Shown: positions 1-64,000 of the stretch, piece after piece
Position numbering within the stretch: position 1 is the stretch's first letter
Layout of the letters: each line of letters opens with the position of its first letter
Source: Vulcanimicrobiota bacterium
GTDB lineage: Bacteria > Vulcanimicrobiota > Vulcanimicrobiia > Vulcanimicrobiales > Vulcanimicrobiaceae
Assembly: GCA_963833095.1 (NCBI GenBank)
Contig: CAWHWQ010000001.1
Location: 736,001-800,000, forward strand
Reading direction: 5' to 3'
Length of the DNA stretch: 64,000 nucleotides
Notes under the pieces: model-generated
The model's input: the letters and a program-made list of their open reading frames with translations, nothing else
Database searches by the model: none
What the model was told of the DNA's origin: nothing
Made by a program: the position numbers and the translations under genes

Positions 1-746
1 CCGTTAACACCGCATTCGCCAAGCGCCAGCATCCTCCCGGCAAGTAGCAACGCTCCCCGCACCGCTCCGACCGGCAACGCGAGGACGATTCCGGGTTCGA
101 GCGCACCGATATCCACGGCCCGATGCCGGCCCAAGTCGACATGCACGGTTAGCTCCAGCGAGAGGTCATCGAGCTCATCGAGCCCGATGGCCGGATGCGC
201 CGCCGGCAGCGGGTCACGGCTCAGCGCGATACCGATGCGCGACCGCATCGGATGTTCGATCTGCAGTTCGAAAAATGTGGTAAATCCATGCAAATCGGAG
301 AGCGGCTCGAGGGTGGGTTCACGCGTGGCCGAGCCACAAATCGGTCCGAACTGCAGAGCGATTGCTTGGACGGTTCGCTCCAGCGCCGTACGTTCGAGCG
401 ATGAGAGCGCGGTTGCGCGCGAAGCGTGTTCGCCAAACACCGCCGCAGCCAGCGCTGATGCGTCTACTGGGCGAACGATCACCGCTGCGTCCGTGTTTGC
501 CATACGAACGCGATAGATCGTCGCGCCACGCCCGATGGTGCTCCACGCCGCCGGCGTCGGAATCGTCGGTTCGTAAAGTTTTAGCGTTACCGGCTCGCCG
601 AAGAGCGAACCGAGCGTCTCGCGCACGCCACTGGCCACGATACAGGCTGCGCTGACCGGAAGCATCGATCGCTCTTCGAAGACGGCGTGCCGGATCCGCC
701 GGCCGCTTTCACGCTGCGATCTCGCAGAGAATCCGAGTGTCTTCAT
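1..746 (-). CDS. FliM/FliN-family flagellar C-ring switch protein, divergent (runs off the window edge)
   Basis: Not in the ORF track; translated by hand. ATG at 746 overlaps the upstream TGA (ATGA). Reads MKTLGFSARSQ...IGLDELDDLSLELTVHVDLGRHRAVDIGALEPGIVLALP...LLAGRMLALGECGVNG, a SpoA/FliMN_C-like pattern. Flagellar context. Confidence 0.7.
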   Translation of the reverse strand, partial: MKTLGFSARSQRESGRRIRHAVFEERSMLPVSAACIVASGVRETLGSLFGEPVTLKLYEPTIPTPAAWSTIGRGATIYRVRMANTDAAVIVRPVDASALAAAVFGEHASRATALSSLERTALERTVQAIALQFGPICGSATREPTLEPLSDLHGFTTFFELQIEHPMRSRIGIALSRDPLPAAHPAIGLDELDDLSLELTVHVDLGRHRAVDIGALEPGIVLALPVGAVRGALLLAGRMLALGECGVN

Positions 747-1465
747 TTCAATAGATCCATTGCGGTCTTGCTGATGCCACCCTGGGCCTTATGCGCGGCT
801 GCCAACGCATCGAACGCCACGTAGGCCTCTTGAAGCCGGTCAAGACTGCGATCGAAGTCGATGCGGCTTTCCTCGCGCTGCATCGGCGCGACACTCGCGA
901 AGTTTCCGTCGCCGGCGCGGCCAACGTGCGGCACCGTTCCCGGCGGCGCGACAAAATGATTTGCATCGCTGGCCCCCAACTTGGTGGCTGCCGGAAAGCG
1001 CGCAAGAGCAAGTTGTCCAACGACAACACGTTCGCGCTCGCGAGCGCCACTGCGCGGGTCGACGCTTGTACGATCGTAAGCGAGCGCCCCGCTCGGCTCG
1101 ATTCGCAGTTCGTTCACACGTCCCAGTGCCTCGTCGACCGCGTCGATGTGCAATTCGCTGGTCGCACCGCCCGGCGACGTGAATCCGAGGATCGGCCGTC
1201 CGTTCGCACCGACCAACATTCCGTCAGTAATGGCAAATCCACCGTCGCGCGTATACACGGCGCGGCCACGTTCGTCGGTCGTGACGAAGTAGGCATCCGC
1301 GGGTGGCGCGACGGACAGGGGATCGAGCGCCGCGCGCGAGGTTGCCCGATCCGTTGCAGCATCACCGAACTGCGGCACGGCTCCCGGTGTGAACGCGCGT
1401 TGCACGTCTTGCGCGCGCTGCGCGATGCGGTCGAGCGCGTCTTGCGTCGCCGCGTTGATCATCAC
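743..1465 (-). CDS. Flagellar rod/hook protein, FlgF/FlgG/FlgE-like (short)
   Basis: AYFV...YTRDGGF...GMLVGANGRPILG and VGQLALARF motifs; C-terminal EESRIDF helix. Confidence 0.8.
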   Translation of the reverse strand: MMINAATQDALDRIAQRAQDVQRAFTPGAVPQFGDAATDRATSRAALDPLSVAPPADAYFVTTDERGRAVYTRDGGFAITDGMLVGANGRPILGFTSPGGATSELHIDAVDEALGRVNELRIEPSGALAYDRTSVDPRSGARERERVVVGQLALARFPAATKLGASDANHFVAPPGTVPHVGRAGDGNFASVAPMQREESRIDFDRSLDRLQEAYVAFDALAAAHKAQGGISKTAMDLLK

Positions 1466-1469
1466 GAGC

Positions 1470-2006
1470 TCACACCCCGCTTAGGTCGATGCGCAGCGCG
1501 ATGCCGCGCAGGGCTAGGGCATAGCGCGCTTCCTCGAGCGCGCGGGCCACACTCGAACGGACCGCAGCCGGGCATACGGCAACCAGCCGAATTCCGGACG
1601 CCGTGGTTTGCAGCGCGACATGCACCCGCGCTTGCGCTCCATCGATCGTGAATGTCGCGCGCCTGTTCGAGCGCACCGGATCGAGAAACGCGCGCTCGAT
1701 GCGCCGGGCGAGCGGCGAACGCTCCGCGCGGCGTTCCGGCGGCGCGGCGGTGCGCCGCGTCATCTGGCCCTTTCGCTCGGCGCCCGCGGGCGGCTGTTCG
1801 GGGGAAAGGCGGCGCGAGTATTCGCCGGCGCGCCGTTGCTCGCGCTGGATCGCCGCGTGCTTCGGGCTCGTATGGTCGCACGAAGCCGGCGAGCTCCTCG
1901 CCTGCGCAAGGTGCAGCGCCGAGTACCAGGCCTGCGAGAGAGAGCGCCGGTCGATCGCTGCCAGCGGCGCGGTAAGAATGCTAAAGCCCAACTGATGCGT
2001 GATCAT
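1470..2006 (-). CDS. Hypothetical protein, possibly FliK (hook-length control) C-terminal-like
   Basis: Low-complexity middle followed by beta-beta-alpha-beta-like C-terminus (RVHVALQ..GIRLVAVC..VARALEEARYALALRGIAL); position upstream of the hook/rod gene. Confidence 0.5.
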   Translation of the reverse strand: MITHQLGFSILTAPLAAIDRRSLSQAWYSALHLAQARSSPASCDHTSPKHAAIQREQRRAGEYSRRLSPEQPPAGAERKGQMTRRTAAPPERRAERSPLARRIERAFLDPVRSNRRATFTIDGAQARVHVALQTTASGIRLVAVCPAAVRSSVARALEEARYALALRGIALRIDLSGV

Positions 2007-2048
2007 GCCCGCATGGTGCGCGCCGACGGTGAACGGCGCGTCACCGAA

Positions 2049-3674
2049 TTAATGCGGGATTGTGAGCACGTCGAGCTTGCGGTCGTGCCCGTCGTCGAAG
2101 CCCTGCGCGCGCTGCAGGAACAACCCGTGATTGGCCAGGTCAAAGGTCAACACGAAATTTCGCAGCGAGGCATACCCAACATTGCCGCCGTCATTGCGAT
2201 CGGCAAAGGCGCCCGTGGTGCCGAGCACAACATCCGTGTAGCGATTGAATAGCCGGTACGGCCCCAGTTGCAACACGGCTACCACCGCGCCGACTGCGGC
2301 CACCGATCCACCGATGCCGCGATTGAGTTGGGGACCATAGTGCGCGGTCGAGACGAGTCCGGGATGCTCATCCAGGAAACTCTTGAAAAGCAGCAATTCG
2401 TTCGCGTCTCCCGTGTCGACGATCACGCGCGTCGGTGCATCTTGTATCTGCGCGACGATTTCGGGAAGTTCGCGGTCGGTGTCGACATCGAGCCGAATGC
2501 CGTCGGGGGCAAGGCTCCCGGGCTCCGCAATGGTCAGCGTCCCCTGTGTGGGATCAAAACGCAGTTCGGCCGCTGCAAAGAACGGATAGCCCAAGATTCC
2601 GTCAACGTGCATTGACGAGAGCGGAGGCAAATCGAGAGCGGTTGCAAGGTGCATGGGGAAGGTGACGCCGCCAATCGTGATCGGCGGCGCGTCGACCACG
2701 CCCGGGCTTGTTGTGCGTCCGGCTCCGCGGATCTCCACCGTTCCTTGGGGATGCAGCCCAAGCGCCGAAACGAGCGACGCATCAAAGACATCGGCTTGGG
2801 CAGCGGAGTCGATCAAGAACGTATACGATTTTCCTTCGATCGTAACGTTCGTATAGATCAGGCCGCCGCGTTCTTGATACGGCACCGTCACAGGCGCCCC
2901 ATTGTCGACCACCGCAACCGTAAACGGCGAGAAGATACTCGCCGCGATCGGTTGATCGACCGTAACGTTGGTAACTTGGGAGGTGATGTCAAAGCGGTGC
3001 TCACCGTCCGAGTCGACCTCGGTGAAGGGAATCAAAAATCCGCCGACGACTCGATAATCGCTGTAAACCGCGACGTGCGTGCTGTCGTGATCGACGTAGG
3101 ATTTTTCATCGATGAGCCACGTCTTGGCGTCGATACCGATCTCGTAGGTCTCGCCGCTCGGCGGTGAGATCCGCAGCCGATAGATGGATCGTCCGTCAGG
3201 GAGCGTCGCGACGGCGATATACCGTACCCACTCGGAATGCGACGCAAAAAGGTCACTATCGATAAAATCCTCGGTGACCTGCCGGCGTGCAACGATGCCT
3301 TGCAACTCGCGGATCTCGCCGTTGGGATTTTGCTCCCATAGCCTGTCGCCGACGCGTAACATGCGATCGGTTCGAATGCCGAAGGACTCGTCGCGTCGTT
3401 CGCTATCACCCCGCTGCCACTCGTGAAACGTTCCTGCAATGCCGACGCCAAGGAGCGTGCCGGTTGTCTCGTGCGTCCTCGGTTCGCGCAAATGCAGGGC
3501 AGCAAGAGCGGCGACGTGGTTAGCTAGGATCGTGGACAGTGGAGGGGCTTGCGGTTTCGTTTGGGCGCAGAGTGCGGCTACGCACGCGAGGAGCGAGGCG
3601 CTACGGCGTAGCGTTTCCGCGATACTTCGCGTAGCTGGAGAGGACGTTTTGCACGTAATTCTGCGTCTCGGCAT
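2049..3674 (-). CDS. Secreted retropepsin-like aspartyl protease with two protease domains; start uncertain
   Basis: FLIDSAA and VIVDTGD catalytic-type motifs, DGILGYPFF and GNVGYASL flaps; signal-like LRRSASLLACVAALCAQ. Confidence 0.75.
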   Translation of the reverse strand: MPRRRITCKTSSPATRSIAETLRRSASLLACVAALCAQTKPQAPPLSTILANHVAALAALHLREPRTHETTGTLLGVGIAGTFHEWQRGDSERRDESFGIRTDRMLRVGDRLWEQNPNGEIRELQGIVARRQVTEDFIDSDLFASHSEWVRYIAVATLPDGRSIYRLRISPPSGETYEIGIDAKTWLIDEKSYVDHDSTHVAVYSDYRVVGGFLIPFTEVDSDGEHRFDITSQVTNVTVDQPIAASIFSPFTVAVVDNGAPVTVPYQERGGLIYTNVTIEGKSYTFLIDSAAQADVFDASLVSALGLHPQGTVEIRGAGRTTSPGVVDAPPITIGGVTFPMHLATALDLPPLSSMHVDGILGYPFFAAAELRFDPTQGTLTIAEPGSLAPDGIRLDVDTDRELPEIVAQIQDAPTRVIVDTGDANELLLFKSFLDEHPGLVSTAHYGPQLNRGIGGSVAAVGAVVAVLQLGPYRLFNRYTDVVLGTTGAFADRNDGGNVGYASLRNFVLTFDLANHGLFLQRAQGFDDGHDRKLDVLTIPH

Positions 3675-4197
3675 ACGGGGGTACGCCGCCATACTTCTCC
3701 ACTGCGCCGGGACCCGCATTGTAGGCCGCGACCGCAAGGCGAACATCGCCGTTGAAATGGTCGAGCAAGCCTTTGATGTACTTGGTGCCACCTGCTACGT
3801 TCTGCGAAGGATCGTAGGCATCTGTGACACCGAGACCCGCAGCGGTACCAGGCATGAGCTGCATCAAGCCCTGCGCGCCGACGTTCGAGGTAGCGTGCGC
3901 ATTAAAGCCCGACTCGTTGGCAATGATTGCCTTGATCAGCGCCGGATCGACGTTTTGCGACTGCGCATTGTCATTGACCAGGGCATCGATCTGCGCCGGC
4001 GGTAGCATCGCAGGTGCGCCGGGTGCGCCTTGTGCGCTCAGTTCGGTACCCTGAGCAGCCATTTGCGATTGCAACATCGAGGCGAACGAACCCGCACCAT
4101 CCGGAGCGGCTTGGGGCAGACCGGGCAATTGCACGGGAGCGCCCGTGATCTGTTCGATACGGGAAGCGACGGCTGAGAGTTCAGTGCTGATATCCAT
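3601..4197 (-). CDS. Lytic transglycosylase (SLT domain)
   Basis: AIIANESGF, GAQGLMQLMP, AAYNAGPG, ETQNYV motifs. Confidence 0.93.
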   Translation of the reverse strand: MDISTELSAVASRIEQITGAPVQLPGLPQAAPDGAGSFASMLQSQMAAQGTELSAQGAPGAPAMLPPAQIDALVNDNAQSQNVDPALIKAIIANESGFNAHATSNVGAQGLMQLMPGTAAGLGVTDAYDPSQNVAGGTKYIKGLLDHFNGDVRLAVAAYNAGPGAVEKYGGVPPYAETQNYVQNVLSSYAKYRGNATP

Positions 4198-5227
4198 GGG
4201 CTTCCTCCAACATATCGGCGGTTTGGTGCAAGGCCTCTAGGGCCGCGGCCACGGTTATGGGCTGCGGGCCCTGACGCAGGAGCCGCTCGAGCGCGCTCTC
4301 AGCCGCAATCGCGACTTTCGTCTGCGGATCGGCCGGTTCTATGCCAAGCGAGCGAGCGTCGGCGCAACGCTCCAGCCGAGCCAGCGCCGCCCGGACCAGC
4401 GCTGCGGCGCGCTGATGTTCCGCAGTGGCGACCGCGTCCATCGTGCGGCTTGCGCTGGCGAGCACGTCGATAGCCGGAAAGTGCCCGGCGTGAGCAAGTC
4501 GCGATGAAAGCGCGAGATGCCCATCGAGCAGCGAGCGCGCGTTTTCGCTGACGGGGTCGCGATCCTCACCATCGGTCAGGACCGTTGCAATCAACGTGAC
4601 CGATCCATCCGTGAATGCGCCGGCACGCTCGACGAGTTGTGCGGTACGCGCGAAGACGCTCGGCGGATAGCCGCCGCGTCCGACGCTTTCGCCCCTCGCG
4701 ACGGCAAGTTCACGCAGCGCATTGGCATAACGCGCCAAGCTATCGAGGACCGCCACTACGTGCAAACCACGAGCTGCTAGCGCACATGCATGCGCCATGA
4801 GTAATTCCGCCGCGCGCACGCGCTCATGCGCTGTCCGATCGCTGGTGGCGCAGATCACCGTCGTTCGCTCGTCGCGCGCAGCGATCCAACGCTGCGCTTC
4901 GCGGCCGCGCTCGCCGACCAGACCAATGGCAACAGCGTCCGCGCGCGCCCCGCGGACGATCGTTTCGAGCAGGGTAGATTTGCCGGCACCCGGCGCACCG
5001 AAGATTCCGATGCGCGCACCGCGTCCGACCGTAAGCAACGCATCGATGCTTCGCACACCGGTCCACAACGGCGTGACAATCGCGCTGCGCTGGGCCGGCG
5101 TTGCCGCCGGCGCGCCGACGAGAACGTAGACGCCGTCGAGCGGAGCTAGTCCGTCCAGCGGTTCACCGCGCCCGTCGAGCGCCCGCCCGAACGCCGCCGT
5201 GCCGAGCATCGCCCGATCGGCAATCAC
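4181..5227 (-). CDS. fliI: Flagellar/T3SS export ATPase FliI/SctN, lacking the usual N-terminal region
   Basis: Walker A GAPGAGKS, GLVGERGRE, DSLARYA, GYPPSVF, SLLDGHLALS, FPAIDVLASASR; only 348 aa. Confidence 0.9.
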   Translation of the reverse strand: MIADRAMLGTAAFGRALDGRGEPLDGLAPLDGVYVLVGAPAATPAQRSAIVTPLWTGVRSIDALLTVGRGARIGIFGAPGAGKSTLLETIVRGARADAVAIGLVGERGREAQRWIAARDERTTVICATSDRTAHERVRAAELLMAHACALAARGLHVVAVLDSLARYANALRELAVARGESVGRGGYPPSVFARTAQLVERAGAFTDGSVTLIATVLTDGEDRDPVSENARSLLDGHLALSSRLAHAGHFPAIDVLASASRTMDAVATAEHQRAAALVRAALARLERCADARSLGIEPADPQTKVAIAAESALERLLRQGPQPITVAAALEALHQTADMLEEAHGYQH

Positions 5228-5709
5228 GCGCCGGCTCGCGCCAGCATCTGTTCGATGCGAACACCCAAACGCGCATCGATCGATCCGCTGCGTAGCTCGA
5301 TCTGCACGTCGTCGCTGCGCAGCGACGCATCCGGAAGAACCGGAACGTCGAAATCATGGAGCCGCTGCTGCGATGGATGCACGCGCACTGCCACCGGAAT
5401 CTCCCCACAGCGTTCGCGGGCGCGTCGCACGATCGCTTCGATATCAGCCGGTGCGAGAAGCAATTCACGGCCGACGACGTCGATCGCGATCTCGCGCAAA
5501 AGCTCGGTGAGCGAACGGTCGAGGGCGTCTGCCAGCATCGCGCGGAAGCGTCGTAGGCGCTCGCACACATCTGCGACGAGCTGCTCGTCCGGCGGCATCT
5601 CGCTGGGCTCGGGCTCGCCTTGCGGGTCTTCAACGAGCGTTTCTTGTTCTACGATGATAACCGGCGGATCTTTGCGCAGCCAGGCTGCAAATGTCATAAA
5701 CTCAGGCAT
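5224..5709 (-). CDS. fliH: FliH/SctL-like export protein (short)
   Basis: VRVHPS...LPDASLRSDDVQIELRSGSIDARL C-terminal FliH pattern; lies between fliF and fliI. Confidence 0.75.
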   Translation of the reverse strand: MPEFMTFAAWLRKDPPVIIVEQETLVEDPQGEPEPSEMPPDEQLVADVCERLRRFRAMLADALDRSLTELLREIAIDVVGRELLLAPADIEAIVRRARERCGEIPVAVRVHPSQQRLHDFDVPVLPDASLRSDDVQIELRSGSIDARLGVRIEQMLARAGA

Positions 5710-7174
5710 GACGCGCCAGCAATTCGTCGGCATTGGGGATCACCGAGCTGTGGGTGCGCGCCATGCGCTTCACAATCGCTTCGCGCTCGTGCGGCGGATA
5801 GAGTTCGAGTACCGCAGCCGCGGTTGCAGCCGGAAGCGCGCTGATGATCGCCGCCGCCGTATGCGGCGGCTCTCCCGCCAGCGCGCCGCGCACGCGCGCC
5901 GGTGCATAACCCGTCACAGTACGTGAGGTGCGCGCGATCGCGTCGCGTTCGAGCGCGCCTTTGATCAAGGCGTGCACGTTCGGCAGCAGGTAGCGCCCGA
6001 ACGCGAGCAGACCGATCACGATCGCGAGCGTCGGCAAGAGCGGCACGACCGCGCCATAGAGCAGAAACCATGCATCATGCTTTTCTGCTAGGACACGATG
6101 AAACGCCACCGCCTGTACGCTCAATTCGTCGCCACGATGAGGATCGAAGCCGACAGTCGCTGCCGCCAGTTCGCGAACCTTGGCTAGGTCCGCGCCACGA
6201 CCAGCATCAACGAATACGGCGGTTGAAATCCGCGCGATCGCGCCCGGATCAGCATGCGCGACGCTTTCGTGCGTCTCGCTTCCGCGGTCGTCATGCTCGT
6301 CGTTCTTTGCGTATTTCTTGCCTCCGCCGTCGTAGGATTCGGTTTGCGCGCTGCTCTCGATCGGATCGCCGCCGATCGGCGAGCGCCGCGTGTCGCGCTC
6401 CTCCGAGGTCGCATGCGTATATTCGGCGTGCACGCGCACGATTGCAACCCCCGCGCCAAGCGAGGAATCCAACGCCGACTGCAGCGATCGCTCCAGGGCG
6501 TCGGGATCGTCGCCGCCGGTACCACTGTCATCGAGCGCGACGCCGCGATCGTCCAGGATCGTCACATTGGCCGGATCGAGCCCTTCGACCGAGGCGCCGA
6601 CGAAGCGTCGGATCCCGGCCACGGCGTCACGCGAAAGGACGGCGCCGGGATGCAGTTGTATGCGCACGCTCGCCGTGGCTGGGCGCGTGCTCTGATCCGC
6701 GAACTGCGCGCTTTGCGCCGGCGCCACGATCACGCGCGCATCGTCGACGCCGTCGACGCTGCGTAGCGCCACTTGAACATCGCCCGCAAGGCCGCTGCGC
6801 GTTTGCGCATCGATAACCGCTTGAGGCGTCAACACGCCGACATTGGCAAGCGCCTCACCCATGGTCTCAACGTGCGCGTGGGGGACGCCCGCTAGCGAGA
6901 GACGCAAGAGCAAATCGCTGCGCCGGGCCGCGTCGACGATGACGTTGTCGTCGCTAGGCGAAAACGGCACGCTCCAGGCAGCGAGTTGTTCCTGCACCTC
7001 GGCAAGCTGGTCGGCGTGGAGCGGGCTTGCAAAAAGCGGCGCACGGTCCGGGTGTCCGACGATCGTCGCGACAACCGCAAATCCCACCAAGAGAGCGACG
7101 ATGGCAGCCGCGACAATTCGCATGGACGGTGGAAGCGCACGCACGCGAGCGATAGTCGAGTGCAACTGCAGCAT
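5702..7174 (-). CDS. fliF: MS-ring protein FliF with a fused C-terminal FliG-middle-like domain
   Basis: Two TM helices; DGVDDARVIV, ATASV, VEGLDPANVTILDDRG and GFDPHRGDELSV FliF motifs; tail GEPPHTAAAIISALPAATAAAVLELYPPHEREAIVKRMA. Confidence 0.88.
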   Translation of the reverse strand: MLQLHSTIARVRALPPSMRIVAAAIVALLVGFAVVATIVGHPDRAPLFASPLHADQLAEVQEQLAAWSVPFSPSDDNVIVDAARRSDLLLRLSLAGVPHAHVETMGEALANVGVLTPQAVIDAQTRSGLAGDVQVALRSVDGVDDARVIVAPAQSAQFADQSTRPATASVRIQLHPGAVLSRDAVAGIRRFVGASVEGLDPANVTILDDRGVALDDSGTGGDDPDALERSLQSALDSSLGAGVAIVRVHAEYTHATSEERDTRRSPIGGDPIESSAQTESYDGGGKKYAKNDEHDDRGSETHESVAHADPGAIARISTAVFVDAGRGADLAKVRELAAATVGFDPHRGDELSVQAVAFHRVLAEKHDAWFLLYGAVVPLLPTLAIVIGLLAFGRYLLPNVHALIKGALERDAIARTSRTVTGYAPARVRGALAGEPPHTAAAIISALPAATAAAVLELYPPHEREAIVKRMARTHSSVIPNADELLARHA

Positions 7175-7175
7175 G

Positions 7176-7472
7176 TTAGATCTGTAAGTTCAGGAGCGTT
7201 TGCACGGTCTGCGCACTGCGCTGCGCGGCGGCTGTCGCGACCGAGAGCGCCACATCGGCCTGAGCTCGCTGATACATTGCATCTTGCAGCGAGCCGGTGC
7301 CCGCGGCATAGGCATCCTCTGCCTGCGTCGCGTCACCAAGCGCGCGACCAATCGCATCAAGAGCTCCGGCAAAATCCGATCCGCAGGACGCGGCTCTAGC
7401 TTCCAAGTCCTCGAAGGGCGACCGACCGGAGGAGGGTGGAACCGTGTCTGGCGTAAGCAGTTCGACCTTCAC
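7176..7472 (-). CDS. fliE: Flagellar hook-basal body protein FliE
   Basis: GTG at 7472 overlaps the flgC stop; FAGAL...LQDAMYQRAQADVALSVA...VQTLLNLQI. Confidence 0.82.
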   Translation of the reverse strand: MKVELLTPDTVPPSSGRSPFEDLEARAASCGSDFAGALDAIGRALGDATQAEDAYAAGTGSLQDAMYQRAQADVALSVATAAAQRSAQTVQTLLNLQI

Positions 7473-7798
7473 GCCAGTCGCCCCATATCGATCGTGCGTT
7501 CTTCGAGCGTCTTGCCTACATCGAAGAGCGAGGCGTCCGATTCGTAGGCGCGCGACGCGTTCATCACTGCAATCATCTCGGTAATCACGTCGACGTTGGT
7601 TCCCCGCTCCTGATGCGTGCCCGCGAACTGCACGGCAGTGCCGTCGCCGTCTTCGGTAAGCGCAAATTCGGGAATCAGGCGAGCGTAATGGCCATTTGGA
7701 CCCGCCGCCTCGGCGGCGGCCACATTTCGCGCGCACACGTCGAGCGCCGCGCGCTGCGCGTCCATTGCGGCGGCCGCGCTCGCGAGCAGATCGATCAT
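7469..7798 (-). CDS. flgC: Flagellar basal-body rod protein FlgC (short)
   Basis: AMDAQRAALDVCARNVA...NVDVITEMIAVMNASRAYE. Confidence 0.85.
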   Translation of the reverse strand: MIDLLASAAAAMDAQRAALDVCARNVAAAEAAGPNGHYARLIPEFALTEDGDGTAVQFAGTHQERGTNVDVITEMIAVMNASRAYESDASLFDVGKTLEERTIDMGRLA

Positions 7799-8010
7799 TT
7801 CGTCACCGCCTTGATTTCCTCGAGGCGCGCATGCATCGCGCCGAGCAGCGCTTCATCGAAAATTGCCGCCTGCGCGGTCTGCGCCATCGCCGCGTCGGCG
7901 GTTCGCCCACCCTCCCCGGCGTTCGCGCGGGCGATAACGTTTTGCGCTTGCTGTAATCGGACTGCAGCGGATGCGAGTCCGCCGCGCAGGGATTCGGCTA
8001 CGTCGAACAT
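7795..8010 (-). CDS. Minimal FlgB-like rod protein (71 aa)
   Basis: First gene of the operon, before flgC; keeps only N- and C-terminal helices (L..A..R...VIARAN; DAAMAQTA..A...ARLEEIKAV). Confidence 0.55.
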   Translation of the reverse strand: MFDVAESLRGGLASAAVRLQQAQNVIARANAGEGGRTADAAMAQTAQAAIFDEALLGAMHARLEEIKAVTK

Positions 8011-8065
8011 GTCACGAGGGTAGGGATGGGGGATGGCCGGGGCGCATCTGCGATGTTACGAAGAT

Positions 8066-8659
8066 ATGAACAAAGGGCGATTCGAATCGTTTACCGACGG
8101 AGTGTTCGCGTTCGCGATCACGCTGTTGATCTTGGGAATCGCGCTCCCGGTGATGCACGATCCGAGCGAACGCGAACTGCGTCACGCGATCCTCTCCCTG
8201 TGGCCGAACTTCATCGCCTTTGCATTGAGCTTCGCTGTGATCGGGATCATGTGGCAGAACCACCATGCTCTCTTCCGCTTCGTCGCGCATATCGATCGTA
8301 AGACCGTTGCGTTCAACTTGCTCCTGCTCTTCGGCACCGTGGTCATTCCTTTTGCCACCTCGGCGATGGGCGCGTATCCGACCATGCATGCGTCGACGCT
8401 GCTCTACGGTATCGTGCTCACGTGGTGCTCAACGTCCTACAACCTGCTGCTAAGCCACCTCATTGAGAGCGGGGCGTTCGAAGCATCAGTCACGCGAGAG
8501 CAGATCGCGCGTTCAGTCGTTGCCTATCGCGTAGGCTGGTTTACCTACGTTGCCGCGACCTTACTCGCGCTCGTGGTGCCGTTGCTTAGCTTTGCCGCGT
8601 ACGTCGGCGTGACGTTCTACTACTACGTTCCCCACGGCGTTGACGCTGACGTCCAATGA
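8066..8659 (+). CDS. TMEM175-family (DUF1211) potassium channel
   Basis: GRFESFTDGVFAFAITLL and WQNHH motifs; about six TM helices. Confidence 0.88.
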   Translation: MNKGRFESFTDGVFAFAITLLILGIALPVMHDPSERELRHAILSLWPNFIAFALSFAVIGIMWQNHHALFRFVAHIDRKTVAFNLLLLFGTVVIPFATSAMGAYPTMHASTLLYGIVLTWCSTSYNLLLSHLIESGAFEASVTREQIARSVVAYRVGWFTYVAATLLALVVPLLSFAAYVGVTFYYYVPHGVDADVQ

Positions 8660-8871
8660 CGATTTTCGCCTATGGGTTCGGTATGGCCATCTCAATCGCG
8701 CTTGCAACGGCGATCGGCAATGCCTGGGTGCGCGAACACCGCAACGGTGTCTGGACGCTGACGATGGCTGGAACGGTCGCAACCGTCGCGGTCCTTTTCG
8801 GCGTCGCCGTGGGATGGGGCTTAGCGCAATACTTCGCGTTTATTGCCGAATCCGCGACAGGTCGCATGTAG
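8656..8871 (+). CDS. Small hypothetical membrane protein
   Basis: ATGA overlap with TMEM175; two hydrophobic segments. Confidence 0.55.
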   Translation: MTIFAYGFGMAISIALATAIGNAWVREHRNGVWTLTMAGTVATVAVLFGVAVGWGLAQYFAFIAESATGRM

Positions 8872-8873
8872 GA

Positions 8874-11800
8874 TCAATGCGCCGGAGCGAGTTCCGGCGC
8901 GGCCGATTGTTCGTCGAGGTGCTCACCGTGTCGAAATACTTCGTCCGACGGCGCGACCCACATGTACACGTTCGGGATCAGGAGTAGCGTGAGCACAAGC
9001 GAGCTAAGCACACCGCCAATGACCACGATGCCGAGGCTCGAACGCGAGATCGAGCCTGGGTCGAGCGCGAGCGCGAGCGGCAGGTTTCCCGCGACAACCG
9101 AAAAGCTGGTCATGACAATCGGGCGGAACCGGGTGTGTGCGCTCTCCAAGATCGCGTCGAGTTTGTTTGTTCCACGCGTTCGAAGTGTGTTGGCATAGTC
9201 CACAATCAGGATCCCGTTCTTCGTCGCAATCCCTATTAAGAGAATCGTCCCAATCAGCGAAAAAAGGTTGAGCGTTCGATGCGTCAGCACGAGTGCCCCG
9301 ACGGCGCCGATTGCGGCCACGGGCACGGAGAAGATGATGATGAACGGGGAGAGGTAGCTGTTGTAGAGCGCCACCATCAGCAAGTAAACAAGAATGACCG
9401 AGATGATCATCGAGGTTCCGATGCCGACCAGCGCCTGATGCATGAAGTCCTGTTGGCCAAGCGGCGCGGGGCGCACGACAATGCTCGGGGGCAGGTGAAG
9501 CGACGGAATCTTTTTCATGAGCGCATTTTCGACACTCGACAACGACGAGTCGGGTGCAACGTTCGAGTCGACGTGAATGACGGTATTTCGGTCGGTGCGC
9601 GTCATCAGCGGCGGGGTTGGTGTGGATTCAAAGGTCGCGATATCGCCGAGATAGACAATCGAGCCATTCGAGGCGCGAATCGGCACGTTGCGCAGCAAAT
9701 CGAGATTGGTCTGGTCCTGGGGCGGATAGATGACCTGCACTTGTTCGAGGCCCGACGTCGTTTCGAATTGCGTCGCGACGTTGCCGCCGAACGCTGCGCC
9801 TGCGGCTTGCGCCGCCTGACCCACGTCGACACCTAATGCCTGGGCCTTCGCGCGATTGAAGATGATCGAAATCTCGGGCGTAAGCGCCGCGCCGCTGCTG
9901 TTGACGCTGGTCGCGCCTTTGACGCTCTTGAGTGCGTCGAGCACTTTCTGCGCGTAGGGCGTCGGATCGCCGCCGGTCACGTCAGTGACGAGAAAGTCCA
10001 CCGGCTGCGCATTGCCGCCGCCCGTACCCGTCGAGGGCACGACCACCACGGAGACGTTCGAAGGGAACGAACCTTTCGCAAGTTTTTGGAACTCGGACAC
10101 CCAGTACGAGGTCGGGTGCTTACGGTTGTCTTTGAGCCAGACGTGCACCTGACCGGCGTTCTGCTGCGAAACAAATCCGCCGAAGGACGCCGCGTACGCG
10201 CCGGCGACCGCCGTGTTCGCGAAGATGTCGGAGAACCCGAGAATTTTTTTCTCGAAAGCGAAGATGCCGGTCTCGACCGTAGTCAGCGGCGTTCCGATCG
10301 GGTAGGCAACTTGAATGAAAATCTCGCCCCGGTCGGTCGCCGGAATGAACTCCTCACCGACGACGCCGAGCGGGATCATGGCAATCGCGAGCACGAAGGT
10401 CGCAAGACAGAAGATGGCTACGAGTTTGCCGTGGTTCAGGCCCCACGGCAGCGCGCGCTTCGTGTACCACGAGCGCAGCGCGTCGAAGCGCTCGCCGAAC
10501 CAGTCCACCGCTTTCCACGCCTTCCAGTGCGACTTGAGCGCCCACAGTCCGGCTAGGGTCGGCGTGATTGTGAATGAGACGAAGAGCGACGTCAAGGTCG
10601 AGATCACAACGACGATCGCAAATTCCGACAGTTGGCGCCCGACTTGCCCTTGAATGAAGGCGATCGGGAAAAATACGACCACGTCGACCAGGGTGATGAC
10701 GATTGCCGCGGCTCCGATCTCTTCGCGACCACTGACCGCCGCGTCTTCGGCCTTCTGCTTGAGCTCGGTGAAGTGACGCTCGATATTCTCGAGCACGACC
10801 GTCGAATCGTCGACGAGAATGCCGATCACGAGCGACATGCCCAGCAACGAGTCGGTGTCGAGCGTAAGACCCATCAGCTTCATCACGGTCATCGCGATTG
10901 CGAGCGACGTCGGAATCGACACGCAGACGACGATGGCGCTACGCCACGAGCGCAAGAAGAACACCATCGCTAGACCGGTAAGTAACACGGCTTCAGCAAG
11001 GGTGCGGACCACGATGTCGATCTGCTGTTCCGTGAACTCGGACTGCACGTGGATGACGCGAAATGAGATCTCCGGGAACTGCCGTTCGACCTTGGGCAGT
11101 GCGGCGATCACGGCGTTAGAAGCGTCAACCTCACTTGCTTGCGAGGTCTTTTGCATCTGTAAGAAGAGGCCGGGCTTCCCGCTGATGTGCGCGACCTGGA
11201 GCCGCGGTTCATAGCCCGATGTGACCGTCGCGACGTCGCCGATGCGCACAACGGAATTGCTGGCCGTCCAGGGATTGACTTGGCCAGGCAAACTCGAAAC
11301 GCCGCCGCTGATGTTTTCGACCTGTCCCGGCAGCTGGTTGGTTTGCGAGGACGCGCCCGAGACGATGATCGGGAGATTGCGCACATTATCGAGCGTGGTT
11401 ATATCGCCGCGGACGTCGATGGTGGTCTGGCGGTTCGCCTCGTAGGCAAACCCGCCCGGAACGCGCGCATTGTCCGTTGAGACCGTATTGATGACGTCGT
11501 TCAGCGTCAAATTCGCAGCCGCCAACTTTACTGGGTCGACCTGAATTTCGTATGCCGGCGTGACGAGGCCGCCGACGTTGGCGAACGAAATGCCCGGGAC
11601 TTGCTCGAGTTGCGGCGCGATGACGTTCTGCGCGTAGAGCGCCAATTCGTTGATCGGCAGCTTCTGCGAGTACAACGCGAGCACGACGACCGTCGACTCG
11701 GTCGGATCGTAGAGATTGACCGTCGGCGGCGTTATGTTGGTGGGAAGGAATTTCTCCGAAGCCTGAACGGCCTTGTTCGTAAGCGCAAGATCGGTCGCTG

Positions 11801-12107
11801 TGTCGGACTTGATGTCGAATACCGCGCTGATCGAAGCGGAGCCCTGCTGCACGACCGAGTTGATCGTTTGCAGATCCTGCGTGCCGGCGAGATTCTGCTC
11901 GATCGGCTGCACGATCTCGTCGCGCATCTCCGTTACCGACGCACCGTTGTACTGTACCGAAACGGTGACGGTCGGCTGGCTGACGTCGGGGTAAAGCTCC
12001 TTGACAATGGTGATTGTGCTCATAATGCCCGCAAACGCCATGAGCGCGATGATGACGAAAACGAGCGTCGGCCGTTTGATGAAAAGCCGCGTTAAGCTAA
12101 ATTTCAC
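8874..12107 (-). CDS. RND efflux permease (AcrB/AcrD/AcrF family)
   Basis: GILVDDSTVVLENI, KNGILIVDYAN, RFRPIVMTS motifs; 1077 aa. Confidence 0.95.
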   Translation of the reverse strand: MKFSLTRLFIKRPTLVFVIIALMAFAGIMSTITIVKELYPDVSQPTVTVSVQYNGASVTEMRDEIVQPIEQNLAGTQDLQTINSVVQQGSASISAVFDIKSDTATDLALTNKAVQASEKFLPTNITPPTVNLYDPTESTVVVLALYSQKLPINELALYAQNVIAPQLEQVPGISFANVGGLVTPAYEIQVDPVKLAAANLTLNDVINTVSTDNARVPGGFAYEANRQTTIDVRGDITTLDNVRNLPIIVSGASSQTNQLPGQVENISGGVSSLPGQVNPWTASNSVVRIGDVATVTSGYEPRLQVAHISGKPGLFLQMQKTSQASEVDASNAVIAALPKVERQFPEISFRVIHVQSEFTEQQIDIVVRTLAEAVLLTGLAMVFFLRSWRSAIVVCVSIPTSLAIAMTVMKLMGLTLDTDSLLGMSLVIGILVDDSTVVLENIERHFTELKQKAEDAAVSGREEIGAAAIVITLVDVVVFFPIAFIQGQVGRQLSEFAIVVVISTLTSLFVSFTITPTLAGLWALKSHWKAWKAVDWFGERFDALRSWYTKRALPWGLNHGKLVAIFCLATFVLAIAMIPLGVVGEEFIPATDRGEIFIQVAYPIGTPLTTVETGIFAFEKKILGFSDIFANTAVAGAYAASFGGFVSQQNAGQVHVWLKDNRKHPTSYWVSEFQKLAKGSFPSNVSVVVVPSTGTGGGNAQPVDFLVTDVTGGDPTPYAQKVLDALKSVKGATSVNSSGAALTPEISIIFNRAKAQALGVDVGQAAQAAGAAFGGNVATQFETTSGLEQVQVIYPPQDQTNLDLLRNVPIRASNGSIVYLGDIATFESTPTPPLMTRTDRNTVIHVDSNVAPDSSLSSVENALMKKIPSLHLPPSIVVRPAPLGQQDFMHQALVGIGTSMIISVILVYLLMVALYNSYLSPFIIIFSVPVAAIGAVGALVLTHRTLNLFSLIGTILLIGIATKNGILIVDYANTLRTRGTNKLDAILESAHTRFRPIVMTSFSVVAGNLPLALALDPGSISRSSLGIVVIGGVLSSLVLTLLLIPNVYMWVAPSDEVFRHGEHLDEQSAAPELAPAH

Positions 12108-13318
12108 GGCTTGTATGAAACCTTCTCGCCGTCGCCGACGCTGGCTTGGCCGTTGCTAATGACGCGCGTTCCCGCATTGATTCCGGTCACCACACTGCGG
12201 GTCCCGTCGCTCGCAACTTCGGTTACGCTCACGGTTTTCGCGGTGTTGTCCGTTTGTACGATTTGCACGGCGTCGTGGTTATCATCGGTGAATGCCGTCG
12301 TCGGCACCAGTACGCCGCGCGCAGCCGGTAATGCAACGCTGCCGCTGACGGCCATGCCCGGCCGCAAGACCTCGCCCGGATTCGCCAAGAGCACCTTCAC
12401 CTGGAACTGCGTCGAACCGGGTTGAATCTCGTTGAGCACGCCGATTACCGAGCCGCTGAATTTCTGTTTGCCCGATGCGCCGTCGGTCTGAATGGTCGCG
12501 ATCGTTCCACTGCGAATGCCGGCAACTTGATCCGTCGAGCCGCGCAAAATCGCATAGATCGGCGAGACCTGCTGCAGGGTAAAGATCTGACGCGTGCCCG
12601 GATACTCGCCGGGATTGAGGTTGCGATTGACGACGACGCCGTTGATCGGTGAAACGATCGTCGCTTTCGAAATCGACACGCGAATTTGCTCCGCCTGCGC
12701 GAGCGCGACCGCCTCCTGTGCCTTAGCCTGCGCAACCGACGATTGTTGCAGACCCGGCGCGTTGATATTCGAGCCATTTGCTTGCACGGTTGCTTGTGCG
12801 CTTTGAAGCGTCGCTTGGTCGTTCCGCACGAGGGCGCGGTCGGCTTCAACCTGTTGCTCGGAGACGTATCCTTGGCGCAGGAGCTGCTCGTCTCGATTAT
12901 CGACTCTCTGATCGCGCGCGAGGTTAGCGGCGGCTGAATTCAAGCCTTGACTGCCCTGCGTGATCAACTCGTTGCCGGAGTAGACCGTGTGCGCCGTGTT
13001 GGCTGCGTCGCTCTGCGCGGTTGCAATGTCAGACTGCAGTTGGGCTTGCAGATCGGCCGTATCGAGCTGCGCGAGCACCTCACCCTCGGTGACGTGGTCG
13101 CCCTCCTGGACGTTGACCGAATCGGCCGGCTCGCTCAAGCTGGACTGAATGGCGACGTTTTCGTACGGCGCAATAAGCCCCGACATCGCCGACGAGGGGA
13201 CGAGCGTTCCGGTTTGGGCGATTGCGGTGTCGACGTACGGGGCACTCGCTTGAGCCGCATGCTTGGGGCCGCAAGCGCTGAGCACGGTGACCAGTGCGAG
13301 AAAAACCAGGCGCTTCAC
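12104..13318 (-). CDS. RND periplasmic adaptor subunit, lipoprotein
   Basis: Lipobox LSAC; VQEGDHVTEGEVLAQLD; IVSPINGVV; LRPGM. Confidence 0.92.
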   Translation of the reverse strand: MKRLVFLALVTVLSACGPKHAAQASAPYVDTAIAQTGTLVPSSAMSGLIAPYENVAIQSSLSEPADSVNVQEGDHVTEGEVLAQLDTADLQAQLQSDIATAQSDAANTAHTVYSGNELITQGSQGLNSAAANLARDQRVDNRDEQLLRQGYVSEQQVEADRALVRNDQATLQSAQATVQANGSNINAPGLQQSSVAQAKAQEAVALAQAEQIRVSISKATIVSPINGVVVNRNLNPGEYPGTRQIFTLQQVSPIYAILRGSTDQVAGIRSGTIATIQTDGASGKQKFSGSVIGVLNEIQPGSTQFQVKVLLANPGEVLRPGMAVSGSVALPAARGVLVPTTAFTDDNHDAVQIVQTDNTAKTVSVTEVASDGTRSVVTGINAGTRVISNGQASVGDGEKVSYKP

Positions 13319-13326
13319 GTTACCGG

Positions 13327-14307
13327 CTACCTCTGGCTATCCGCCGGCATGGGAAGACCCGCCCGGTCGCGCGCGATCCCCAAATAGAGTCGCGTGACTT
13401 CATTGTAATTCTGCACTCCAGATGCGACGTGATTGGTTTTGAGATACGTGTTATAGGTTCGCCATGAAAACGTGGCGAGAGAAATATTGATGTGGCTCCG
13501 GTTGCGCTCGCGGATCCTCTCGAAATCCTGCCATACCTGCGGGACGAACGTCGCCTTGGAATAACGCGCTTGCGGGGGCAGGTAAAGGAAGAGCTCGAGC
13601 CAGCCCGAGTACTGGACCACCGGACTATTAGAGCGAGTGCAGCTGACAATTGCCAGAAAATTGGCTTCATCTTCCCTGGCATACCCAGCCACATGGCTCC
13701 ACTCGTGGGCCAAGTCGAACGGGCGCTCAAACCACAGCAGGTCGCTGGCTAGATGGACATCGAGCGCCAGCGGGTTGATGTAGCCGCTCGTTCCGGTGGC
13801 CGCCATGAACGGGTCCGCGAGGGTCGGCTTAGGAGCGCCGGTGAGCGGCGTCCACCGGTCGCCCCCGGCTTGCACGACCGGGAGCCAGTTAGCGTAGAGG
13901 CCCGGCAAATCGAACGGGGTCGTGGCTTTCGCGTGGGCCAGCGGTGCCAGACGATTCATCTGCGCAATCGCTCGGGCGCGCAGCGCGTCAACCGCGCGCG
14001 GCGTGATGCGCGATTGGTCGTATGCGGTGCGCGCTTCGATCGGTGCACGATCGTAGTTCCAACCCCAACCGGCTTCGAACCAGACGGCGTAGAAAGCAAC
14101 GACGGCGAGCGCACCGAGCCAATCGCGCCGCACAAGCCGCCACGCGATGAGGCCCGCTCCCGCGAGCACCACGATGTCGCCGAGCGACCACGGTAAGGCC
14201 GAACTGATGGGAAAGAGCAGGTGCTCCCAATACGGATAGGCACCGTTGACGTAGACGTGCTCGACCCACAACGAAGAAGGCCGCCAGAGTAATGCTGCGA
14301 CGCCCAA
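13327..14307 (-). CDS. DUF3810-like membrane zinc-metallopeptidase-like protein
   Basis: WGWNYDR, SGYINPL, AHEWSHVAGYAREDEANF (HEXXH). Confidence 0.8.
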   Translation of the reverse strand: MGVAALLWRPSSLWVEHVYVNGAYPYWEHLLFPISSALPWSLGDIVVLAGAGLIAWRLVRRDWLGALAVVAFYAVWFEAGWGWNYDRAPIEARTAYDQSRITPRAVDALRARAIAQMNRLAPLAHAKATTPFDLPGLYANWLPVVQAGGDRWTPLTGAPKPTLADPFMAATGTSGYINPLALDVHLASDLLWFERPFDLAHEWSHVAGYAREDEANFLAIVSCTRSNSPVVQYSGWLELFLYLPPQARYSKATFVPQVWQDFERIRERNRSHINISLATFSWRTYNTYLKTNHVASGVQNYNEVTRLYLGIARDRAGLPMPADSQR

Positions 14308-14370
14308 GGCAATAGCTACGAGGGCGGATAGGCCGAAGCCGAACGTGACGGATTCGCGGAGCGGAATCGT

Positions 14371-14763
14371 CTATCGTTTGCTAAACTGGAAGCGCTTGCG
14401 TGCGCGCTTGCGGCCGTACTTCTTCGATTCCTTTTCACGCGGATCGCGCGTGAGGAAACCGTTCTTGCGTAACACGTCGCGGAAAGACGGGTCCATCTCG
14501 AGGAGCGCGCGCGCGATACCGTGGCGCACCGCACCGGCTTGTCCGGTCACGCCGCCGCCTTGCGCTTTGACGATGACGTCAAAGCGGCCGCCGCTCTGCG
14601 TCGCCTCGAACGGCTGACGCACGATCTGCTGCAACTGCGGGCGCGGGAAATATTCCTCGATCGGCTTCTTATTAACCGTGATGACGCCCTGACCCAGCAC
14701 GAGCTTTACACGCGCGATGGCGCGTTTGCGACGACCGGTGGCCTGAATTTGGGTGCTATCCAC
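14371..14763 (-). CDS. rpsI: 30S ribosomal protein S9
   Basis: [38 protein letters not shown]. Confidence 0.98.
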
Positions 14764-14771
14764 GTATGCTC

Positions 14772-15197
14772 CTAAAACAGCGGCTGCGGCTTTTGCGGCT
14801 CGTGCGGATGTTCCGCACCAGCGTAAACTTTGAGGCGGCGCAATTGCACGTCGCGCATCTTATTGGTCGGAAGCATGCCGCGCACGGCCTCTTCGATCAA
14901 ACGCTCGGGATGCTTGGCGTGCACGTCGCGAGCAGTCTGCTCTTTGAGTCCACCGGGGAAACCGCTGTGACGGCGATAGATCTTCGCGTCCCACTTCTTG
15001 CCGCTGAGTTCAATCTTCTCGGCATTGATCACGACCACGTGATCGCCGTTGTCGATGTGGGGTGTCCACGTCGGCTTGTGTTTTCCGGAGAGCGCGCGCG
15101 CAATACGCACGGCGAGCGTGCCCAGGCGCTGCCCGGCCGCGTTGACGATGTACCAGTCGGCTTTCGTCTCTGCCGTCTTTTGCAAAGTGGTTCGCAT
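14772..15197 (-). CDS. rplM: 50S ribosomal protein L13
   Basis: [46 protein letters not shown]. Confidence 0.98.
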
Positions 15198-15222
15198 AAA
15201 AATCCTCGTGATGAACTTCCGC

Positions 15223-15251
15223 ATCTTAACTGCCTGCCGCCGTGCCGTCAA
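15223..15251 (-). promoter_or_regulatory. Sigma70-type promoter of rplM-rpsI
   Basis: Minus strand TTGACG-N17-TAAGAT, 25 nt upstream of the rplM ATG. Confidence 0.7.
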
Positions 15252-15275
15252 GCGATTTTCGCCGATACTTTTTAC

Positions 15276-15305
15276 TTGAGCATTACTTGACTACTCAAGT
15301 ATACT
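15276..15305 (+). promoter_or_regulatory. MarR promoter with overlapping palindromic operator, probably leaderless
   Basis: TTGAGC-N18-TATACT ending 6 nt before ATG 15312; perfect inverted repeat TACTTGA-CTAC-TCAAGTA at 15284-15301. Confidence 0.7.
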
Positions 15306-15311
15306 GAACGC

Positions 15312-15716
15312 ATGCCAACCGACTCCGTCGAGACCCTGCTCGCCCTTGCCGCCGCCTACGCCCGGGCTGTCCGGGTGCTGGAGGTCCGCGGCCTGAGCTT
15401 CGCCGAGCTGCGCTTGCTCGTGCCGCTGCTCGCCGCCGACGGCGGACGCCGGCCCACCGAACTCGCCCATGAGCTGCACCTGACGGCCTCGGGGGTGACC
15501 CGCGCCTTGCTGCCGCTGGAGCGGCGCGGGATCGTGGAGCGGCACAGGGACCTAAGCGACGCCCGGGCCTCGCTTGCGCTACTGACCCCAGCCGGCCGGA
15601 CGCTGGTTGAGGAGGCGCTCGAAGACGCCGGAGAACGCGCGAGCCGGCTGCTGCGCCGGCTCAACGTCGGTCAATCAAAACAACTCCAACGTCTGCTCGA
15701 CGAGGTCGGGCGTTAA
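15312..15716 (+). CDS. MarR-family transcriptional regulator
   Basis: ELAHELHLTASGVTRALLPLERRGIVER..D.RASLALLTPAG winged HTH. Confidence 0.92.
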   Translation: MPTDSVETLLALAAAYARAVRVLEVRGLSFAELRLLVPLLAADGGRRPTELAHELHLTASGVTRALLPLERRGIVERHRDLSDARASLALLTPAGRTLVEEALEDAGERASRLLRRLNVGQSKQLQRLLDEVGR

Positions 15717-15728
15717 CGCGCAAAATCA

Positions 15729-16062
15729 TTAGCCCTTCTCGATTGAGAAACGAATCGCACTTGCAGCGGGTGCCGGGTTTTGGACCAGAAGGTCGTCCAC
15801 CCAATACCGATCGACCCAAGAGATGATGCCGGCGGGGGCAAACGCAAGGCATCATGTGCACTGTCGCGCCATCTTCGTCGTCGTAAAAGACCGTCAAAGT
15901 GTCCGGCAACCCCTCAATCAGCACAGCGTCTTTAAGCTCAGAGAAGGTCGCGTGCTCTTGAGACTCGCTGAGCACGCTGACCCTTCGCAGTTGATCTCCG
16001 AGCCTTTCACGGTCAGACTCTCGGACATAATGCGAAAACCGCAGGTACGCCGAGATTTCCAC
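15729..16062 (-). pseudogene. Immunity-like protein (DUF6984-like), frameshifted paralog of 17184-17540
   Basis: Aligns with the 17184 paralog. An extra G at ~15848 (AACGCAAGGCATC vs AACGCAAGCATC) shifts the frame; the corrected frame reads MMLAFAPAGIISWVDRYWVDD...IRFSIEKG* (TAA at 15729). Confidence 0.7.
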
Positions 16063-16065
16063 GCC

Positions 16066-16392
16066 TTAGTTGCCCTTCTCAGCCATGCCGGACGGTGGAA
16101 ACCGCAACGGCGCGCCCGGCGGGGGCGGCCATAAGGCAATCACCTCCATGTCAAAGCGAAATCGTTCCGCCCAAGACAAAAGACCGCCAACGAAATGAAC
16201 CAGGACGTTGACGTCGGTCCCGTCTGCGTCCGCATAGTTGGCATCGATGATGTCTACGGAAATGCGCAAGCCATCTGGATAAGGCCACGCAAACCTAAAC
16301 GTATCATGTTCACTGTCCAGAACGGCCAGCTCGGCCTGCGCGAGCTGCGATTCGAAATCGGCGCGATCACCCGGCGGCAGCGCAATCGCCAA
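16066..16392 (-). CDS. Immunity-like protein (DUF6984-like), divergent family member; start uncertain
   Basis: FESQL, YADADGTDVNVLVHFVGGLLSWAERF matches the YDDEDG.V.M.L....G.ISW.DR pattern of its neighbours. Confidence 0.6.
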   Translation of the reverse strand: MAIALPPGDRADFESQLAQAELAVLDSEHDTFRFAWPYPDGLRISVDIIDANYADADGTDVNVLVHFVGGLLSWAERFRFDMEVIALWPPPPGAPLRFPPSGMAEKGN

Positions 16393-16432
16393 TCGCTGGT
16401 AGAATGCGCGTACGGCGGCATCGTATGACGCT

Positions 16433-16998
16433 CTACGTGGGGCAGTTGGGGAAAAGCGGCAAGTACGCTGTGCCGACTAAATACAGGTCCACATTAGCTA
16501 TCCCCAGCAGATACTCGCCGAAGTTCCTACCACCGGATCACCGGCCTGCTCGCAGTGGTAAATGTTGAAATTGTTGGTAATGGCTTGGTCAACTTGCGCA
16601 TTCGTAGAGCCGGTAAGGTAACACGCCAAATGTGTGGGCCAGAAATGACTGTCGTTAAACTTAAGGAACGCGTAGCTCCCGAAGACGGACCAGCTGCCCC
16701 AATTCGGATACAAAGCGATGTTTGTGCCAATGTCTTCGCAGCCATCTGAAAAGTAGAGGTAACCGGCGCCGCACGAGCCTTGCGTTCCGTATGGGGTATG
16801 CGGAGTCGACGATCCGCCCCCGCTGCAAATCCATCCGCCTCTTCCGTTTCCGACGCAGAGAGACTCGGGGTGCACGCGGGGATCCTTGATCCCGGTTCGG
16901 TAGTCGTTGACGATTGGAGAGGTTCCCTGTCCGTTGCACGACACCAAAACAGCCGCGACCACAAGAGAGATCAGGATTCGAGTAGCCGTCTTTTTCAT
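16433..16998 (-). CDS. Lipoprotein with putative C-terminal toxin domain, copy A; 0-frame stops at 16498, -1 frame continues to 16433
   Basis: Lipobox LVSC; HFWPTHL...QVDQAITNNF; -1 frame tail EYLLGIANVDLYLVGTAYLPLFPNCPT*. Confidence 0.6.
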
Positions 16999-17083
16999 CT
17001 CGCACACACCACGACGCCCGAGAGGCGCCCCCCGTACAATAAGACTAACATCCCCATTTTCAACAAACAATACGGCGCTTCGA

Positions 17084-17134
17084 TCAATTCAGACGAAAGA
17101 CAAATAAGGAATCGCCGATCGCCGTCCCAAGCTG
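17084..17134 (-). repeat. Duplicated 3' end of the PQQ-dehydrogenase gene (edge of a tandem duplication)
   Basis: Encodes QLGTAIGDSLFVFRLN* versus QLGTPVGDSLFVFRLN* at 18231-18281; the adjacent intergenic DNA is also homologous (offset ~1147 nt). Confidence 0.85.
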
Positions 17135-17183
17135 TAAACAGCTCCAGCGTTTACTCGACGAAGTCGGGCGTTAGCGCTCGCGA

Positions 17184-17540
17184 TCATTCGCCCTTGATGA
17201 TCGAGAAACGAATCGCACTTGCTGGAGGCGACGAGTTTTTGACACGGCGGTCGTCAACCCGATAGCGATCGATCCAAGAGATGATGCCGGCAGGAGCAAA
17301 CGCAAGCATCATGTGCACTGTACCGCCATCTTCGTCGTCGTAGAAGGCCGTCAAGGTCTCCGGTAGCCCCGCAATCGGCGCAACGTCTTTAAGCTCGGCG
17401 AAACTCGTGTGCTCTGGAGCCTCATTGAGCACCCTGACCCTGCGCAACTGATCCCCGAATCTTTCACGATCAGGCTCTGGGACGTAATGCGAAAATTGCA
17501 GGTACGCCGAGACCTCCTGTTCGGTCAGTAGCCGGGACAG
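17184..17540 (-). CDS. Immunity-like protein (DUF6984-like); start uncertain, possibly CTG at 17540
   Basis: (L)SRLLTEQE...GDQLRRVRV...FYDDEDGGTVHMMLAFAPAGIISWIDRYRVD...PPAS; directly follows the toxin-like gene. Confidence 0.65.
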   Translation of the reverse strand: MSRLLTEQEVSAYLQFSHYVPEPDRERFGDQLRRVRVLNEAPEHTSFAELKDVAPIAGLPETLTAFYDDEDGGTVHMMLAFAPAGIISWIDRYRVDDRRVKNSSPPASAIRFSIIKGE

Positions 17541-18141
17541 TTTGGCCTGCCGGGTATGAATGCGGTTGTCACGACAAAGTACGCGGGCACGGGTGTATTG
17601 ATGACGGTAAATACCCTGTACTTGGTACCGTAATCCCCATATTGCAAGGGTAATCCTTGTAGGTTCCGACAGCCGGAATATTGTTAGCATTCCATTGAGC
17701 ATCAAAATCTTGCGCGACCGCAGCCTCGTACTGATTGGCCGTGCTGCCGGTTAAATAGCACGCCAAATGCGGATTCCAGAAGTGCTCCGTATGAATATTG
17801 AAAACATAGAGAAGGGCAGCAATTATGTTGTTTCCTGTCCACATCGGATAGGTCTGCGCAAATGCCCAGTTATCGTCCTCGCAGCCACTAGAAAAATAAA
17901 GATACCCAACCGCGCACGGGCCTTGCGTTCCATAATAAATGGGTGGGACCGACGATCCGCCCCCGCCGCTGCAGATCCAGCCGCCCCTTCCATTGCCTAC
18001 GCAAAGAGACTCGGGACGCACGCGCGGATCCTTAATTCCGGTTCTGTAATCATTGACAACGGGAGCAGTTCCCTGTCCGTTACACGACACCAAAACAACC
18101 ACAGACAAAAGGGAAATCAGGATTCGAGCTGCCGTCTTCAT
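17525..18141 (-). CDS. Lipoprotein with putative C-terminal toxin domain, copy B; 0-frame stops at 17569, -1 frame continues to 17525
   Basis: Lipobox LVSC; N-terminus nearly identical to copy A; HFWNPHL...YEAAVAQDF; -1 frame tail YGTKYRVFTVINTPVPAYFVVTTAFIPGRPNCPGY*. Confidence 0.6.
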
Positions 18142-18230
18142 CTCATCCACTCCGCAACGCCAAAAAAGAGGGGCGTCCACATGCAACAAGACTAGCATCC
18201 GCATTCCGGGCAAGCAATACAGCGCTATGA

Positions 18231-19847
18231 TCAATTCAGACGAAAGACAAACAAAGAATCGCCGACTGGCGTCCCGAGCTGTTGATTTCCTCCCGCTGCG
18301 ACAGCGATGTACTCACGGCCATGGGCCATGTAGACTACGGGCGGTGCATTTACACCCGCGCCTGTCTGGAATTGCCAAAGCCGCGCACCCGTCTTTGTAT
18401 CGAAAGCGTCAAAATGGCCGTCGCCCTCCCCCAAGAGAGTTAGGCCTCCCGCCGTAGAAACAGACCCGCCAACTATCCCGCTATCAAAGTCATCCTGCCA
18501 CACGATAGTCCCAGTTGAGACGTTAACCGCAGTCACAGCGCCATAGACGCGCTGCCACTCACGCTCCATTGCTTCAAGCGGGGTAGTCGCCGTCTTCTTT
18601 GACGCCGGAATCAAATGCTGCTCGGACAAAATCACGACGTACCCGAGGCGTGGATCAAAAGACAGCGCAGACCAGGTCGCCCGACCAGCCCATGCGCCCT
18701 TTCCCGCGGTCGAATCTAGTGACGACAGGCTGACCGAGCGCCGCAATAATTCTCCCGTGTCGCGGTTTAGGATGTAAAAGAAGCCAGTCTTCCCTGCCTC
18801 GCCCACAGCCCGCGTAGGGTTCCCCAGAGCATCATTCGTTTCGAAAAGCACGGGCGGAGATGCAACGTCGAGATCCTTTAGGTCATGCGGAGTCTGCTGG
18901 AAGTACCATTTCAACCTTCCCGTCGAAGCGTTAAGCGCAACGATGCAGTCGGTAAACAAATTGTCGCCGGGGCGCACCGTACCATCAAGATCGGGCCACG
19001 GATTTCCCGTCGTAAAATAGACGGTGTCTGTTCTTTGATCAATGGCTGGCGTTGTCCAAATGCCTCCTCCGCCACGCTTCCACGAGCCGGCGAACTCTCG
19101 TCTTAGGACGGAGGAGAGAGCACGACTATATTCGCCGGTGTCTGATCTGAGGCGCGGGTGCGCCCCGAACCAATGCTGAGGATCGGTCGCAAACCAACGC
19201 CACTGCAGTTTCCCATCGCGCAACGAATATGAACTCAACGACCCGCGAATTCCAAGGTCGCTGCCACCCAAACCGACGAGAACCGAACTTTTGTACACGA
19301 GTGGGGCCATCGTGATGCTGTAGCCGGCTGAATTATCGGCCATCCGAACACGCCATCTTATTGCGCCTGTCTTTCGATCGAGTGCGAGGAGCGAGCAATC
19401 TAGGCGGCCGACGACAACAAGATCCTGCGAAACCGCGACCCCTCGGTTTACCGGGCCGCAGCATTGACGGAATCGTCCCACGAGTGGCGACAACTTCCAC
19501 AGGAGGTGCCCGGATTCGGCGTCAAGCGCGAAGACGCCATCATATGCACTGGTCAGATATAAAACACCGTCGTATACAATCGGGCTGGATTCAAATGGAC
19601 CGAGGACGCCCGTTTGGAAAACGAAAGCTGGTACCAGTCGCCTAACATTCGCAGTGTTGATTTCTGCAAGCAGGGAGAAACGCTGATTCCCGTAGTCGTG
19701 GCCGTAGGTCGGCCACTCAGTGCTGGATGCTGTACTGAGCTCGTCGAAACGAAAAAAGGATTGTTCGCTGTTTAGCTTTGCCGCCGAACATGAAGGCTCC
19801 ATAACGATGATTGCCAGAAACGCAGTCAACAAAAAGCCGCGACGCAT
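18231..19847 (-). CDS. PQQ-dependent (quinoprotein alcohol) dehydrogenase-like beta-propeller
   Basis: WPTYGHDYGNQRFSLL.EIN..NV, vicinal CCGPVNRG, TGNPWPD..RPGDNLFT, WYFQQTPHDLKDLD, G..LWQFQTGAGV. Confidence 0.88.
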   Translation of the reverse strand: MRRGFLLTAFLAIIVMEPSCSAAKLNSEQSFFRFDELSTASSTEWPTYGHDYGNQRFSLLAEINTANVRRLVPAFVFQTGVLGPFESSPIVYDGVLYLTSAYDGVFALDAESGHLLWKLSPLVGRFRQCCGPVNRGVAVSQDLVVVGRLDCSLLALDRKTGAIRWRVRMADNSAGYSITMAPLVYKSSVLVGLGGSDLGIRGSLSSYSLRDGKLQWRWFATDPQHWFGAHPRLRSDTGEYSRALSSVLRREFAGSWKRGGGGIWTTPAIDQRTDTVYFTTGNPWPDLDGTVRPGDNLFTDCIVALNASTGRLKWYFQQTPHDLKDLDVASPPVLFETNDALGNPTRAVGEAGKTGFFYILNRDTGELLRRSVSLSSLDSTAGKGAWAGRATWSALSFDPRLGYVVILSEQHLIPASKKTATTPLEAMEREWQRVYGAVTAVNVSTGTIVWQDDFDSGIVGGSVSTAGGLTLLGEGDGHFDAFDTKTGARLWQFQTGAGVNAPPVVYMAHGREYIAVAAGGNQQLGTPVGDSLFVFRLN

Positions 19848-19928
19848 GCTCAGTACCCGTCCGCTCAAAAGCAACTCCCTAACGCGTCCAATACGCCCAC
19901 GAGCCCTTTGGCGCCTAGGTAGAAGCCC

Positions 19929-20771
19929 CTAGCGAAACACCGCGGGTTCACTGTACGAGTCGTAGTCGTCGTAGCGTACGCCGGCGAGATACAGCCCGTG
20001 CGCCGGCGCGGTCAATCCAGCGGCGCGACGATCGAGCGCCGCGAGAATGTGCGGCAGCGACGCCGGGTCGCGACGGCCAAGACCGCATTCGACCAGTGTG
20101 CCGACAATCGTGCGCACCATGCGGTGCACGAAACCGTCGGCGCTGATCGCCACGCGCACGAGGTCGTCGTGCGCGTCGATCGCGAGCGTTCGCACCTCGC
20201 GCACGGTCACGCCGCTTTCCGGTAAGACACCGCAGAACGATCGGAAATCGTGCTCGCCGATCAGATGCGAGGCTGCCGACCGCATCGCGTCGAGATCGAG
20301 CGGTCGCCGATACACGTGAAAGGCACGGCGCGCTAGGAGTGCGCTGCGATCGGGGCGGTTGAGAATAGCGTACACGTAGCTTCGCTCGCGTGCAGAGAAA
20401 CGCGCCGAGAATCCATTTGGCACGACGGCGACGTCGCGCACGCTGATGTCGTGCGGGAGCCTGCTATTGAGCGCGATAGCCAGCCGCTCAAATGGAAACG
20501 AGCGGGAGGTGATGCATGAAATCACCTGCCCGCTCGCGTGAACCCCGGTATCGGTGCGGCCCGCACCGGTGATTTTTACCGGCTCTTCGAAGAGTTCGCT
20601 CAGTGCCCGTTCGATTTCGCCGGCCACCGTGCGTCCCGATGCCTGCATCTGGAAACCAAAGAACGCCGTGCCGTCATATTCGACGGCACAGCGAATGGTT
20701 TGCGCTACGCGTTCACCGTCTGGCGCTTCGGTACGTTGCGCTTCTCGTCCAGATCCAACACGTCGGCCCAC
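19929..20771 (-). CDS. truA: tRNA pseudouridine(38-40) synthase; true start probably near 20705
   Basis: EYDGTAFFGFQ, GAGRTDTGVHASGQ, GEHDFRSF, MVRTIVG, TAPAHGLYL. Confidence 0.96.
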   Translation of the reverse strand: MGRRVGSGREAQRTEAPDGERVAQTIRCAVEYDGTAFFGFQMQASGRTVAGEIERALSELFEEPVKITGAGRTDTGVHASGQVISCITSRSFPFERLAIALNSRLPHDISVRDVAVVPNGFSARFSARERSYVYAILNRPDRSALLARRAFHVYRRPLDLDAMRSAASHLIGEHDFRSFCGVLPESGVTVREVRTLAIDAHDDLVRVAISADGFVHRMVRTIVGTLVECGLGRRDPASLPHILAALDRRAAGLTAPAHGLYLAGVRYDDYDSYSEPAVFR

Positions 20772-21148
20772 GTCGTTACGTCGGTGCGGTCCGGCGCGAC
20801 CTGACTGCGCAGCTCCAGAAAATACTTCCGCGAATCGTCATTGTCCGGTTCGTGTGCCAGCCATTCTTTATTCCAGGCCTCGATCTCTTGCGGCGATTTC
20901 TTGTCGATGAACGTTTTGACGTATGCCTGGATCTCGGCATCGCTCTTAGCGTTCTTGATCACGTTAAGCAACGCTTCGTGATCGATCCCGAGGAACGAAA
21001 AAACGGCTTGATCCATCGGGCAGTTATAGTGATACTCGCCGTTTTTGCCTTCGGCAAATGCCTTCCCCTTGTCAATGGTGCGACCGATCTGCACCAGTCC
21101 GAACAGCTTCTCGTGGACGCTGCGGGGATATGAAGTCGTTAGATCCAT
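20705..21148 (-). CDS. DUF5069-family protein
   Basis: ATG at 21148 with AGGAGA RBS; PRS...L.G...GRTIDK...GEYHYNCPMDQ..FSFLGI. Confidence 0.78.
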   Translation of the reverse strand: MDLTTSYPRSVHEKLFGLVQIGRTIDKGKAFAEGKNGEYHYNCPMDQAVFSFLGIDHEALLNVIKNAKSDAEIQAYVKTFIDKKSPQEIEAWNKEWLAHEPDNDDSRKYFLELRSQVAPDRTDVTTWADVLDLDEKRNVPKRQTVNA

Positions 21149-21172
21149 GGAGGATTCTCCTAAAGGTTTCGA

Positions 21173-21526
21173 TTGATAACGATACCCGTGACACCCTCGA
21201 ACGCACGCCGGTTTCGTCTGGGCGTTTTCGCGATATGCTGGCTGGTTGCCGCTGCCTTGCAAGTCTATGCGTCCGACGTCGGGACGCATGGAGAGGCCGT
21301 GGGGGCGTACGTGCCGGCCTGGTTGCTTGCATTCGCGGCGATCCCGGCTTGGACGCTCCTGGTGCCGGCGGTAGTCGACGGGGTCGCTGCGCTGTCGGCT
21401 CCGCGCTTTTCCGGCGGCGCCATGCGCGCGTTGACCATCCTGAACGCGACTGCCCTGGTTACCTACGCCTTCGTGAGCCTCGCGGTCATCTTTTACGTCG
21501 CCTTCGCCAACAACGGGATTAGCTAG
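21173..21526 (+). CDS. Hypothetical membrane protein
   Basis: Three hydrophobic segments; fills the gap between flanking genes. Confidence 0.5.
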   Translation: MITIPVTPSNARRFRLGVFAICWLVAAALQVYASDVGTHGEAVGAYVPAWLLAFAAIPAWTLLVPAVVDGVAALSAPRFSGGAMRALTILNATALVTYAFVSLAVIFYVAFANNGIS

Positions 21527-21684
21527 ACCGAGTTCTCGCATTCGGCGTGGCGGCACGAGCAGTGATCGTGCGGCGGGGCATCCGGATCCGCCGCGGCTTG
21601 CTCGCGACAGCGATCGCTGCAGTAGAACGCTCCAAGATCCACGTAGCAGGTGCACTGCGTGTGATCGCATTTCTGTCCGTCCAT
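21523..21684 (-). CDS. Bacterial metallothionein-like protein (53 aa)
   Basis: AAGGAGG RBS; 8 Cys and 4 His in CDHTQCTC, YCSDRC and CSCRHAEC. Confidence 0.78.
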   Translation of the reverse strand: MDGQKCDHTQCTCYVDLGAFYCSDRCREQAAADPDAPPHDHCSCRHAECENSV

Positions 21685-21695
21685 AGCTAGCCTCC

Positions 21696-23198
21696 TTAAC
21701 CGTGCTGGCGTTGCAGCGGGAAGAGTAGCACGTCGCGGATCGAGGTGTTGTTGGTCAACAGCATGATAAGGCGATCCATGCCGACGCCGATACCGGCGGT
21801 GGGCGGCATGCCGTACTCGAGCGCGCGGACGAAATCCCAATCCGGCTGGGGCACCTCTTCATCGCCTTGCGCGCGTTCGCGCACCTGCGCCTCGAAGCGG
21901 GAGCGCTGATCGTCGGGATCGTTGAGCTCGGTGAACGCATTGGAGATCTCCATGCGGTTGCAAAAGAGCTCGTAGCGATCGACCAGGTCAGCGTCCCCGG
22001 CTTTACGTTTGGCCAGCGGCGAGATCAGCACCGGGTAGTCGGTCACGAAGGTCGGCTGGACGAGATGTGGCTCGAGCACGCGTTCGAAGATTTTGTCGAG
22101 CGCGTGGCCGTGTGTCGGCGAGGGCGGCAGCTCCAGCTCAGAAAGGATCTGCGCCGCGCCTTTGGGATCGAGCAACCTCTCTCGCGTGAACTTCCCGTGC
22201 GAATAGATCGAGATGCCTTCGAGATAGCCGACCTTTTCAAACGGACGCGCAAACGAGATCAGTTGCTCGCCAAGCTGCAGATCCTCGCGGCCGCCGGTCA
22301 CCACCGAAACGAGATGCGCGATCAGCGCCTCGTTGAACTCCATCATGTCGTGCACGTCCCAGTACGCTGCGTAGAGCTCGAGCATCGTGAACTCGGGATT
22401 GTGGCTCGTGTCGATGCCTTCGTTGCGAAAGATGCGCCCGATCTCGTAGACGCGTTCCATCCCCCCGACAATCAGCCGTTTGAGATTGAGCTCGGTCGCG
22501 ATGCGCAACTGCATTTCTTCGCCCGAGAGCGCGTTGACGTGGGTGATAAACGGACGCGCCGATGCACCGCCCGCCACGTGCAGCAACGTCGGAGTTTCGA
22601 CCTCGTAGAAGCCACGGTCATCGATGAAACGCCGCGTTTCGGCAACGATGCGGCTGCGCATGATCATCGCGTCGCGCACGTCGGGATTCACAATCAGATC
22701 GACGTAGCGCTGACGGTAGCGCTTCTCGACGTCTTGCAGGCCGTGCCACTTATCCGGGAGCGGCATCAGCGATTTGCTCAAAAGTTCGAACGACCGGACG
22801 TGCAACGTGAGCTCGCCCTTCTTCGAGCGAAACATGAACCCGCGCACGCCGACGATGTCGCCGCGCTCGATGTCGTTCCACTCTGCGAAGCGATCGTCAC
22901 CCAGTTCGTCTTTACGCAGGTAGATTTGCAGTCGCCCGGTGCGATCGTGCAGATCCGCGAAAAGCGTTTTGCCGGCGGTGCGGATCGACATGACGCGGCC
23001 GGCGACGTTCCAGCCCTCGGCTTCGGCGTGCTGGCCCGCTTCGAGAAAGCCGTAGCGTTCGCTCAGTTCGCTCGCGGTCGCTTCGATTTCAAAGCGCACC
23101 GGCGCGAACGGATCGTGGCCGCGCGAACGCAGAGCGGCCAGATGGTCGCGTCTGGCCGCTATGAGTGCTGCTTCGGTTTTCCCGAGTTGCTCTTCCAA
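21696..23198 (-). CDS. lysS: Lysine--tRNA ligase (class II)
   Basis: RYRQRYVDL, GGASARPF, FRNEGID..HNPEFT, YGMPPTAGIGVG. Confidence 0.98.
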   Translation of the reverse strand: MEEQLGKTEAALIAARRDHLAALRSRGHDPFAPVRFEIEATASELSERYGFLEAGQHAEAEGWNVAGRVMSIRTAGKTLFADLHDRTGRLQIYLRKDELGDDRFAEWNDIERGDIVGVRGFMFRSKKGELTLHVRSFELLSKSLMPLPDKWHGLQDVEKRYRQRYVDLIVNPDVRDAMIMRSRIVAETRRFIDDRGFYEVETPTLLHVAGGASARPFITHVNALSGEEMQLRIATELNLKRLIVGGMERVYEIGRIFRNEGIDTSHNPEFTMLELYAAYWDVHDMMEFNEALIAHLVSVVTGGREDLQLGEQLISFARPFEKVGYLEGISIYSHGKFTRERLLDPKGAAQILSELELPPSPTHGHALDKIFERVLEPHLVQPTFVTDYPVLISPLAKRKAGDADLVDRYELFCNRMEISNAFTELNDPDDQRSRFEAQVRERAQGDEEVPQPDWDFVRALEYGMPPTAGIGVGMDRLIMLLTNNTSIRDVLLFPLQRQHG

Positions 23199-23239
23199 AA
23201 GGCGCTCCGCTCTAAGCTATAAACGCTTCTGGCGATCCC

Positions 23240-23767
23240 CTATGAGGCTTTCTTTGCGGCCTTCTTTGCCGAGGAAGCCGCGCTGCCGTTGCCATTACGA
23301 ATCCCGTCGATCTTGTACTTGACCACGCCGCGCGGGGTGGAGACATCGACCGTCTCGCCCTTCTTGTGGCCGATCAAGGCACGACCCAGGGGCGACTCGT
23401 TGGAGATGCGCTTGGCCGACGGATCGGCTTCAGCCGAGCCCACGATATGAAATTCGTAGCTCTCGTTGTTCTTGAGGTCTTTGACGTTGACCGTCGCGCC
23501 GATGTGGACTTCATCGCTGGCATATTCCGATTCGTCGAGGATCTTCGCGTTGCGAATCATGCCTTCGAGCTTCAAAATACGACCCTCGATGAACGCCTGC
23601 TCTTGCTTAGCGTCCTCGTATTCGGCATTTTCACTCAGGTCGCCGTATTCTTTGGCCTGGCGAATCCGGTCGTTGACCTCTTTGCGATGGACGGTCTTTA
23701 GCTCGTCCAACTCTTCCTGGAGCTTCTGCAGCCCCTCGGCGGTCAGGATGATCTCTTTATCGTTCAA
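23240..23767 (-). CDS. greA: Transcription elongation factor GreA
   Basis: GDLSENAEY, ISNESPLGRAL; TTG start. Confidence 0.96.
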   Translation of the reverse strand: MNDKEIILTAEGLQKLQEELDELKTVHRKEVNDRIRQAKEYGDLSENAEYEDAKQEQAFIEGRILKLEGMIRNAKILDESEYASDEVHIGATVNVKDLKNNESYEFHIVGSAEADPSAKRISNESPLGRALIGHKKGETVDVSTPRGVVKYKIDGIRNGNGSAASSAKKAAKKAS

Positions 23768-23871
23768 GGATGGACCCAGCGACCTCGTAATAACATAATT
23801 TTGGCGCCCGGTGAGGACGCTGGCGCGGTTTGTTTGGGGCGCCCGAAGCGTTCCCCTTCCTGACGGTGGCT

Positions 23872-25203
23872 CTACCCGCGTCGTGCCCGCCCGCGCCAGA
23901 GCGCAAATGGTATACCCAACAGGACTCCCGCGCAAGCGTATCCCGAAAGTTTGTGATCCTCCACCGCCACGGTGGCAACCAGGACGCCCAGAAGCGCGAG
24001 CGCCCCGGCAAGCGGCACGAGCACGCCTCCCAACCGCGCAACCGGCTCACCCCAGAAACGCTTGGCTGCCGCAAGAGCCGTGAGCACGAACAGTAGGCCC
24101 AGAAAAATGGAGCTTGCGTTCAGGACGAGCGTCAATTGATCGGCGGCGCTCTTGGAAAAACCCGTGACGAGCTCGCAGAGCGTCGCCAGCACGGTTACCA
24201 CGCCCATCGACCAGAGCGGCTCGTCGCGCGCGTCCAAGGCCCCGAGAACTCGCGGCAAGACGCCGTCGCGCCCCATCGCGTACACCGAGCGCGTAAGATA
24301 TAAGATTGTCGTCCAAAGCGTCGAGAGCGTGGAAAGCAGCACGGTCACGACGATCGCGACGCGCCACCACGGTCCGCCGAGCAGTGAGCCCACGTAGGCC
24401 AACCCGTCGGCTTGATTATCGGCGAAGCCTTGCAGCGAGCCCAGATGCTCGAACGCGTACATGCACGCAAGCAACACGAGGGTCGAAAACACGAGACCAG
24501 TGATGCCGCCCCGGCCCGAAGCGCTCGAGGTGTCGTTAACCTCTTCGCTGGTCGAGGCGCTTACTTCCCAACCGTCGCTCATCCAAACCGCAAGTGTCAT
24601 CGCGGTCACAAATCCGACGACACCGAACGATGCGGGCAAAAGCGTACTATGCGGCGCTTCGTGCACCGGCGCCGGCGCGTGCAATGCGGCGGCAAGCGCC
24701 GCGACGAGCAGGACGCCGATTTCAAGTGCGAGCGCGAGCAGCGTCACGAGCGCGGTCGGACGTACGCCCGCGTAGAGTAAGGCCGAGCTTGCGAGAATCC
24801 AAACGGCGCCGACAACCGCCGCCCAAACGGGATCTTGTTCGTGAGCCGGCGCGACCAGCGCGAGCGTATAGATTCCGGCCGGCACCGCGATCGCCATCGT
24901 CGCGAAGAAGTTCGAGAGGAGGAGCAGCCACGCGCCATAGGCGCCGGTATGCGCACCGAAGGCCATGCGAATCCAGGAATACGATGAGCCGGCGTTCGGC
25001 GCGACGCGCGACAGATACGAAAACGACACGGCGATGCAGAGCATGATCGCTGAGAGCGCGAGTAACGCTAGCGGCGCGGCGAATCCGGCCGCAACGACCA
25101 TCGGCCCCATGGTGGAAGCAAGCGAATATGCCGGGCCCATCGATGCCGACGCCAGCACCGAGATATCGAAGAAACGCAAAACGCGCGGGAGGCGGCGCGT
25201 CAA
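23872..25203 (-). CDS. APC-family amino acid/polyamine permease (in frame with the upstream gene in this sequence)
   Basis: MGPAYSL, PNAGSSYSW, GWEVSASTSEE, RSVYAMGRDGVLP; possible own TTG start at 25203. Confidence 0.85.
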   Translation of the reverse strand: MTRRLPRVLRFFDISVLASASMGPAYSLASTMGPMVVAAGFAAPLALLALSAIMLCIAVSFSYLSRVAPNAGSSYSWIRMAFGAHTGAYGAWLLLLSNFFATMAIAVPAGIYTLALVAPAHEQDPVWAAVVGAVWILASSALLYAGVRPTALVTLLALALEIGVLLVAALAAALHAPAPVHEAPHSTLLPASFGVVGFVTAMTLAVWMSDGWEVSASTSEEVNDTSSASGRGGITGLVFSTLVLLACMYAFEHLGSLQGFADNQADGLAYVGSLLGGPWWRVAIVVTVLLSTLSTLWTTILYLTRSVYAMGRDGVLPRVLGALDARDEPLWSMGVVTVLATLCELVTGFSKSAADQLTLVLNASSIFLGLLFVLTALAAAKRFWGEPVARLGGVLVPLAGALALLGVLVATVAVEDHKLSGYACAGVLLGIPFALWRGRARRG

Positions 25204-26106
25204 TGTCAGGACGATCACACGCGGATCGAGATGCAATTCGTGAAGCACGCGCTCGTAGTCAGAAGCACGGACGTCGTCCCATTTTTTACCAAGCAGCGCT
25301 AAAAGCGCGGCCTCGACCACGTTCGTTCCGAACGAGCGACCATCGAAGTCGGGCGTCGTGGTAATGAGCAGCGCCACCCCACGCACGCGCAGCTCCTCGA
25401 TGTTGGCTGCCGTCACCGTATTGGTCAACACGATCTTGCCGTCGAGCCGCTCCGGCATGAACTGTCGCATGAAGTGGAAGTCGCCCGCGATGATGTCGGC
25501 CTCGTCGTAATACTGTGGATATTTTGGCTCGGGCGGTTTTTCTTGTTTCTTGCCGGTCGGGTAGAAAAATTGAAACGGCAACTTGCAGGCGTCGGGCAGA
25601 TATTTCTCAGCCATCTCTTCGAAGGTGCGCAGATCGCGCACGGCGATATCTTTGTCGAGCGCAAAGATAAAATCACCGAAGAGGACGTCAGCGCCGGCGT
25701 CGACCAACGCCTGCGCCATGCCGAAGCGGTCGAGCGCGCTGACCATGAGCACGCGCTTGCCGCGCAGCTCGATGCCCAGGTCGTTCTGCATGTACTGCAC
25801 GGCGTTGCGCTCGAGCGTATTCTTCAGGCCGCTGCCGTCGACGACCGGTGTCACCTTCGCTGCCTGCAGCAGCCGCAAGCCGTCGCGCAGCGCATAGCGC
25901 TTTGACCCGGCGTAAAGGTACACGTCGATGCCGCCCAGCCCAATCGCGTCGACCGTGCCGTCGAGCTCGCGCACGCGAGCTATCGCTTTATCAAGCTTGC
26001 CGTCGACGCCCTCACGCGAGATATCAAAATCTTCGCCGAGAAGATTCACGACCGCACGATGGTCGCGCGTCGAGGAGCCAAGTGAAACCGAAACGATCTT
26101 CTTCAC
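25204..26106 (-). CDS. Conserved protein of unknown function, often labelled 'quinate 5-dehydrogenase'; no stop before the APC permease
   Basis: VSVSLGSSTRDH, DAIGLGG, PVVDGSGLK, GRSFGTNVVEA. Confidence 0.7.
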
Positions 26107-26127
26107 TTCAACGGCGCTCCGCCCTAG

Positions 26128-26160
26128 GCTCCGCGCCCCCCACTTCGTGGGGCCCCCACT
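26128..26160. repeat. GC-rich palindromic intergenic element (REP-like)
   Basis: CCCCAC-TTC-GTGGGG hairpin (26138-26152) overlapping GTGGGGCCCCCAC; single copy in this window. Confidence 0.35.
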
Positions 26161-26196
26161 GTAGGACGCGCCCGAACGACATTGCGTCGTAAGCCA

Positions 26197-27303
26197 TCAT
26201 ACTGCGAGACCTCGTCGAGCCTCTGCAGCCACTCTTGTGGCGGCGATTTTTTCGGGCGTGATGGCGGTGTCGAACGCGCGCATGTCGGCGAGCGAAAAGC
26301 CGCAGCGCGACGCCATCGTTTCGATCTCGATCACTTTGTTGACGTCGATGCCGCGGCCGAGCGTATAACATTCGGCCCGATTCTCGAGCGCGAGCACCAT
26401 CGTTTCGCTCATGCACGCAAGCGCCGTGCGGGGTGGCAAGTTGAGATCGAATTCCGTACCCGGCTCACGGACGCGTTCGAAAAACGGATCGCCCGGAACG
26501 AGCATGTTGCCGCCTTCGGTCACCAATACGTCGGGGCGCTCGAGCGCGACGCGGCGGCTCACGTCGTGCGGAAGCGAAAGCTCGCACACCACGGCGCCCG
26601 GCAGTAGGTCCTCGGGTTGGATGACGTCCTGCGTCGACGACGTCGCGGTGAGAATCAGCTGCGAGCGGCGCACGGCGTCGGAAATATCCGTGGTGTGCGA
26701 GACTGCGCAAGGTAGTTCGGTCTTCATCTGCTCGGCGAATTTTGCGAGACGCGTATAGTTGCGCGCGACGAGCACGATGTGCTTGACGTGCGGCGCGAGC
26801 AGTTTGACGCAGGCACCGCCGATCGAGCCGGTCGCGCCGACGACGGCGACCGTGGCCGTCGCTGGATCAACACCCATCTCGCGCGCGCCGCGGAAGAAGC
26901 TTTGAATGCCGGCCGCGATCGTGAGCGAATTGCCGGTGGTGACCGGGATTGGCGACCGTTCCGCCACCGTGATGCCGCCGTCGCCCACGACGCCGGTGAA
27001 CGCGCCTAAGCCCGCGACCTCAGCGCCGAGTTCGGCGCCAATCTCGATGGCGCGTACGATGCGTTTGTAGACCTCTTCGCGGGGAAACTCCATCATCTGC
27101 TCGGGGAACAACGGCGCCGTTACGAACCAGCCTTCGGTCTCGCGCCCGTCCGGCGCGCGCACGCCGGTGACGTGCACGGTCGCCCACGGCGGCATCCACT
27201 CCATGATCTTGCGAACGATCGGCGCGCCTTTGCCCGCCGCGCCCGGCTCGTAGCGCGCGACGTCTTCGAGCGAGAGCGGATGAATCACAAAGCAGAACTT
27301 CAT
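26197..27303 (-). CDS. Long-chain acyl-ACP reductase-like protein (often labelled shikimate dehydrogenase)
   Basis: FCFVIHP, GLGAFT, TTGNSLT, Rossmann VVGATGSIG, ACMSETMVLALE (matches the catalytic Cys motif of cyanobacterial AAR). Confidence 0.8.
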   Translation of the reverse strand: MKFCFVIHPLSLEDVARYEPGAAGKGAPIVRKIMEWMPPWATVHVTGVRAPDGRETEGWFVTAPLFPEQMMEFPREEVYKRIVRAIEIGAELGAEVAGLGAFTGVVGDGGITVAERSPIPVTTGNSLTIAAGIQSFFRGAREMGVDPATATVAVVGATGSIGGACVKLLAPHVKHIVLVARNYTRLAKFAEQMKTELPCAVSHTTDISDAVRRSQLILTATSSTQDVIQPEDLLPGAVVCELSLPHDVSRRVALERPDVLVTEGGNMLVPGDPFFERVREPGTEFDLNLPPRTALACMSETMVLALENRAECYTLGRGIDVNKVIEIETMASRCGFSLADMRAFDTAITPEKIAATRVAAEARRGLAV

Positions 27304-27734
27304 TGTTCGGCTTGGACTTTCAGTGCGCGTAGCATCATCTCGCTATTCTCGAGTACCTTCTTCTGCAATGTCGGACCGATCAATTCTGCCAGCGTCGGTA
27401 CCCCGAAATCATACTCTACGGTGAGCAGCACGTGCGTCAAGCCATCGCGCTCCTCGAAGGTCCAAGCCCCCTCGAACGTGTCGAGATCGCCCTCGAGCAG
27501 CGCGTAGTCGATGCGCAGCGCAGCGTCGTCGAAACGATCCTCCTCGGTCCATTCGATCGGCGCCTCCTCAACCAGCGTCTTCCAGCGCGAGATCACCCGG
27601 TCCGGATGGCGCTCGAGCACCCGGACGGTCTCGACGTCGGGCATGAACTCGGGAAAGCGCTCTTGGTCTTTGGCAAGCTCGTAGACGACGCGGGCTGGAG
27701 CGGCGACCGCGATGCGGGATTCGACGTAGGGCAT
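27300..27734 (-). CDS. SRPBCC/START-fold lipid-binding protein (Coq10/polyketide cyclase-like)
   Basis: VYELAKDQERFPEFMPDV, EGDLDTFEGAWTF. Confidence 0.85.
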   Translation of the reverse strand: MPYVESRIAVAAPARVVYELAKDQERFPEFMPDVETVRVLERHPDRVISRWKTLVEEAPIEWTEEDRFDDAALRIDYALLEGDLDTFEGAWTFEERDGLTHVLLTVEYDFGVPTLAELIGPTLQKKVLENSEMMLRALKVQAEQ

Positions 27735-27736
27735 TT

Positions 27737-28996
27737 TTACAAGCGCCCGAGCTTCTCGGCCGCCGCCGCCACCCCTGCGCTCAACGCTGATAGCGCGATA
27801 TCGACCTCGCCCTCGGTGACGATCAGCGGCGGCTCGAGGCGAATCACACGCTGCTGGTTGAGCGTCCAGGCCGCGGTGACCCCGGCTTTGAGCATCTCGG
27901 GGATGATCCAACCACCATAGCCTTCGTTCGTGAGTTCGACACCGGCGAGCAAACCGAGTCCGCGCGCTTCGCGGATCACCTGTGGGTACTCAAGGGCAAT
28001 TGCTTTGCAGCCGTCGAGCAGTTGTTCGCCGCGCGCCCGCGCCTTGCTCACCAGATCGTCGTCGATTAACACGTCCATAGCGGCGAGCGCAGCGGCGCAG
28101 GCGATCTCGCTTCCACCAAACGTGGAAGTGTGAATCAACGGCTGCTTTGCGTACGCTCGACTCCAGGCGTCGGGCCGAGCGATGAACGCGCCGACCGGAA
28201 TGATGCCGCCGGAGAGCCCCTTCGCGAGCGTCATCACGTCGGGCACGACGTTGTCACGTTCGCAGGCAAAGAGATAGCCGCAGCGCCCAAGCCCTGTCTG
28301 GACTTCGTCAGCGATGAAGAGCGCGCCCGAACGGTCGCACGCCTCGCGCACCGCGCGCAAGTATCCCGCGGGCGGAACGTTGACCCCGCCTTCACCTTGC
28401 ACCGGCTCGACCACAAACGCCGCCGCATCGCGCAGCGCTTCATCGAGTACACGTGCCTCGCCGAAAGGCACGTGGGCGACATCGGCGAGTAACGGACGAA
28501 ACGGCGTTTGAAAGGCCTCGCGGCCGCTGATCGAGAGCGCGCCGAGGGTCTTGCCGTGATAGGCGTCGTGCGTTGCGACAATTTTCGCGCGTCCGGTGGC
28601 GGCGCGCGCGAGTTTGATCGCCCCCTCGAGCGCCTCGGTCCCGCTGTTGCACCAAAATGAATACTGCAGGTCACCCGGCGCAAGTTCGGCCAAGCGCTTT
28701 GCCGCGCGTCCGAGCGCGACGTTGAACATCGTCTTGCCCGAAAGCGACATGCGCTCCATCTGCTCGCGCACCGCCGCGATCACGCGCGGGTGCGAGTGCC
28801 CGAGCGTGAAGACACCGTAGCCACCGGCGAAGTCGAGATACGCCTTGCCGTTCTGATCCCAGATCGTGGTGCCGCAAGCGCGCACTTCCAGCGGCGAACC
28901 GGAGAGCTTCATCACGCGCGCCAGCGGCGGATTGATGAAGTTCTTATAGTTCTCGAACGCCTCGGAGGCCAGATCGTTCTCGGTCTCCGCCTTCAT
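27737..28996 (-). CDS. Class III PLP aminotransferase (putrescine/omega-transaminase-like)
   Basis: NSGTEA, YHGKTLGALS, EPVQGEGG, DEVQTGLGR, TLAKGLSGG, HTSTFGG. Confidence 0.93.
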   Translation of the reverse strand: MKAETENDLASEAFENYKNFINPPLARVMKLSGSPLEVRACGTTIWDQNGKAYLDFAGGYGVFTLGHSHPRVIAAVREQMERMSLSGKTMFNVALGRAAKRLAELAPGDLQYSFWCNSGTEALEGAIKLARAATGRAKIVATHDAYHGKTLGALSISGREAFQTPFRPLLADVAHVPFGEARVLDEALRDAAAFVVEPVQGEGGVNVPPAGYLRAVREACDRSGALFIADEVQTGLGRCGYLFACERDNVVPDVMTLAKGLSGGIIPVGAFIARPDAWSRAYAKQPLIHTSTFGGSEIACAAALAAMDVLIDDDLVSKARARGEQLLDGCKAIALEYPQVIREARGLGLLAGVELTNEGYGGWIIPEMLKAGVTAAWTLNQQRVIRLEPPLIVTEGEVDIALSALSAGVAAAAEKLGRL

Positions 28997-29694
28997 GCGA
29001 CCGGTGCCCCTACGGCAATGCCCAGGGGCGAATAGCCCAGCGACTCCGCGATCTCGTCGCCGTACAGCGACGCAAAAACGATCGGCGCGGCGCGCGAATC
29101 CAAATACGGTTCAACCTTCACGCGATAGGTTGCATCGGTATACGGACTCTCCACGCCGGCAAAAGCTTGCGCGCGAATCTCGCGATCGAGGATCTCGCGA
29201 AGCGTGCGCACTTTGCCATTGCGGCGCTCGTCAATCGTCCGATACAGCGATGCGAGGGTTTCCGCGCGGAGGAGTCCGACGGTCGGCTCTTCGCTGCTCC
29301 AGAGCATCACGACGACCCAGCCGCGCGCAACCTGATGCTTACTCTCGTAGCGATGCGAAAACTGCGTGAACGCGCGATTTGTCCAGCCGCCAAGCGCGTC
29401 GTCGGCAACGATAACGATCAGGCGCAACGCATCGTCAATGCCGTCCAAGCGCGACGCGCCCTCTCGCGCCGCTTCGAGCGCAACTGTTTCCGCGTCGAGC
29501 GCAAGCAGCTTCTCCACCTGTTCGAGTACATGCGGTTTGGCCATCGGGTTAACGTTCGAGATCGGCAATTCCATCTCGCCGGTCTGCGAGCGCAGAATAT
29601 CGAGGTACTCTTTGAAGCGCGCGAAGCCGCGCGGCTGTGTGTAGAGATCGCGCAGTTGCGCTAGAAACGGAACAGGCTCGACGGCGATCGCCAC
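28993..29694 (-). CDS. Hypothetical protein
   Basis: Coupled on both sides; NPMAK, DDALGGWTNR and LYGDE.A.SLGY.PLG look like conserved motifs. Confidence 0.7.
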   Translation of the reverse strand: MAIAVEPVPFLAQLRDLYTQPRGFARFKEYLDILRSQTGEMELPISNVNPMAKPHVLEQVEKLLALDAETVALEAAREGASRLDGIDDALRLIVIVADDALGGWTNRAFTQFSHRYESKHQVARGWVVVMLWSSEEPTVGLLRAETLASLYRTIDERRNGKVRTLREILDREIRAQAFAGVESPYTDATYRVKVEPYLDSRAAPIVFASLYGDEIAESLGYSPLGIAVGAPVA

Positions 29695-29695
29695 G

Positions 29696-30703
29696 TCACG
29701 CCGCGACCATTGGCGAGGACTGCACGCGCGCGATCGTCTCTTCAATCGTAGCTATCGCTTCCTCAGCAAAATCGATGCGCATGATCCGCTCGCGAAGGAT
29801 TGCTGCACCCGGAATCCCTTTGAGATAGAGAGCCACGTGCTTACGCATCTGCGGGACCGCGCGCGACTCTCCCAATTCGTCGACCATCGCGCGGTAGTGC
29901 GTAATGCAATAACGCAACCTATCGGCGGCCGACGGTACGGAGCGCATCTCGCGTCCTTCCATCAGATCGGCGATCTGCGCGATCAACCACGGATTTCCGA
30001 GCGTACCACGACCCAGCATGATCGCATCGACGCCGCTGTCGCGCATGCGCTCCATCGCCGCGCGTGGATCGTCCAGATCGCCGTTGCCGATGACCGGAAT
30101 GTCGATCGCTTCTTTCAAGCGCGCGATGTGCTCCCAATCCGCGCTGCCTTTATAAAACTGGCGCGCGGTGCGCGCATGCAGGGTGACGGCTTGCACGCCG
30201 ACCGCCTGCGCCCGCTTGGCGACGTCAATGTACACGAGGTCGGTCTCGCTCCACCCCAGACGCATCTTCATGGTCACCGGACAATCGACCGCATCGACGA
30301 CCGCCTTCATGATCGCCTCGCAACGATCGAGGTCGCGCAAGCATGCCGAACCGCCGTTGGTCTTGGTGACTTTGGGCGCCGGACAGCCGAAGTTGATGTC
30401 GACGATGTCGGCGCCGCACTCACGCACGACTTTAGCCGCTGCGGCCATCGTCGCCGGATCGTCACCCCAGAGCTGCGTTGAAACGGGCTTCTCGAGGCCG
30501 TGCTGATCGATCATCTCCATCGTGCGCTTGTTTGTGTATTTCAGCGCGTTCGACGAGACGAACTCGGTAACGGTCAGGCCAAGGCCAAAGGGTTTATAGA
30601 GCGCTCGCATCGTCCGGTTGGTAACGCCGGACATGGGTGCGAGCACGAGCGGAGGCCAGATCTGGAGGCTGCCGATTTGCAGCGGAGGCACGGTCGGGGG
30701 CAT
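29696..30703 (-). CDS. dusB: tRNA-dihydrouridine synthase DusB
   Basis: LAPMSGVT, DINFGCPAPKV, HARTARQ.Y.G.ADW, GNGD, RKH. Confidence 0.93.
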   Translation of the reverse strand: MPPTVPPLQIGSLQIWPPLVLAPMSGVTNRTMRALYKPFGLGLTVTEFVSSNALKYTNKRTMEMIDQHGLEKPVSTQLWGDDPATMAAAAKVVRECGADIVDINFGCPAPKVTKTNGGSACLRDLDRCEAIMKAVVDAVDCPVTMKMRLGWSETDLVYIDVAKRAQAVGVQAVTLHARTARQFYKGSADWEHIARLKEAIDIPVIGNGDLDDPRAAMERMRDSGVDAIMLGRGTLGNPWLIAQIADLMEGREMRSVPSAADRLRYCITHYRAMVDELGESRAVPQMRKHVALYLKGIPGAAILRERIMRIDFAEEAIATIEETIARVQSSPMVAA

Positions 30704-30711
30704 GGCGCCCG

Positions 30712-31476
30712 TTAGTATAGCGCAAATGCGCGCAAACCGTACAGGCTCAGATGTGGGTCTACGGATTCGATCACGGCGGTGTGCTTGGCCATGACGCCGG
30801 CGAGACCGCCGGTGGCAACGACGCGCGCCTGCACGCCCATCTCCGACCGCACGCGCCCAACCAACGCCTCGGTCTGACCGACGAATCCAAAGATGATGCC
30901 CGCCTGCAACGCTTCGATCGTATTGCGCCCGATCGCATGCTCGGGAGCGTCCAGCGCAATCTGGGGCAGCTTTGCGGCCCGCCCGATCAATGCGTCGATC
31001 GAAATATTGATGCCGGGTGCGATGGCAACGCCCAAGTACTCGCCCTGCGGCGAAAGCGCCATGAACACGGTCGCGGTGCCGTAACTCACGAGAATCAAGG
31101 GCACGCCGTAGCGCTCTTTCCCGCCGATCGCGCAGGCAACGAGATCAGCCCCCACCTCCGCCGGCCGATCGGTCTTGATGGTAATCAGCGCTTGCTGCTG
31201 CGCCTCGAGCACCATCGGCGTGACGCTAAAGAACTTTTGGCAGACCTCGATGAGCGTGTGATCGAGGCGCGGCACGACACTTGCGATAGCAACGGCGTCG
31301 ATCTCGCGCGAACGAAGGCCCGCTGTCGCAAAGAGCTGCGTAAAGAAGACGCCGTACTCGTCGGCAGTCCGACGTGATTCGGTGGTCACGCGCCAGTGAT
31401 GCAGCAGCTCGTTTGCATCATTCGCGAACACGCCGAGTTTGGTCTCGGTGTTGCCGACATCGATTGCGAGCAGCAT
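30712..31476 (-). CDS. coaX: Type III pantothenate kinase
   Basis: AIDVGNT, ASVVP, VGAD, GTAT, VATGG. Confidence 0.94.
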   Translation of the reverse strand: MLLAIDVGNTETKLGVFANDANELLHHWRVTTESRRTADEYGVFFTQLFATAGLRSREIDAVAIASVVPRLDHTLIEVCQKFFSVTPMVLEAQQQALITIKTDRPAEVGADLVACAIGGKERYGVPLILVSYGTATVFMALSPQGEYLGVAIAPGINISIDALIGRAAKLPQIALDAPEHAIGRNTIEALQAGIIFGFVGQTEALVGRVRSEMGVQARVVATGGLAGVMAKHTAVIESVDPHLSLYGLRAFALY

Positions 31477-32651
31477 CAGCGCAGCGCCTCGATGGCGTCG
31501 AGGAGGCGTGCCGCGAGCTCGGCCTTACTTGCGGTACCGAGGTCCTTGCGGCCGTCCTTCCACAGCAGTGTCAGGGTGTTCTCGCCCGCGCCGAAGCCGC
31601 GCTCGCCGCGCACATCGTTGACGACGATCGCATCGAGCGCTTTGCGTTCCAACTTCTCGCGTGCGTGCGCTTCGTGGTCGTCCGTCTCGGCGGCGAAACC
31701 AACCACAAAGGCTTCGTCGTTGCGCTGCGCGAGCGCGGCGATTACGTCGGGGTTGCGTACCATCTGCACGGCCAAATCCTCGTCCGTTTTCTTTAGTTTA
31801 GATTCCGAGTGCTGGGCGGGACGCCAGTCGGCAACGGCTGCACTCGCGATCACCAGATCGACACGCAGGCCGTGCGCCAGCGCCAGGTCCAGGAGATCCT
31901 GCGCGCTCGTGAAGCGATAGGTGGTAACGCCCGGCGGCGGTTCGAGCAGCGTTGGTCCAAGCAACAGCGTCACGTCGGCGCCGCGCAGGGCGGCCTCGCG
32001 CGCAATGGCGATGCCGGTCGAACCGGTCGACGCGTTGCTCACGAAGCGGATCGGATCGAAGGCCTCGCGCGTAGGACCCGCCGTCACCAGCACGCTGACG
32101 CCGGCCAGGCGCTGCGTACGCGCGAGGACGCGCTCGAGTACCTCGAGCAGAGCCTCCTCACTCGCCAATCGCCCCACGCCGCTCTCGCGCTCGGCGAGAA
32201 ATCCGCGCTCGGGATCGACGATCTCGCAGCCGCGCTCGCGCAGCGTGCGCAGATTCGCTTGCGTTGCCGGATGATCGTACATCGCCGAATTCATCGCGGG
32301 CGCGATTACCAACGGAATGCGCGCGGCGAGCGCCGCCGCCGTCACCAAATCGTCGGCAATGCCTTGCGCGAGTTTCGCGATGCAATTCGCGGTTGCGGGC
32401 GCAATGAGCATGACTTGCGCCTCGCGCACCAATCGAATGTGGGGAATGCGCTCGGGCGCGTCCCACAACGACGTGTAGACCGGTCGCGCGGTCAAGGACG
32501 AAAAGGTCAAAGCGCCGACGAAGCGCTCAGCCTCTGCCGTCATGATGACGTCGACCGTTGCCCCACGCTGCACGAGCGTGCTGGTAAGCGCCGCAATTTT
32601 GTACGCCGCGATTCCGCCACACACGCCGAGCAAAATGCGCGCGTTCATCAT
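31476..32651 (-). CDS. coaBC: Phosphopantothenoylcysteine decarboxylase/ligase
   Basis: GGIAAYK, APATAN, APAMN, TAGPTRE.FDPIRF, AAVAD, GFAAET. Confidence 0.96.
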   Translation of the reverse strand: MMNARILLGVCGGIAAYKIAALTSTLVQRGATVDVIMTAEAERFVGALTFSSLTARPVYTSLWDAPERIPHIRLVREAQVMLIAPATANCIAKLAQGIADDLVTAAALAARIPLVIAPAMNSAMYDHPATQANLRTLRERGCEIVDPERGFLAERESGVGRLASEEALLEVLERVLARTQRLAGVSVLVTAGPTREAFDPIRFVSNASTGSTGIAIAREAALRGADVTLLLGPTLLEPPPGVTTYRFTSAQDLLDLALAHGLRVDLVIASAAVADWRPAQHSESKLKKTDEDLAVQMVRNPDVIAALAQRNDEAFVVGFAAETDDHEAHAREKLERKALDAIVVNDVRGERGFGAGENTLTLLWKDGRKDLGTASKAELAARLLDAIEALR

Positions 32652-33472
32652 TCGATCCAAAGGTTGTCGAGCAAGCGCGTCGTGCCGAATCGTGCAGCCC
32701 CGATCACAAACGCGGGCGGTGAGAGCGTGTCGATCGGCGTGAACGAGTTGGCATCGACCACGTCGAGATAGTCGAGCTGCGCGAGCGGATGCAAGCGCGT
32801 TCGTCCCGCGGAGATGGCGTCGGCTTTGGAACGACCGCTGGCCATCGCGAGACGCACTGCTTGCAATGCGTGATGCAGCGACGGCGCCGCTTCGCGCTCG
32901 TCGGGCGAGAGGTAGGCATTGCGGCTCGACATCGCGAGGCCATCGGATTCGCGCTCCGTGGGCACGATCGTCACACTCGTCGGAATCTCCAGATCGCGAA
33001 TCATACGCCTCACGACGGCGGTCTGCTGCGCGTCCTTTTGGCCCAAATAGAGCACGTCGGGACGTACGACGTTGAGCAGCTTGCAGACGACCGTGGTCAC
33101 GCCGCGAAAGTGCCCCGGCCGGATTGCGCCCTCGAAGACGTCGGCGATGGGGCCGGCGTCGACCGAGGTAGAAAAATCGGGCGGGTACATGGCCGCCGAG
33201 CTCGGGGCGAAGAGCACGTCGACGCCGGCCTGGGCGAGCTTGGCGCGATCGCCGTCGGCGTCACGCGGATAGCGAGCGAGATCCTCCTCCGGCGCGAACT
33301 GCAGCGGATTGACGAAAACCGAGGCCGCCACCGCGACCGATTCGGCTCGTGCTCGACGAACCAGCGCGAGATGCCCCTCATGGAGCGCACCCATCGTCGG
33401 GACGAAGCCGAGCGGCCGGGGCAAGACGTCGAAAAGCGCATGTGCTTGCGAGATGGTCGAAGCGACTTGCAC
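32648..33472 (-). CDS. panC: Pantoate--beta-alanine ligase
   Basis: VPTMGALHEGH, RPGHFRGV, GQKDAQQ, AMSSRN, RLLDN. Confidence 0.96.
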   Translation of the reverse strand: MQVASTISQAHALFDVLPRPLGFVPTMGALHEGHLALVRRARAESVAVAASVFVNPLQFAPEEDLARYPRDADGDRAKLAQAGVDVLFAPSSAAMYPPDFSTSVDAGPIADVFEGAIRPGHFRGVTTVVCKLLNVVRPDVLYLGQKDAQQTAVVRRMIRDLEIPTSVTIVPTERESDGLAMSSRNAYLSPDEREAAPSLHHALQAVRLAMASGRSKADAISAGRTRLHPLAQLDYLDVVDANSFTPIDTLSPPAFVIGAARFGTTRLLDNLWIE

Positions 33473-33477
33473 GGTGG

Positions 33478-33771
33478 CTAGATACGCGTAACGCGGAGCA
33501 CCGTGCGACCGACCATGAAGGGAACCCCGATCTCGATTGCAGCGTCGCCGCTTACCAGCTCGCCGTTGACCTTGGTTCCGTTGCGGCTCTCGAGGTCGGT
33601 GAGATGCAAATTCTCCCCATCGATGCGAACGTGCGCGTGCTTGCGCGAGACGTAGCGATCGAGGGCTATACACGCCTGAGCCACCGAATCGTCGCGGCCG
33701 ATCGTGATTTCGCTTTCGAATGTCCAACTTTTTCCGTCGAGCGGTCCACTGAGGACCTCAAGCAGGTACAT
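33478..33771 (-). CDS. Stand-alone FHA-domain protein
   Basis: IGR, VSRKHA, DLESRNGTKVNG. Confidence 0.9.
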   Translation of the reverse strand: MYLLEVLSGPLDGKSWTFESEITIGRDDSVAQACIALDRYVSRKHAHVRIDGENLHLTDLESRNGTKVNGELVSGDAAIEIGVPFMVGRTVLRVTRI

Positions 33772-33876
33772 GGCGGCGAGCCCTTCTCTGGTGCAGCCGC
33801 CCGGCTCCTGGTCGCTGGGGGTGCCTGGTGTTAAGGGAGGCTAACAAAAAGCCCCGTCCGGACGATTACTCATAGG

Positions 33877-34098
33877 GTGACGATGAACGACCGGATCGAC
33901 GAGCTCCTCGAGCTCATAGAAGTGGAGCCGGATGCCCTACGAGAGGCAGAATTCCTGCAGGCGCAGGCGATTCTTGAGACTTTGGTGGGGAAATCCATCA
34001 CGGCCGCTGAGATCCAAGATACGCGTATCGTCATCACCACCAACGACGGCAATCGCTACTTTTTCTACGGTTTTTTGGGCGAGTCGCGAAACAGCTGA
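33877..34098 (+). CDS. Hypothetical small protein
   Basis: 73-aa ORF filling the intergenic space with a plausible globular composition. Confidence 0.55.
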   Translation: MTMNDRIDELLELIEVEPDALREAEFLQAQAILETLVGKSITAAEIQDTRIVITTNDGNRYFFYGFLGESRNS

Positions 34099-34110
34099 CC
34101 GAGCTGCCTC

Positions 34111-34467
34111 TCATTTTGCGGGTTGTTTTGACGTCACGAAAGCGGCGATCTTCTCATGATCGCCTGACGTGTATTGCGTAAACGCTACACCGTGCGCGTA
34201 ACGTTTGTTGGCGGCGTCGAAGAACGTTAGCGCAATCTTCGCCCGAACCAGCATCTCACGATCTACTTCCGGCAGTGTAAAGCGCAGCACGATCGGCTGC
34301 CCGGCTGGAAGGTCGGTGGTGGTCGTAATGCGCATGCCGCCGCGACTGATATCGACAGCGGCTCCGCTCAGCACCAATTCATGCCCGGGGACGATGATCG
34401 TGACCGGGAAGTCCACTACGGCGCGGAAGAACCGGCGCTCGTGCAAGTGATCCTCTTGAGTACTCAC
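34111..34467 (-). CDS. PilZ-domain protein
   Basis: ERRFFR (RxxxR), DISRGG, HGVAF. Confidence 0.88.
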   Translation of the reverse strand: MSTQEDHLHERRFFRAVVDFPVTIIVPGHELVLSGAAVDISRGGMRITTTTDLPAGQPIVLRFTLPEVDREMLVRAKIALTFFDAANKRYAHGVAFTQYTSGDHEKIAAFVTSKQPAK

Positions 34468-34503
34468 CGCTGACGGTTCTTCTCTGCTACGGCGGCGCGG
34501 CCT

Positions 34504-35751
34504 TCAGGCCATCACCGCTTGTGCGGCGAGCAATGCGCCAAGCATCGCGTGCTCAGCGACGATTCCGCCCTGGAGATATACCTCAAATGGCGCTCGCAGC
34601 GGCGCGTCACAGGAAAGCTCGATCGTCGCACCGCCGACGAAGGCGCCGCTCGACATCACCACGGGATCCACGTAGCCTGGTACCGGCCCCGGTTCCGGAC
34701 GAAAGCGCGCATTAAGCGGCATCGCGGTTTGTAAACCAGCGGTAAAGCGCAAGAGCCGCTGTTCATCGCCCAGACGAATCGCTTGCACGATGTCGGTGCG
34801 CACCGCTCCCGGCTGCGGATCGACCTCGAAACCGAGTTCCGCGAAAAGCGCAGCCGCGAAATCGAGACCGCGCAGCGTCTGCTCGACGACCGCCGGCGCA
34901 ATAAACAGCCCTTGCACGAACGCGCGTCCGAAACCAAACGTGGGCCCAAGTCCGCCGAGAAGGCCTGGAGCGTATAAGCGGGCGCTCACACGCTCGACGA
35001 GATCGGCTCGGCCGGCAACGTAGCCGCCGCCCGGCGCAAGCGAGCCGCCGAGATTCTTGATCAGCGATCCCAGCACGAGATCGGCACCATCGTGCGTGGG
35101 CTCGCGCTCTTCAACGAGTTCACCGTAGCAGTTGTCAACCAGCACCGCAACCTGCGGCGCGACGCGCTTTACCCGCTCCGTCACCTGCGCACAGGCCGCG
35201 ACGTCGAGCGACGGCCGCGGCGCGTAGCCGCGCGAGCGTTGCACGAAGACGACGCTCGCGTCGTCTTGCGCTGCTGCTGCGGCAATCGCGTCGAGATCCG
35301 GCATTCCGTCGCCGCGCAGGCCGATCTCTTGGTAGAGCACTCCCTGCGAAACAAGCGAGTAGTCGGCATCGCAAATGGCGTTGCGCAGCGTGTCGTAGGG
35401 ACGCCCTGCGGCCGCGATGAGACGGCCACCGGGTGGAACGCAAGCGGCAAGCGCGGTCACAATGGCGTGCGTTCCGCTCACGATCGAGAGGCGCGCCAGC
35501 GCGCGCTGTGCGCCAAGGATGCGCGCGAGGAGCGATTCGTAGCGTTCTCTCGCTGTATCGTCATAGCCATAGCCGCTCGAACCGGCAAGATCGCTGTCGT
35601 TGATGCCTTCATCGAAAAACGCGCGCAGCACGCGCGCTTTGACGCGCTCCTGGGCTGGATAGGTCAGCGCGCGGGTGCGCTCGTAGGCGCGCATTCCCGC
35701 CGCGCGAACGCGCTCGTCGATCGCAAACGTGTCACACAGCAATTCGATCAT
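34504..35751 (-). CDS. Methionine gamma-lyase-family / aluminium-resistance (YnbB-like) PLP enzyme
   Basis: SGYGYDD, SGTHA, QRSRGY, VDNCYGE, GSLIKN.GG, TIELSCDAP. Confidence 0.88.
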   Translation of the reverse strand: MIELLCDTFAIDERVRAAGMRAYERTRALTYPAQERVKARVLRAFFDEGINDSDLAGSSGYGYDDTARERYESLLARILGAQRALARLSIVSGTHAIVTALAACVPPGGRLIAAAGRPYDTLRNAICDADYSLVSQGVLYQEIGLRGDGMPDLDAIAAAAAQDDASVVFVQRSRGYAPRPSLDVAACAQVTERVKRVAPQVAVLVDNCYGELVEEREPTHDGADLVLGSLIKNLGGSLAPGGGYVAGRADLVERVSARLYAPGLLGGLGPTFGFGRAFVQGLFIAPAVVEQTLRGLDFAAALFAELGFEVDPQPGAVRTDIVQAIRLGDEQRLLRFTAGLQTAMPLNARFRPEPGPVPGYVDPVVMSSGAFVGGATIELSCDAPLRAPFEVYLQGGIVAEHAMLGALLAAQAVMA

Positions 35752-36928
35752 ATTGCGGCCTCGAATGCGCGTGGAGATGCCGTTCGTACGCGCGCACGAA
35801 GGGCAGATAGATTGCGGTCGCAAGCGCAACGTTAACCGCAACGAGTGCCGCGGCGCGAAGATCGAGCGTCGCAATATAGGTCGAGATCAGCGTGGGAATC
35901 GACGAGGGCACGTAGTAGATGGCGCGCCCTACCCAGCCCCAATCAACGGCAAGATAGGTCGTCGTCGCAAGCACGATAGGCGCCACGATAAAAGGCGGCA
36001 CCAAGAACGGATTGAGCACGACCGGCACCGCAAAGAGCAGCGGTTCATTCGCGTTAAAGATCGCCGGCACGATCGTTGCGCGCCCCACGGTGCGTAACCG
36101 CGGGACGCGCGAGAGCGCGAGCAGCGCCGCGAGCGGCAGCGTCGAACCCGCGCCGCCCGGGAAGATAAAAAGGAAGAGCGAGACGACGACGATGTGCGGC
36201 AAGGCAGTGTGATGCGCGAACGCGAGCGTGTTCTGCGCTTGCAACGTGAGATAGACCGGCGTTACCACGGCAGCGAGCAACGCCGGTCCGTGCATTCCGA
36301 TCGTCCAAAGCAGCGTCTGCACGACGACGATGACGATCAGCGCGACGTAGGTATCGCCGAGTTGTCCCAGCGGCTGGATCAGCGCCGTAAACGCGGCGGC
36401 GACCGAGACGTGCAGCGCGCGCAGTGCGAGCGCAAGAGCGACCGTGATGCCCGCACCGGCCCATGCGTTTCGCGTCACGCGCGCGCCAATGGCGACCAGT
36501 CCGCACGCAGCCATCGCGATGAACAAACCGCTTGGGCCCACGCTACGCAGATAGGTCAGCAGCGAACCGGAATACGCGGGAAGCGCCAGCAGATAGCCCA
36601 CCGTCGAGCCGGCAATGGTGGCAATTGGATCGAGCTGCGCTCGACGGGCATAAAACCACCCCAGCGTCGGAGCCAAGACGAGGCCCATGATGCCAAACGC
36701 GGGGAGGAGGCCCGCCGACACGCGTAGCCCGAGCGAGGGGCCGATCAGCGGACCGGGGACGTGAACGAACGGGACGATCACGAGAAAGGCCACGAGCAGC
36801 CCCGCGAAGCTCCAGGGTAGGGCCTCGCGCGTCGCGGCTAAGAAAGGAAGCTCGGCGACGGCTTGGAGGGCCGCGAAGCGGTTAGAGGCGGCGGACGACG
36901 GCTTCGACGCGGCCGATGATCTCGACAT
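35732..36928 (-). CDS. PTS EIIC component, cellobiose/lactose family (stand-alone); start uncertain
   Basis: LWTIGMHG, GGAGSTL, PAIFNANEPLLF.VPVVLNP, IYLPFV. Confidence 0.85.
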   Translation of the reverse strand: MSRSSAASKPSSAASNRFAALQAVAELPFLAATREALPWSFAGLLVAFLVIVPFVHVPGPLIGPSLGLRVSAGLLPAFGIMGLVLAPTLGWFYARRAQLDPIATIAGSTVGYLLALPAYSGSLLTYLRSVGPSGLFIAMAACGLVAIGARVTRNAWAGAGITVALALALRALHVSVAAAFTALIQPLGQLGDTYVALIVIVVVQTLLWTIGMHGPALLAAVVTPVYLTLQAQNTLAFAHHTALPHIVVVSLFLFIFPGGAGSTLPLAALLALSRVPRLRTVGRATIVPAIFNANEPLLFAVPVVLNPFLVPPFIVAPIVLATTTYLAVDWGWVGRAIYYVPSSIPTLISTYIATLDLRAAALVAVNVALATAIYLPFVRAYERHLHAHSRPQYDRIAV

Positions 36929-37499
36929 CGCTCGCGTAGATTGGCGCCATGCTGCGATTCTCCGGCTGAAGCCGGATTCGGCCGTCCTCGCGATAGTAGC
37001 GTTTCACGGTGGCTTCACCGTCGAGCATCGCGACCACGATTTCGCCGTCGCGCGCGACACGCTGCGGTCGCACCATGATCAGATCCCCATCGAGAATGGC
37101 CGCCTCAATCATCGAGTCGCCTTGAACGCGGAGCATGAACGCGTCCGAAATACGCGGCACGAACGATGCGGGCAACACAAACTCGCCTTCGAGATGCTCC
37201 TCGGCCAGGATGGGCGTGCCGGCGGCCACCTTGCCGACGATCGGCATGACGATGCTTTCGGGCACGGGCGAGGAGCCCAAACCCAAGTCAGAACGCAGCG
37301 CGCGGGGTTTGGTGGGGTCGCGCAGGATAAGTCCACGGCGCTCGAGCGCCTTGAGATGCGCGTGAATGGTGGATGAAGATGAAAGGCCAACACGTTCGCC
37401 GATCTCACGAACCGAAGGCGGGTACCCGCGTTCAACCGTGAAGGCGCGAATCACGTCGAGGATCCGCTGCTGTCGTTCCGTCGCTGGTTTGTCGGTCAA
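36882..37499 (-). CDS. lexA: LexA repressor
   Basis: GYPPSVREI, VAAG cleavage site, GDSM, EATVKR. Confidence 0.97.
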   Translation of the reverse strand: MTDKPATERQQRILDVIRAFTVERGYPPSVREIGERVGLSSSSTIHAHLKALERRGLILRDPTKPRALRSDLGLGSSPVPESIVMPIVGKVAAGTPILAEEHLEGEFVLPASFVPRISDAFMLRVQGDSMIEAAILDGDLIMVRPQRVARDGEIVVAMLDGEATVKRYYREDGRIRLQPENRSMAPIYASDVEIIGRVEAVVRRL

Positions 37500-37582
37500 G
37501 GCTCCCTCCGGATTGTGCAGCGCAATGCCACCCGTATGGCATGGGTTTGCTTTACAACCCTAGCACAGGGTATTCAAAAAGG

Positions 37583-37596
37583 CAAACATACGTTCG
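37583..37596. promoter_or_regulatory. SOS (LexA) box 1
   Basis: CAAACATACGTTCG fits GAAC-N4-GTTC with one mismatch. Confidence 0.75.
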
Positions 37597-37604
37597 GCTC
37601 ACGC

Positions 37605-37635
37605 TTGACAGCTCGTGGCCTCCGTGTGGTAAAAT
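37605..37635 (+). promoter_or_regulatory. Sigma70-type promoter for the LysM gene
   Basis: TTGACA-N19-TAAAAT with extended -10 TG. Confidence 0.55.
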
Positions 37636-37643
37636 CTTGGGGA

Positions 37644-37657
37644 CGAACAGTTGTTTG
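37644..37657. promoter_or_regulatory. SOS (LexA) box 2
   Basis: CGAACAGTTGTTTG. Confidence 0.7.
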
Positions 37658-37683
37658 GCCCAAGATGTGGGTAAATTGGTAGT

Positions 37684-37697
37684 CGAACACTCGTTTG
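37684..37697. promoter_or_regulatory. SOS (LexA) box 3
   Basis: CGAACACTCGTTTG. Confidence 0.7.
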
Positions 37698-37712
37698 GCA
37701 CAAGATATGGAA

Positions 37713-37740
37713 GGGCTCTTCGACATGCTCAGGGTGACAG
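37713..37740 (-). repeat. REP-like repeat (TGTCA-C/T-CCTGAGC...GTCGAAG family)
   Basis: CTTCGACATGCTCAGGGTGACAG; matches the copy at 43365-43398. Confidence 0.7.
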
Positions 37741-37751
37741 GGAGAAGTTCT

Positions 37752-38033
37752 GTGGCGACGCGCAAACGGTTCACGCTCATGCCCGCAATCGCGATTGCTT
37801 CGCTCAGTTTGATGGTGACGGTGCCGGCGCTTTCGAGCATGCATCTCTCCGCAGCAACGGCGCAGCGCTACGCGACGGTGACAGTGCAGCCCGGCGATAC
37901 GCTTTGGTCGATTGCTTCGGCACATACAACGGGAAGCGCCGACGTCCAAGAGACGATCGATCAGATCAGCGCCGCGAACCATCTCCAAGCATCGATGCTG
38001 CTTCCCGGCGAAAAGCTCCGCATCCCCGAATAA
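37752..38033 (+). CDS. LysM-domain membrane protein, YneA/ChiZ-like SOS division inhibitor
   Basis: One TM helix plus LysM (VQPGDTLWSIA...N.L....LLPGEKLRIP); divergent from lexA behind three SOS boxes; GGGAGA RBS then GTG. Confidence 0.82.
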   Translation: MATRKRFTLMPAIAIASLSLMVTVPALSSMHLSAATAQRYATVTVQPGDTLWSIASAHTTGSADVQETIDQISAANHLQASMLLPGEKLRIPE

Positions 38034-38035
38034 AT

Positions 38036-38075
38036 TGTCATCCCGAGCGTAGCGCGAAGCGCGTAGTCGAGGGAC
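38036..38075 (+). repeat. REP-like repeat, inverted relative to the 37713 copy
   Basis: TGTCATCCCGAGCGTAGCGCGAAGCGCGTAGTCGAGGGAC. Confidence 0.72.
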
Positions 38076-38083
38076 TGAATCAT

Positions 38084-38114
38084 AAAAGCCGCAGCGATGC
38101 GGCTCTTTCTTTTT
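38084..38114. terminator. Intrinsic terminator, probably bidirectional
   Basis: AAAAGCCGCA-GCGA-TGCGGCT-CTTTCTTTTT between convergent genes. Confidence 0.7.
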
Positions 38115-38337
38115 ATTGGCGGCGACTAACAAGAACGATTGAGTGGCCGGTGTGATCGTCCAAGAACTGCAGGCCCTCCATCATCCACGTGTCGAGCCCG
38201 TCGCCCGAATGTTTGGCGACTTCGCGTACCACATGTACCCGATCGCGCAGCCACGCAAGTTCACTTCGCGTCGTCGTGGGGAAGATCGCGACTTCGCAAT
38301 CCTCGCATTGATATCCGTATTGCATTGTCGTTTCCAT
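38113..38337 (-). CDS. Small putative zinc-binding protein
   Basis: YQCEDC near the N-terminus and DHTGH near the C-terminus (CxxC...HxxH). Confidence 0.6.
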   Translation of the reverse strand: METTMQYGYQCEDCEVAIFPTTTRSELAWLRDRVHVVREVAKHSGDGLDTWMMEGLQFLDDHTGHSIVLVSRRQ

Positions 38338-38346
38338 GCGACGGAA

Positions 38347-38382
38347 CAAGAAAGGGGCCCTCGCGGTTGCGAGAGCCCCTTT
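38347..38382 (-). terminator. Intrinsic terminator after the TonB-dependent receptor
   Basis: Minus strand AAAGGGGCTCTCGC-AACC-GCGAGGGCCCCTTT-CTTG. Confidence 0.72.
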
Positions 38383-38416
38383 CCGTTCACGAACGGTTTG
38401 CGCTAAGCAGTGACGC

Positions 38417-41400
38417 TTAGAGTTTGACCGTTACCGTGAAGTAGGCATTGAACGGCAGGGGCAATTGCGCACCGGCCGCACCGTCAGCTGCCGGCGAACC
38501 GGTCAACGGGCGGTAGCTTTGGAACAGGAAGTTGTACGGTTGCACGCCGCCGTTGGCGACTGCATCGTACGTTGACGGGTTGCCTGCCGTCAGCTGTCCA
38601 GCTCCGTTTTGGAAGTTGGAGATGTACTCTCCGTTGGGCTCGTATCCGCAGACCGCCTGACCCGCCGGATAGGCGCTGGCCCACGCCTGCTTCGTGCCAC
38701 CAAAGCACGAGTGGAAGACGTTGGCCAAGGTCAACTGCGCGCTGATCCGCGGTGAGAGGTCATACGAGATTTGGATGTTGCCGGTCACAACGCTCGGCTC
38801 GCGGAACGCGCCGAGTGTCGCAAACGATCCCGTTTGCGGATTCGGGATATACAGGTACCCAATCGGCGAGGCCGAGGTTCCTTGCAGTGACGTGTAGTCG
38901 CACTGCTGAGGATTCGTGCCTGCCGTCACGATCGGAACGGTCGCGTTAGCCGAGTTGTTTGCACACTCGCGCGGGTCGTAACCGATAACGTCGTACGGCG
39001 TGCCGTACGAGGTGCCTTCCGTGAACTGGACGCTCGGCGTGATCGCAAGCTTGTTCTTGCGATAGTTCAGGACGATCGAGCCAACCCACGGTGAGTCGTA
39101 GTATCCCGGATCCGTGTTAACGCCCGTCTGAAGCAGATAGGACGTTGCCGGATACCAACCGTTGGGATCCAGCGTCCCTTGCGGACTTGCGTTGTAATAC
39201 GGGTTCAGGATCGCGGTGGGCGCCGCGCACGACGATGCCGTGCCCGGTGCCCCAGGCGCAGCCGGGGTGTAGCACGGCGAGCCACCGCCGGCCTTGGTGA
39301 GCAGGTTGAACTGAGAGATGGCATTGTTGATGCCATTGATTTGGTTGGGCAGATCTCCGCCGAACTCGCTGCGATACTGCATCTTGTTGTTGTCGTATGC
39401 AAGCGAGACTTGACCGGAGAGGCCGTTACGGCTGAAGTCGCCCTTCTGCACGCCCAGCTCGACGCCGTAGTTGCGCGTCACACCAACCGGAACTTGCGTC
39501 ACGAAGCCTTGGCCGATGAAGGCGTCGGCTTGATATCCGTTCGTAAAGCTGTAGAACGGCGTGAGTTTGAAGCTCAGGTCGCTTCCGCGAATGTGGCGTT
39601 CGAGTGAGAGGTCGTACTGCGCTGACGACTGCGCCGGGATCGCGTGGAAGGGCGAGAAGAACCCGAGGTTCTCGAAGTTGCCCCACAACGTGTTACCGGC
39701 ACCCGACGAGTACAGGTACTGCACCGACGCCGAAATCGGCGGCTCGGTGTAGCGACCGGCCGAAATGCGCCAGACGGTGTCCGGCGATTCCGTGTACGTT
39801 GCCGATGCGCGCAGCGAGTAGAAGCTCTGCGGATACGAACTTGGCGACGCCGCCGTGAAGTTCGGAACCGTGAACGAGCTCGTTTGCGTTTGATCGCCGT
39901 TCGGGTGGACGTAGGTTACGCCCGCCGGAATGACGACGCCGGCAGCCGTGAGGCCGGCATTACAGTTGCCGTTGATGTACTGGAGCGGCGCAGGCGGCGG
40001 GACGCCGGGCGGTAATGGTTCGCCGGCGACGCCGTAGGACGGATTCCAGCACGTGTACTTGTTCACGATCTGCGCGTAGAACTGGTTCGCAGTCGTGTTG
40101 CTGTCGGCGAGATCGTACAGGTAATCTTCGTAGCGAAGACCACCGCTGATCAGCCATTTGTCGTTGGGACGGAAGTCGTCGGTCAACGACACGAAGGTGA
40201 ACTTCGGTTGCACCGTATTAAAGGTACCCGAAGCGTTGCCTTGCCACAGGGTATCCCAGTTTGCACCGGCGGCAGTACCGGCCGGTCCAACGGGGCCGGT
40301 GGGCCCAGCAACCGAGTTGCTCTTATACGAGCTCGAGTAGCACGGGACAGCCGTGTCGTAGCCTGGACTGGCCGCATTCTCGTTCCAACACGTCCATTGA
40401 CCGCCAGCTTGGCTGATCGCACCAATTGGCGAGGCTTCGCCGAGGTAGCCCGTGTTATTGAAGCGGGTTACGTTGGCTGATGTGAAGTTGCCCGTCAACT
40501 GCACGAGGTTTTGTGCATTGAACTGATCGGCGAACTGGAGTTCACCGCCGGCCGTGTGCGTGATGAGATCGTAGTTCGGCGAGATACCGGTGCTGTAGTC
40601 AGCATCGTATCCGGCCGCGTCGATCGCGCCCGCTTGCGTCCAGTCCGAGAAGAACGTGTACGCAAATGCACGGATGTACGAGTGATCCGAGAGTTCGTGC
40701 GTGTACTGCGCTTTGACGATCCCGGTGTCGTTCCAGTAGTTGTCCGGCTGGTCGGCCGGAATCGTCGCGAAGGGCGCGCGATTGGTCGGGCTGGACGGCT
40801 GGTAGTAGTTCTCCAGCGTCAGACCCGAGATCGGGGTGCCGAATGCACCGTTATAGACCTGCGCGTCGACGAACGACGCGCCGGGTCCGGCTGCGCCGGT
40901 TGTCAACACGGATTGCAGTTCCTGACCGTACGTCAGGCCGCTTCCGTCGTTGAGCGGCTGCGAACCGAGATCGTTTGCGCTGCTGTAGAGGAACGTTTTG
41001 AGCGATGACGAGCTGTAGAGCAGCTGGATGTCATCGCGCAGACCGTTCTTGCGCGGGATCCCGAAGTGGAAGTTGACCACGTTTTCGCGGTCGCTGATCA
41101 TCGACGCTGCACCGATGAGGCCGAAGTACGGGATTAAGCATCCCGTCGGGGCCGGATAAGCCGTCGTTGAAGCGACCGGGTTAACCGTGGGAACGCCGTT
41201 TGCCGCGTTTTGACACGCGACTTGGGGACCCTCGACCAACGTGTTAAACGAGAGATCCGGCGAGAAGAAATCCGGGAGGATACTGTAGCTCTCGAATACT
41301 CCGCCCGGACCCATGTAGCTCGAACCGTTGTTATTGTCGATCACGCGGTTGGCTTGATTGTATCCGCTGATGCCGACGTAGTAGCTGAAGTTACGGTCAG

Positions 41401-42241
41401 GCGTCGCGCCGCCGGCTTCAACCTTGGCTTGATGGTAGAACGCGTCCGTAGCGATGCCGCCCGTGAGCGATGCATAGCCGGGATACGTTCCCGTCTTGAT
41501 AACCTGGTTGATGAAGCCCGAGGTACCCGCCGACGAGTTCGACGCAGGTCCACCGCCGGTGTACACCTGAAGCTCTTGCAAGCCCAGGTTCGACTCCGTC
41601 GAGGAGTTGTAGTTGTCGAACGCGCGGTTGACCGGGATGCCGTCGTATTCAAATCCGGTGAAGAACGACTGCGAACCACGGATATACACGTCTTGACCCC
41701 AACCCATGCCGCCGATTGGCACGTTCACGCCGGGGACCGACGCGATCGCCGAATAGGCGCTGTTGAGATTTCCGCCGCCACCGAGCGCGGCTGTCGCCGT
41801 GATCGCTGCTGCGTTGACGTTGTAGAGATCCGATCCGACACTGCCTCGAACGAGCGAGCCCGCAGCGGTCGATGTTACGTGCGCAATTGTTTTGAGCGCA
41901 GGTTGCATCGTGTACGCTTGGGTTTGCTGTTGGTCGGCAAAAACCGTGATGCCGGCCACAGAGATCGGATTGTATTGGTCTTTTTCGATCGACACCGTAT
42001 ATGTATCCGGTGCCAACGAGAGGAACACAAAGTGTCCCGTTGAGTCCGTCTGGGTGGAAGCAACCTGCGATGCCGAGCTTACCTTTACGGCAGCCCCGGC
42101 AACCGGTTTACCACTTTCGTCTCGAACCGAGCCGCTGAGTCCGCCCGTGGTTCCTGCCAGTGCCCATGTTCCCTGAAGCAAGAACGCTACGAGAAGCATC
42201 AACGCCACGGCCACCTGACGGATGGTCCGTTTGCTTGTCAT
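38417..42241 (-). CDS. TonB-dependent receptor with N-terminal carboxypeptidase-regulatory-like domain
   Basis: Signal peptide; GSVRDESGKPVAGA, SLAPDTYTV; plug-like SVPGV...YIRG...YDGIPVN...SGFINQVIKTG; beta-barrel-type alternating strands. Confidence 0.85.
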   Translation of the reverse strand: MTSKRTIRQVAVALMLLVAFLLQGTWALAGTTGGLSGSVRDESGKPVAGAAVKVSSASQVASTQTDSTGHFVFLSLAPDTYTVSIEKDQYNPISVAGITVFADQQQTQAYTMQPALKTIAHVTSTAAGSLVRGSVGSDLYNVNAAAITATAALGGGGNLNSAYSAIASVPGVNVPIGGMGWGQDVYIRGSQSFFTGFEYDGIPVNRAFDNYNSSTESNLGLQELQVYTGGGPASNSSAGTSGFINQVIKTGTYPGYASLTGGIATDAFYHQAKVEAGGATPDRNFSYYVGISGYNQANRVIDNNNGSSYMGPGGVFESYSILPDFFSPDLSFNTLVEGPQVACQNAANGVPTVNPVASTTAYPAPTGCLIPYFGLIGAASMISDRENVVNFHFGIPRKNGLRDDIQLLYSSSSLKTFLYSSANDLGSQPLNDGSGLTYGQELQSVLTTGAAGPGASFVDAQVYNGAFGTPISGLTLENYYQPSSPTNRAPFATIPADQPDNYWNDTGIVKAQYTHELSDHSYIRAFAYTFFSDWTQAGAIDAAGYDADYSTGISPNYDLITHTAGGELQFADQFNAQNLVQLTGNFTSANVTRFNNTGYLGEASPIGAISQAGGQWTCWNENAASPGYDTAVPCYSSSYKSNSVAGPTGPVGPAGTAAGANWDTLWQGNASGTFNTVQPKFTFVSLTDDFRPNDKWLISGGLRYEDYLYDLADSNTTANQFYAQIVNKYTCWNPSYGVAGEPLPPGVPPPAPLQYINGNCNAGLTAAGVVIPAGVTYVHPNGDQTQTSSFTVPNFTAASPSSYPQSFYSLRASATYTESPDTVWRISAGRYTEPPISASVQYLYSSGAGNTLWGNFENLGFFSPFHAIPAQSSAQYDLSLERHIRGSDLSFKLTPFYSFTNGYQADAFIGQGFVTQVPVGVTRNYGVELGVQKGDFSRNGLSGQVSLAYDNNKMQYRSEFGGDLPNQINGINNAISQFNLLTKAGGGSPCYTPAAPGAPGTASSCAAPTAILNPYYNASPQGTLDPNGWYPATSYLLQTGVNTDPGYYDSPWVGSIVLNYRKNKLAITPSVQFTEGTSYGTPYDVIGYDPRECANNSANATVPIVTAGTNPQQCDYTSLQGTSASPIGYLYIPNPQTGSFATLGAFREPSVVTGNIQISYDLSPRISAQLTLANVFHSCFGGTKQAWASAYPAGQAVCGYEPNGEYISNFQNGAGQLTAGNPSTYDAVANGGVQPYNFLFQSYRPLTGSPAADGAAGAQLPLPFNAYFTVTVKL

Positions 42242-42405
42242 TGATAGCCCTCAATTGTTGGTGAGTGACATTCCATTTCCGCACCATGCGGATTCGTCAG
42301 TAGACGACCGATTCAAGCGCCGCAATTGCGGCATCTCAAACGAGTCTCAGGCTGACGTGAGGGTCGTTTTTCACCCGACCAACGTCGCATCCTTTAAGGC
42401 AGCTT

Positions 42406-42440
42406 AAAAAATAGGGGGCCGCTGTGAACAGCGGACCCCT
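42406..42440 (-). terminator. Intrinsic terminator after sucD
   Basis: Minus strand AGGGGTCCGCTG-TTCA-CAGCGGCCCCCT-ATTTTTT. Confidence 0.75.
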
Positions 42441-42467
42441 CCAATTCTTAAGGTTTTTTCCCGGCTT

Positions 42468-43346
42468 TTAGACGACGGCGGCCATCCGTTCAGCGAGCAT
42501 CGCCGGGATCTGGGACGGGCGATCGGCAACCGGTACTCCGGCGGCCTGGAAGGCCGCGATTTTGCTCTGCGGCGTGCCGAAAGCGCCGGAGATAATCGCG
42601 CCGGCGTGACCCAGCGATTTTCCCGGCGGCGCGTTGCGCCCGCCGACGAAGGCAACGATCGGCATGCCCGCCAGATGCTCCTTGACGAAGGCGGCAGCGT
42701 CTTCCTCATCTGAGCCGCCGATCTCGCCGCAGATGACGATAGCTTGCGTCTGGGGGTCGTTCTTGAACTCTCGCAAACAGTCCACGAAGGTCGTGCCGAT
42801 GATGGGGTCGCCCCCGATGCCGACACAGGTCGACTGCCCAAGACCCGCGCGGGTCAATCCGTCGACCACCTCGTAGGTCAGGGTGCCCGAACGCGAGATC
42901 AAGCCCACGTTGCCTTCCTTGAAAATGTGACCGGGCATGATGCCGACCGACGACTTGCCGGGTGAAATGAGCCCAGGACAGTTGGGACCGATGATCCGCA
43001 TGCCCGGCGTCGTTCCGACCACACGCAGCATGTCGTGGACCGGCACGCCTTCGGTGATGCAGACCGAAAAGCGCACGCCTGCCTCGTAAGCCTCGAAGAG
43101 CGCGTCGGCCGCCCCGGACGGCGGAACGAAAATGCATTGATGGGTCGCGCCGGTTGCCTCGACACACTCTTGCACCGTGTTGAAAACCGGGAGACCGTGC
43201 TCGGTTTTTTGCCCGCCCTTGCCCGGCGTGACGCCGCCGACGATGTTCGTGCCGTAGGCAAGCATACGTCCGGTATGATACGAGCCTTCGGCACCCGTAA
43301 TGCCTTGCACGAAGACCTTGCTGTTCTTGTCTAAGTAAATTGACAT
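42468..43346 (-). CDS. sucD: Succinate--CoA ligase alpha subunit
   Basis: [39 protein letters not shown]. Confidence 0.96.
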
Positions 43347-43353
43347 TTCATAT

Positions 43354-43419
43354 GATCCTTCGCCCTTCGACTACGCTTCGCTACGCTCAGGGTGACAGTT
43401 TGCTACGCTCAGGATGACA
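43354..43419 (-). repeat. Nested REP-like repeat pair overlapping the sucC stop codon
   Basis: GATCCTTCG[CCCTTCGACTACGCTTCGCTACGCTCAGGGTGACA-GTTT]GCTACGCTCAGGATGACA. Confidence 0.75.
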
Positions 43420-44581
43420 CGGCAGCAAGTTCAACCGCTCGCTGCGCGCCTTCGTCCATGGTTTCAACCGGCGTCATGCCGGCTTCTTTGAGAATGCGCC
43501 GCCCCTCGGCTTCGTTGGTTCCGGTAAGACGAATAACCAGCGGAATCTTGCGCGCTTTGGTCGTGTTTAACGCTTCGACGATACCCTTGGCGACTTCGTC
43601 GCCGCGGGTGATCCCGCCGAAGATGTTGATGAAAAAAACCTTCGCGCCGGTGTGATTGACTACCAGCTCGTAGCAGTTACGCACGCGCTGCGCATTCGCA
43701 CCGCCGCCGACGTCGAGAAAGTTGGCGATCTCGCCGCCCGCGTTCTTGACCGCGTCCATCGTCGCCATCGCAAGGCCGGCGCCGTTTGCCATCGTTCCTA
43801 CCGTGCCGGGGAACGTGCGGAAGTTGCGGATGCCCAGACCCGCTTGCGCAGCCAGTGATTCGTCAGCATCGAGCGGCAGCGTTTTCTGCCACTCTTTGAA
43901 CTCGGGATGACGGAAGAGCGCGTCATCGTCAAGCTCGACCTTCGCATCCGCCGCGATCACGCGGCCGTCTTTGGTAAGAATGAGCGGATTGATCTCGACG
44001 AGCGGTGCGCCGTAGGCGAAAAACAAGTTGTACATGCCGGCGACGATCGCCGGAAATCCCTTGCGATATCCGGCATCCAAATCAGCCTTGAACGCAAGTT
44101 CGCGCCCGATGAACGGCGAGTACCCGATCGCGGTGTCGACGTAGAACGTGTGAAACGACTCGGGATGTTTCTCGTGCACTTCTTCGACGTCCATGCCGCC
44201 GAAGCGCGTGACGATGATCGCCGGCTTCTTGGTCGTGCGATCGACCGAGATCGCACAATACGATTCCAAAGCGACATCGAGCGTTTCCTCGACCAGCACC
44301 GAGTTCACCGGTTCGCCGTTGGGGTTCTGGCGATTCGGCGGCATCGGCGTCGCCATGATCTCGGCTGCGGCTTTGCGCCCCTCTTCCGGCGTCGTCGCAA
44401 ATTTGATCTTGCCGGCTTTACCGCGCCCGCCCATGAGGACTTGCGCTTTGATAACCCATTTGCCGGGATTCTTTTCGATGAACGCGGCGACTTCGTCGGG
44501 CGTGTTGCAGTGCTGCGAGCGCGGAACCGGTATCCCGCTTCGGCGGAATAGCTCCTTGCCCTGATACTCCATGAGATTCAT
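43409..44581 (-). CDS. sucC: Succinate--CoA ligase beta subunit
   Basis: MNLMEYQGK, KAQV.MGGRGKAG, EINPL, NGAGLAMATMD, NFLDVGGG, NIFGGI. Confidence 0.96.
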   Translation of the reverse strand: MNLMEYQGKELFRRSGIPVPRSQHCNTPDEVAAFIEKNPGKWVIKAQVLMGGRGKAGKIKFATTPEEGRKAAAEIMATPMPPNRQNPNGEPVNSVLVEETLDVALESYCAISVDRTTKKPAIIVTRFGGMDVEEVHEKHPESFHTFYVDTAIGYSPFIGRELAFKADLDAGYRKGFPAIVAGMYNLFFAYGAPLVEINPLILTKDGRVIAADAKVELDDDALFRHPEFKEWQKTLPLDADESLAAQAGLGIRNFRTFPGTVGTMANGAGLAMATMDAVKNAGGEIANFLDVGGGANAQRVRNCYELVVNHTGAKVFFINIFGGITRGDEVAKGIVEALNTTKARKIPLVIRLTGTNEAEGRRILKEAGMTPVETMDEGAQRAVELAAVSS

Positions 44582-44600
44582 GGCGTGTTTGTCTTCTCTC

Positions 44601-45764
44601 CTAGTCTAATTTGCCGAGTAGGGATCGTGCGATGATGATCTGCTGGATTTCCGAGGTACCTTCGTAGATCTCGGTGATCTTGGCGTCGCGGTAGAACCGC
44701 TCGACCGGGAATTCCGTGGTGTACCCGTAGCCGCCGTGGATTTGAATCGCCTCGGCCGCGTGCTTGCGCGCTGCGGTCGACGCAAAGAGCTTTGCTTTGC
44801 TCGCCTCGATCACGTAGGGCCGCCCCGCGTCGGCCAGCGCCGCCGCACGATAGACCAGCAGGCGTGCCGCGTCGAGGTCCATCGCCATCTGCGCGATCTT
44901 GAACGAAATGCCCTCGAAGGCCCCGATAGCGCGACCGAATGCCACGCGATCCTTGGCAAACGCCACCGAATGATCCAGGCAGGCCGCAACGATGCCGGTC
45001 GCCTGCGCGGCGATGCCGATGCGGCCGCCGGCCAAGGCGTTCATCGCCGATCCGAACCCATCGCCCTCTCGACCCAGCAGCGTGTTTTCCGGCACGCGCA
45101 CGTCGTCGAAAGCAAGATCGCACGTATTGCTGGTATGGATCCCGAGCTTTTCGGTAATTTTCTCGACCGAAATCCCCGGCGTGTCGTTGTCGACCAGAAA
45201 GGCGCTGATGCCGCGCGAGCCACCGCCGCCCGTGCGAAACATCGCAAGCGTAACGCCCGCAACGCTGCCGTTGGTGCACCATTGCTTGCGGCCGTTGAGC
45301 ACGTAGGCGCCGCCGTCTCGCTTGGCGCTTGCGCGAATGGATGCCGCATCCGAGCCGAAGTCCGGCTCGGTGAGCGCGAACGCGGCGATCACGTCGCCCG
45401 CGGCGAGCTTGGGAAGCCACTGTAATTTTTGCTCTTCGGTGCCCAAGCGTGAAACCGCCGAAGCGATCATCGAATGTACCGAGAGCGTGACCGCGCTGCC
45501 GGCGTCGACGCGCGCAATCTCTTCGACCGCCAGCGCGTAGGCGACATAACCGGCGCCGACGCCGCCATAGGCTTCGGGCACAACAATGCCCATGATACCC
45601 GCGTCGTTGAGTTTGGTGAAGAGCGCGCGCGGAAAAACGTGCTCGCGATCCCACAGCGCGATGTTCGGCGCGATCTCACGCTGCGCAATCTCCGCAGCAA
45701 GCGCGGCGATTTGCCGCTGTTCGCCGGTAAGATCGAACTGCGCCCGCGCACTCGAATCAATCAT
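44601..45764 (-). CDS. Acyl-CoA dehydrogenase (short-chain/butyryl-CoA type)
   Basis: FALTEP..GSDA, GRIGIAAQA, QIHGGYGY, YRDAKITEIYEGTSEIQ. Confidence 0.94.
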   Translation of the reverse strand: MIDSSARAQFDLTGEQRQIAALAAEIAQREIAPNIALWDREHVFPRALFTKLNDAGIMGIVVPEAYGGVGAGYVAYALAVEEIARVDAGSAVTLSVHSMIASAVSRLGTEEQKLQWLPKLAAGDVIAAFALTEPDFGSDAASIRASAKRDGGAYVLNGRKQWCTNGSVAGVTLAMFRTGGGGSRGISAFLVDNDTPGISVEKITEKLGIHTSNTCDLAFDDVRVPENTLLGREGDGFGSAMNALAGGRIGIAAQATGIVAACLDHSVAFAKDRVAFGRAIGAFEGISFKIAQMAMDLDAARLLVYRAAALADAGRPYVIEASKAKLFASTAARKHAAEAIQIHGGYGYTTEFPVERFYRDAKITEIYEGTSEIQQIIIARSLLGKLD

Positions 45765-45776
45765 GAAACGGCGATA

Positions 45777-47108
45777 CTAGCCGACTTTTACCAGCAGCGC
45801 ATCACCTTGTCCGCCGCCCGAGCACAACGATGCGATCCCGTAACCGCCGCCGCGCTTGCGCAGCTGATTGATGGCGGTGCCCACCAGTCGCGCGCCCGAT
45901 GCGCCGATCGGATGGCCCATCGCGACCGCTCCGCCGAACAGATTGATCTTCGCTTCTCCGATACCGAGATTGCGAGCCGACGTGATGGCCACGTTGGCAA
46001 ACGCTTCGTTGATTTCCCACACAGCGATGTCTTCGGCGCGCAGGCCGTGCGCATCCAGCAGTTTTTGCGCCGCCATCGCCGGCGTGTAACACAGGTAGGG
46101 CGAATCCCATCCGACGGTTGCATGACCGAGTACCGTCGCGATTGCGTCGTAACCGCGCTCGCGCGCGTAGGCTGCGTCGGCAAGAACCAGCGCGGCCGCA
46201 CCGTCGTTGACGCCCGGCGCGTTCGCAGCGGTCACCGTTCCGTCTTTCTCCAGCGGTTTGAGTTTGGCCATCGCCTCATAGCTCGCGTCGGCGCGCACGG
46301 CTTCGTCGCGATCGACCAGAGTAAACGGCGCGTCGCCGGTTACAAAGGGCGCCCACGACGCATAGTCCAGGGTAAAACGCTGCGACGGCGTGTGATTCCA
46401 CATCGCGCCCGGAGCGCCGACCGTCGCGGGAACGCGCACGTCGCCGCGCTGCGGCAGCGCATCGACCACGACTTTGCCTTTGGCTTTGGTCGCGACGCGC
46501 ACCGGCACGATCTCATCGTCAAACGCGCCGGACTCGTGCGAGGCGTGAGCGCGGCGATGGCTTTCGTACGCAAAACGATCTTGATCTTCGCGCGAGAGGC
46601 CAAGCTCACCGGCGACGATACTGCCTTGCGCGGCCATCGTCATCGGAAAATACTGATCCCACAGCCCATCGTAAATCATCTCGTCGATCAGCTTGCCGTC
46701 ACCGAAGCGATAGCCGCTGCGCGCGTCCTTGAGCAGATAGGGCGCATTGGACATCGATTCCATACCGCCGGCGGCGATCACGCGATTCGCCCCCGTGTTG
46801 ATCAGACGCATCGCAGTAGCAACCGCAAGCAAGCCCGAGGCACAAACCTTGTTCAACGTTTCAGCCGTGACCGTTTTTGCCAACCCCGATTTGAAGACGA
46901 CCTGACGCGCCGGATTCTGTCCGACACCGGCTTGCAGCACCTCGCCGTACACGACGTGCTCGATCTCCGTCGGATCCATGCCGGCGCGCTGCAGCGCCCC
47001 GATCAGCGCCGTGGCGCCAAGGGTGGTTGCGTCGAGGGAAGCGAGTGCGCCGCCCAACTTGCCGAACGGCGTGCGTGCGAGGGAGAGGACAACGGTTTGC
47101 GATTCCAT
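45777..47108 (-). CDS. Acetyl-CoA C-acetyltransferase (thiolase) with an internal insertion
   Basis: RTPFG, NKVCASG, GGMESMS, EINEAFA, GHPIGASG, SLCSGGGQG. Confidence 0.93.
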   Translation of the reverse strand: MESQTVVLSLARTPFGKLGGALASLDATTLGATALIGALQRAGMDPTEIEHVVYGEVLQAGVGQNPARQVVFKSGLAKTVTAETLNKVCASGLLAVATAMRLINTGANRVIAAGGMESMSNAPYLLKDARSGYRFGDGKLIDEMIYDGLWDQYFPMTMAAQGSIVAGELGLSREDQDRFAYESHRRAHASHESGAFDDEIVPVRVATKAKGKVVVDALPQRGDVRVPATVGAPGAMWNHTPSQRFTLDYASWAPFVTGDAPFTLVDRDEAVRADASYEAMAKLKPLEKDGTVTAANAPGVNDGAAALVLADAAYARERGYDAIATVLGHATVGWDSPYLCYTPAMAAQKLLDAHGLRAEDIAVWEINEAFANVAITSARNLGIGEAKINLFGGAVAMGHPIGASGARLVGTAINQLRKRGGGYGIASLCSGGGQGDALLVKVG

Positions 47109-47170
47109 GTGGGCCATAACGTCCGTGAAGTTCGGGAAGGCTTGCGGCTTTACTTTCCGTCTTTTGTCGC

Positions 47171-48052
47171 TTAGGGCGCGTCGGAGCGGCAGATAATGAT
47201 GCCGCCGGGGTCGCAATGTTCGCTCTCGAGCTGGACGGTAACGTGGCCGATCCCATAGCGCTCGCGCACGACCGACCGAAGCCGCTCCAGAATGCGTGCC
47301 CCGTCGCTCAGCCGGCCGTCTTCGAGCAGCAAATGCGCCGACAACGCGCGCGAGCCGCTGCCGATCGTCCAGACGTGCAGATCGTGAACGCCGACGATGC
47401 CGCCGATGGTGCGAATCTGCAGCTCGACGTCGGCTGAATCGACACCGGGCGGCACGGCCTCGAGCAGCACGTCGCTCGCGTCGCGCAGGACGCCGGCGAC
47501 ACCGACCACGATGATCGCCGCGACGAAGAGCGAGAGCACGGGATCGATCCATGCCGCTCCGGTCATCGCAATGACAACGCCGCCAATGATGACCGCAAGC
47601 GCACCGAGCACGTCGCCCGCCACATGCGCGAGCGCGGCGCGCACATTGTGATTGTGATGATGCTCGAGCAGCGTCAGACCGATGCTGACATTGACAACCA
47701 GTCCGATAGCCGCGATCACCGTCATCATCAATCCATGCGGCTCCACCGGCGCGCGCAAACGCAGTACGGCTTGATACGCCAAGATCGCCGTCGCGCCAAG
47801 GAGGATTGCGCCGTTAAAGAGCGCGCCCAAGACCTCGACCCTGCCGTAGCCAAAAGTCTTGCGGCGATTCGCGCGCCGCGTTGCGCCAACAGCGGCCAGG
47901 AGCGCAACGGCGAACGCGAAGACATCGATGCACACGTGCACCGCGTCGGTCGTCAGCGCGAGACTATGCGACGCCGCGCCGCCCCAAAATTCCAACGCCG
48001 CGACGGCGGCGGAAAGGATCAGAGCAAGGGAGAGGCGGCGGCGCGAGGACAT
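47171..48052 (-). CDS. Cation diffusion facilitator (CzcD/ZitB-like)
   Basis: SLAL..DA.H, TFGYGRVE, NVRAALAHVAGD, HDLHVW, HVTVQLE. Confidence 0.92.
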   Translation of the reverse strand: MSSRRRLSLALILSAAVAALEFWGGAASHSLALTTDAVHVCIDVFAFAVALLAAVGATRRANRRKTFGYGRVEVLGALFNGAILLGATAILAYQAVLRLRAPVEPHGLMMTVIAAIGLVVNVSIGLTLLEHHHNHNVRAALAHVAGDVLGALAVIIGGVVIAMTGAAWIDPVLSLFVAAIIVVGVAGVLRDASDVLLEAVPPGVDSADVELQIRTIGGIVGVHDLHVWTIGSGSRALSAHLLLEDGRLSDGARILERLRSVVRERYGIGHVTVQLESEHCDPGGIIICRSDAP

Positions 48053-48062
48053 GGCACGCGCG

Positions 48063-48662
48063 CTACGTTCGCAACGTTTTGAGAACGAGCAGTCCCAGCA
48101 TGACGCCAAACGAAACAAACGTGCGGCTCTCGGCTTCGCGAATAACGCTTGGGTTCCACGTACCTTGCCCGTCTGGCGCCGGTTGCGCGAGTGGAATCAC
48201 CGGCGGAACACGTTCGCAATAGCGCTCGAATGCCTCGCCGAACTCCGAGCGCAAAAATTTCTCTTCGTGAGGAACGATGGTCGCGTATACGGCGAGCATC
48301 GTAGCAAGCGAACCGCCCACCAGCGCGAGCTTGGCCGCTACGCCGTTCTTCCCGGTGAACGCGACAGCAAAGCCGAGCGCCGTGATAAAGTTTCCGACGT
48401 AGAGCGGATTGCGCACGTAGGCATACGGGCCGGCGGTTACGAGCTGCGGGGCTTCGACCGCGTCGCCGCGTGTCGTTACGCCCGAATAACCGACCGCCCA
48501 ACAACGCACGAGTTCACCCGCGATCGCAAGGGGAAGTCCAAGTGCGACCCCGGTTGCGCTGGGCCGCCCAAAGACCGCGAGCAGTGCCGCGGGAATCGTG
48601 AGCAGCAAGCCGCGATTCTTGAAGACGAGCGCTTGCAGATCGTCGTTGTTGCTATCATCCAT
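48063..48662 (-). CDS. Isoprenylcysteine carboxyl methyltransferase/PEMT-family membrane protein
   Basis: LVTAGPYAYVRNPLYVG, EEKFL..FG..F..Y...VP. Confidence 0.88.
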   Translation of the reverse strand: MDDSNNDDLQALVFKNRGLLLTIPAALLAVFGRPSATGVALGLPLAIAGELVRCWAVGYSGVTTRGDAVEAPQLVTAGPYAYVRNPLYVGNFITALGFAVAFTGKNGVAAKLALVGGSLATMLAVYATIVPHEEKFLRSEFGEAFERYCERVPPVIPLAQPAPDGQGTWNPSVIREAESRTFVSFGVMLGLLVLKTLRT

Positions 48663-48668
48663 GGATTT

Positions 48669-49592
48669 TTAGCTCTTGGCGGCGGCGCGGTAGATATCCC
48701 GTATCGAGGCCGTAAAGGCGATCTGCGGTTCCCATCCGGTGGCCTCGCGCAGCTTCGTCGCGTCGCCAAGCGAAAGCGGAACGTCGGAGGGGCGCATCCG
48801 CTGCGGATCGTCGCGGACTTCGACGGGGACGTGCGCTGCGATGATCAGTTCGCGCAAGACATCGCGCATCGCGCGTGCCGTACCGCTGCACACGTTGTAG
48901 GTTTCGCCCACTTTTCCGTCGCGCGCGAGGGCGATATAGGCGCGAACAACGTCGCGAACGTCGAGAAAATCGCGTTTTGCATCGAGGTTGCCGACGTAGA
49001 GTTGCGGCGGGGCACCCGCCGCAATCTTGGCCAGCTGCGATGCAAATCCGGCGACCGCGAACCGGTCGCTCTGTCCCGGGCCGATGTGGTTAAACGCGCG
49101 CGCGATCACGACGTCGAGCCCCAAACTGTGCGCTTCGCCCAACAGCAGCATTTCGGCGGCCGCTTTGCTCGCCGCATACGGATTAGCGGGAGAGAGCGCG
49201 CAAGTCTCGCGCAGCGGATAATTCTCGGCCGGCTGAATGCCGTAGACCTCCGCCGAGCTCGTAAAGAGTATCCGCACGCGCGCGTCGGCGCCGCGCGCGT
49301 ACTCGCGCACGGCCTGCGCCACGTTCGCGGTGCCGTGCACGTTGGTTTCATAGGTTACCGTCGGCGCAGCGATCGACTCGGGCACGAACGTCGCTGCCGC
49401 CAGATGAAAGATGACCTCGGGCGCGGCCAGATCGAGCGCCGCGCGCAATGAGGAACGGTCGAGCAGGTCGATGGGGAGTGCGTCGGCGTCATGCGGACCG
49501 CCGCAGGCCAACACCTCGTCACCGCGGGCGCGCAGCGCCTCGACCAAATAACGGCCGACAAAACCGGTCGCACCGGTCACGAGCGCGCGCAT
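48669..49592 (-). CDS. NAD-dependent epimerase/dehydratase, GDP-4-keto-6-deoxy-D-mannose reductase (Rmd)-like
   Basis: TGATGFVG, SSAEVYG, PYAASK, RAFNHIGPGQ, RDFLDVRDVV; adjacent to gmd. Confidence 0.8.
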   Translation of the reverse strand: MRALVTGATGFVGRYLVEALRARGDEVLACGGPHDADALPIDLLDRSSLRAALDLAAPEVIFHLAAATFVPESIAAPTVTYETNVHGTANVAQAVREYARGADARVRILFTSSAEVYGIQPAENYPLRETCALSPANPYAASKAAAEMLLLGEAHSLGLDVVIARAFNHIGPGQSDRFAVAGFASQLAKIAAGAPPQLYVGNLDAKRDFLDVRDVVRAYIALARDGKVGETYNVCSGTARAMRDVLRELIIAAHVPVEVRDDPQRMRPSDVPLSLGDATKLREATGWEPQIAFTASIRDIYRAAAKS

Positions 49593-49597
49593 CGCCG

Positions 49598-50581
<984 letters not shown>

Positions 50582-51256
50582 CTAATTGAGGACTTGTATT
50601 GTTGTTCCTTGGTCGTCGAACACAAAGCGTGTCTCGTAGATCTCGGCGCCCTCGGGCCCGACGACTTTTGATTGGATCGTCAGTCGATGCACCAGCGCGT
50701 TATTGTGCCGCACGACACCGGAATAGAAATATTGCACGAGCGGCGTGACGTTCTCTTGTAGCGGCGCGAGGCGGCGACGTTCAACCAGCATGGTGAGCAA
50801 ACGCTCCTGCAGCGCGACCGGCAACAGCCGATTGGCGTCGTCGGGCGTCATGCGAACGGTTACCAGTTCTTCTTGCGCCTTGTTGGCTTCGGCGACCGGC
50901 TTATCGGTGGTGTAGCGAATGATCGCGTCCCAATCGTCGGCGGAGATGCCGGTGAAGCGCATACCATAACGCCAAACGGACTTGCCTTGATGCGAGACGG
51001 TGTCTTGCCATACGGCTTTGGCGCGCATACGAATCACGCGCGTCTCAATCGTCGCGCGGATCTCGAATTCATCACGGCCGACCGGTTCTTGCGTGAGGAC
51101 ACATAAACCGCCGCCGCTTATATCTAAACCGATCGCGGGCTTTTGCGTGAGCCCCGCGTCTACGGAGACCGTCGCCCGATACGGTTTCCGCTTTCGGGGA
51201 TATTTGCGGCGGTTGGCATCCTTACCGGTAAACCAGCCCAGAAGGTCGCTGAACAC
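50582..51256 (-). CDS. PilZ-domain protein with an unknown C-terminal domain
   Basis: NRRKYPR, DISGGG, YGMRF followed by ~100 extra aa. Confidence 0.8.
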   Translation of the reverse strand: MFSDLLGWFTGKDANRRKYPRKRKPYRATVSVDAGLTQKPAIGLDISGGGLCVLTQEPVGRDEFEIRATIETRVIRMRAKAVWQDTVSHQGKSVWRYGMRFTGISADDWDAIIRYTTDKPVAEANKAQEELVTVRMTPDDANRLLPVALQERLLTMLVERRRLAPLQENVTPLVQYFYSGVVRHNNALVHRLTIQSKVVGPEGAEIYETRFVFDDQGTTIQVLN

Positions 51257-51273
51257 TGCCCCGGCCGTATTGG

Positions 51274-52014
51274 CTATCCCCCCGCGCGAACCATCCCAGC
51301 CAAGGACGTTGCAACGAACGCGGCGACCTCGCTGGGGAGGGTCCCGCGGCCAAATCCGGCATCGTACCCAAGTTCGCTCGCCATAAGATTGTTCACCCGA
51401 GGACCACCGCAGATAAGGACAACGCGGTCGCGCAATCCCTCGGCTTCGAGCAATTCCACCAAGGACGTGAAGTTCTTGAGATCGCTGCCCTTCTGGGTGA
51501 CGACTTGTGATGCCAGCATCGCGTCGATTGCGTGATCTTTGGCAAAGCGCACAAAATCTTCGACCGCGACTTGGCTGCCCAGATTGAACGTCTCGAACAT
51601 GTGGTAACGCTCGAGACCGTAGTCACCTTTATAGCCCTTCATGTTTAAGATTGCGTCGATCCCGACCGTGTGGGCGTCGGTCCCGATGCAGGCACCGGCG
51701 ATGCGAATCTTGCGGCCAAGATGATCGCGAACGTAGGCATCGATTTCATCCATCGACATCGCATGCGTTTTTGCCGACGGCGCCTTGACCGCGTCGGCGT
51801 CGATCGACTGCGGCGTGCTGGCATAGACGACGAAGGTCGAGAATCCAGTCGCAATCGTGCGGCCCTCGACAACTTGCACGTCGGTAAAGCCCATCTTGGC
51901 CACGAGCTGACGCGCGGCTTCGTCGGCGGCTTCACTCCATTCGATCGGCAACGCGAACGAGAGCTGCACCTTGCCGTCGTTCATCGTATCGCCGTACGGT
52001 TTAACGAGCCGCAT
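51274..52014 (-). CDS. kamE: D-lysine/beta-lysine 5,6-aminomutase beta subunit (B12-binding)
   Basis: KPYGDTMNDGKVQLSF, DAHTVG cobalamin motif, NMKG..GDYGLERY, GYDAGFG. Confidence 0.92.
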   Translation of the reverse strand: MRLVKPYGDTMNDGKVQLSFALPIEWSEAADEAARQLVAKMGFTDVQVVEGRTIATGFSTFVVYASTPQSIDADAVKAPSAKTHAMSMDEIDAYVRDHLGRKIRIAGACIGTDAHTVGIDAILNMKGYKGDYGLERYHMFETFNLGSQVAVEDFVRFAKDHAIDAMLASQVVTQKGSDLKNFTSLVELLEAEGLRDRVVLICGGPRVNNLMASELGYDAGFGRGTLPSEVAAFVATSLAGMVRAGG

Positions 52015-53548
52015 ATAGCAACGCTTCTTCGAAGGGGTTCCAGTAGTCGTCGGCGCGAGCGAAGACGCCGTCAAATCCGCGTCCCCCATCGGGCGGCCGC
52101 GACACGTCGGCAAATACGGCGGCTTCAATCGCGTGCATGAGCCCCAGATCCGCGACCCGTTCAAGCAGCGTCGCGCAATCCGCTAGGACCGACTGAGCCC
52201 GCCGCTCGATGACGCCGTTCGGCTTTGCCGCGATCTCGTCACCAAAGTGCCGCGCCGTATTCATAATGTAGCGGGCGTTCTCGATCGAGAGCGCGCGGTC
52301 GGCCAGGAACGGCGTGTGGATAGCTTCAGTGAGCATGCCGCAGAGGTGGATCGTCTGATGCGTCATGACCGAGGTCAGGTTGAACATCGCATCGATGAGA
52401 TGACCTTTGAAGATGTCGCCGGTCATGTGTTTGGTCGGGGGCATGTATTTGAGCGGCGCATCCGGGAAGACTTGGCGCGCGAGCTGCGCCTGCGCGACCT
52501 GATACAGGAATCCGTCTTCCAGATCCGGGCTGATCTCGTAGGCGTCACCAAGCCCGATCTGTCGATCCGGCATTCCCGCGCGGTGCGCGAATTCTTCATT
52601 GATGAACTGCGAGGCCAAAACGGCGGGAGCTTGTTCGACGGCATCGGCGGTCGTCAAATAATTATCTTCGCCGGTATTGATGATGATGCCCGAATAGGCG
52701 TTGAGCATGCGACTGAAGTGCTGATCGACAAAGGTGCGCTTCATGTTGATGTCGCGAAAGAGAATGCCGTACATCGAATCGTTGAGTAGCATATCTAGGC
52801 GTTCGAGCGCCGCCATCGTGGCGATCTCCGGCATGCACAGTCCGCTGGCATAATTGGTGAGCATCACGTAGCGACCGAGCTGCTCGGAGACTTCATCGAG
52901 CGCCTCGCGCATGATCCGAAAATTCTCTTGCGTCGCGTAGGTGCCGCCGAAGCCTTCGGTGGTCGGTCCGAACGGAACGAAGTCGAGCAGTGACTGTCCC
53001 GTCGATCGGATGACCGCGATGATCTGCGCGCCCGCTTGCGCGGCGGCCACGGCGGCCGTGCGGTCTTCGTAGATGTTTCCGCTTGCGACGATCACGTAGA
53101 GCAGTGGAGGCGGCAACTGCGGGAGTTCGGCAAGACGCGCATCGCGTTCGGCGCGGTTTGCTCGCACGCGCGCGAGCGACGCCTCGACAAACGGGCGAAG
53201 CGCGCCGCGGGCTGCGTCGTCAGGCGCAGCAGCGAATTGCGCGAGCGTCAGGGTGCCGGCGGCGAAGGTTTCGCCCAACGAGCGCGGATCGAGTCCTGTC
53301 TCGGCCAGACCCTTTCCGAACCACAACGCAATGCCGCGCGAACGTTCCACCGGTGAGAGCGAATCGAGGATCATGTTCGGAACCGGAACCTCGTCAGGAC
53401 CGACGCCGTCGACCCCCAGCAGCCGCAGCACCGAGCGCTCGACCGCAACGGTCGAATGGGAAGCGATAAAATCACTTACCGGCGCGGTAATCGCAGCGGC
53501 AAGTTCACGACACCGAGTAACGAGAGCGCGATCGATTCGCAGTTCCAC
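52001..53548 (-). CDS. kamD: D-lysine/beta-lysine 5,6-aminomutase alpha subunit
   Basis: YVIVASGNIYED, VIRSTGQSLLD, TEGFGGTYATQENF, NYASGLCMPE, KYMPPTKHMTG, LTEAIHTP. Confidence 0.94.
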   Translation of the reverse strand: MELRIDRALVTRCRELAAAITAPVSDFIASHSTVAVERSVLRLLGVDGVGPDEVPVPNMILDSLSPVERSRGIALWFGKGLAETGLDPRSLGETFAAGTLTLAQFAAAPDDAARGALRPFVEASLARVRANRAERDARLAELPQLPPPLLYVIVASGNIYEDRTAAVAAAQAGAQIIAVIRSTGQSLLDFVPFGPTTEGFGGTYATQENFRIMREALDEVSEQLGRYVMLTNYASGLCMPEIATMAALERLDMLLNDSMYGILFRDINMKRTFVDQHFSRMLNAYSGIIINTGEDNYLTTADAVEQAPAVLASQFINEEFAHRAGMPDRQIGLGDAYEISPDLEDGFLYQVAQAQLARQVFPDAPLKYMPPTKHMTGDIFKGHLIDAMFNLTSVMTHQTIHLCGMLTEAIHTPFLADRALSIENARYIMNTARHFGDEIAAKPNGVIERRAQSVLADCATLLERVADLGLMHAIEAAVFADVSRPPDGGRGFDGVFARADDYWNPFEEALLYAAR

Positions 53549-53554
53549 GACGAC

Positions 53555-54397
53555 CTACTTATCGCGCAGGTAGGCGGCGATCCCCTCACGCCACGGCGGC
53601 ATCACGATTCCGAGGGCCTCGAGCTTGCCATTGGCGAGCGCGGAGAAGGCCGGGCGCCGCGCCGGCGCCTTCCACTGCGCTGCCGAAATCGGCTCGATCG
53701 ACTGCTCGATTCCCGCAAGCTCCAGCGCAGCGCGCGCAAAATCATACCAACTCACCGGACCAACATTGCAGGCGTGATACAGACCGTGCTCGCCGGTTTC
53801 GACCAAAGCCCGCAACGCGATTGCCAGATCACCGGCATAGGTCGGCGAGGCGATCACATCGCTGACGACCCGGGGCGTTTCGCCCGAACGTGCTTGCGTG
53901 ATGATCCGGTCGACGAAGGTGCCTTTGCTCTTTGAGGCGTGCCGACCGTACACGCCACAGGTGCGCACGACGAACGCCTTCATCGCGCGACGAAGCACGA
54001 GCTGCTCGCCCGCAAGCTTCGACGCTCCGTAGGCGCAGATTGGACGCGCGCAATCCCCTTCTATATACGGAAGGGACGCGTCGCCGTCGAAGACGTAGTC
54101 AGTGCTGACGGTCAGAAAGGCGATGTCGCGCTTTTGGCATAGCGCCGCCACCCGATCGAGGGCCAGCGCATTGATTGCGAAGGCGCGGTCGGGTTCGACC
54201 TCACAAACGTCGACGTTGTGAAAGGCCGCACAGTTAACGAAAAGCTCTGGACGCGCCACCTCGATCGCGCGCTCGACCGTACCGGCATCCTCGATATCGA
54301 GTGCTTCATGCGAGGGCGCTAGGATGTCATCGCTCGTCCAGCGATTGCGAATCTCCGAACCGAGCTGCCCGGAACCGCCAGCGAGCAGCACTTTCAA
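53555..54397 (-). CDS. rfbD: dTDP-4-dehydrorhamnose reductase
   Basis: GGSGQLG, STDYVFDG, YGASKLAGE, PARRPAFS. Confidence 0.94.
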   Translation of the reverse strand: MKVLLAGGSGQLGSEIRNRWTSDDILAPSHEALDIEDAGTVERAIEVARPELFVNCAAFHNVDVCEVEPDRAFAINALALDRVAALCQKRDIAFLTVSTDYVFDGDASLPYIEGDCARPICAYGASKLAGEQLVLRRAMKAFVVRTCGVYGRHASKSKGTFVDRIITQARSGETPRVVSDVIASPTYAGDLAIALRALVETGEHGLYHACNVGPVSWYDFARAALELAGIEQSIEPISAAQWKAPARRPAFSALANGKLEALGIVMPPWREGIAAYLRDK

Positions 54398-55673
54398 GTA
54401 CGCACCTCGCGTGCGACTTGGACGCCAAGCGAAGCAACGACGGTGAGCGGCATAACGATGTTGCCAAGCAAGAGTTCTGTAACGACGACTCCAAGGTCGG
54501 ATGAAACAGCGCTATGACCGCAAGCGTGGCAAGGGTCGCGACGAGCAGAGGCAGCGCGAAACCGAGCCGATGCGTCGACATTCCGTATGCACCAAGGCTA
54601 TTGGTCATCGCAAGCCCGGCCATTGCAGCAGCGTACGTTGGAAGCAAAGGTAACGCCGCATCAAAAGCATTCCCCGTAAGCACATGCAAGACCAAGATGC
54701 CGAAGAAGTGAAAAGCCAGAACGCCGATCCCCGACACGACGGCGATGAAGAGTACCGCGCCCCAGAAAAGCTTGCGTGTGCGTTCACCGCGCGCGTGGCG
54801 ATGCGTCACTTGCGGAATGAGAATCGTCGGGATAAATCCGACAAAATAGAAGACAATCTTGCCACACAGCGATGCTGCCGAATAGAGGCCGGCTTGCTCG
54901 GCTGGAAAGAAATGCTTGACTAAGAGCACGTCGGCAAATCCCATAGTTGTGAGCGTTACGGTCAGTACGAGCGCGCCCGTGGTCGTAACAAAGATACGCC
55001 GCCAATCGAGGACTATCGGCGCAGGGAGGACCCGGCGGTAGCGTTTTATCAGCGGCGCGGCGATCACGAGGGCTCCGGCCGTCATCCCGCATAAGAATGC
55101 GCCCGTGGTTCCGAAGATCGTGAGTCCCGCGGCCGCGACGGCAAGCAGCGCCACGACTTTGACCACGCCTTCGCTCACGAGCGACCACGCATATGCCCCG
55201 TACGCGTGAAGACCCTGTCCGATCGAACGCATCGTCGAAGCCAGAATTCCGACTGCCGACATCAAGCCCACGATCGGGATCTCCCACGGCGCGACGTGCA
55301 AGAACGCGGAGAGCGGTTCCGCAAACAGCAGGCCGCCCACGACGTACAACGCGCCCACGACGACAAATGCGCGAGTGATCCAGCCGATCAGCCCCCGGAC
55401 ATGCCCATCATCATGAAGCGCGGAAAACTCTGCCGAATACTTGGCCACAACGGGGCCAAAAATCGACACCGGCAAACCGACGACGCTATACAAGCTGATA
55501 AGCGCATAAAATGCCCCGTACCCACCGACGCCGAGATGCCGGCTCGCGACGGCATGAAACGCGAATCCGCCGACGCTTAGAGCCATGCTCGCGCCAAAAA
55601 CGAGCGCGCCGGCATTAACAATTGCGCGTGATCCGAACGACGTGGGGGCTCGCTTTGCAACACTCACGGGCAT
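54394..55673 (-). CDS. Polysaccharide flippase (Wzx/MOP family), apparent single-base deletion at ~54491
   Basis: Multi-TM protein with ADVLLVKHFF...AGLYSAAS; restoring one G gives a final TM (VVVTELLLGNIVMPLTVVASLGVQVAREVRT*) whose stop overlaps the rfbD TTG. Confidence 0.8.
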
Positions 55674-55702
55674 TTGGGTTACGACGCCGAACAGCGGTTT
55701 CC

Positions 55703-56239
55703 ATGGAGGTCACGCAACTACCGATCGACGGTGCACTTGAGATCGTGCCGCGGGTATTTGCCGACGAACGCGGCTATTTTAAAGAAACGTATGCGGCGTC
55801 ACGCTATCGTGCGGCGGGAATCGACCCGACGTTCGTGCAGGATAACCTCTCACTCTCGCAACGTCTCGTGCTACGCGGTCTGCATAGCGATCCTCAGATG
55901 GCCAAAATCGTGCAGGTGCTCACGGGCACTGCCTACGACGTGATTGTCGATGTGCGGCGGGAGAGCCCAAGCTTCATGCGCTGGCATGCAGTCACGCTGC
56001 GGGCGCGGGAGCACACGCAGCTCTATATTCCGGCGGGTTGCCTGCATGGTTTCCTCGCACTCGAAGACGAAACGGCGCTCCTCTATAAGCAGAGTGCTGA
56101 ATACGACCCCGCCACCGAGTTCGGGGTCGCTTGGAACGATCCGGACCTGGCGATCGAGTGGCCTCTCGGGGGCGCCGCACCGATTCTCAGCGCGAAGGAC
56201 GCCGGCAATCCGACCCTGCGGGAGCGCGGTCTTCTGTAA
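55703..56239 (+). CDS. rfbC: dTDP-4-dehydrorhamnose 3,5-epimerase
   Basis: DERGYFKE, FVQDN.S.S...VLRGLH, YIPAGCLHGF, WNDPDL.IEWP, LSAKD. Confidence 0.94.
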   Translation: MEVTQLPIDGALEIVPRVFADERGYFKETYAASRYRAAGIDPTFVQDNLSLSQRLVLRGLHSDPQMAKIVQVLTGTAYDVIVDVRRESPSFMRWHAVTLRAREHTQLYIPAGCLHGFLALEDETALLYKQSAEYDPATEFGVAWNDPDLAIEWPLGGAAPILSAKDAGNPTLRERGLL

Positions 56240-56294
56240 CAAAGACGTAGCTCCAGGGTAGAACTCGCTAGAGCCACTGGAAGAAAAGAGAGGG

Positions 56295-56942
56295 ATGGCC
56301 ATCGAGCCGGGCGCACGCGCCCAACAGAGCGATGAAGCTCTGGTCCGGCGCATCCGCGACGGCGAACGAGACCTGTTCGCCCTGCTGGTCGACCGGTACA
56401 AGCGCGGGATTGCAAACTTTATTGGGGCGAGCGTCCGCTGCGCGCCCGATGTGTCGGACCTCTCGCAGGAGACGTTCTTGCGAGCCTATGCGCACCTCGA
56501 TACCTTCAACCCGCAACTGGGTCGATTCTCGACTTGGATTTATCAAATTGCGCGCAATGTCGTGCGCACGCATTTGGGAAAATCGCTGCGCCGCCCGCCG
56601 ACCCAAGAACTCCCCGAAGAGCAGACTCTCGAAAACACGCTGCCCGATCCTTCGGTCGAGTCGGATCCCGCCGGCGGGATATTGCGCGCTGAGGCTGAGC
56701 GTGAGTTGCGCGACGCGCTCGCGGAACTGCCCGAACGCACGCGGACCGTGCTCGCTCTTCGCTACTTCGACAACATGGAATATCACACGATCGCAAGCAC
56801 ACTTGGACTCTCGCTAGGCAACGTCAAGACCTTGATCCACCGCGGCAAAATCGCTCTCGCTCGCAAGATGCTCGAACGTGACGCGCGCCAACGCGGCGCG
56901 GCACGCGAAAAAGGAGGCACGCGTGCGCTGCTCCTCGTGTGA
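56295..56942 (+). CDS. ECF sigma factor (SigW/RpoE-like)
   Basis: DLSQETFLRAY, FSTWIYQIARN; region 4 LPERTR...IASTLGLSLGNVKTLIHRG. Confidence 0.93.
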   Translation: MAIEPGARAQQSDEALVRRIRDGERDLFALLVDRYKRGIANFIGASVRCAPDVSDLSQETFLRAYAHLDTFNPQLGRFSTWIYQIARNVVRTHLGKSLRRPPTQELPEEQTLENTLPDPSVESDPAGGILRAEAERELRDALAELPERTRTVLALRYFDNMEYHTIASTLGLSLGNVKTLIHRGKIALARKMLERDARQRGAAREKGGTRALLLV

Positions 56943-57474
56943 ACCGCTGCTGGACCGCTACGTCGAAGGAACGCTGACGCCTCCTGAGATGGCGCGCGTG
57001 ACAGCGCATCTGCGTATCTGCGCGCACTGCGAATCGCTCTTGACCGAATTGCGCGTGGTTGACGCGCTGCTTGCAACCACGGCAACAGTGGAGCTTGCGC
57101 CCAACTTCACCTTCGCGCTCATGGCCGAAGCACGTACCACACCTGTCCACATTCATCGCAAACTTTCGCTGTGGGCTGTGTTGGCGTTTTACATCATCGG
57201 CGTATGGATCGCGCTCAGCGGCGTGTACGCATTTTTGGGCGGGCGCATCCCCCATCTCGCGTCGACCGGGCGCGCGCTCGCACATAGCGGCTCGCAAGGC
57301 CTCGCCGCCCTTTCCGCCACGGCGCAGAGTGTCAGCCCGGCAACGCCGGTGGTGCTCGTCGGCGTCATCGGCGTCTTGCTGCTTGACGCCTTGCTTGTTT
57401 TCGGCGCCATTGTACTGTACCGGTCCGCGCGCACGCGGCTCGCTGCCCATCTCGATCGTTCGGAGGCCGTATGA
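56923..57474 (+). CDS. Zinc-binding membrane anti-sigma factor (zf-HC2)
   Basis: AGGAGG RBS then GTG; HLRICAHC (HxxxCxxC); two TM helices. Confidence 0.88.
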   Translation: MRCSSCEPLLDRYVEGTLTPPEMARVTAHLRICAHCESLLTELRVVDALLATTATVELAPNFTFALMAEARTTPVHIHRKLSLWAVLAFYIIGVWIALSGVYAFLGGRIPHLASTGRALAHSGSQGLAALSATAQSVSPATPVVLVGVIGVLLLDALLVFGAIVLYRSARTRLAAHLDRSEAV

Positions 57475-58334
57475 ACGCCCGCCACTGTGTCTGGATCCTA
57501 TCTGCGCTTGCGTTCGCGCTCAGTTTGTTTGCAATCACCAGTCCGGCTCTGGCCGATCCTACCAGCGTCGATCATGGCGGAACGTATGTCGGATCGGTTG
57601 TCGTAGAACCGGGTCAAGTGGTCGACGGCAACGTCGATGTGGTGCTCGGCGATGCAACGATCGAAGGCACGGTCAACGGTGACGTCAACGTGGTTGGCGG
57701 AAATATTTTCAATCGCGGTGGCCGCATCACGGGGCAGAAGCACGTGGTCGGCGGCTCGGTCGTCGAGAGCTTCGTGCCGTGGGCGTCAACCGGTGATGAC
57801 ATGGGCAGTTACACGCCTGACCACCATCTGTGGTGGCGGATCGCCTGGGACGCGATCGTGCTCGTCGTATTCTTGATCTTTCCGGTGCGCGCGCGCATGG
57901 CGCTCGATCGGCTCGAACAACATCCGGCGATCTCGACCTTGGCCGGTTTGTGCGGTTGGGTCGCCGCCTTCCCGATCGCCGTGCTGCTGCTGTTTACGAT
58001 TGTCCTCATCCCGCTGATTCCGGTAGAGTTCGTACTGCTCGCCGTCGCGGTATTCTTGGGCAAGGCATCGCTTGCGCTGTTGGTTGGACGCCGGTTCTAC
58101 GAGTTGCTGCAACCCAAGACCACACCCGCACCGCTGGTAGCGCTGGTCATTGGACTCGTGCTCCTCACGGCAGCCGAGCTGGTGCCGGTGCTGGGCATTA
58201 TGGTGACGCTTTTGATCATGCTCGTGGGTCTCGGTGCCGTGCTTCTGACCTTCGTTCCCGATTGGAACGTGCCGGGCACAGCCTCTGCCCCATCGCGCGC
58301 GGTCATAGGCGGACCGCCCATGCCCCTCGGCTAA
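57471..58334 (+). CDS. Membrane protein with a bactofilin-like beta-helix repeat
   Basis: VDGNVDVVLGDATIEGTVNGDVNVVGG repeats followed by several TM helices. Confidence 0.72.
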   Translation: MNARHCVWILSALAFALSLFAITSPALADPTSVDHGGTYVGSVVVEPGQVVDGNVDVVLGDATIEGTVNGDVNVVGGNIFNRGGRITGQKHVVGGSVVESFVPWASTGDDMGSYTPDHHLWWRIAWDAIVLVVFLIFPVRARMALDRLEQHPAISTLAGLCGWVAAFPIAVLLLFTIVLIPLIPVEFVLLAVAVFLGKASLALLVGRRFYELLQPKTTPAPLVALVIGLVLLTAAELVPVLGIMVTLLIMLVGLGAVLLTFVPDWNVPGTASAPSRAVIGGPPMPLG

Positions 58335-58348
58335 TATAGGCCGGTGCT

Positions 58349-59560
58349 ATGACGACCCATGTCTCACGCGGCGCGAAGTTCGCGCAGCGCACCGCTCGCC
58401 TGCGCGCGTCGACCATCCGTGAGATGCTCAAGGTCACGCAGCAGCCTGATATCATTTCCTTTGGCGGCGGCTTGCCCGCGCCCGAGCTTTTTCCGACGCG
58501 CGAAATTGCCGAATGCACCGCCGAGGTCATGGAAACGACCGGCGCGGCGGCACTGCAATACGGTGTGACCGAGGGCATTCCCGAAATGCGCACGTGGGTC
58601 GCGCAGCGGCTGACACATCGCCTGCGCGCGACCTTCGACGCGTCGGAGATTCTGATCGTCAACGGGTCACAGCAAGGGCTCGATCTGATCGGAAAAATTT
58701 TCCTCGACCCCGGCGACCACGTCGTCTGCGAGCATCCGACGTACCTTGGTGCAATTCAGGCGTTCGATGCGTACCAGGCGCGCTATCTCGCGGTTGAGAC
58801 GGACGAAGACGGTCTCGTGCCGCACTCGCTCGAGCGCGTGCTCGAACGCGCCGACCCATTTCCGAAGTTTCTCTACGTCATTCCAAACTTTCAGAATCCC
58901 ACCGGCCGCACGCTCGCAGCTGACCGCCGCGAAGCGATCGTACGCATCTGCGAGCGATTCGATCTGCCGATCGTGGAAGACGATCCCTACGGCGAACTGC
59001 GCTTCGAAGGGAGCGACCTGCCTTCGCTTTCGTCGTTTCCGACGAGCGGATGCGTGATCTACTCGGGGACCGGAAGCAAGATTTTGGCGCCGGGCCTGCG
59101 GGTCGCGTGGTTGGCCATTCCCGATCACGACGTACGTGACAAGATCGCCCTGGCAAAACAAGGTACCGATTTGCAGACCGGCTCGCTCGCGCAGTACGTC
59201 TTCCACCGCTATGTGGCCAAGGCCGAAGCCTTCGAGGCACATGTGGCGCAGATTGTCACAACCTACCGTCGCCGGCGCGATGTAATGTTCGAGGCGCTGC
59301 GCGAACACATGCCGCCACGGGTGCACTTCAATCGCCCGGCGGGTGGGATGTTCTCGTGGGCGAGCGTCGACGGAGTGGATACGATGGAACTGCTCAAGCT
59401 CTCGGCGGAGCAAAAAGTCGTCTTTGTGCCCGGCGTTAGCTTCTATCCCGAGCGCGACGTGCACGACGGCATGCGTCTGAATTTCTCGAACGCTTCCGAA
59501 GAGAAGATTCGAGAAGGCATCGGCCGCCTCGGCGCCGCAGTACGCGCCTTCAAATCTTAG
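58349..59560 (+). CDS. Class I/II PLP aminotransferase (2-aminoadipate transaminase/MocR-type domain)
   Basis: ISFGGGLP, GSQQGLD, PNFQNPTG, EDDPY, SKILAPGLR, MRLNFS. Confidence 0.92.
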   Translation: MTTHVSRGAKFAQRTARLRASTIREMLKVTQQPDIISFGGGLPAPELFPTREIAECTAEVMETTGAAALQYGVTEGIPEMRTWVAQRLTHRLRATFDASEILIVNGSQQGLDLIGKIFLDPGDHVVCEHPTYLGAIQAFDAYQARYLAVETDEDGLVPHSLERVLERADPFPKFLYVIPNFQNPTGRTLAADRREAIVRICERFDLPIVEDDPYGELRFEGSDLPSLSSFPTSGCVIYSGTGSKILAPGLRVAWLAIPDHDVRDKIALAKQGTDLQTGSLAQYVFHRYVAKAEAFEAHVAQIVTTYRRRRDVMFEALREHMPPRVHFNRPAGGMFSWASVDGVDTMELLKLSAEQKVVFVPGVSFYPERDVHDGMRLNFSNASEEKIREGIGRLGAAVRAFKS

Positions 59561-59586
59561 CTCGTTGCAACGTTAAGGAGTATCTC

Positions 59587-60018
59587 GTGGCTGCTTTCGT
59601 GACCGGTATTGCCCCCACGCAGGATGTGGACGACCTCGAAAAAATGTTGAGCTCGATGTCTGGGCTCGATCATTCGAAGTTCGTCGTGATCACGAAGGCG
59701 GACCGGACCGACGAGCACGACGATTCGTTCCTCAACTTCGTGCATGCGGCGAGCGAAGACCATCTGCTCATCAACGACCCTGGCACGAGCGTACCCGGAA
59801 TCAATACCTCACCGCCGCTCAACGACTACCTGTCGCACCCGCATGTTATTCAGCACGTCGGCAACCTGCCGATTCCCGACGACGAAGCCGACAACTACAA
59901 CGACGCGATCGAGAACGGTCGTACTGTCGTCGCCTATCCGGTCGACGGCGATCCCGGAGCGGTGACGGCGGCGTTTCGCGGCGCAGGACTTCTGCACGTC
60001 AAGACATTTAAGGGCTAA
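59587..60018 (+). CDS. Hypothetical protein
   Basis: AAGGAG RBS then GTG; IPDDEADNYNDAIENGRTVVAY resembles general-stress-protein-like folds. Confidence 0.68.
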   Translation: MAAFVTGIAPTQDVDDLEKMLSSMSGLDHSKFVVITKADRTDEHDDSFLNFVHAASEDHLLINDPGTSVPGINTSPPLNDYLSHPHVIQHVGNLPIPDDEADNYNDAIENGRTVVAYPVDGDPGAVTAAFRGAGLLHVKTFKG

Positions 60019-61564
60019 GCGTCCCCACGTTATCTCCGTCGTAGTCGCGATGCGTTAGCCACGGATTGTGGAAGTATGCAAATGGGGCGCGGTGGGTTCC
60101 ATAGGTTTGCACGGGCCGGCGTGAGGTTTGTGAACCTGTTCCGCTAGGCAAAAAACAGTAGAGCTTCCCGTCGCCGATCTCACTTGCGAAGACACCGCCA
60201 CTTACGATCACGATGCCGCCGAAAATCGGCGTCGGTGTTGAATACCACCACAGCCGTTTCCCCGTCGCGAGGTCGAACGCACCCAAGCCGTCGCAGTTCG
60301 ACGTACAATTCGGTTGTGTGTATCCAATGAAGAGCATGCCCTGCGAAATAGCGGGCGGCGAGAGCACGCCCTTCTCATAGTTCGGATCGATTCCCGTAAC
60401 GAGTGACCACACCACGTTCCCCTGCAGGTCTAACACCGCGATCCCGCCGTGAGTGGTGTCGGTGCTGAGCCCGAAGGGCACCGCGACGTACTTCCCGTCG
60501 GTCGCGATGCCGTTGAACACCATGCCATCGGGAAAGGGAGACTGCTTCCACAGCAATTGCCCGCTCGACGTGTCGAACGCGTAGAGGTAACCGTCCTTTG
60601 CGCCGTCGATCACCTCGCCGGCGACAACCACCGGCGTTGCGCCGAAATCCCAATTGTTTTCATCCATCGGACCCGGAGTATGCCAGACGATCGAGAGCGT
60701 ACCCGGGTTCATGCGCAACATGCTGTCGCCATAGGGAGCATCCGTAACGCTGCACGAGTTCCCGGTTGCCACGTACATGTTTCCGGAAGCATCGAAGACC
60801 GGCGAGCTCCACACACCTACCCCTTCCGTTTGGTTCGGTGTAAGCGTCGCAGTTGCGAGAGTCGTCGGCATGAACGGATCGAGCGCTAGGACCTGCGCGC
60901 CTCGCATGCACTCGCCCGGCTCCAGATGATTCGACGCGCCGATGAAGAGGGTTCCTCCGTAAATCACCGGCGAACCGCGATAGTGACCTCGATATTGGCC
61001 CGATTGAACCGGCCCCGAAATCAGCGGTCCCCACGCGCTTTGGGCTGGATACGAGAACACTTCTTGGCCCGTCTGCGCGCCGACGACGTAAAAGTCGCCC
61101 GTGTCGCTCGGAAAATAGACCAATCCGCCGGCGACGAGCGGAGAGGGGACGAAGCCCTCGTTCGCAGGCGGTGCAAAATTCCAAATCTGCGCGCCGGTCG
61201 CTTCGTTGATGGCGTACGCGTTGCCGCCCTGCTCGGTTCGGTATACAACGCCGCCGGAGACGGCGACCGATGAATATGATCCGACCGTACCGTTGAATTC
61301 CCACGCGGGCGCAAGCGATCCAACATTTGCCTCAGTGATCGAAGCCTGTAACGTATTATCGCCGCTCCCACTGGGGTCGTAGCGCGAAGAAGTCCAATCG
61401 CCGGCTGTGTCGCTCGAATCGACGTTTGGATTCGTCTGACCCTTCGGAGCCGCCGTCGAGGTTGGCGCATTCGGTATCGAGAGTGCCCCGCTGCTCCCAC
61501 CACCTCCGCAAGCAACAAGGAATAGCGCTACAAACACGACGCTGAGACGAAGTGACGTTCTCAT
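60008..61564 (-). CDS. PQQ-like beta-propeller lipoprotein, paralog 1
   Basis: Lipobox LVAC-GGGG; repeated A.D..TG...W blades; GVWSSP, YVATGN, WDFGATP. Confidence 0.85.
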   Translation of the reverse strand: MRTSLRLSVVFVALFLVACGGGGSSGALSIPNAPTSTAAPKGQTNPNVDSSDTAGDWTSSRYDPSGSGDNTLQASITEANVGSLAPAWEFNGTVGSYSSVAVSGGVVYRTEQGGNAYAINEATGAQIWNFAPPANEGFVPSPLVAGGLVYFPSDTGDFYVVGAQTGQEVFSYPAQSAWGPLISGPVQSGQYRGHYRGSPVIYGGTLFIGASNHLEPGECMRGAQVLALDPFMPTTLATATLTPNQTEGVGVWSSPVFDASGNMYVATGNSCSVTDAPYGDSMLRMNPGTLSIVWHTPGPMDENNWDFGATPVVVAGEVIDGAKDGYLYAFDTSSGQLLWKQSPFPDGMVFNGIATDGKYVAVPFGLSTDTTHGGIAVLDLQGNVVWSLVTGIDPNYEKGVLSPPAISQGMLFIGYTQPNCTSNCDGLGAFDLATGKRLWWYSTPTPIFGGIVIVSGGVFASEIGDGKLYCFLPSGTGSQTSRRPVQTYGTHRAPFAYFHNPWLTHRDYDGDNVGTLSP

Positions 61565-61826
61565 ATGCCTCTATGTATTAAAAGTCTATCGACGGAATCC
61601 TGAGTATGCTTGTTGTTAGGAGAAGATTTTTGGCTCAAACGAATGAGGGTTCGGCCAAAAGGATGGCCTAGCCAATGGGATCGAGCGCTTGCCTTCGCCA
61701 GAGCGGGGGATGCGCTTGTGGGGCGCGACGTCCACGGCGGCCTACGCGGGAATTTCTCGAATGATTGGGGAGATGAACCTTAAAGACTATTCGTGGCCGC
61801 TTGCGCGAGCGGTATTGCCTCTAGGG

Positions 61827-63371
61827 CTAACGCACTGCGCCCGCAGTATTATCTCCGTCATATTCGCGGTGGCCCATCCACGGATTGTGGTAATATGCGC
61901 TGCCTCCTACGTGCGTCCCATAGGTCATCAATTCTCGTAGTTGCGATTGTGGACTCGTCGACGGACTGAATCGGTAAAGCGTCGGGTTGCCGTACTCGCC
62001 GGCGAACACGCCGCCCTGAACGACAACGATTCCACCGAAGATCGGCGTCGGGGTGGAATACCACCACAGCTGGTTTCCGGTCGCAAGGTCGAAGGCACCG
62101 AGTCCGTCGCAGCTCGCGCTGCAATTCGGTTTCGTGTAGCCGAAAAAGAGCATACCTTGCGAGATTGCCGGTGCCGAAAGTATGCCGTCGGTCGGATATG
62201 CCGAATCGGTGCCAGTAACAAGCGACCACACGATGTTGCCATGCAAATCCAGCACCGCGATTCCGCCGTGCAAACGGTCGGTACTGATCCGGTACGGCAC
62301 CACGATATACCGCCCGTCGGTCGCCAAAGCGCCGAATACGCTGCCGCCTGGGAACGGCGATTCTTTCCAGAGCAGTTGGCCGCTCGACGTATCATAGGCG
62401 TAGACGGTCCCATCCTTCGCGCCATCGACCACTTCGTCGTCGACGACGACGGGTGTCGCTCCGAAATCGAGGTCGTCCGCGTCGGGCGGCCCCGGCGTCG
62501 ACCACACCACGGCAAGCGAGTTTGGATCGAGGCGAACGATACTGTCCCCGTAGGGCTCGTTCGTAACGTCACACGTATTTCCGGTCGCAACGTACATACC
62601 GCCTGACCCATCGAACACCGGCGTGCTCCAGACGCCGTCGCCGCTCATACCGTTGACCGTCAGATTCGCGGCTGCGCGGGTAGCGGGCGAAAGCGGATCG
62701 AGCGCTAAGACTTGCCCTCCTTCGATACAATTGCCCGGTTCGGACTGATTAGATGCACCAATGTAGAGCGTACCATTTGCATACACCGGCGCCGCTCGAA
62801 AGTGTGCCCGCAATTCGCTATTATTGATCGGCGGCCCCCACAGGCTCGGCGGCGGATAGCTGAATTCCAGTTGACCCGATCCACTTGAAACAGCGAAGAA
62901 ATCGCCTGTGATACTCGGGAAATACAGGCTTCCAGCGGCAACGAGGGGTGACGCAAAGAAGCCCTCGGACGAAGGGGGCGCATAGTTCCAGATTTGGGCG
63001 CCGGTCGTTTCGTTGACGGCATAGGTATTGCCGCCTAGCTCCGTGCGGTAGACGACCCCCCGGGAGATCGCCACGGAAGAGAGTGTGCCAACGGTGCCAT
63101 GAAAAATCCACACCGGTCTTAAGGCCGCAACATTTCTCTCGGTGATTGAAGTTTGCAACGGGTTGTCGCCGCTTCCGCTAGGATCATAGCGCGCGGAGGT
63201 CCAAGCTGCGGCCGTGTCGCTTGCGTCGACATTTGGATTCGGCGGGGTCGGCGTTGCGACCGCCGCCTCGGGGATCGAAGCCGCCCCGCCTCCGCCCCCG
63301 CCGCACGCTGCGAGTATAACCCCAAATATAAGGCTGCTTATAATGCTAGACAATCTCACTTTCGCTAGCAT
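61827..63371 (-). CDS. PQQ-like beta-propeller lipoprotein, paralog 2 (start 63371 or 63359)
   Basis: Lipobox LAAC-GGGG; colinear with and highly similar to paralog 1. Confidence 0.85.
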   Translation of the reverse strand: MLAKVRLSSIISSLIFGVILAACGGGGGGAASIPEAAVATPTPPNPNVDASDTAAAWTSARYDPSGSGDNPLQTSITERNVAALRPVWIFHGTVGTLSSVAISRGVVYRTELGGNTYAVNETTGAQIWNYAPPSSEGFFASPLVAAGSLYFPSITGDFFAVSSGSGQLEFSYPPPSLWGPPINNSELRAHFRAAPVYANGTLYIGASNQSEPGNCIEGGQVLALDPLSPATRAAANLTVNGMSGDGVWSTPVFDGSGGMYVATGNTCDVTNEPYGDSIVRLDPNSLAVVWSTPGPPDADDLDFGATPVVVDDEVVDGAKDGTVYAYDTSSGQLLWKESPFPGGSVFGALATDGRYIVVPYRISTDRLHGGIAVLDLHGNIVWSLVTGTDSAYPTDGILSAPAISQGMLFFGYTKPNCSASCDGLGAFDLATGNQLWWYSTPTPIFGGIVVVQGGVFAGEYGNPTLYRFSPSTSPQSQLRELMTYGTHVGGSAYYHNPWMGHREYDGDNTAGAVR

Positions 63372-63489
63372 ACGTGAAGAGTTTAATGTTGTTCCTTCTC
63401 GGCAATCTCTCAGCTTTCGGTGGGAATTTCCGGCGCAAACAGCGAGAAAGCCGACTTGCACATGTAAGATTAAGGAAATGGTGCGCCAA

Positions 63490-63505
63490 CCTTTTGTCCA
63501 AAAGG
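63490..63505. promoter_or_regulatory. Inverted repeat in the divergent promoter region (possible operator)
   Basis: CCTTTTG-TC-CAAAAGG flanked by GCGCC and GGCGC. Confidence 0.35.
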
Positions 63506-63551
63506 GGCGCTGATGCCCAAGCCTGTTTCTTCCCGCTAAGAAAGCTGATCT

Positions 63552-64000
63552 CTGACTACGCGACGTATGTTTTTGGCCGCTGCCTCCGCCGCGCTGCTTC
63601 CGAGAGGCGTTCTCGCGGATGAGCCGGTCATACATCTGGCCACCTATGCGCATATCGATGTCGCCTGGCGATGGCCTCAACAGGAGGGACTCCAGCAGAG
63701 CGATTCGACGTTTCGCTCAGTGCTTCGGGTCCTTGATGCTTTTCCACAACTGAGGTTCTCGGAGACCAGCGCCTCGTACTACGCGTGGGTCCGCATTACG
63801 GACCCCAATACATTCGCTCGCGTCGCGAGTATGGTGAAGCTAGGGCGCTGGGAGCCGATCGGGGGGTGGTGGACAGAGGCTGACGTCAACATCGTGTCGG
63901 GTGAATCGCTCATGCGCCAGGGGTGGTTCGGCCTACGCGAATTCCGAGAGCATCTCGGGACCGGCACGTCGGTCGCGTTCCTTCCAGACAGCTTCGGATC
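63552..64000 (+). CDS. GH38 alpha-mannosidase with Tat signal (partial, runs off the window)
   Basis: Not in the ORF track; translated by hand: (L)TTRRMFLAAASAALL...HIDVAWRW...GRWEPIGGWWTEADVN..SGESLMRQ...FLPDSFG. Confidence 0.85.
   Translation, partial: MTTRRMFLAAASAALLPRGVLADEPVIHLATYAHIDVAWRWPQQEGLQQSDSTFRSVLRVLDAFPQLRFSETSASYYAWVRITDPNTFARVASMVKLGRWEPIGGWWTEADVNIVSGESLMRQGWFGLREFREHLGTGTSVAFLPDSFG

Follow-up and report, generated by a model that had tools for sequence, protein, structure and literature searches.

A flagellum-derived operon in Vulcanimicrobiota that probably encodes a non-rotating type III protein exporter

Genes of the operon

The DNA studied (the window) is a 64,000-nt stretch of contig CAWHWQ010000001.1, positions 736,001-800,000, from a Vulcanimicrobiota bacterium. 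The host is a soil bacterium. The first ~8 kb hold a flagellar-type operon on the minus strand, with open reading frames of 71, 109, 98, 490, 161, 348, 198, 580, 178 and 240 aa and a further frame of 248 aa that is open at the window's edge, all free of stops and frameshifts. Overlaps of 4 nt (ATGA or GTGA) occur at 7795/7798, 7469/7472, 5224/5227 and 743/746, with one of 8 nt at 5702/5709 and one of 17 nt at 4181/4197; the 7174/7176 junction is a 1-nt gap. A previous reading of the sequence alone had described a miniaturized, intact flagellar-type operon with coupled junctions. Its intactness is largely confirmed, and overlaps were found at all five places named there (the 4-nt and 8-nt overlaps above).

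The first gene encodes a 71-aa FlgB-like proximal rod protein with an eroded N-terminal motif (7795..8010), assigned by position and profile comparison. A Pfam search with this frame returned no match, and hhalign compared its family with the C-terminal helix of FlgB at a probability of 69% (E 4e-5); the gene has a dN/dS of 0.03-0.18. FlgC (109 aa, 7469..7798) matches Pfam Flg_bbr_C (E 6e-6), with TIGR01395 below cut-off, and FliE (98 aa, 7176..7472) has a Pfam match below cut-off (E 7e-4) and orthologs in place. The 490-aa protein at 5702..7174 is FliF fused to the FliG middle domain (Pfam YscJ_FliF, YscJ_FliF_C and FliG_M). It has three ring-building motifs and two membrane helices, was also examined by modeling and a fold search, and carries FliG_M at residues 427-476 (E 3e-9). 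Neither FliG_N nor the FliG_C torque domain was found in the fusion by Pfam or by alignment to FliG. A missing fliG is therefore not supported: the middle domain is present on FliF, and what has been lost is the torque domain.

A short FliH (161 aa, 5224..5709; Pfam E 2e-6) precedes the FliI ATPase (348 aa, 4181..5227), which keeps its catalytic motifs as judged by Pfam and alignment. The N-terminal barrel of FliI is deleted in the window's genus; the 348-aa form was seen only there and at one other locus, and FliI is 406-416 aa in three other family members aligned. Beyond the window's left edge, fliN and fliP adjoin fliM, followed by an insertion and then fliQ-fliR-flhB-flhA-secD-secF. The export gate is near normal size (FliP 218, FliQ 89, FliR 237, FlhB 342 and FlhA 679 aa), and the NPTH site is present in FlhB. 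The uniform shrinkage proposed earlier fails on both the size of the gate and the rarity of the short ATPase.

The lytic transglycosylase (198 aa, 3601..4197; Pfam SLT, E 1e-30) has no signal-peptide-like stretch at its N-terminus and is likely one of the machine's own export substrates, serving to open the wall. It occupies the same position in the phylum's other lineages and is missing from some family members. The 580-aa aspartyl protease-domain protein (2049..3791; Pfam) had been counted as a machine part. We regard it as a passenger, because it is absent from five operons (L072, L073, L074, G130 and G086) and was kept where the machine had been deleted.

The 178-aa protein at 1470..2006 is a FliK/SctP-like length-control and switch protein. 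It scores 0.94 against HpaP/SctP (FliK family) clusters of the ESM Atlas, aligns weakly to FliK by hhalign (E 0.07), and has a positional ortholog matched by Pfam Flg_hook; the dN/dS of its gene is about 0.3. At the flgE position is a 240-aa axial protein of FlgG size (D0-D1; 743..1465), recognized by Pfam FlgE/F/G D1, hhalign and a model with a predicted rod/hook fold (pLDDT 87; Foldseek E 2e-11). This protein matches between lineages (hhalign 99.5%), has a system-specific hairpin and is the best marker of the system. The last frame (1..746) belongs to a FliM-like protein of 268 aa that ends at contig position 735940, with FliMN_C detected in its orthologs.

Promoter repeat, second locus and candidate cargo

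The promoter region before flgB (8011..8071, minus strand) contains 6-mer repeats with an 11-bp period (-61, -50 and -28) and a TAnnnT box about 7 nt upstream of the ATG, and its transcript is likely leaderless. This repeat marks five promoters of the system, including that of a second, co-regulated locus encoding FlgF, FlgG, a FlgJ-type cap and a FliA/WhiG-like sigma factor. With training on flgB promoters from other genera, a model ranked the host flgF and flgB promoters first and second genome-wide (25.1 and 24.3; reversed control at most 20.7). An internal copy on the minus strand (2007..2067), 61 nt before the fliK-like ATG and outside the training set, has a weak score of 14.3 that falls within the reversed-genome control range. 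The regulator that binds the repeat is predicted to belong to the OmpR/PhoB family. The PHO regulon was considered and rejected, as scan and inspection showed the pstS promoter without the repeat and a nearby match inside an opposite-strand gene. The motif is enriched over controls in other lineages (59 vs 4, 80 vs 5 and 25 vs 0) and unenriched in two small genomes (4 vs 1 and 2 vs 4). Upstream regions of family f3 mostly did not contain the repeat, with one of eight above the null 95th percentile.

In other lineages, the motif also lies upstream of NlpC/P60 hydrolases without a signal peptide, a phospholipase D (PLD) and unknown proteins; among the genes next to it are those for two NlpC/P60, one PLD and two RTX-repeat proteins. 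With start codons picked by rule, a signal-like stretch was present in 0/21 downstream proteins and 51/218 controls, the 21 including four flagellar-type export substrates (two FlgB, the axial protein and FliK) and some cytoplasmic enzymes. The N-termini of the downstream proteins are rich in S/N/Q/T/P (0.35 vs 0.26 in controls, p 6e-4). A D-x-V-x-I-S motif, found in three of the 21 candidate cargo proteins compared with eight of 218 controls (p 0.06), was given no weight. Cargo in other lineages probably comprises signal-peptide-less wall hydrolases, a phospholipase and unknown proteins under the shared promoter, all of which are candidates. The scan of the host genome (81% complete) returned mainly the system's own promoters and no cargo candidate, and for the window's class neither cargo nor a route across the outer membrane was found.

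The sigma factor gene shares a transcript with flgF-flgG-flgJ in 11/11 second loci read, across both lineages, and its product has shared derived residues. This linkage would suit an assembly checkpoint, in which the basal body serves purely as something to be measured: its completion would trip the FliK-FlhB switch, an anti-sigma factor would be exported, and the FliA/WhiG-like sigma factor, thereby released, would time a step in development or the cell cycle. The retained FliK-like and FlhB switch elements and a host promoter that marks little beyond the machine are in keeping with such a role, as is the repeat of AT-richer genomes, TTAA-N7-TTAA, whose spacing is that of the cell-cycle regulator CtrA (PMC9437464). 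We nevertheless consider a checkpoint unlikely. FlgM was unmatched in four of five flagellin-less carriers, and the 102-aa protein after the sigma factor has no Pfam family, ESM Atlas matches below 0.9 and no match to a two-sequence FlgM profile (probability 0.3%). The large cargo-like regulon of other lineages also speaks against it.

Retention, motor loss and phylogeny

All operon genes have a dN/dS of 0.02-0.35 against six congeners, with the core genes close to a neighboring AcrB-family gene (0.03-0.08). Of the 91 class genomes sampled, 85 carry the FliF-FliG fusion at full length. The earlier argument for selection over decay is upheld by these values. Of the six class genomes without the system, five have pseudogenes or deletion scars in its place, so it is dispensable. 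Long branches of the window's class in the FlhA tree, stepwise domain loss and no fewer than three independent recent losses that left scars might point to a duplicated flagellar operon in slow decay, but the dN/dS values refute such a relic for the window's genus, and we give it hardly any credence given the retention across the class, the conserved promoters and an FlhA branching order, f3,(f2,f1), that agrees with taxonomy.

A separate, complete flagellum is also encoded in the host genome and has rings, rod, hook and an export gate to itself; motAB, fliG, flgD, flgK/L and flagellin are found away from the operon studied here. The sequence-only reading had held that such genes, if they served this operon, would make it an ordinary flagellum; fliG, motAB and fliC are indeed present, but inside a second system with its own gate. 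The ordinary flagellar genes contain frameshifts, and both systems have excess indels relative to congeners. Since the excess affects both, the frameshifts are likely an assembly error. In the window's family, the flagellar operon probably supplies FliO and the purA-linked FliJ. A search run without a positive control recovered no FliJ in 5/5 genomes of family f3, and the argument for borrowing is weakened by genomes that lost the machine and still keep fliJ.

The apparent sharing of fliJ and fliO, together with the motor and filament genes of the host, would fit a second flagellum whose stators, hook cap and filament are either unrecognized or supplied by the ordinary system. We judge this very improbable, as the FliG torque domain with its stator-contact charges is deleted in the class and altered in other lineages, and FliG_C, MotB_plug and flagellin are all below cut-off or absent in 54 of 85 class carriers. 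These carriers support the non-rotating machine proposed earlier, and a second flagellum is contradicted for those without flagellin. Flagellin is also absent in 43/63 carriers of the phylum's other lineages. FlgD was found in 6/41 genomes and FlgI in 6/47, the identical six, all of them flagellin-bearing. Weak flagellin scores in genus g20 fall, by inspection, on an efflux-adaptor-like gene. The other lineages carry a full-size version in the same gene order, as well as extra stand-alone FlhA cytoplasmic domains. In their full-length FliG, two aligned stator-contact arginines are replaced in 7/7 and the acidic pair is largely kept, based on our own alignment to the numbering of R281, D288, D289 and R297 (roles in PMC6079164).

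Both versions form one clade in the FlhA tree (SH-aLRT 100) and the FliF tree (99). The clade stands apart from flagella in both trees and from injectisomes in the FlhA tree, a quick tree in which FlhA is outside an SctV group of three rows with no Myxococcus or Chlamydia. The clade was not recovered in the FliI tree and was not rejected by it (p-AU 0.34). The rod set FliE, FlgB, FlgC, FlgF and FlgG is present (with weak FlgB and FliE matches), as is the flagellar export set of FliPQR-FlhB-FlhA with FliH/FliI. Injectisomes are distinguished by the absence of FliE, FlgB and FlgC (PMC3459982), all present here. No linked secretin SctC, SctF needle, SctD ring or translocon was seen within the loci read, and no P/L ring (FlgH/I) occurs with the system. 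Secretins are encoded elsewhere in the genome in 4/5 genomes; the closed carrier G130 has no secretin match and does have Omp85.

The lack of an FlgH/I ring, FlgD and a dedicated secretin is what would be expected of an envelope-confined structure, with ring and rod ending in the periplasm as an anchor, spacer or membrane-tube platform that exports its own subunits only. Nanotubes and an inner-membrane hat-like structure have both been linked to flagellar export proteins (PMC9380563). This reading is quite unlikely in our estimation, as the kept ruler and switch imply a second substrate class, and the stand-alone FlhA domains and cargo-like genes in other lineages also oppose it.

Proposed function and comparison with known systems

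We conclude that the system, which combines a flagellar-type export gate with a membrane ring, a reduced switch ring and a rod, is probably a non-rotating type III protein exporter, likely derived from the flagellum independently of the known injectisome. By analogy with flagellar biology, the gate would sit inside the FliF ring, and the fused FliG domain would only dock FliM/FliN and the ATPase. Early export would deliver rod subunits and the transglycosylase, and together these would make a short, rigid channel across the wall; FliK and FlhB would then switch export to late cargo. Exit across the outer membrane is unexplained, since there is no P/L ring and G130 lacks a secretin. Counting against an exporter are the FliI barrel missing in the genus, the FliI tree without the clade and the lack of host cargo candidates. 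Only tentatively do we suggest a third type III branch as old as the phylum (Vulcanimicrobiota/Eremiobacterota), with rod-tipped delivery of wall hydrolases, phospholipases and membrane-active proteins against bacteria. As part of that doubtful reading, living stages of conversion might run from a charge-altered full-size rotor to the FliF-FliG fusion and on to ATPase barrel loss and FliJ/FliO borrowing.

No published description of this system was found in literature searches. The origin of the injectisome from the flagellum has been inferred from few intermediates, and this system looks like a separate run of that transition, with graded stages apparently still living and the rod retained in place of needle and secretin. 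It may also offer a natural minimal part set for type III export. In this phylum, "flagellar genes" or their expression need not mean swimming. The prediction is testable in a cultured class member, Vulcanimicrobium alpinus, that has no flagella and no flagellin gene, yet has fliN (WPS_28550) listed (PMC9758169).

The Bacillota fla/che operon (Rossellomorea CP128836.1) is similar in gene order (flgB-flgC-fliE-fliF-fliG-fliH-fliI-fliJ ... fliK-(hook)-fliM-fliN/Y-fliO-fliP-Q-R-flhB-flhA), in the short (259 aa) axial gene after fliK, and in having flagellar-type families for all parts. In contrast, the present system is without flgD, fliL, motAB, che genes, flgK/L and flagellin, has an altered or deleted FliG torque domain, and has an in-operon transglycosylase and its own promoter signal and sigma factor. 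Like injectisomes and the "needleless" T3SS of Myxococcales (PMC3459982; PMC12075869), it is a flagellum-derived exporter without a motor, and as in the Myxococcus T3SS, which acts in prey lysis (PMC3459982; PMC12075869), no secretin of its own is needed. The Myxococcales T3SS is named as lacking FlgB, FlgC, FliE and FliG, the first three being flagellum-specific markers (PMC3459982), whereas FlgB, FlgC, FliE, FlgF, FlgG, FlgJ and part of FliG are kept here. The basal bodies of Buchnera (cited in PMC3459982) likewise come from a flagellar locus reduced to the basal body in a non-motile bacterium, with proposed protein secretion; here, by comparison, the bacteria are free-living, and the system occurs across the phylum by vertical inheritance, often alongside a complete flagellum. 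In the non-flagellated Chlamydiaceae, the C-terminus of FliF is also fused to the FliG middle domain (PMC4768692). The Chlamydia protein has ~330 aa, two ring motifs and only a small number of flagellar partners (PMC4768692); the fusion described here has three ring motifs and is accompanied by a complete export gate and a rod. We infer that the FliF-FliG fusions of Chlamydiaceae and Vulcanimicrobiota are convergent.

Gene content of S2 and of a complete flagellum in the same genome

The window (contig C1:736001-800000) with its minus-strand operon lies in a 2.8-Mb genome of 81% completeness; named relatives are Eremiobacteraeota/Vulcanimicrobiota MAGs (49-91% identity). Re-reading of the sequence bore out the ORFs and stop/start overlaps listed in the sequence-only reading. 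Pfam matches were obtained for FlgC, FliE (weak), FliF, FliH, FliI, SLT, an aspartyl protease and the FlgE/F/G D1 domain. In databases, proteins of this system (S2, comprising the operon and a second locus) carry plain FliF naming. The operon was also described as lacking a separate fliG between fliF and fliH; FliG_C is indeed missing, but a FliG middle domain sits at the FliF C-terminus (residues 427-476, E 3e-9), where it aligns to the EHPQ segment of FliG and ends ahead of FliG_C.

To the left of the window follow, in order, the end of fliM, fliN, fliP, an insertion, fliQ, fliR, flhB, flhA, secD and secF. The insertion (contig C1:731683-734869, locus L001) holds a Gp49/HTH toxin-antitoxin-like pair and a Vgb-like ORF; by inspection it also holds MetF-like and O-methyltransferase genes, and fliQ, which follows it, has a separate promoter copy. 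FlhB retains NPTH, FliP its Met loop and FlhA the conserved charged loop; the Walker A and B motifs, catalytic Glu and Arg finger are present in 13/13 aligned FliI rows, all presumably in their usual roles. The gene for a TMEM175-family potassium channel, facing away from flgB (window 8033-8659, plus strand), and an AcrB/HlyD efflux pair (window 8874-13318, minus strand) are neighbours and no part of S2.

Besides S2, the source genome encodes a complete flagellar set (S1). Its genes for fliF, fliG including FliG_C, motAB, hook, flgD and fliK lie at C1:146-174 kb together with a second gate, and contig C4 carries flagellin, flgK/L and the genes for rod and P/L rings. The S2 operon doubles ring, rod and gate. 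The genome-wide search proposed earlier found S2 to be without motor or filament genes, but located FliG_C, motAB, flagellin, flgK/L and the P/L rings in S1. The S1 operon (C1:154000-174200) contains many frameshifts in the assembly, likely sequencing errors, and is mostly intact in congeners.

The second S2 locus (C1:847951-850506) encodes FlgF, FlgG, a FlgJ-type cap, a FliA/WhiG-like sigma factor and, after it, a 102-aa protein (C1:847951-848259; L021:7951-8259) that is conserved in the window's class and for which a family search found none. Strong matches (E <1e-30) to this FlgG occurred in 45/47 genomes chosen by hand, mostly flagellin-less.

Distribution, common descent, selection and loss

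We sampled 160 genomes evenly across the phylum, 91 from the window's class (families f1, f2 and f3, the f3 tallies including G036, which is unpublished and subject to permission from its depositors) and 69 from other lineages, whose class we take to be Xenobia. A FliF-FliG fusion occurs in 85/91 class genomes (G154, at E 3e-4, was left out), a figure that, like the others on distribution, is a count and not a test, related genomes not being independent. Within the 91, FliG_C (31), MotB_plug (30) and flagellin over the cut-off (30) were found in fusion carriers only, so 54 carriers are without all three. G111 has two fusion copies (C62, C18).

The other lineages have an operon of the same order at full size: flgB, flgC, fliE, fliF (~555 aa), fliG (278-357), fliH, fliI (~440), fliJ, SLT, fliK, the axial gene (270 aa), fliM, fliN, fliO, fliPQR, flhB and flhA. 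Neither flgD nor motAB was found in it across the 10 loci read, some ended by a contig edge. A profile search for the axial protein, the FlgG-sized rod/hook subunit at the flgE position, matched 144/161 genomes at E 1e-40, including 63/69 from other lineages (two perhaps paralogues), 43 of these 63 having no flagellin. FlgD was found in 6/41 genomes and FlgI in 6/47, in both cases the same six flagellated ones. Stand-alone FlhA cytoplasmic domain proteins are many in the other lineages (<=19 FHIPEP matches per genome), some joined to TPR repeats or FliG_N, with a ~470-aa member in most genomes searched (examples at L136:8069-9556, L139:3215-5521 and L141:6488-12313; G087, G075, G098, G083, G050 and others). 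They are possible cargo-sorting adaptors; neither they nor repeat-adjacent candidate cargo were found in the window's genome.

The two versions of S2 descend from a common ancestor. In a quick FlhA tree (41 rows) they form one clade (SH-aLRT 100); S1, five further flagella and the three SctV proteins included all fall outside it. The FliF tree also contains the clade (support 99); the FliI tree neither recovers nor rejects it (p-AU 0.34). Axial proteins of both versions have a derived N-terminus and hairpin in common, and their predicted fold resembles FlgG or a D2-less hook in fold searches. A second full FlhA falls inside the clade in G087 (C21) and G089 (C24). The versions form a series: full-size with altered FliG; fusion with a 440-aa FliI (f3); ~410 aa (most f1 read); and 348 aa (window's genus). 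Aligned to S1 and Rossellomorea FliG, full-size FliG has the basic stator-contact arginines substituted at both positions in 7/7 genomes, two of which possess MotB; the roles of these residues are described in PMC6079164.

The operon is real and under selection. In line with the sequence-only reading, which had argued against decay, pairwise dN/dS (Nei-Gojobori) versus six congeners was 0.02-0.35 for each gene scored, fliH being unscored in two pairs and fliP in one, and dS exceeding 1 in distant pairs. The machine is dispensable: six class genomes are without the operon. The flgB/flgC starts and flhA end are left in G139 and G154, the protease and SLT end in G081 and G115, and pseudogenes in G122; in G153 the locus ends at a contig edge. 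The aspartyl protease was ruled out as a machine part, G081 and G115 keeping it without the operon.

A promoter repeat shared by the S2 loci

Upstream of both flgB and flgF of S2 are 6-mer repeats with an 11-bp period, and a TAnnnT box ~7 nt ahead of the start codon. In the window's genome, a model from 13 flgB promoters of other genera ranked flgF first and flgB second; with 9 flgF promoters as training set, flgF came top, followed by fliQ, and flgB took fifth place. The joint model also picks up fliP at rank 7 and fliK at rank 12, each inside the control range. In the other lineages the repeat is GTTAAC-N5, exceeding the null 95th percentile ahead of 8/9 operons and 5/5 second loci, and the exact pattern is enriched in 5/7 genomes. 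PMC9437464 gives the same spacing for CtrA (TTAA-N7-TTAA); the regulator of the repeat would belong to the OmpR family. TTAACA-N5-TTAACA sites with CtrA-like spacing form a genome-wide regulon in G075, G054, G098, G083 and G087 (L247-L276), one site lying near mraZ. In other lineages a conserved 150-aa gene divergent from flgB shares the repeat region of flgB (L086:16130-16579, L088:15513-15965, L089:3731-4198).

Export parts, candidate cargo and comparison with known systems

The export parts fliJ and fliO are absent from the short operon and present in the full-size one. Among 28 f1 genomes without S1, fliJ adjoins purA in 26 and fliO lies within 1.5 kb in 19; examples of these remnants of flagellar operon loss are L174:1429-2203 (G051), L176:1192-1893 (G130) and L177-L205. 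The short machine probably borrows both from the flagellar operon, but fliJ is kept in all six operon-less class genomes (one a fragment) and was not found in 5/5 f3 genomes, both of which count against borrowing. In G051, cheY also stands beside purA, and flgM with fliW elsewhere.

From the 30 motif loci listed in the other lineages, 21 distinct downstream proteins were chosen by rule. Among the matches listed, a signal-like stretch was present in 0/21 of these versus 51/218 controls, and S/N/Q/T/P residues are commoner in their N-termini than in those of the control proteins. Motif-adjacent genes among these matches encode two NlpC/P60, one PLD and two RTX-repeat proteins, and many of no assigned family. 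A related family is predicted to be predatory in PMC9259500. Omp85 was present in 5/5 carriers tested, one of which had no secretin match.

Full-text searches, phylum-name queries included and subscription papers outside their coverage, found no description of S2. The cultured class member Vulcanimicrobium alpinus is, according to PMC9758169, a diderm without flagella or flagellin, with fliN listed. The parts of S2, its losses, the selection on it, the shared promoter and the common descent are shown; how it assembles, exports and switches, and what cargo it carries, we infer. By the tests run, S2 is neither a flagellum nor an injectisome, and most likely works like a type III exporter.

Follow-up and report, generated by a model that had tools for sequence, protein, structure and literature searches.

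Two lipoprotein genes, each with a small gene directly behind it, raise the question of whether a minimal toxin-immunity system lies in a window of 64,000 nucleotides (the whole stretch of DNA analysed) from a member of the Vulcanimicrobiaceae. Our reading, which we consider probable, is that the block is an island in decay that holds two cassettes stacked one behind the other, each made up of a lipoprotein with a predicted BECR-fold RNase toxin tip and a likely cytoplasmic immunity gene. The host of the window is a soil bacterium.

Gene order and gene breaks in the window

The array is headed by an intact gene for a PQQ-family beta-propeller (18231..19874, minus strand; quinoprotein dehydrogenase-like; Pfam PQQ E 1e-76), which scores 389 bits against TIGR03075 and does not reach the cut-off of 480. 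Lipoprotein A follows (17525..18141, minus strand, ATG at 18141), consisting of lipobox Cys20, a leader, a Cys-rich linker and a BECR-like tip; a frameshift near 17650 places its tail in another minus-strand frame, with the stop at 17527-17525. I1 (17184..17528, minus strand), an open frame of about 114 aa without a signal peptide, is the likely immunity gene for A. Two leftover gene ends were found between I1 and the second cassette, namely a marR 3' end (17136..17174, plus strand; 72 of 87 nt agree between 17136-17222 and 15678-15764) and, before B, a PQQ gene 3' end (17084..17135, minus strand; 103 of 131 nt agree between 17005-17135 and 18148-18282). Lipoprotein B (16433..16998, minus strand, ATG at 16998) has the same architecture as A; its intact orthologue is L016/P0003. 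It is followed by I2 (16066..16431, minus strand), the likely immunity gene for B with 69-70% identity to the partner of L016, and by I3 (15729..16062, minus strand), an orphan I1-type copy with a frameshift near 15850. A marR-family gene (15312..15716, plus strand; Pfam MarR_2), which is present in all 15 congener loci, forms the fixed left flank.

The initial annotation had recognized two lipoproteins with a nearly identical N-terminus, the motif HFW..HL-ACYLTGST and three small genes 3' of the lipoproteins, and all of these were found. A and B have the LVSC lipobox and the leader in common; 39 of 42 leader residues are identical, and identity then falls to 19 of 29 over the Cys linker and 4 of 20 over the variable stretch, with 20 of 47 identical where the tips could be aligned. 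The C-termini are not different tips, as had been proposed, but homologous versions of one domain, and the genes are full-length paralogues. The V.TA(Y/F).P..PNCP tail is likewise present, although it is encoded in another frame in both genes. I1 has 82% DNA identity with I3 and 29% protein identity with I2 (tblastn E 5e-4). Sequence searches of the window's genome (G000) revealed no further copies.

In addition to the frameshifts in A and I3, 73 nt are missing from B between 16525 and 16524, out of frame, in a DNA alignment with L016, and this deletion takes out two tip strands carrying the conserved Tyr-Arg/His. The start codon of the orthologue is not kept in I2, where GCG stands at the position of the GTG start in L016, and I1 would have to start at a CTG overlapping the stop of A. 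Four of five listed public runs were compared with the window. Contigs of three of them (X1, X2 and X4, which belong to one study that is possibly the source of the window itself, with the sequencing platform unrecorded) span the breaks gaplessly and contain the same breaks, and only one of 22 control gene clusters in G000 (32.5 kb) was found to be split. Sequencing error was rejected on these grounds. A run of a second study (X5) covers 16983-17236 only, a stretch without any break. Programmed frameshifting in B was rejected because the 73-nt deletion costs the tip its core strands; the intact relatives do without a shift. The breaks in A, B and I3 lie in the DNA itself. The view of the locus as a working system is thus not borne out, as both toxin genes are broken and at most I1 is still functional in this strain; the window copies are relics, and the value of the system therefore sits in its intact relatives.

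The block is, as judged from its sequence, an island built through cassette stacking. It is absent from the site in all 15 congener loci examined and has a GC content of 0.556 versus 0.615. The leftover PQQ and marR ends mark the join in the array, and recombination at these ends likely stacked the units, leaving I3 orphaned.

The tip domain and its predicted activity

Among the intact relatives L019 is closest to A, and a model of its tip reached a pLDDT of 93.2 and a pTM of 0.83. The model's order of strand-helix-helix-strand-strand-strand has the N-terminal helices and following beta-meander of the BECR fold. In a wide VIA search with this model, 24 of the first 25 rows were RelE/ParE/YoeB/HigB/BrnT or CdiA-CT toxin entries, and the first ten Foldseek rows were HigB2, RelE and PfiT. 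Toxin entries dominate the fold list, but the best VIA Z is a middling 6.8 with no row reaching 8, the Foldseek E-values are all 0.09 or worse, and TrmO ties with the toxins (Z 5.6 in one search and 6.7 in another). An earlier model with a pLDDT of 45 retrieved nothing by Foldseek and only Z 4.6 by VIA. No match to a toxin family was found for the tip in Pfam or NCBIfam. The atlas gave leads of low recognition (EndoU_bacteria 0.90, Ntox35 0.89), with no Pfam hit to a named BECR clade, and no usable match for the query P0003. Sequence searches of the PDB with four queries (A3, A4, A8 and A9) gave nothing below E 0.4, and plasmid collections and viral contigs gave no match.

The first His of the tip is conserved in 42 of 43 sequences, the second in 40 of 42, the Tyr in 38 of 44, the Arg in 36 of 44 and a Thr in the last strand in 40 of 42. 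The near-invariant His, Tyr-Arg and Thr look catalytic, and a conserved S/T in the last strand is described as a trait of BECR RNases (PMC3482391). The CdiA-CT tRNases EC3006 and Kp342 have a similar fold (VIA Z 6.5 and 5.3), and EC3006 aligns over 75 residues with an rmsd of 2.6, the lowest among the top rows. By range-end arithmetic assuming no end gaps, T330/T255 would be the counterpart of the conserved tip Thr and K204/K157 that of the first His; these positions are among the active-site residues listed for the two enzymes (PMC9086364). The tip differs from them in having only 7-12% identity, no CdiA/CdiB carrier, other immunity proteins and an extra Cys pair.

In 46 of 48 homologues, at most 12 aa follow the tip before the protein ends; 17 of the 65 search matches, long multi-stretch proteins, were left out, and the three of these that were checked are HYR, fn3/S8 and LysM proteins. 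A lipobox was found by a crude rule in 19 of 29 homologues of at least 190 aa, and the tip occurs on several different lipoprotein N-termini. In P0062, the sole RHS case (Pfam RHS_repeat above cut-off), the tip follows an RHS core and has 42% identity with that of the lipoprotein P0012 (pairwise blastp, E 5e-21). The BECR-type tip suggested in the initial annotation is supported by the confident model with its fold search, the RHS-borne copy and the neighbourhood.

Within the tip, a co-conserved Cys pair (37 of 44 and 34 of 34) suits an enzyme working outside the cell. An alternative reading is that of an RNase anchored at the cell surface, used to scavenge or to defend, that never enters other cells, with a cytoplasmic inhibitor guarding its producer before export, as barstar does for barnase. 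The lipid anchor, the 7-16 Cys residues of each full-length protein, the likely tip disulphide and the lack of a translocation domain of known kind behind a leader of just about 40 aa are all consistent with it. We nevertheless regard this reading as unlikely, since the tip also terminates an RHS protein, and since the orphan partner copy in the window (I3), the stacking of cassettes, the patchy occurrence (six of 401 genomes) and the frequent breakage (the window, L012 and L040) favour antagonism over nutrition.

It is less probable still that a toxin-immunity pair is retained in which the RelE/ParE-like fold acts on a target other than RNA, as in ParE-like gyrase inhibition, or works within the envelope. 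ParE is not an RNase, and ParE-type entries hold ranks 1 and 3-6 of the VIA search, where ties lie within 1 Z, but the catalytic appearance of the His, Tyr-Arg and Thr positions and the lowest rmsd being that of a tRNase speak against this reading.

Partner genes, leader and the PQQ clade

A gene of 110-130 aa was observed directly after 12 of the 13 tip genes with downstream DNA. Together with the fold search and the RHS-borne copy of the tip, this supports the proposed toxin-plus-immunity layout. All ten tip partners tested lack a hydrophobic N-terminus. The similarity of tips and partners does not clearly co-track (Mantel rho 0.27, p 0.076, 10 pairs), and the partner of L019, whose tip is closest to that of A, is no closer to I1 than background.

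The small genes had been likened to DUF6984-type genes; this likeness is supported, though it is weak in the window. Four of ten partner rows match Pfam DUF6984 (PF22480) at E up to 1, and the best reaches 1.6e-6, so that remote homology of the partners to this family is likely. In a separate search, the L043 partner matched with E 0.0024. The window's own small genes fall below the family cut-off of 24.6 bits, with 11.9-12.3 bits for I2 (E 0.19-0.24) and no score for I1 and I3. No paper naming the family was found in a literature search that most subscription texts lay outside.

The search for the N-terminal module with other tips, which the initial annotation had suggested, was successful in relatives but not in the window's genome, where both tips belong to one family. 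The same leader bears a second, unrelated C-terminus in G017, G001, G397 (two copies), G015, G165, G172 and G028, and this form comes with an exported partner (hydrophobic N-terminus in six of six) and adjoins one PQQ-propeller clade. In appearance, this second C-terminus is a beta-rich domain of the extracellular kind; it also ends secreted proteins of about 620 aa with no helical partner gene seen alongside, and therefore need not be toxic. Matches to the leader profile occur in 68 of 401 genomes and are mostly weak. Five weak loci (L055-L059) were opened and rejected as relatives, all being unrelated lipoproteins.

The cassette-linked PQQ proteins (n=11) form one side of a branch with SH-aLRT 100 in a quick tree, in which the second-type G015 is nested within first-type rows. 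The conserved Trp before the catalytic Asp is replaced in this clade, to which the window PQQ gene also belongs. Comparison of the relatives shows, at the level of gene sequences, that tips and partner genes have been swapped behind a conserved leader, beside one PQQ-gene clade. This tight linkage, the middling Z and the second C-terminus could fit a non-toxic variable surface lipoprotein whose partner serves the PQQ enzyme or adhesion, with the fold match reflecting a common alpha/beta arrangement, but we consider this very improbable given that no PQQ gene lies within 8-14 kb of five tip loci whose N-termini are of other kinds, that an exported lipoprotein is paired with a cytoplasmic partner, that the tip occurs in an RHS protein and that toxin entries dominate the fold list.

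Known systems and the proposed mechanism

The intact relatives support the predicted toxin reading. In these relatives, the lipoprotein would leave the cytoplasm through Sec, receive its lipid at the lipobox Cys and stay in the envelope, with linker and tip presumably held by disulphides. Transfer to a neighbouring cell may occur through outer-membrane contact or vesicles, followed by release from the anchor and cleavage of cytoplasmic RNA, most likely tRNA. Binding of the DUF6984-like protein to the tip would shield the producer and its kin.

By the available descriptions, the SitAI system of myxobacteria likewise has a lipobox, a conserved N-terminal part, an exchangeable nuclease-type C-terminal tip, a downstream immunity gene, an optional upstream accessory gene and a mobile location (PMC5562445, PMC8546572). 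As described there, SitA differs in its escort domain of about 375 aa, whereas the window-type protein has about 200-250 aa in whole (221 aa in L016), and in being confined to Myxococcales with traAB, at 25-80 loci per genome, compared to one locus in G000. The host studied here belongs to the Vulcanimicrobiaceae, as judged from L014, and is thus no myxobacterium. Neisseria MafB-MafI and Amoebophilus APD1/APD2 also combine a lineage-specific N-terminus with a polymorphic tip, and APD1/2 lie behind a lipobox; MafA is an invariant upstream lipoprotein, and the PQQ-propeller gene may play a like part here (PMC3482391). However, no Pfam match to Maf/APD domains was seen in window-type proteins, the upstream gene here encodes a quinoprotein-like propeller, and the location of the partner switches with the tip type. 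Since SitA and, in PMC3482391, APD1/2 are already described as lipobox-led polymorphic toxins, the lipoprotein carrier is not new in kind.

What we predict from these comparisons is an undescribed family of SitA/MafB-like, lipoprotein-led polymorphic toxins in the Vulcanimicrobiaceae. No description of the system was found in the literature searched, most subscription texts lying outside it, and supplementary toxin-domain lists may already contain the tip. A broader proposal, which we hold to be doubtful, is a three-gene antagonism system of the Eremiobacterota, with the PQQ propeller clade as accessory or delivery partner of the smallest known lipid-anchored polymorphic toxins, in which a 40-aa leader would bear either an RNase tip that acts in the cytoplasm and has a cytoplasmic immunity protein, or a domain that acts in the envelope and has an exported one, and transfer by vesicles or outer-membrane contact would dispense with TraAB, T6SS and CdiB. 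Neither T6SS VipB nor Omp85 was found in G000 (81% complete), and Omp85 is present in all four complete relatives; genome profile searches for PqqC, TSP_3 (for TraB) and DUF6984 gave no signal in any control either.

If the toxin reading is true, lipoprotein-borne polymorphic nucleases extend beyond myxobacteria, almost without an escort domain, which raises the question of how a lipid-anchored protein of about 200 aa gets into the cytoplasm of another cell. One more BECR tip family, so far unnamed, would be added, and DUF6984 would gain a role as an immunity family. A competition system would also be described for an abundant but little studied soil phylum, the first pure culture of which was reportedly obtained in 2022.

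Anatomy and decay of the island

The lipoprotein genes lie in a 4.2-kb block between truA and a marR gene (15312..15716, plus strand; window G000:C1:736001-800000), with a lower GC content in the block (0.556 versus 0.615). Read along the minus strand, the block consists of a PQQ-family propeller gene (18231..19874), lipoprotein gene A (17525..18141), small gene I1 (17184..17528), a leftover marR end, a leftover PQQ-gene end, lipoprotein gene B (16433..16998) and two further small genes, I2 (16066..16431) and I3 (15729..16062). This order, ending at marR, is most simply explained by two units joined end to end, and we infer that I3 is a remnant of an earlier A-type cassette. The marR-truA site was compared in 15 of 17 congeners; all fifteen have both flanking genes and lack the block, and three carry other small inserts. 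A metagenome contig (L016) has just one cassette here, undamaged and made up of the PQQ gene, lipoprotein P0003 of 221 aa and an orthologue with 70% identity to I2. The proteins of another locus from the family of the window's host (L014) are identical to those of L117 in genome G421.

The sequence motifs described for A and B in the initial annotation are present. The C-termini, which it took to be different tips, are related. The two proteins can be aligned over their whole length (62% identity over 146 aa), with identity dropping from 39/42 in the leader to 20/47 in the C-terminal tip, and they are therefore two variants of one tip family, homologous end to end.

Both lipoprotein genes are broken, A by a frame change near 17650 and B by the loss, in comparison with L016, of 73 nt that encode two tip strands. 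I3 also changes frame (near 15850). The start codon seen in the L016 orthologue is missing from I2, and I1 would have to start with CTG. Contigs from sequencing runs X1, X2 and X4, which belong to a single study that may be the window's own source, span the breaks with zero gaps; one of 22 control orthologous gene clusters elsewhere in G000 is split, and the truncated B protein is also recorded from a 46.6-kb contig. Most likely, therefore, the relic is genuine. Stops or frameshifts interrupt the homologous cassettes L012:1057-2273 and L040:1280-2100 as well, so toxin genes of this family commonly decay.

Other arrangements were observed at or beyond this site. In four congeners (L107, L118, L119 and L123) the PQQ cassette adjoins a gene that we take to resemble the C-terminal part of comEC, marking a second insertion site. 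In G006, a gene fragment that lies downstream of the second copy of the PQQ gene is followed by a Cys-containing 98-aa gene (L140:805-1451), and a 45% identical homologue of the latter stands alone at the marR-truA site of G014 (L029:11051-11329); these may represent a third type of tip and partner. Elsewhere in the window, a 744-aa ORF (23872-26106) seems to join two unrelated proteins, an N-terminal soluble enzyme-like half and an amino-acid permease-like half, and is a candidate natural fusion or lost stop.

The tip family and its small partners

Intact tip homologues were found in six of the 401 phylum genomes, G000 included. The protein search gave 65 matches among 1.84 billion representatives; 17 of these matches were long multi-stretch proteins and were set aside. 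In 46 of the 48 kept, the tip ends no more than 12 aa from the C-terminus, and there is wide variation in the N-terminal and central regions. Judged by a crude rule based on hydrophobicity, 19 of the 29 proteins of at least 190 aa have a lipobox, three have a signal-like stretch and seven have neither, several of these seemingly incomplete. The homologues include P0062, an incomplete RHS protein (Pfam RHS_repeat, 31 bits against a cut-off of 22; RHS core match under the cut-off, E 8e-5) whose tip shares 42% identity with the tip of lipoprotein P0012.

The tip of L019, the closest intact relative of A, was modelled with a pLDDT of 93. The BECR-type RNase fold first suspected from the sequence is favoured by the VIA fold search, in which RelE/ParE/CdiA-CT-type toxins make up 24 of the first 25 rows, with a middling best Z of 6.8 and EC3006 at Z 6.5 (rmsd 2.6, 75 residues); TrmO ties with the toxin entries. 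Foldseek agrees weakly (E 0.09 or worse). Conserved across the family are His-x4-His-Leu, a Pro, Tyr-Arg, a Thr in the last strand and a pair of Cys residues. A Ser or Thr in the last strand is typical of BECR RNases (PMC3482391) and active-site residues are K204 and T330 in EC3006 and K157 and T255 in Kp342 (PMC9086364). The first His of the tip would match K204/K157 and its Thr T330/T255, by positions counted from the ends of the aligned ranges rather than by residue alignment.

Of the 13 tip genes for which downstream DNA is available, 12 are followed by a gene of 110-130 aa; the exception, L040, is itself broken. As to the likeness to DUF6984 noted initially, four of ten partner rows match with an E-value no higher than 1 (lowest 1.6e-6), and the window's own small genes stay below the cut-off. 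The partners of L007, L008, L019 and L038 are so distant from I1 and I2 that their homology is putative, judged by alignment. Similarities of tip and partner correlate weakly (rho 0.27, p 0.076).

A second C-terminus and the PQQ gene

The initial annotation had looked to alternative C-termini behind the leader, and these occur in relatives outside G000. All strong leader matches there (E <1e-10; G017, G001, G397 twice, G015, G165 and G172, three of these genomes belonging to the profile's training set) carry an unrelated, beta-rich domain of about 250 aa with an RTTIGVGE-like motif. The gene that follows encodes a helical protein of about 220 aa with a hydrophobic N-terminus; partner location tracks tip type, being cytoplasmic with the nuclease-fold tip and exported with the second. 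This second cassette type (L052:10-1647, L002:310-1920, L010, L053, L054 and L092) is in tandem in G397 and broken in G001, G003 and G028. Neither the domain nor its helical partner matched Pfam, NCBIfam or PDB. Toxicity of the beta-rich domain, present in 21 other genomes of the 401, is less certain because it also ends proteins of 600-750 aa, for several of which no neighbouring gene for a helical partner was seen. Secreted proteins of about 600-660 aa at L093-L098 (G401, G056, G051, G390, G054 and G235) end in this domain and share a conserved N-terminal region of no assigned family, with no helical partner gene seen beside those inspected.

Close PQQ homologues were found in 23 other family genomes. 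A cassette adjoins the PQQ gene in the eight cases of best linkage (G421, G017, G003, G397, G172, G165, G001 and G015) and in none of 13 with more distant PQQ genes; in G397 a PQQ fragment lies between two stacked cassettes. Two close but split PQQ genes (G404 and the second copy in G006) have no cassette of either type, and no PQQ gene was found near five tip loci with other N-termini. In a quick tree that left out the two split genes and the unpublished G290, a branch with SH-aLRT 100 sets the eleven cassette-linked PQQ proteins apart from the rest. G015, which carries the second tip, falls within the first-tip rows, a placement that indicates a tip exchange behind the same PQQ gene. The PQQ link itself is explained as well by co-travel on one island, since kin share such features, as by a shared function. 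Cassette-linked PQQ proteins (18231-19874 in the window) keep a vicinal Cys pair, and the Trp of an HD.WD.D motif, present in unlinked relatives, is replaced in them (seven to nine rows against four).

Proposed working and relation to known systems

The anatomy, breaks, fold resemblance, tip exchange and RHS copy are demonstrated. Beyond these, we picture a lipoprotein that would be exported and lipidated, pass to a neighbour by envelope contact or in vesicles, be released from its anchor to enter the target cell and cleave RNA with its tip, which the partner would neutralise. The relatives are diderm, judged by Omp85, and V. alpinus is described as having an outer membrane and labelled membrane vesicles (PMC9758169). 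The proposed working resembles that of SitAI (PMC5562445; PMC8546572) and likewise of MafA/MafB and the APD systems (PMC3482391). However, this system has neither the escort domain nor the host range of SitA, and it is therefore not filed as SitA. Searches of literature listings found no prior description of it. On balance, we consider it probable that the island is the relic of an antibacterial RNase-immunity system.

Follow-up and report, generated by a model that had tools for sequence, protein, structure and literature searches.

Four linked genes on the minus strand of an Eremiobacterota genome, flanked by dusB and greA, most likely convert a carrier-bound acid, probably a fatty acid, to an aldehyde and then to an amine. 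They encode a class-III aminotransferase, a small SRPBCC protein, a thioester reductase (RED) and a protein designated X. With slightly better than even confidence, the unit is read as the PigE/TamH logic divided among stand-alone proteins, yielding a long-chain alkylamine for the cell envelope; it is plausible that the substrate is fatty and that the product ends up in an alkylamine lipid. This four-gene unit is kept in nearly every member of a little-known soil bacterial phylum, and could be the so far missing pathway by which Thermus and Deinococcus make their amine-containing membrane lipids. The first-pass annotation of this DNA had proposed the same reductase/transaminase logic, which stands, for six coupled genes; the conserved unit is smaller, and X is not a bystander.

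Gene layout and conservation

The genes for all six products predicted earlier lie on the minus strand, at 23872-29694 of the window (the whole 64,000-nucleotide stretch of DNA analysed), and they are coupled as had been described, with ATGA overlaps between the genes of the hypothetical protein and the aminotransferase and between those of the SRPBCC protein and RED, a gap of 2 nt between the aminotransferase and SRPBCC genes, and a gap of 90 nt between those of RED and X. The housekeeping flanks, also on the minus strand and outside the pathway, are dusB upstream (29696..30703; TIGR00737, 362.8 bits against a cut-off of 293.3) and greA downstream (23240..23764; NF001263, 203.4 bits against a cut-off of 145, with the match beginning at ORF residue 58). 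The wider gene order, PanC-CoaBC-CoaX-DusB-[cluster]-GreA-LysS, bears out the description of the cluster as embedded among housekeeping genes.

The conserved unit is four genes, not six. All four core genes are present in 38/38 evaluable close loci (RED identity at least 54%) and in 8/17 evaluable loci at greater distance; in ten deep-branching genomes of the phylum the aminotransferase, RED and X are found in 10/10 and the SRPBCC protein, undetectable in one genome, in 9/10, so that nine have all four. RED is present in 148 of the 151 phylum genomes (a count that takes in the unpublished genome G128) and in 119 of the 120 high-quality ones, and the identity of the cluster across the phylum is as high as that of GreA. 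The hypothetical protein has a homologue in only 4/54 close loci (L002, L003, L021 and L050), and the permease follows X in 20/54 and is absent from 34/54; both are therefore accessory.

The ORF of the hypothetical protein extends over 28993-29745, but its true start is likely the GTG at 29694 (28993..29694, minus strand, approximately 233 aa), because the residues upstream overlap dusB and contain a stop in the relative L002. It has no family match in Pfam or NCBIfam profile searches; an Atlas lead (0.90) is to DUF2268-like clusters. The APC-family permease (23872..25203, minus strand; AA_permease_2, 88.6 bits, residues 311-713) shares a 744-aa ORF (23872-26106) with X, the X domain of about 300 aa being followed in frame by the permease. 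The separate X and permease genes described earlier are found as such in the closest relatives (L002 and L003), where the TGA stop of one overlaps the TTG start of the other, but form one open frame in the window, where the junction has three bases (ACA) instead of two and the TTG at 25203 corresponds to the permease start codon of the relatives. Either a genuine fusion or an indel in the assembly may account for the single frame. In two Bacillota genomes an X paralogue and the SCP2 protein beside it are followed by another APC permease (24% identity), and the recurrence of such a permease after X in two phyla hints at a small polar solute.

The reductase and its partners

RED (26197..27303, minus strand) is, by sequence and modelled fold, a true AAR/PigE-family NAD(P)H thioester reductase. 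Among NCBIfam models it matches the N-terminal half of PigE with 211.3 bits (E 2.6e-62) and AAR (TIGR04058) with 81.4 bits, far below the cut-off of 449.7; among solved structures it matches PigE (4ppm, E 8.1e-41) and AAR (6jzq, E 1.3e-13). The motifs cited in the first-pass annotation are present as PVTTGN, GATGSIG (GxxGxxG) and ACMSETMVLALE, the Cys of the last aligning with the catalytic Cys of both AAR and PigE; C297 is almost fully conserved among RED orthologues, and G156-G162 fully so. The structure model (pLDDT 92.5) matches the TAD domain of carmabin synthase (9e4s, Z 35.0) and AAR (6jzq, Z 34.8, 24% identity), with the next fold at Z 15.6, and so upholds the AAR-like identity proposed earlier. 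RED does not share Tyr247, a residue lining the tunnel of AAR, which counts against the fatty reading. The reported lack of an aldehyde decarbonylase holds to the extent that the window's genome (80.7% complete) has no match to aldehyde deformylating oxygenase (ADO, PF11266).

Protein X (25204..26106, minus strand), labelled 'quinate 5-dehydrogenase', comprises the N-terminal 301 residues of the 744-aa ORF and has no Pfam or NCBIfam match. Its model (pLDDT 90.1, pTM 0.87) is closest in fold to AAR (6jzq, Z 14.5, rmsd 4.2, 244 aligned) and TAD (9e4s, Z 13.9), with the next match at 10.8, and 21 orthologues have 50 invariant columns, none of them Cys. X thus models as a Cys-less paralogue of the AAR fold, also without the glycine-rich loop, and in other phyla it is fused to RED (P0140, P0141 and P0138; BLASTP E 2e-66 to 1e-28). 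The 'quinate' and 'shikimate' labels are misleading, as had been suspected.

The SRPBCC/START-like protein lies in an ORF at 27300-27911; the Pfam match (Polyketide_cyc, 72.2 bits) begins at the ATG of 27734, which is the likely start (27300..27734, minus strand, 144 aa). Its best solved relative is TTHA0849 of Thermus thermophilus (2d4r, E 1.7e-22, residues 1-139), the cavity of which measures only about 18 cubic angstroms according to a review (PMC13525633), a size that speaks against a fatty ligand. In P0150, P0177, P0136, P0146 and P0186 the SRPBCC domain is fused to the N-terminal end of RED, the same end as the aldehyde exit of AAR; in AAR the aldehyde is described as leaving through the N-terminal domain to a partner, a handover attributed to the insolubility of long aldehydes (PMC7089970).

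Domain fusions among 20 representatives scanned comprise SRPBCC-RED, PilZ-SRPBCC-RED, aminotransferase-RED and PlsY-RED, PlsY being glycerol-3-phosphate acyltransferase. The associations with SRPBCC, SCP2 and PlsY point to hydrophobic ligands.

The aminotransferase (27737..28996, minus strand; Pfam Aminotran_3, 326.6 bits) is of class III, as annotated, and belongs to the YgjG/PigE branch of these omega-aminotransferases. It scores 424.8 bits against the NCBIfam putrescine aminotransferase (cut-off 612) and 415.4 bits against the C-terminal half of PigE, and its best matches among solved structures are YgjG (364 bits, E ~1e-107) and PigE (309 bits). The PLP lysine K259 aligns with K300 of YgjG, and K149 with K183 in 26/26 orthologues; this is the YgjG-type Lys, not the Arg that binds substrate carboxylates in ornithine, GABA and acetylornithine transaminases. 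The position of YgjG Q119, a distal substrate contact, is Lys or Arg in 24/26 orthologues and Val in a PigE-like enzyme of Ralstonia; as judged from the alignment of a loop region only, Lys or Arg here would favour a substrate whose far end is anionic or polar over an unsubstituted alkyl chain.

Proposed pathway and known counterparts

RED would transfer an acyl group from a phosphopantetheine thioester onto Cys297; the thioester is most likely the acyl-ACP of fatty-acid synthesis, because neither a carrier protein nor an activating enzyme is encoded in the cluster. Reduction by RED with NAD(P)H would then give an aldehyde, from which the aminotransferase would form a primary amine, the amino group probably coming from glutamate. 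The SRPBCC protein may hold or pass the poorly soluble intermediate, and X, the constant partner of RED, is probably non-redox. The product would most likely be a long-chain alkylamine destined for the cell envelope.

To our knowledge, TamH is the only proven fatty-amine route with a pair of AAR-family reductase and omega-transaminase. In tambjamine YP1 biosynthesis by Pseudoalteromonas tunicata it turns an acyl chain carried on ACP into a C12 fatty amine, taking the amino group from glutamate (PMC9594044), but it is fused in the reverse order (transaminase first), requires the dedicated carrier TamA, belongs to secondary metabolism, and is without a SRPBCC or X partner. For both PigE and TamH, thioester reduction followed by transamination of the aldehyde is reported from experiments (PMC8341465, PMC9594044). 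PigE of Serratia (prodigiosin (MAP); NF053554; 4ppm) combines an N-terminal AAR-like reductase with a catalytic Cys and a C-terminal class-III transaminase. RED matches positions 47-354 of the PigE model (211 bits) and the aminotransferase positions 370-730 (415 bits), both far under its 850-bit cut-off. PigE is a single polypeptide adjoining PigD in a pigment cluster, whereas here there are two proteins with a SRPBCC gene between them, X is added, and the neighbourhood is housekeeping; the Val of the PigE-like Ralstonia enzyme also contrasts with the Lys or Arg of the cluster.

Cyanobacterial AAR with ADO has the fold, Cys and GxxGxxG in common with RED and, as proposed for RED, is described as drawing on the housekeeping acyl-ACP pool and giving its insoluble aldehyde to a partner (PMC7089970), but the downstream enzyme of the cluster is a transaminase. 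TabE and TabA (tambjamine BE-18591, Streptomyces) are a stand-alone acyl-ACP reductase and a stand-alone omega-transaminase that yield a C12 amine; according to the preprint, TabE is of the aldehyde dehydrogenase superfamily and not the AAR family, and the pathway includes an ACP of its own and a thioesterase (bioRxiv 10.1101/2025.08.11.669332). TAD, the terminal amidation domain of carmabin synthase, likewise has the AAR fold and an invariant Cys but lies in an NRPS/PKS megasynthase, and its reaction is described as not established (bioRxiv 10.1101/2024.10.28.620694). A distant relationship exists with HemA and HemL (glutamyl-tRNA reductase and glutamate-1-semialdehyde aminomutase), in which a Cys-dependent enzyme likewise reduces an activated carboxyl group and the resulting aldehyde goes to a class-III PLP enzyme, an analogy also made in the PigE paper (PMC8341465); HemA models match RED weakly (41 bits; fold Z 14.7 to 4n7r), the substrate of HemA is a tRNA ester, and HemL is a mutase.

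Alternative substrates and products

The same chemistry might act on a short acyl group bearing a carboxylate, converting a malonyl thioester through malonate semialdehyde to beta-alanine for pantothenate and CoA, or a succinyl thioester to a GABA-like omega-amino acid. The beta-alanine version was suggested by the lack of PanD across the phylum: PF02261 had no match in the window's genome (80.7% complete), and matched in only 1/61 sampled phylum genomes (1/57 high-quality). PanC, CoaBC and CoaX lie a short way upstream of the cluster, CoaX adjoins the aminotransferase in L086, L087, L088 and L091, and malonyl-ACP would share the housekeeping ACP pool with fatty acyl-ACP; the distal Lys/Arg and the permease adjoining X also favour such a carboxylate-bearing substrate. 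However, Bacillota loci that lack the aminotransferase (L071, L078 and L066) show the order coaX-dusB-greA-lysS as well, and therefore the CoA neighbourhood may be inherited gene order and not a functional link. One class of Bacillota has PanD in 29/30 genomes and RED in 29/30, RED and X coexisting with PanD; PanD occurs together with components of the cluster in G153, G154 and G006 (the full cluster), and Thermus and Deinococcus match both the PanD and AAR models. Further comparison thus weakened the beta-alanine proposal, and the YgjG-type Lys and the predicted hydrophobic ligands argue against short acyl substrates generally, which we consider unlikely.

Two other readings depart further from the alkylamine pathway. 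Operating in reverse, the cluster might be catabolic, the permease importing putrescine or another organocation, the aminotransferase deaminating it, and the Cys of RED oxidising the aldehyde to an acyl thioester. The close match to E. coli putrescine aminotransferase and the coupling of the permease to X in the window and 20 of the close loci favour this, but the 34 loci without a permease retain the core four genes; Lys or Arg in place of YgjG Gln119, which binds the distal amine of putrescine, would repel a diamine; AAR, PigE and TamH are all described as working reductively on carrier thioesters (PMC8341465, PMC9594044, PMC7089970); and near-universal presence with GreA-level identity would be unusual for a catabolic accessory pathway, so that this direction seems highly improbable. 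Alternatively, RED and X might supply fatty aldehyde for a non-amine product such as a fatty alcohol, wax ester, long-chain diol or ether lipid, with the neighbouring aminotransferase being lineage-specific and serving another task. This is favoured by X-RED pairs and fusions that have no aminotransferase close by in Bacillota, Armatimonadota and Chloroflexota, and by RED alone in 11 Armatimonadota-type loci. RED, X and an aminotransferase-like gene are dispersed in Fimbriimonadales and in one genome of Bacillota, and the aminotransferase link is therefore not universal. A non-amine product is nevertheless very unlikely, given that these dispersed-gene genomes keep an aminotransferase 45-48% identical to that of the cluster, the same level as their RED, that aminotransferases are fused to RED homologues in PigE, TamH, P0244 and P0257, and that all evaluable Eremiobacterota loci couple the aminotransferase to SRPBCC-RED.

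The link of the proposed alkylamine pathway to Thermus and Deinococcus has indirect support. Among 14 control genomes the AAR model matches only Synechococcus, Thermus thermophilus and Deinococcus radiodurans, and ADO has no match in the latter two, which are Deinococcota. The solved structure nearest to the SRPBCC protein, TTHA0849, also comes from Thermus. An Atlas cluster of X look-alikes, a lead only, is commonest in Deinococcota.

The gene cluster between dusB and greA

Between dusB (29696-30703, minus strand) and greA, the window carries a run of coupled minus-strand genes. Its core encodes a class-III aminotransferase (AT3, 27737-28996), a small START-like protein (SRPBCC, 27300-27734), a reductase resembling acyl-ACP reductase (AAR) and the N-terminal part of PigE (RED, 26197-27303), and a protein labelled as a quinate dehydrogenase (X); a hypothetical protein (28993-29694/29745) lies upstream and an APC permease downstream. 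Homology gives good support to the view that the core is a real, conserved four-gene module that would form an amine, with RED reducing an acyl thioester to the aldehyde and AT3 aminating it. The coupling recognized in the first-pass annotation is borne out, all of the named products being encoded on the minus strand, with ATGA overlaps at two joints (hypothetical protein/AT3 and SRPBCC/RED) and a spacing of 2 bases between AT3 and SRPBCC. The same annotation listed X and the permease as separate genes, but in the window they form a single 744-aa open reading frame (23872-26106, minus strand), the 300-residue X domain first and the permease second. In the two closest relatives (L002 and L003) they are separate, the TGA stop codon of X overlapping the TTG start codon of the permease, and the single frame arises because the window has ACA where both relatives have two bases (25195-25212), either through a recent gene fusion or through an assembly indel. 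Scans for promoter-like sites (3 versus 1.6 expected) and terminator-like sites (9 versus 7.7 expected) yielded none above chance.

The wider gene order is PanC (32648-33727), CoaBC (31476-32660), CoaX (30712-31476), DusB, the cluster, GreA, LysS, DUF5069 and TruA, the DUF5069 protein between LysS and TruA being encoded at 20705-21670, and the names of close homologues place the host in the Eremiobacterota (Vulcanimicrobiota). Elsewhere in the window, a 1274-aa protein (38417-42241) has an N-terminal CarboxypepD_reg domain as its sole assigned domain.

Eighty named loci, all from Eremiobacterota, Armatimonadota or Bacillota, were fetched with the RED alignment, of which 54 with RED identity of at least 54% constitute a close set and the other 26 are more distant (Armatimonadota, Bacillota and unnamed). 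The complete order AT3-SRPBCC-RED-X is found in 48 of the 54 close loci, and in 38 of 38 where the flanking DNA is sufficient. In 20 of the 54, X is followed by the permease, and in four the hypothetical protein is present, a sparseness that makes both accessory. In each of ten deep-branching genomes within the phylum AT3, RED and X are all found, and in nine SRPBCC as well; RED is present in 148 of 151 sampled genomes of the phylum (a tally that takes in the unpublished genome G128) and in 119 of 120 of high quality. Across the phylum, X and SRPBCC are conserved about as well as GreA (48-60% identity in the deepest comparisons). Among the 26 distant loci, all four genes occur in nine, an X-RED pair without the aminotransferase in five, and RED alone in 11 of Armatimonadota type and one of Bacillota (L066); the unassigned neighbours of RED in Fimbriimonadales are not X and matched no informative family. 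Four genomes from loci lacking the full cluster were examined, and all four have X and an AT3-like gene elsewhere. The nearest relatives outside the Eremiobacterota belong to thermophilic or anaerobic Bacillota, in one phylum of which RED is patchy (58 of 101 genomes).

One subclade has an extra gene between SRPBCC and RED, which in L006 (6900-7989) encodes SAM-methyltransferase domains (Methyltransf_9, E 2.3e-12). SRPBCC and RED likewise lie 1-2 kb apart in L008, L011, L018, L022, L023, L035, L038, L042, L043 and L045-L048, and the open reading frames inserted there in L018 have no family match.

Relationships of the encoded proteins

RED retains the catalytic cysteine of its family (Cys297, conserved, within ACMSE), aligned with those of AAR (C294 of SeAAR) and PigE, and its GxxGxxG nucleotide motif (GATGSIG) is invariant across 12 sequences. 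It matches the PigE model NF053554 (211.3 bits, E 2.6e-62, model positions 47-354) better than the AAR model TIGR04058 (81.4 bits, E 7.3e-23, below the equivalog cut-off of 449.7 bits), and among solved structures it is closest to PigE (E 8.1e-41) and then to AAR (E 1.3e-13), the catalytic cysteine being aligned in each. The predicted structure of RED (pLDDT 92.5) has the three-domain fold of AAR, superimposing on AAR 6jzq_A with Z 34.8 (rmsd 3.0, 325 residues aligned) and on the terminal amidation domain of carmabin synthase (TAD, 9e4s) with Z 35.0; the next entry below these, at 15.6, is unrelated. The earlier recognition of an AAR-like reductase therefore stands, as does the suspicion that shikimate and quinate labels are misleading here: RED scores 22.3 bits against a shikimate dehydrogenase model with a cut-off of 221 bits, and its match to PF01488 (39.3 bits) covers the NAD-binding domain only (residues 147-253). 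In the window's genome (80.7% complete) nothing matched aldehyde deformylating oxygenase (ADO, PF11266), consistent with the first reading that an aldehyde decarbonylase is missing.

X belongs to no family model and has no sequence match to solved structures. Its confident predicted structure (pLDDT 90.1, pTM 0.87) is closest to AAR (Z 14.5, 244 residues aligned), which Foldseek also ranked first, and to TAD (Z 13.9), ahead of generic amino-acid-dehydrogenase and periplasmic-binding folds (Z at most 10.8), AroE (Z 9.7) and quinate dehydrogenase (Z 8.7). There are 50 invariant columns in X, many of them polar, with neither an invariant cysteine nor a glycine-rich loop. Profile comparison of X with RED found nothing (probability 1.8%), so it is by fold alone that X is akin to AAR, and on its modelled structure it may be read as an old, cysteine-less paralogue. 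A complex prediction for RED with X scored 0.00, which carries no weight for or against binding.

AT3 scores 424.8 bits against the putrescine aminotransferase YgjG/PatA (NF008570), below the cut-off of 612 bits, and 415.4 bits against the C-terminal half of PigE (model positions 370-730); it retains the PLP lysine, as well as the Glu/Gln typical of the class. In YgjG, Lys183 replaces the carboxylate-binding arginine and Gln119 contacts the distal amine of putrescine (PMC4244111). By sequence alignment, the lysine is shared by all 26 AT3 orthologues, whereas the Gln119 position is occupied by Lys or Arg in 24 of the 26, and by Val in a PigE-like enzyme of Ralstonia.

SRPBCC is a member of PF03364 (72.2 bits; gathering cut-off 23.4) and the permease of PF13520 (88.6 bits; gathering cut-off 27), the latter reaching no NCBIfam equivalog (best 73.9 versus 556.8 bits). 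The hypothetical protein has no match in Pfam, NCBIfam or the PDB; it has conserved motifs (LNPMAK, GGWTNR, EEPT and SLGYPPLG), its look-alike clusters are from Bacteroidota, Acidobacteriota and Chloroflexota, and a resemblance to DUF2268 putative metalloproteases is a weak lead.

Comparison with known systems and domain fusions

Between them, RED and AT3 match both halves of the PigE model NF053554, each scoring below its cut-off of 850 bits. PigE (PMC8341465, in its section 8) and TamH (in a passage of PMC9594044) are described as reducing a thioester and then transaminating the aldehyde; by homology, therefore, the cluster would follow the same two-step logic with separate proteins. PigE and TamH are single fused polypeptides located in pyrrole-pigment clusters (with PigD, or with TamA and a carrier), whereas RED and AT3 are encoded by separate genes with SRPBCC between them, in the neighbourhood of PanC, CoaBC, CoaX, DusB, GreA and LysS. 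The AAR-ADO system has the reductase fold and, putatively, the use of acyl-ACP in common with the cluster, and HemA-HemL offers an analogous case of channelling. Comparison with family models placed the cluster's proteins outside AAR, PigE and putrescine aminotransferase in the strict sense, and outside shikimate/quinate dehydrogenase. What is new is that the module is split into four proteins, has SRPBCC and the AAR-fold protein X as partners, lies among housekeeping genes and is conserved throughout a phylum; a literature search found no description of such a module, nor of the enzymes with which Thermus or Deinococcus make alkylamines, and an excerpt of a 2022 paper on Thermus gives the alkylamine route only as a probable pathway.

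On plasmids, a tblastn search with RED retrieved PigE/TamH-like fusions only, mostly from Ralstonia, of which 128 plasmid records contain matches. A megaplasmid of Ralstonia solanacearum (CP056086.1, L100:3551-8511) encodes a fused PigE-like reductase-transaminase of 836 aa beside a gene annotated as a decarboxylase, which is presumed, solely because of where it lies, to correspond to PigD.

Homologues of RED are numerous (2961 among representatives at 50% identity, with an E cut-off of 0.001), the few with names being from Bacillota, Armatimonadota, Coprothermobacter, Syntrophothermus and Chloroflexota, with none from Deinococcota among these few. Many homologues of about 700 aa have X fused ahead of RED, including some from Chloroflexota that are labelled "serine carboxypeptidase". 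Twenty scanned representatives included the fusions SRPBCC-RED, PilZ-SRPBCC-RED, aminotransferase-RED, RED-GAF and PlsY-RED, the combinations with PilZ and SRPBCC, with PlsY or with GAF being those of P0136, P0146, P0186, P0230 and P0196. PilZ is a receptor of c-di-GMP and PlsY is an acyltransferase; these fusions, with those to GAF, hint at envelope-linked regulation.

In two Bacillota genomes, a paralogue of X heads an operon (L097:3491-6121 and L098:3931-6561) in which it is followed by a 117-aa SCP2 lipid-carrier-like protein and an APC permease, and in L097 then by a response regulator (response-regulator-PAS-GGDEF-HD). This permease, of a different APC subfamily, is just 24% identical to that of the window, and so X and APC permeases have come together on more than one occasion. 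Both associations have a small hydrophobic-ligand-binding protein nearby.

Substrate and product of the cluster

Deinococcus and Thermus have long been recognized to carry alkylamine phosphoglycolipids as major lipids of their membranes. A fatty substrate and an alkylamine-lipid fate, both putative, are the most likely for the cluster. The specific proposal is tentative: RED, X, a carrier (SRPBCC) and a transaminase would constitute a housekeeping fatty-amine synthase that supplies the alkylamine of N-glyceroyl alkylamine phosphoglycolipids in Deinococcus, Thermus and some Bacillota.

A fatty substrate and an alkylamine-lipid fate are favoured because the characterized members of the family, according to the literature cited, act on carrier-bound and mostly hydrophobic acyl groups, because, as with AAR, the cluster itself encodes neither a carrier nor an activating enzyme, and because the links to SRPBCC, SCP2 and PlsY point to lipids. 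Where SRPBCC is fused to RED, moreover, it lies N-terminally, on the side from which AAR releases the aldehyde to its partner, according to part of PMC7089970. Also in favour are the restriction of matches to the AAR model, among 14 control genomes, to Synechococcus, Thermus thermophilus and Deinococcus radiodurans, the last two having no match to the ADO model; the best solved relative of SRPBCC, TTHA0849 of Thermus (E 1.7e-22); and, as a lead, the Atlas cluster of X look-alikes, which is commonest in Deinococcota. The two readings are further favoured because the nearest outside relatives are Bacillota, N-glyceroyl alkylamine lipids being reported from Moorella thermoacetica and "several Bacillota" in an excerpt of PMC13274423, and because the polar lipids of the only cultured member of the Eremiobacterota are all listed as unidentified in passages of PMC9758169. 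Against these readings stand the Lys or Arg at the Gln119 position of AT3 orthologues, where the Ralstonia enzyme has Val, the cavity of TTHA0849, reported in an extract to be tiny, and the lack of conservation in RED of Tyr247 of AAR; the association with APC permeases hints at a polar solute.

Conversion of a malonyl-thioester via malonate semialdehyde to beta-alanine would also suit the chemistry of RED and AT3, and was raised by the absence of aspartate decarboxylase PanD (PF02261), not found in the window's genome (G000, 80.7% complete) and detected in just one of 61 sampled Eremiobacterota genomes (one of 57 of high quality). PanC, CoaBC and CoaX lie upstream of the cluster despite the missing PanD, and four deep-branching genomes have CoaX as the immediate neighbour of AT3. 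However, RED and X occur alongside PanD in 29 of 30 genomes of one Bacillota class, in three further genomes (G153, G154 and G006) and in both Deinococcota controls; AT3 has lysine in place of the carboxylate-binding arginine; and the hydrophobic partners are left unexplained by a route to beta-alanine, which is accordingly judged improbable.

If the fatty-amine reading is correct, the near-universal cluster would imply that Eremiobacterota too build membranes with alkylamine lipids, an unusual membrane chemistry to predict for a largely uncultured phylum. X would then be a new protein family derived from the AAR fold, a function would be assigned to thousands of genes labelled as shikimate/quinate dehydrogenase or serine carboxypeptidase, and biocatalysis would gain a compact, carrier-independent means of turning fatty acyl-ACP into fatty amine. 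Even with another substrate, so highly conserved a reductase-transaminase module, present throughout a phylum, merits assay. As a separate observation, genes of pantothenate and CoA synthesis are present in Eremiobacterota despite the near absence of PanD.
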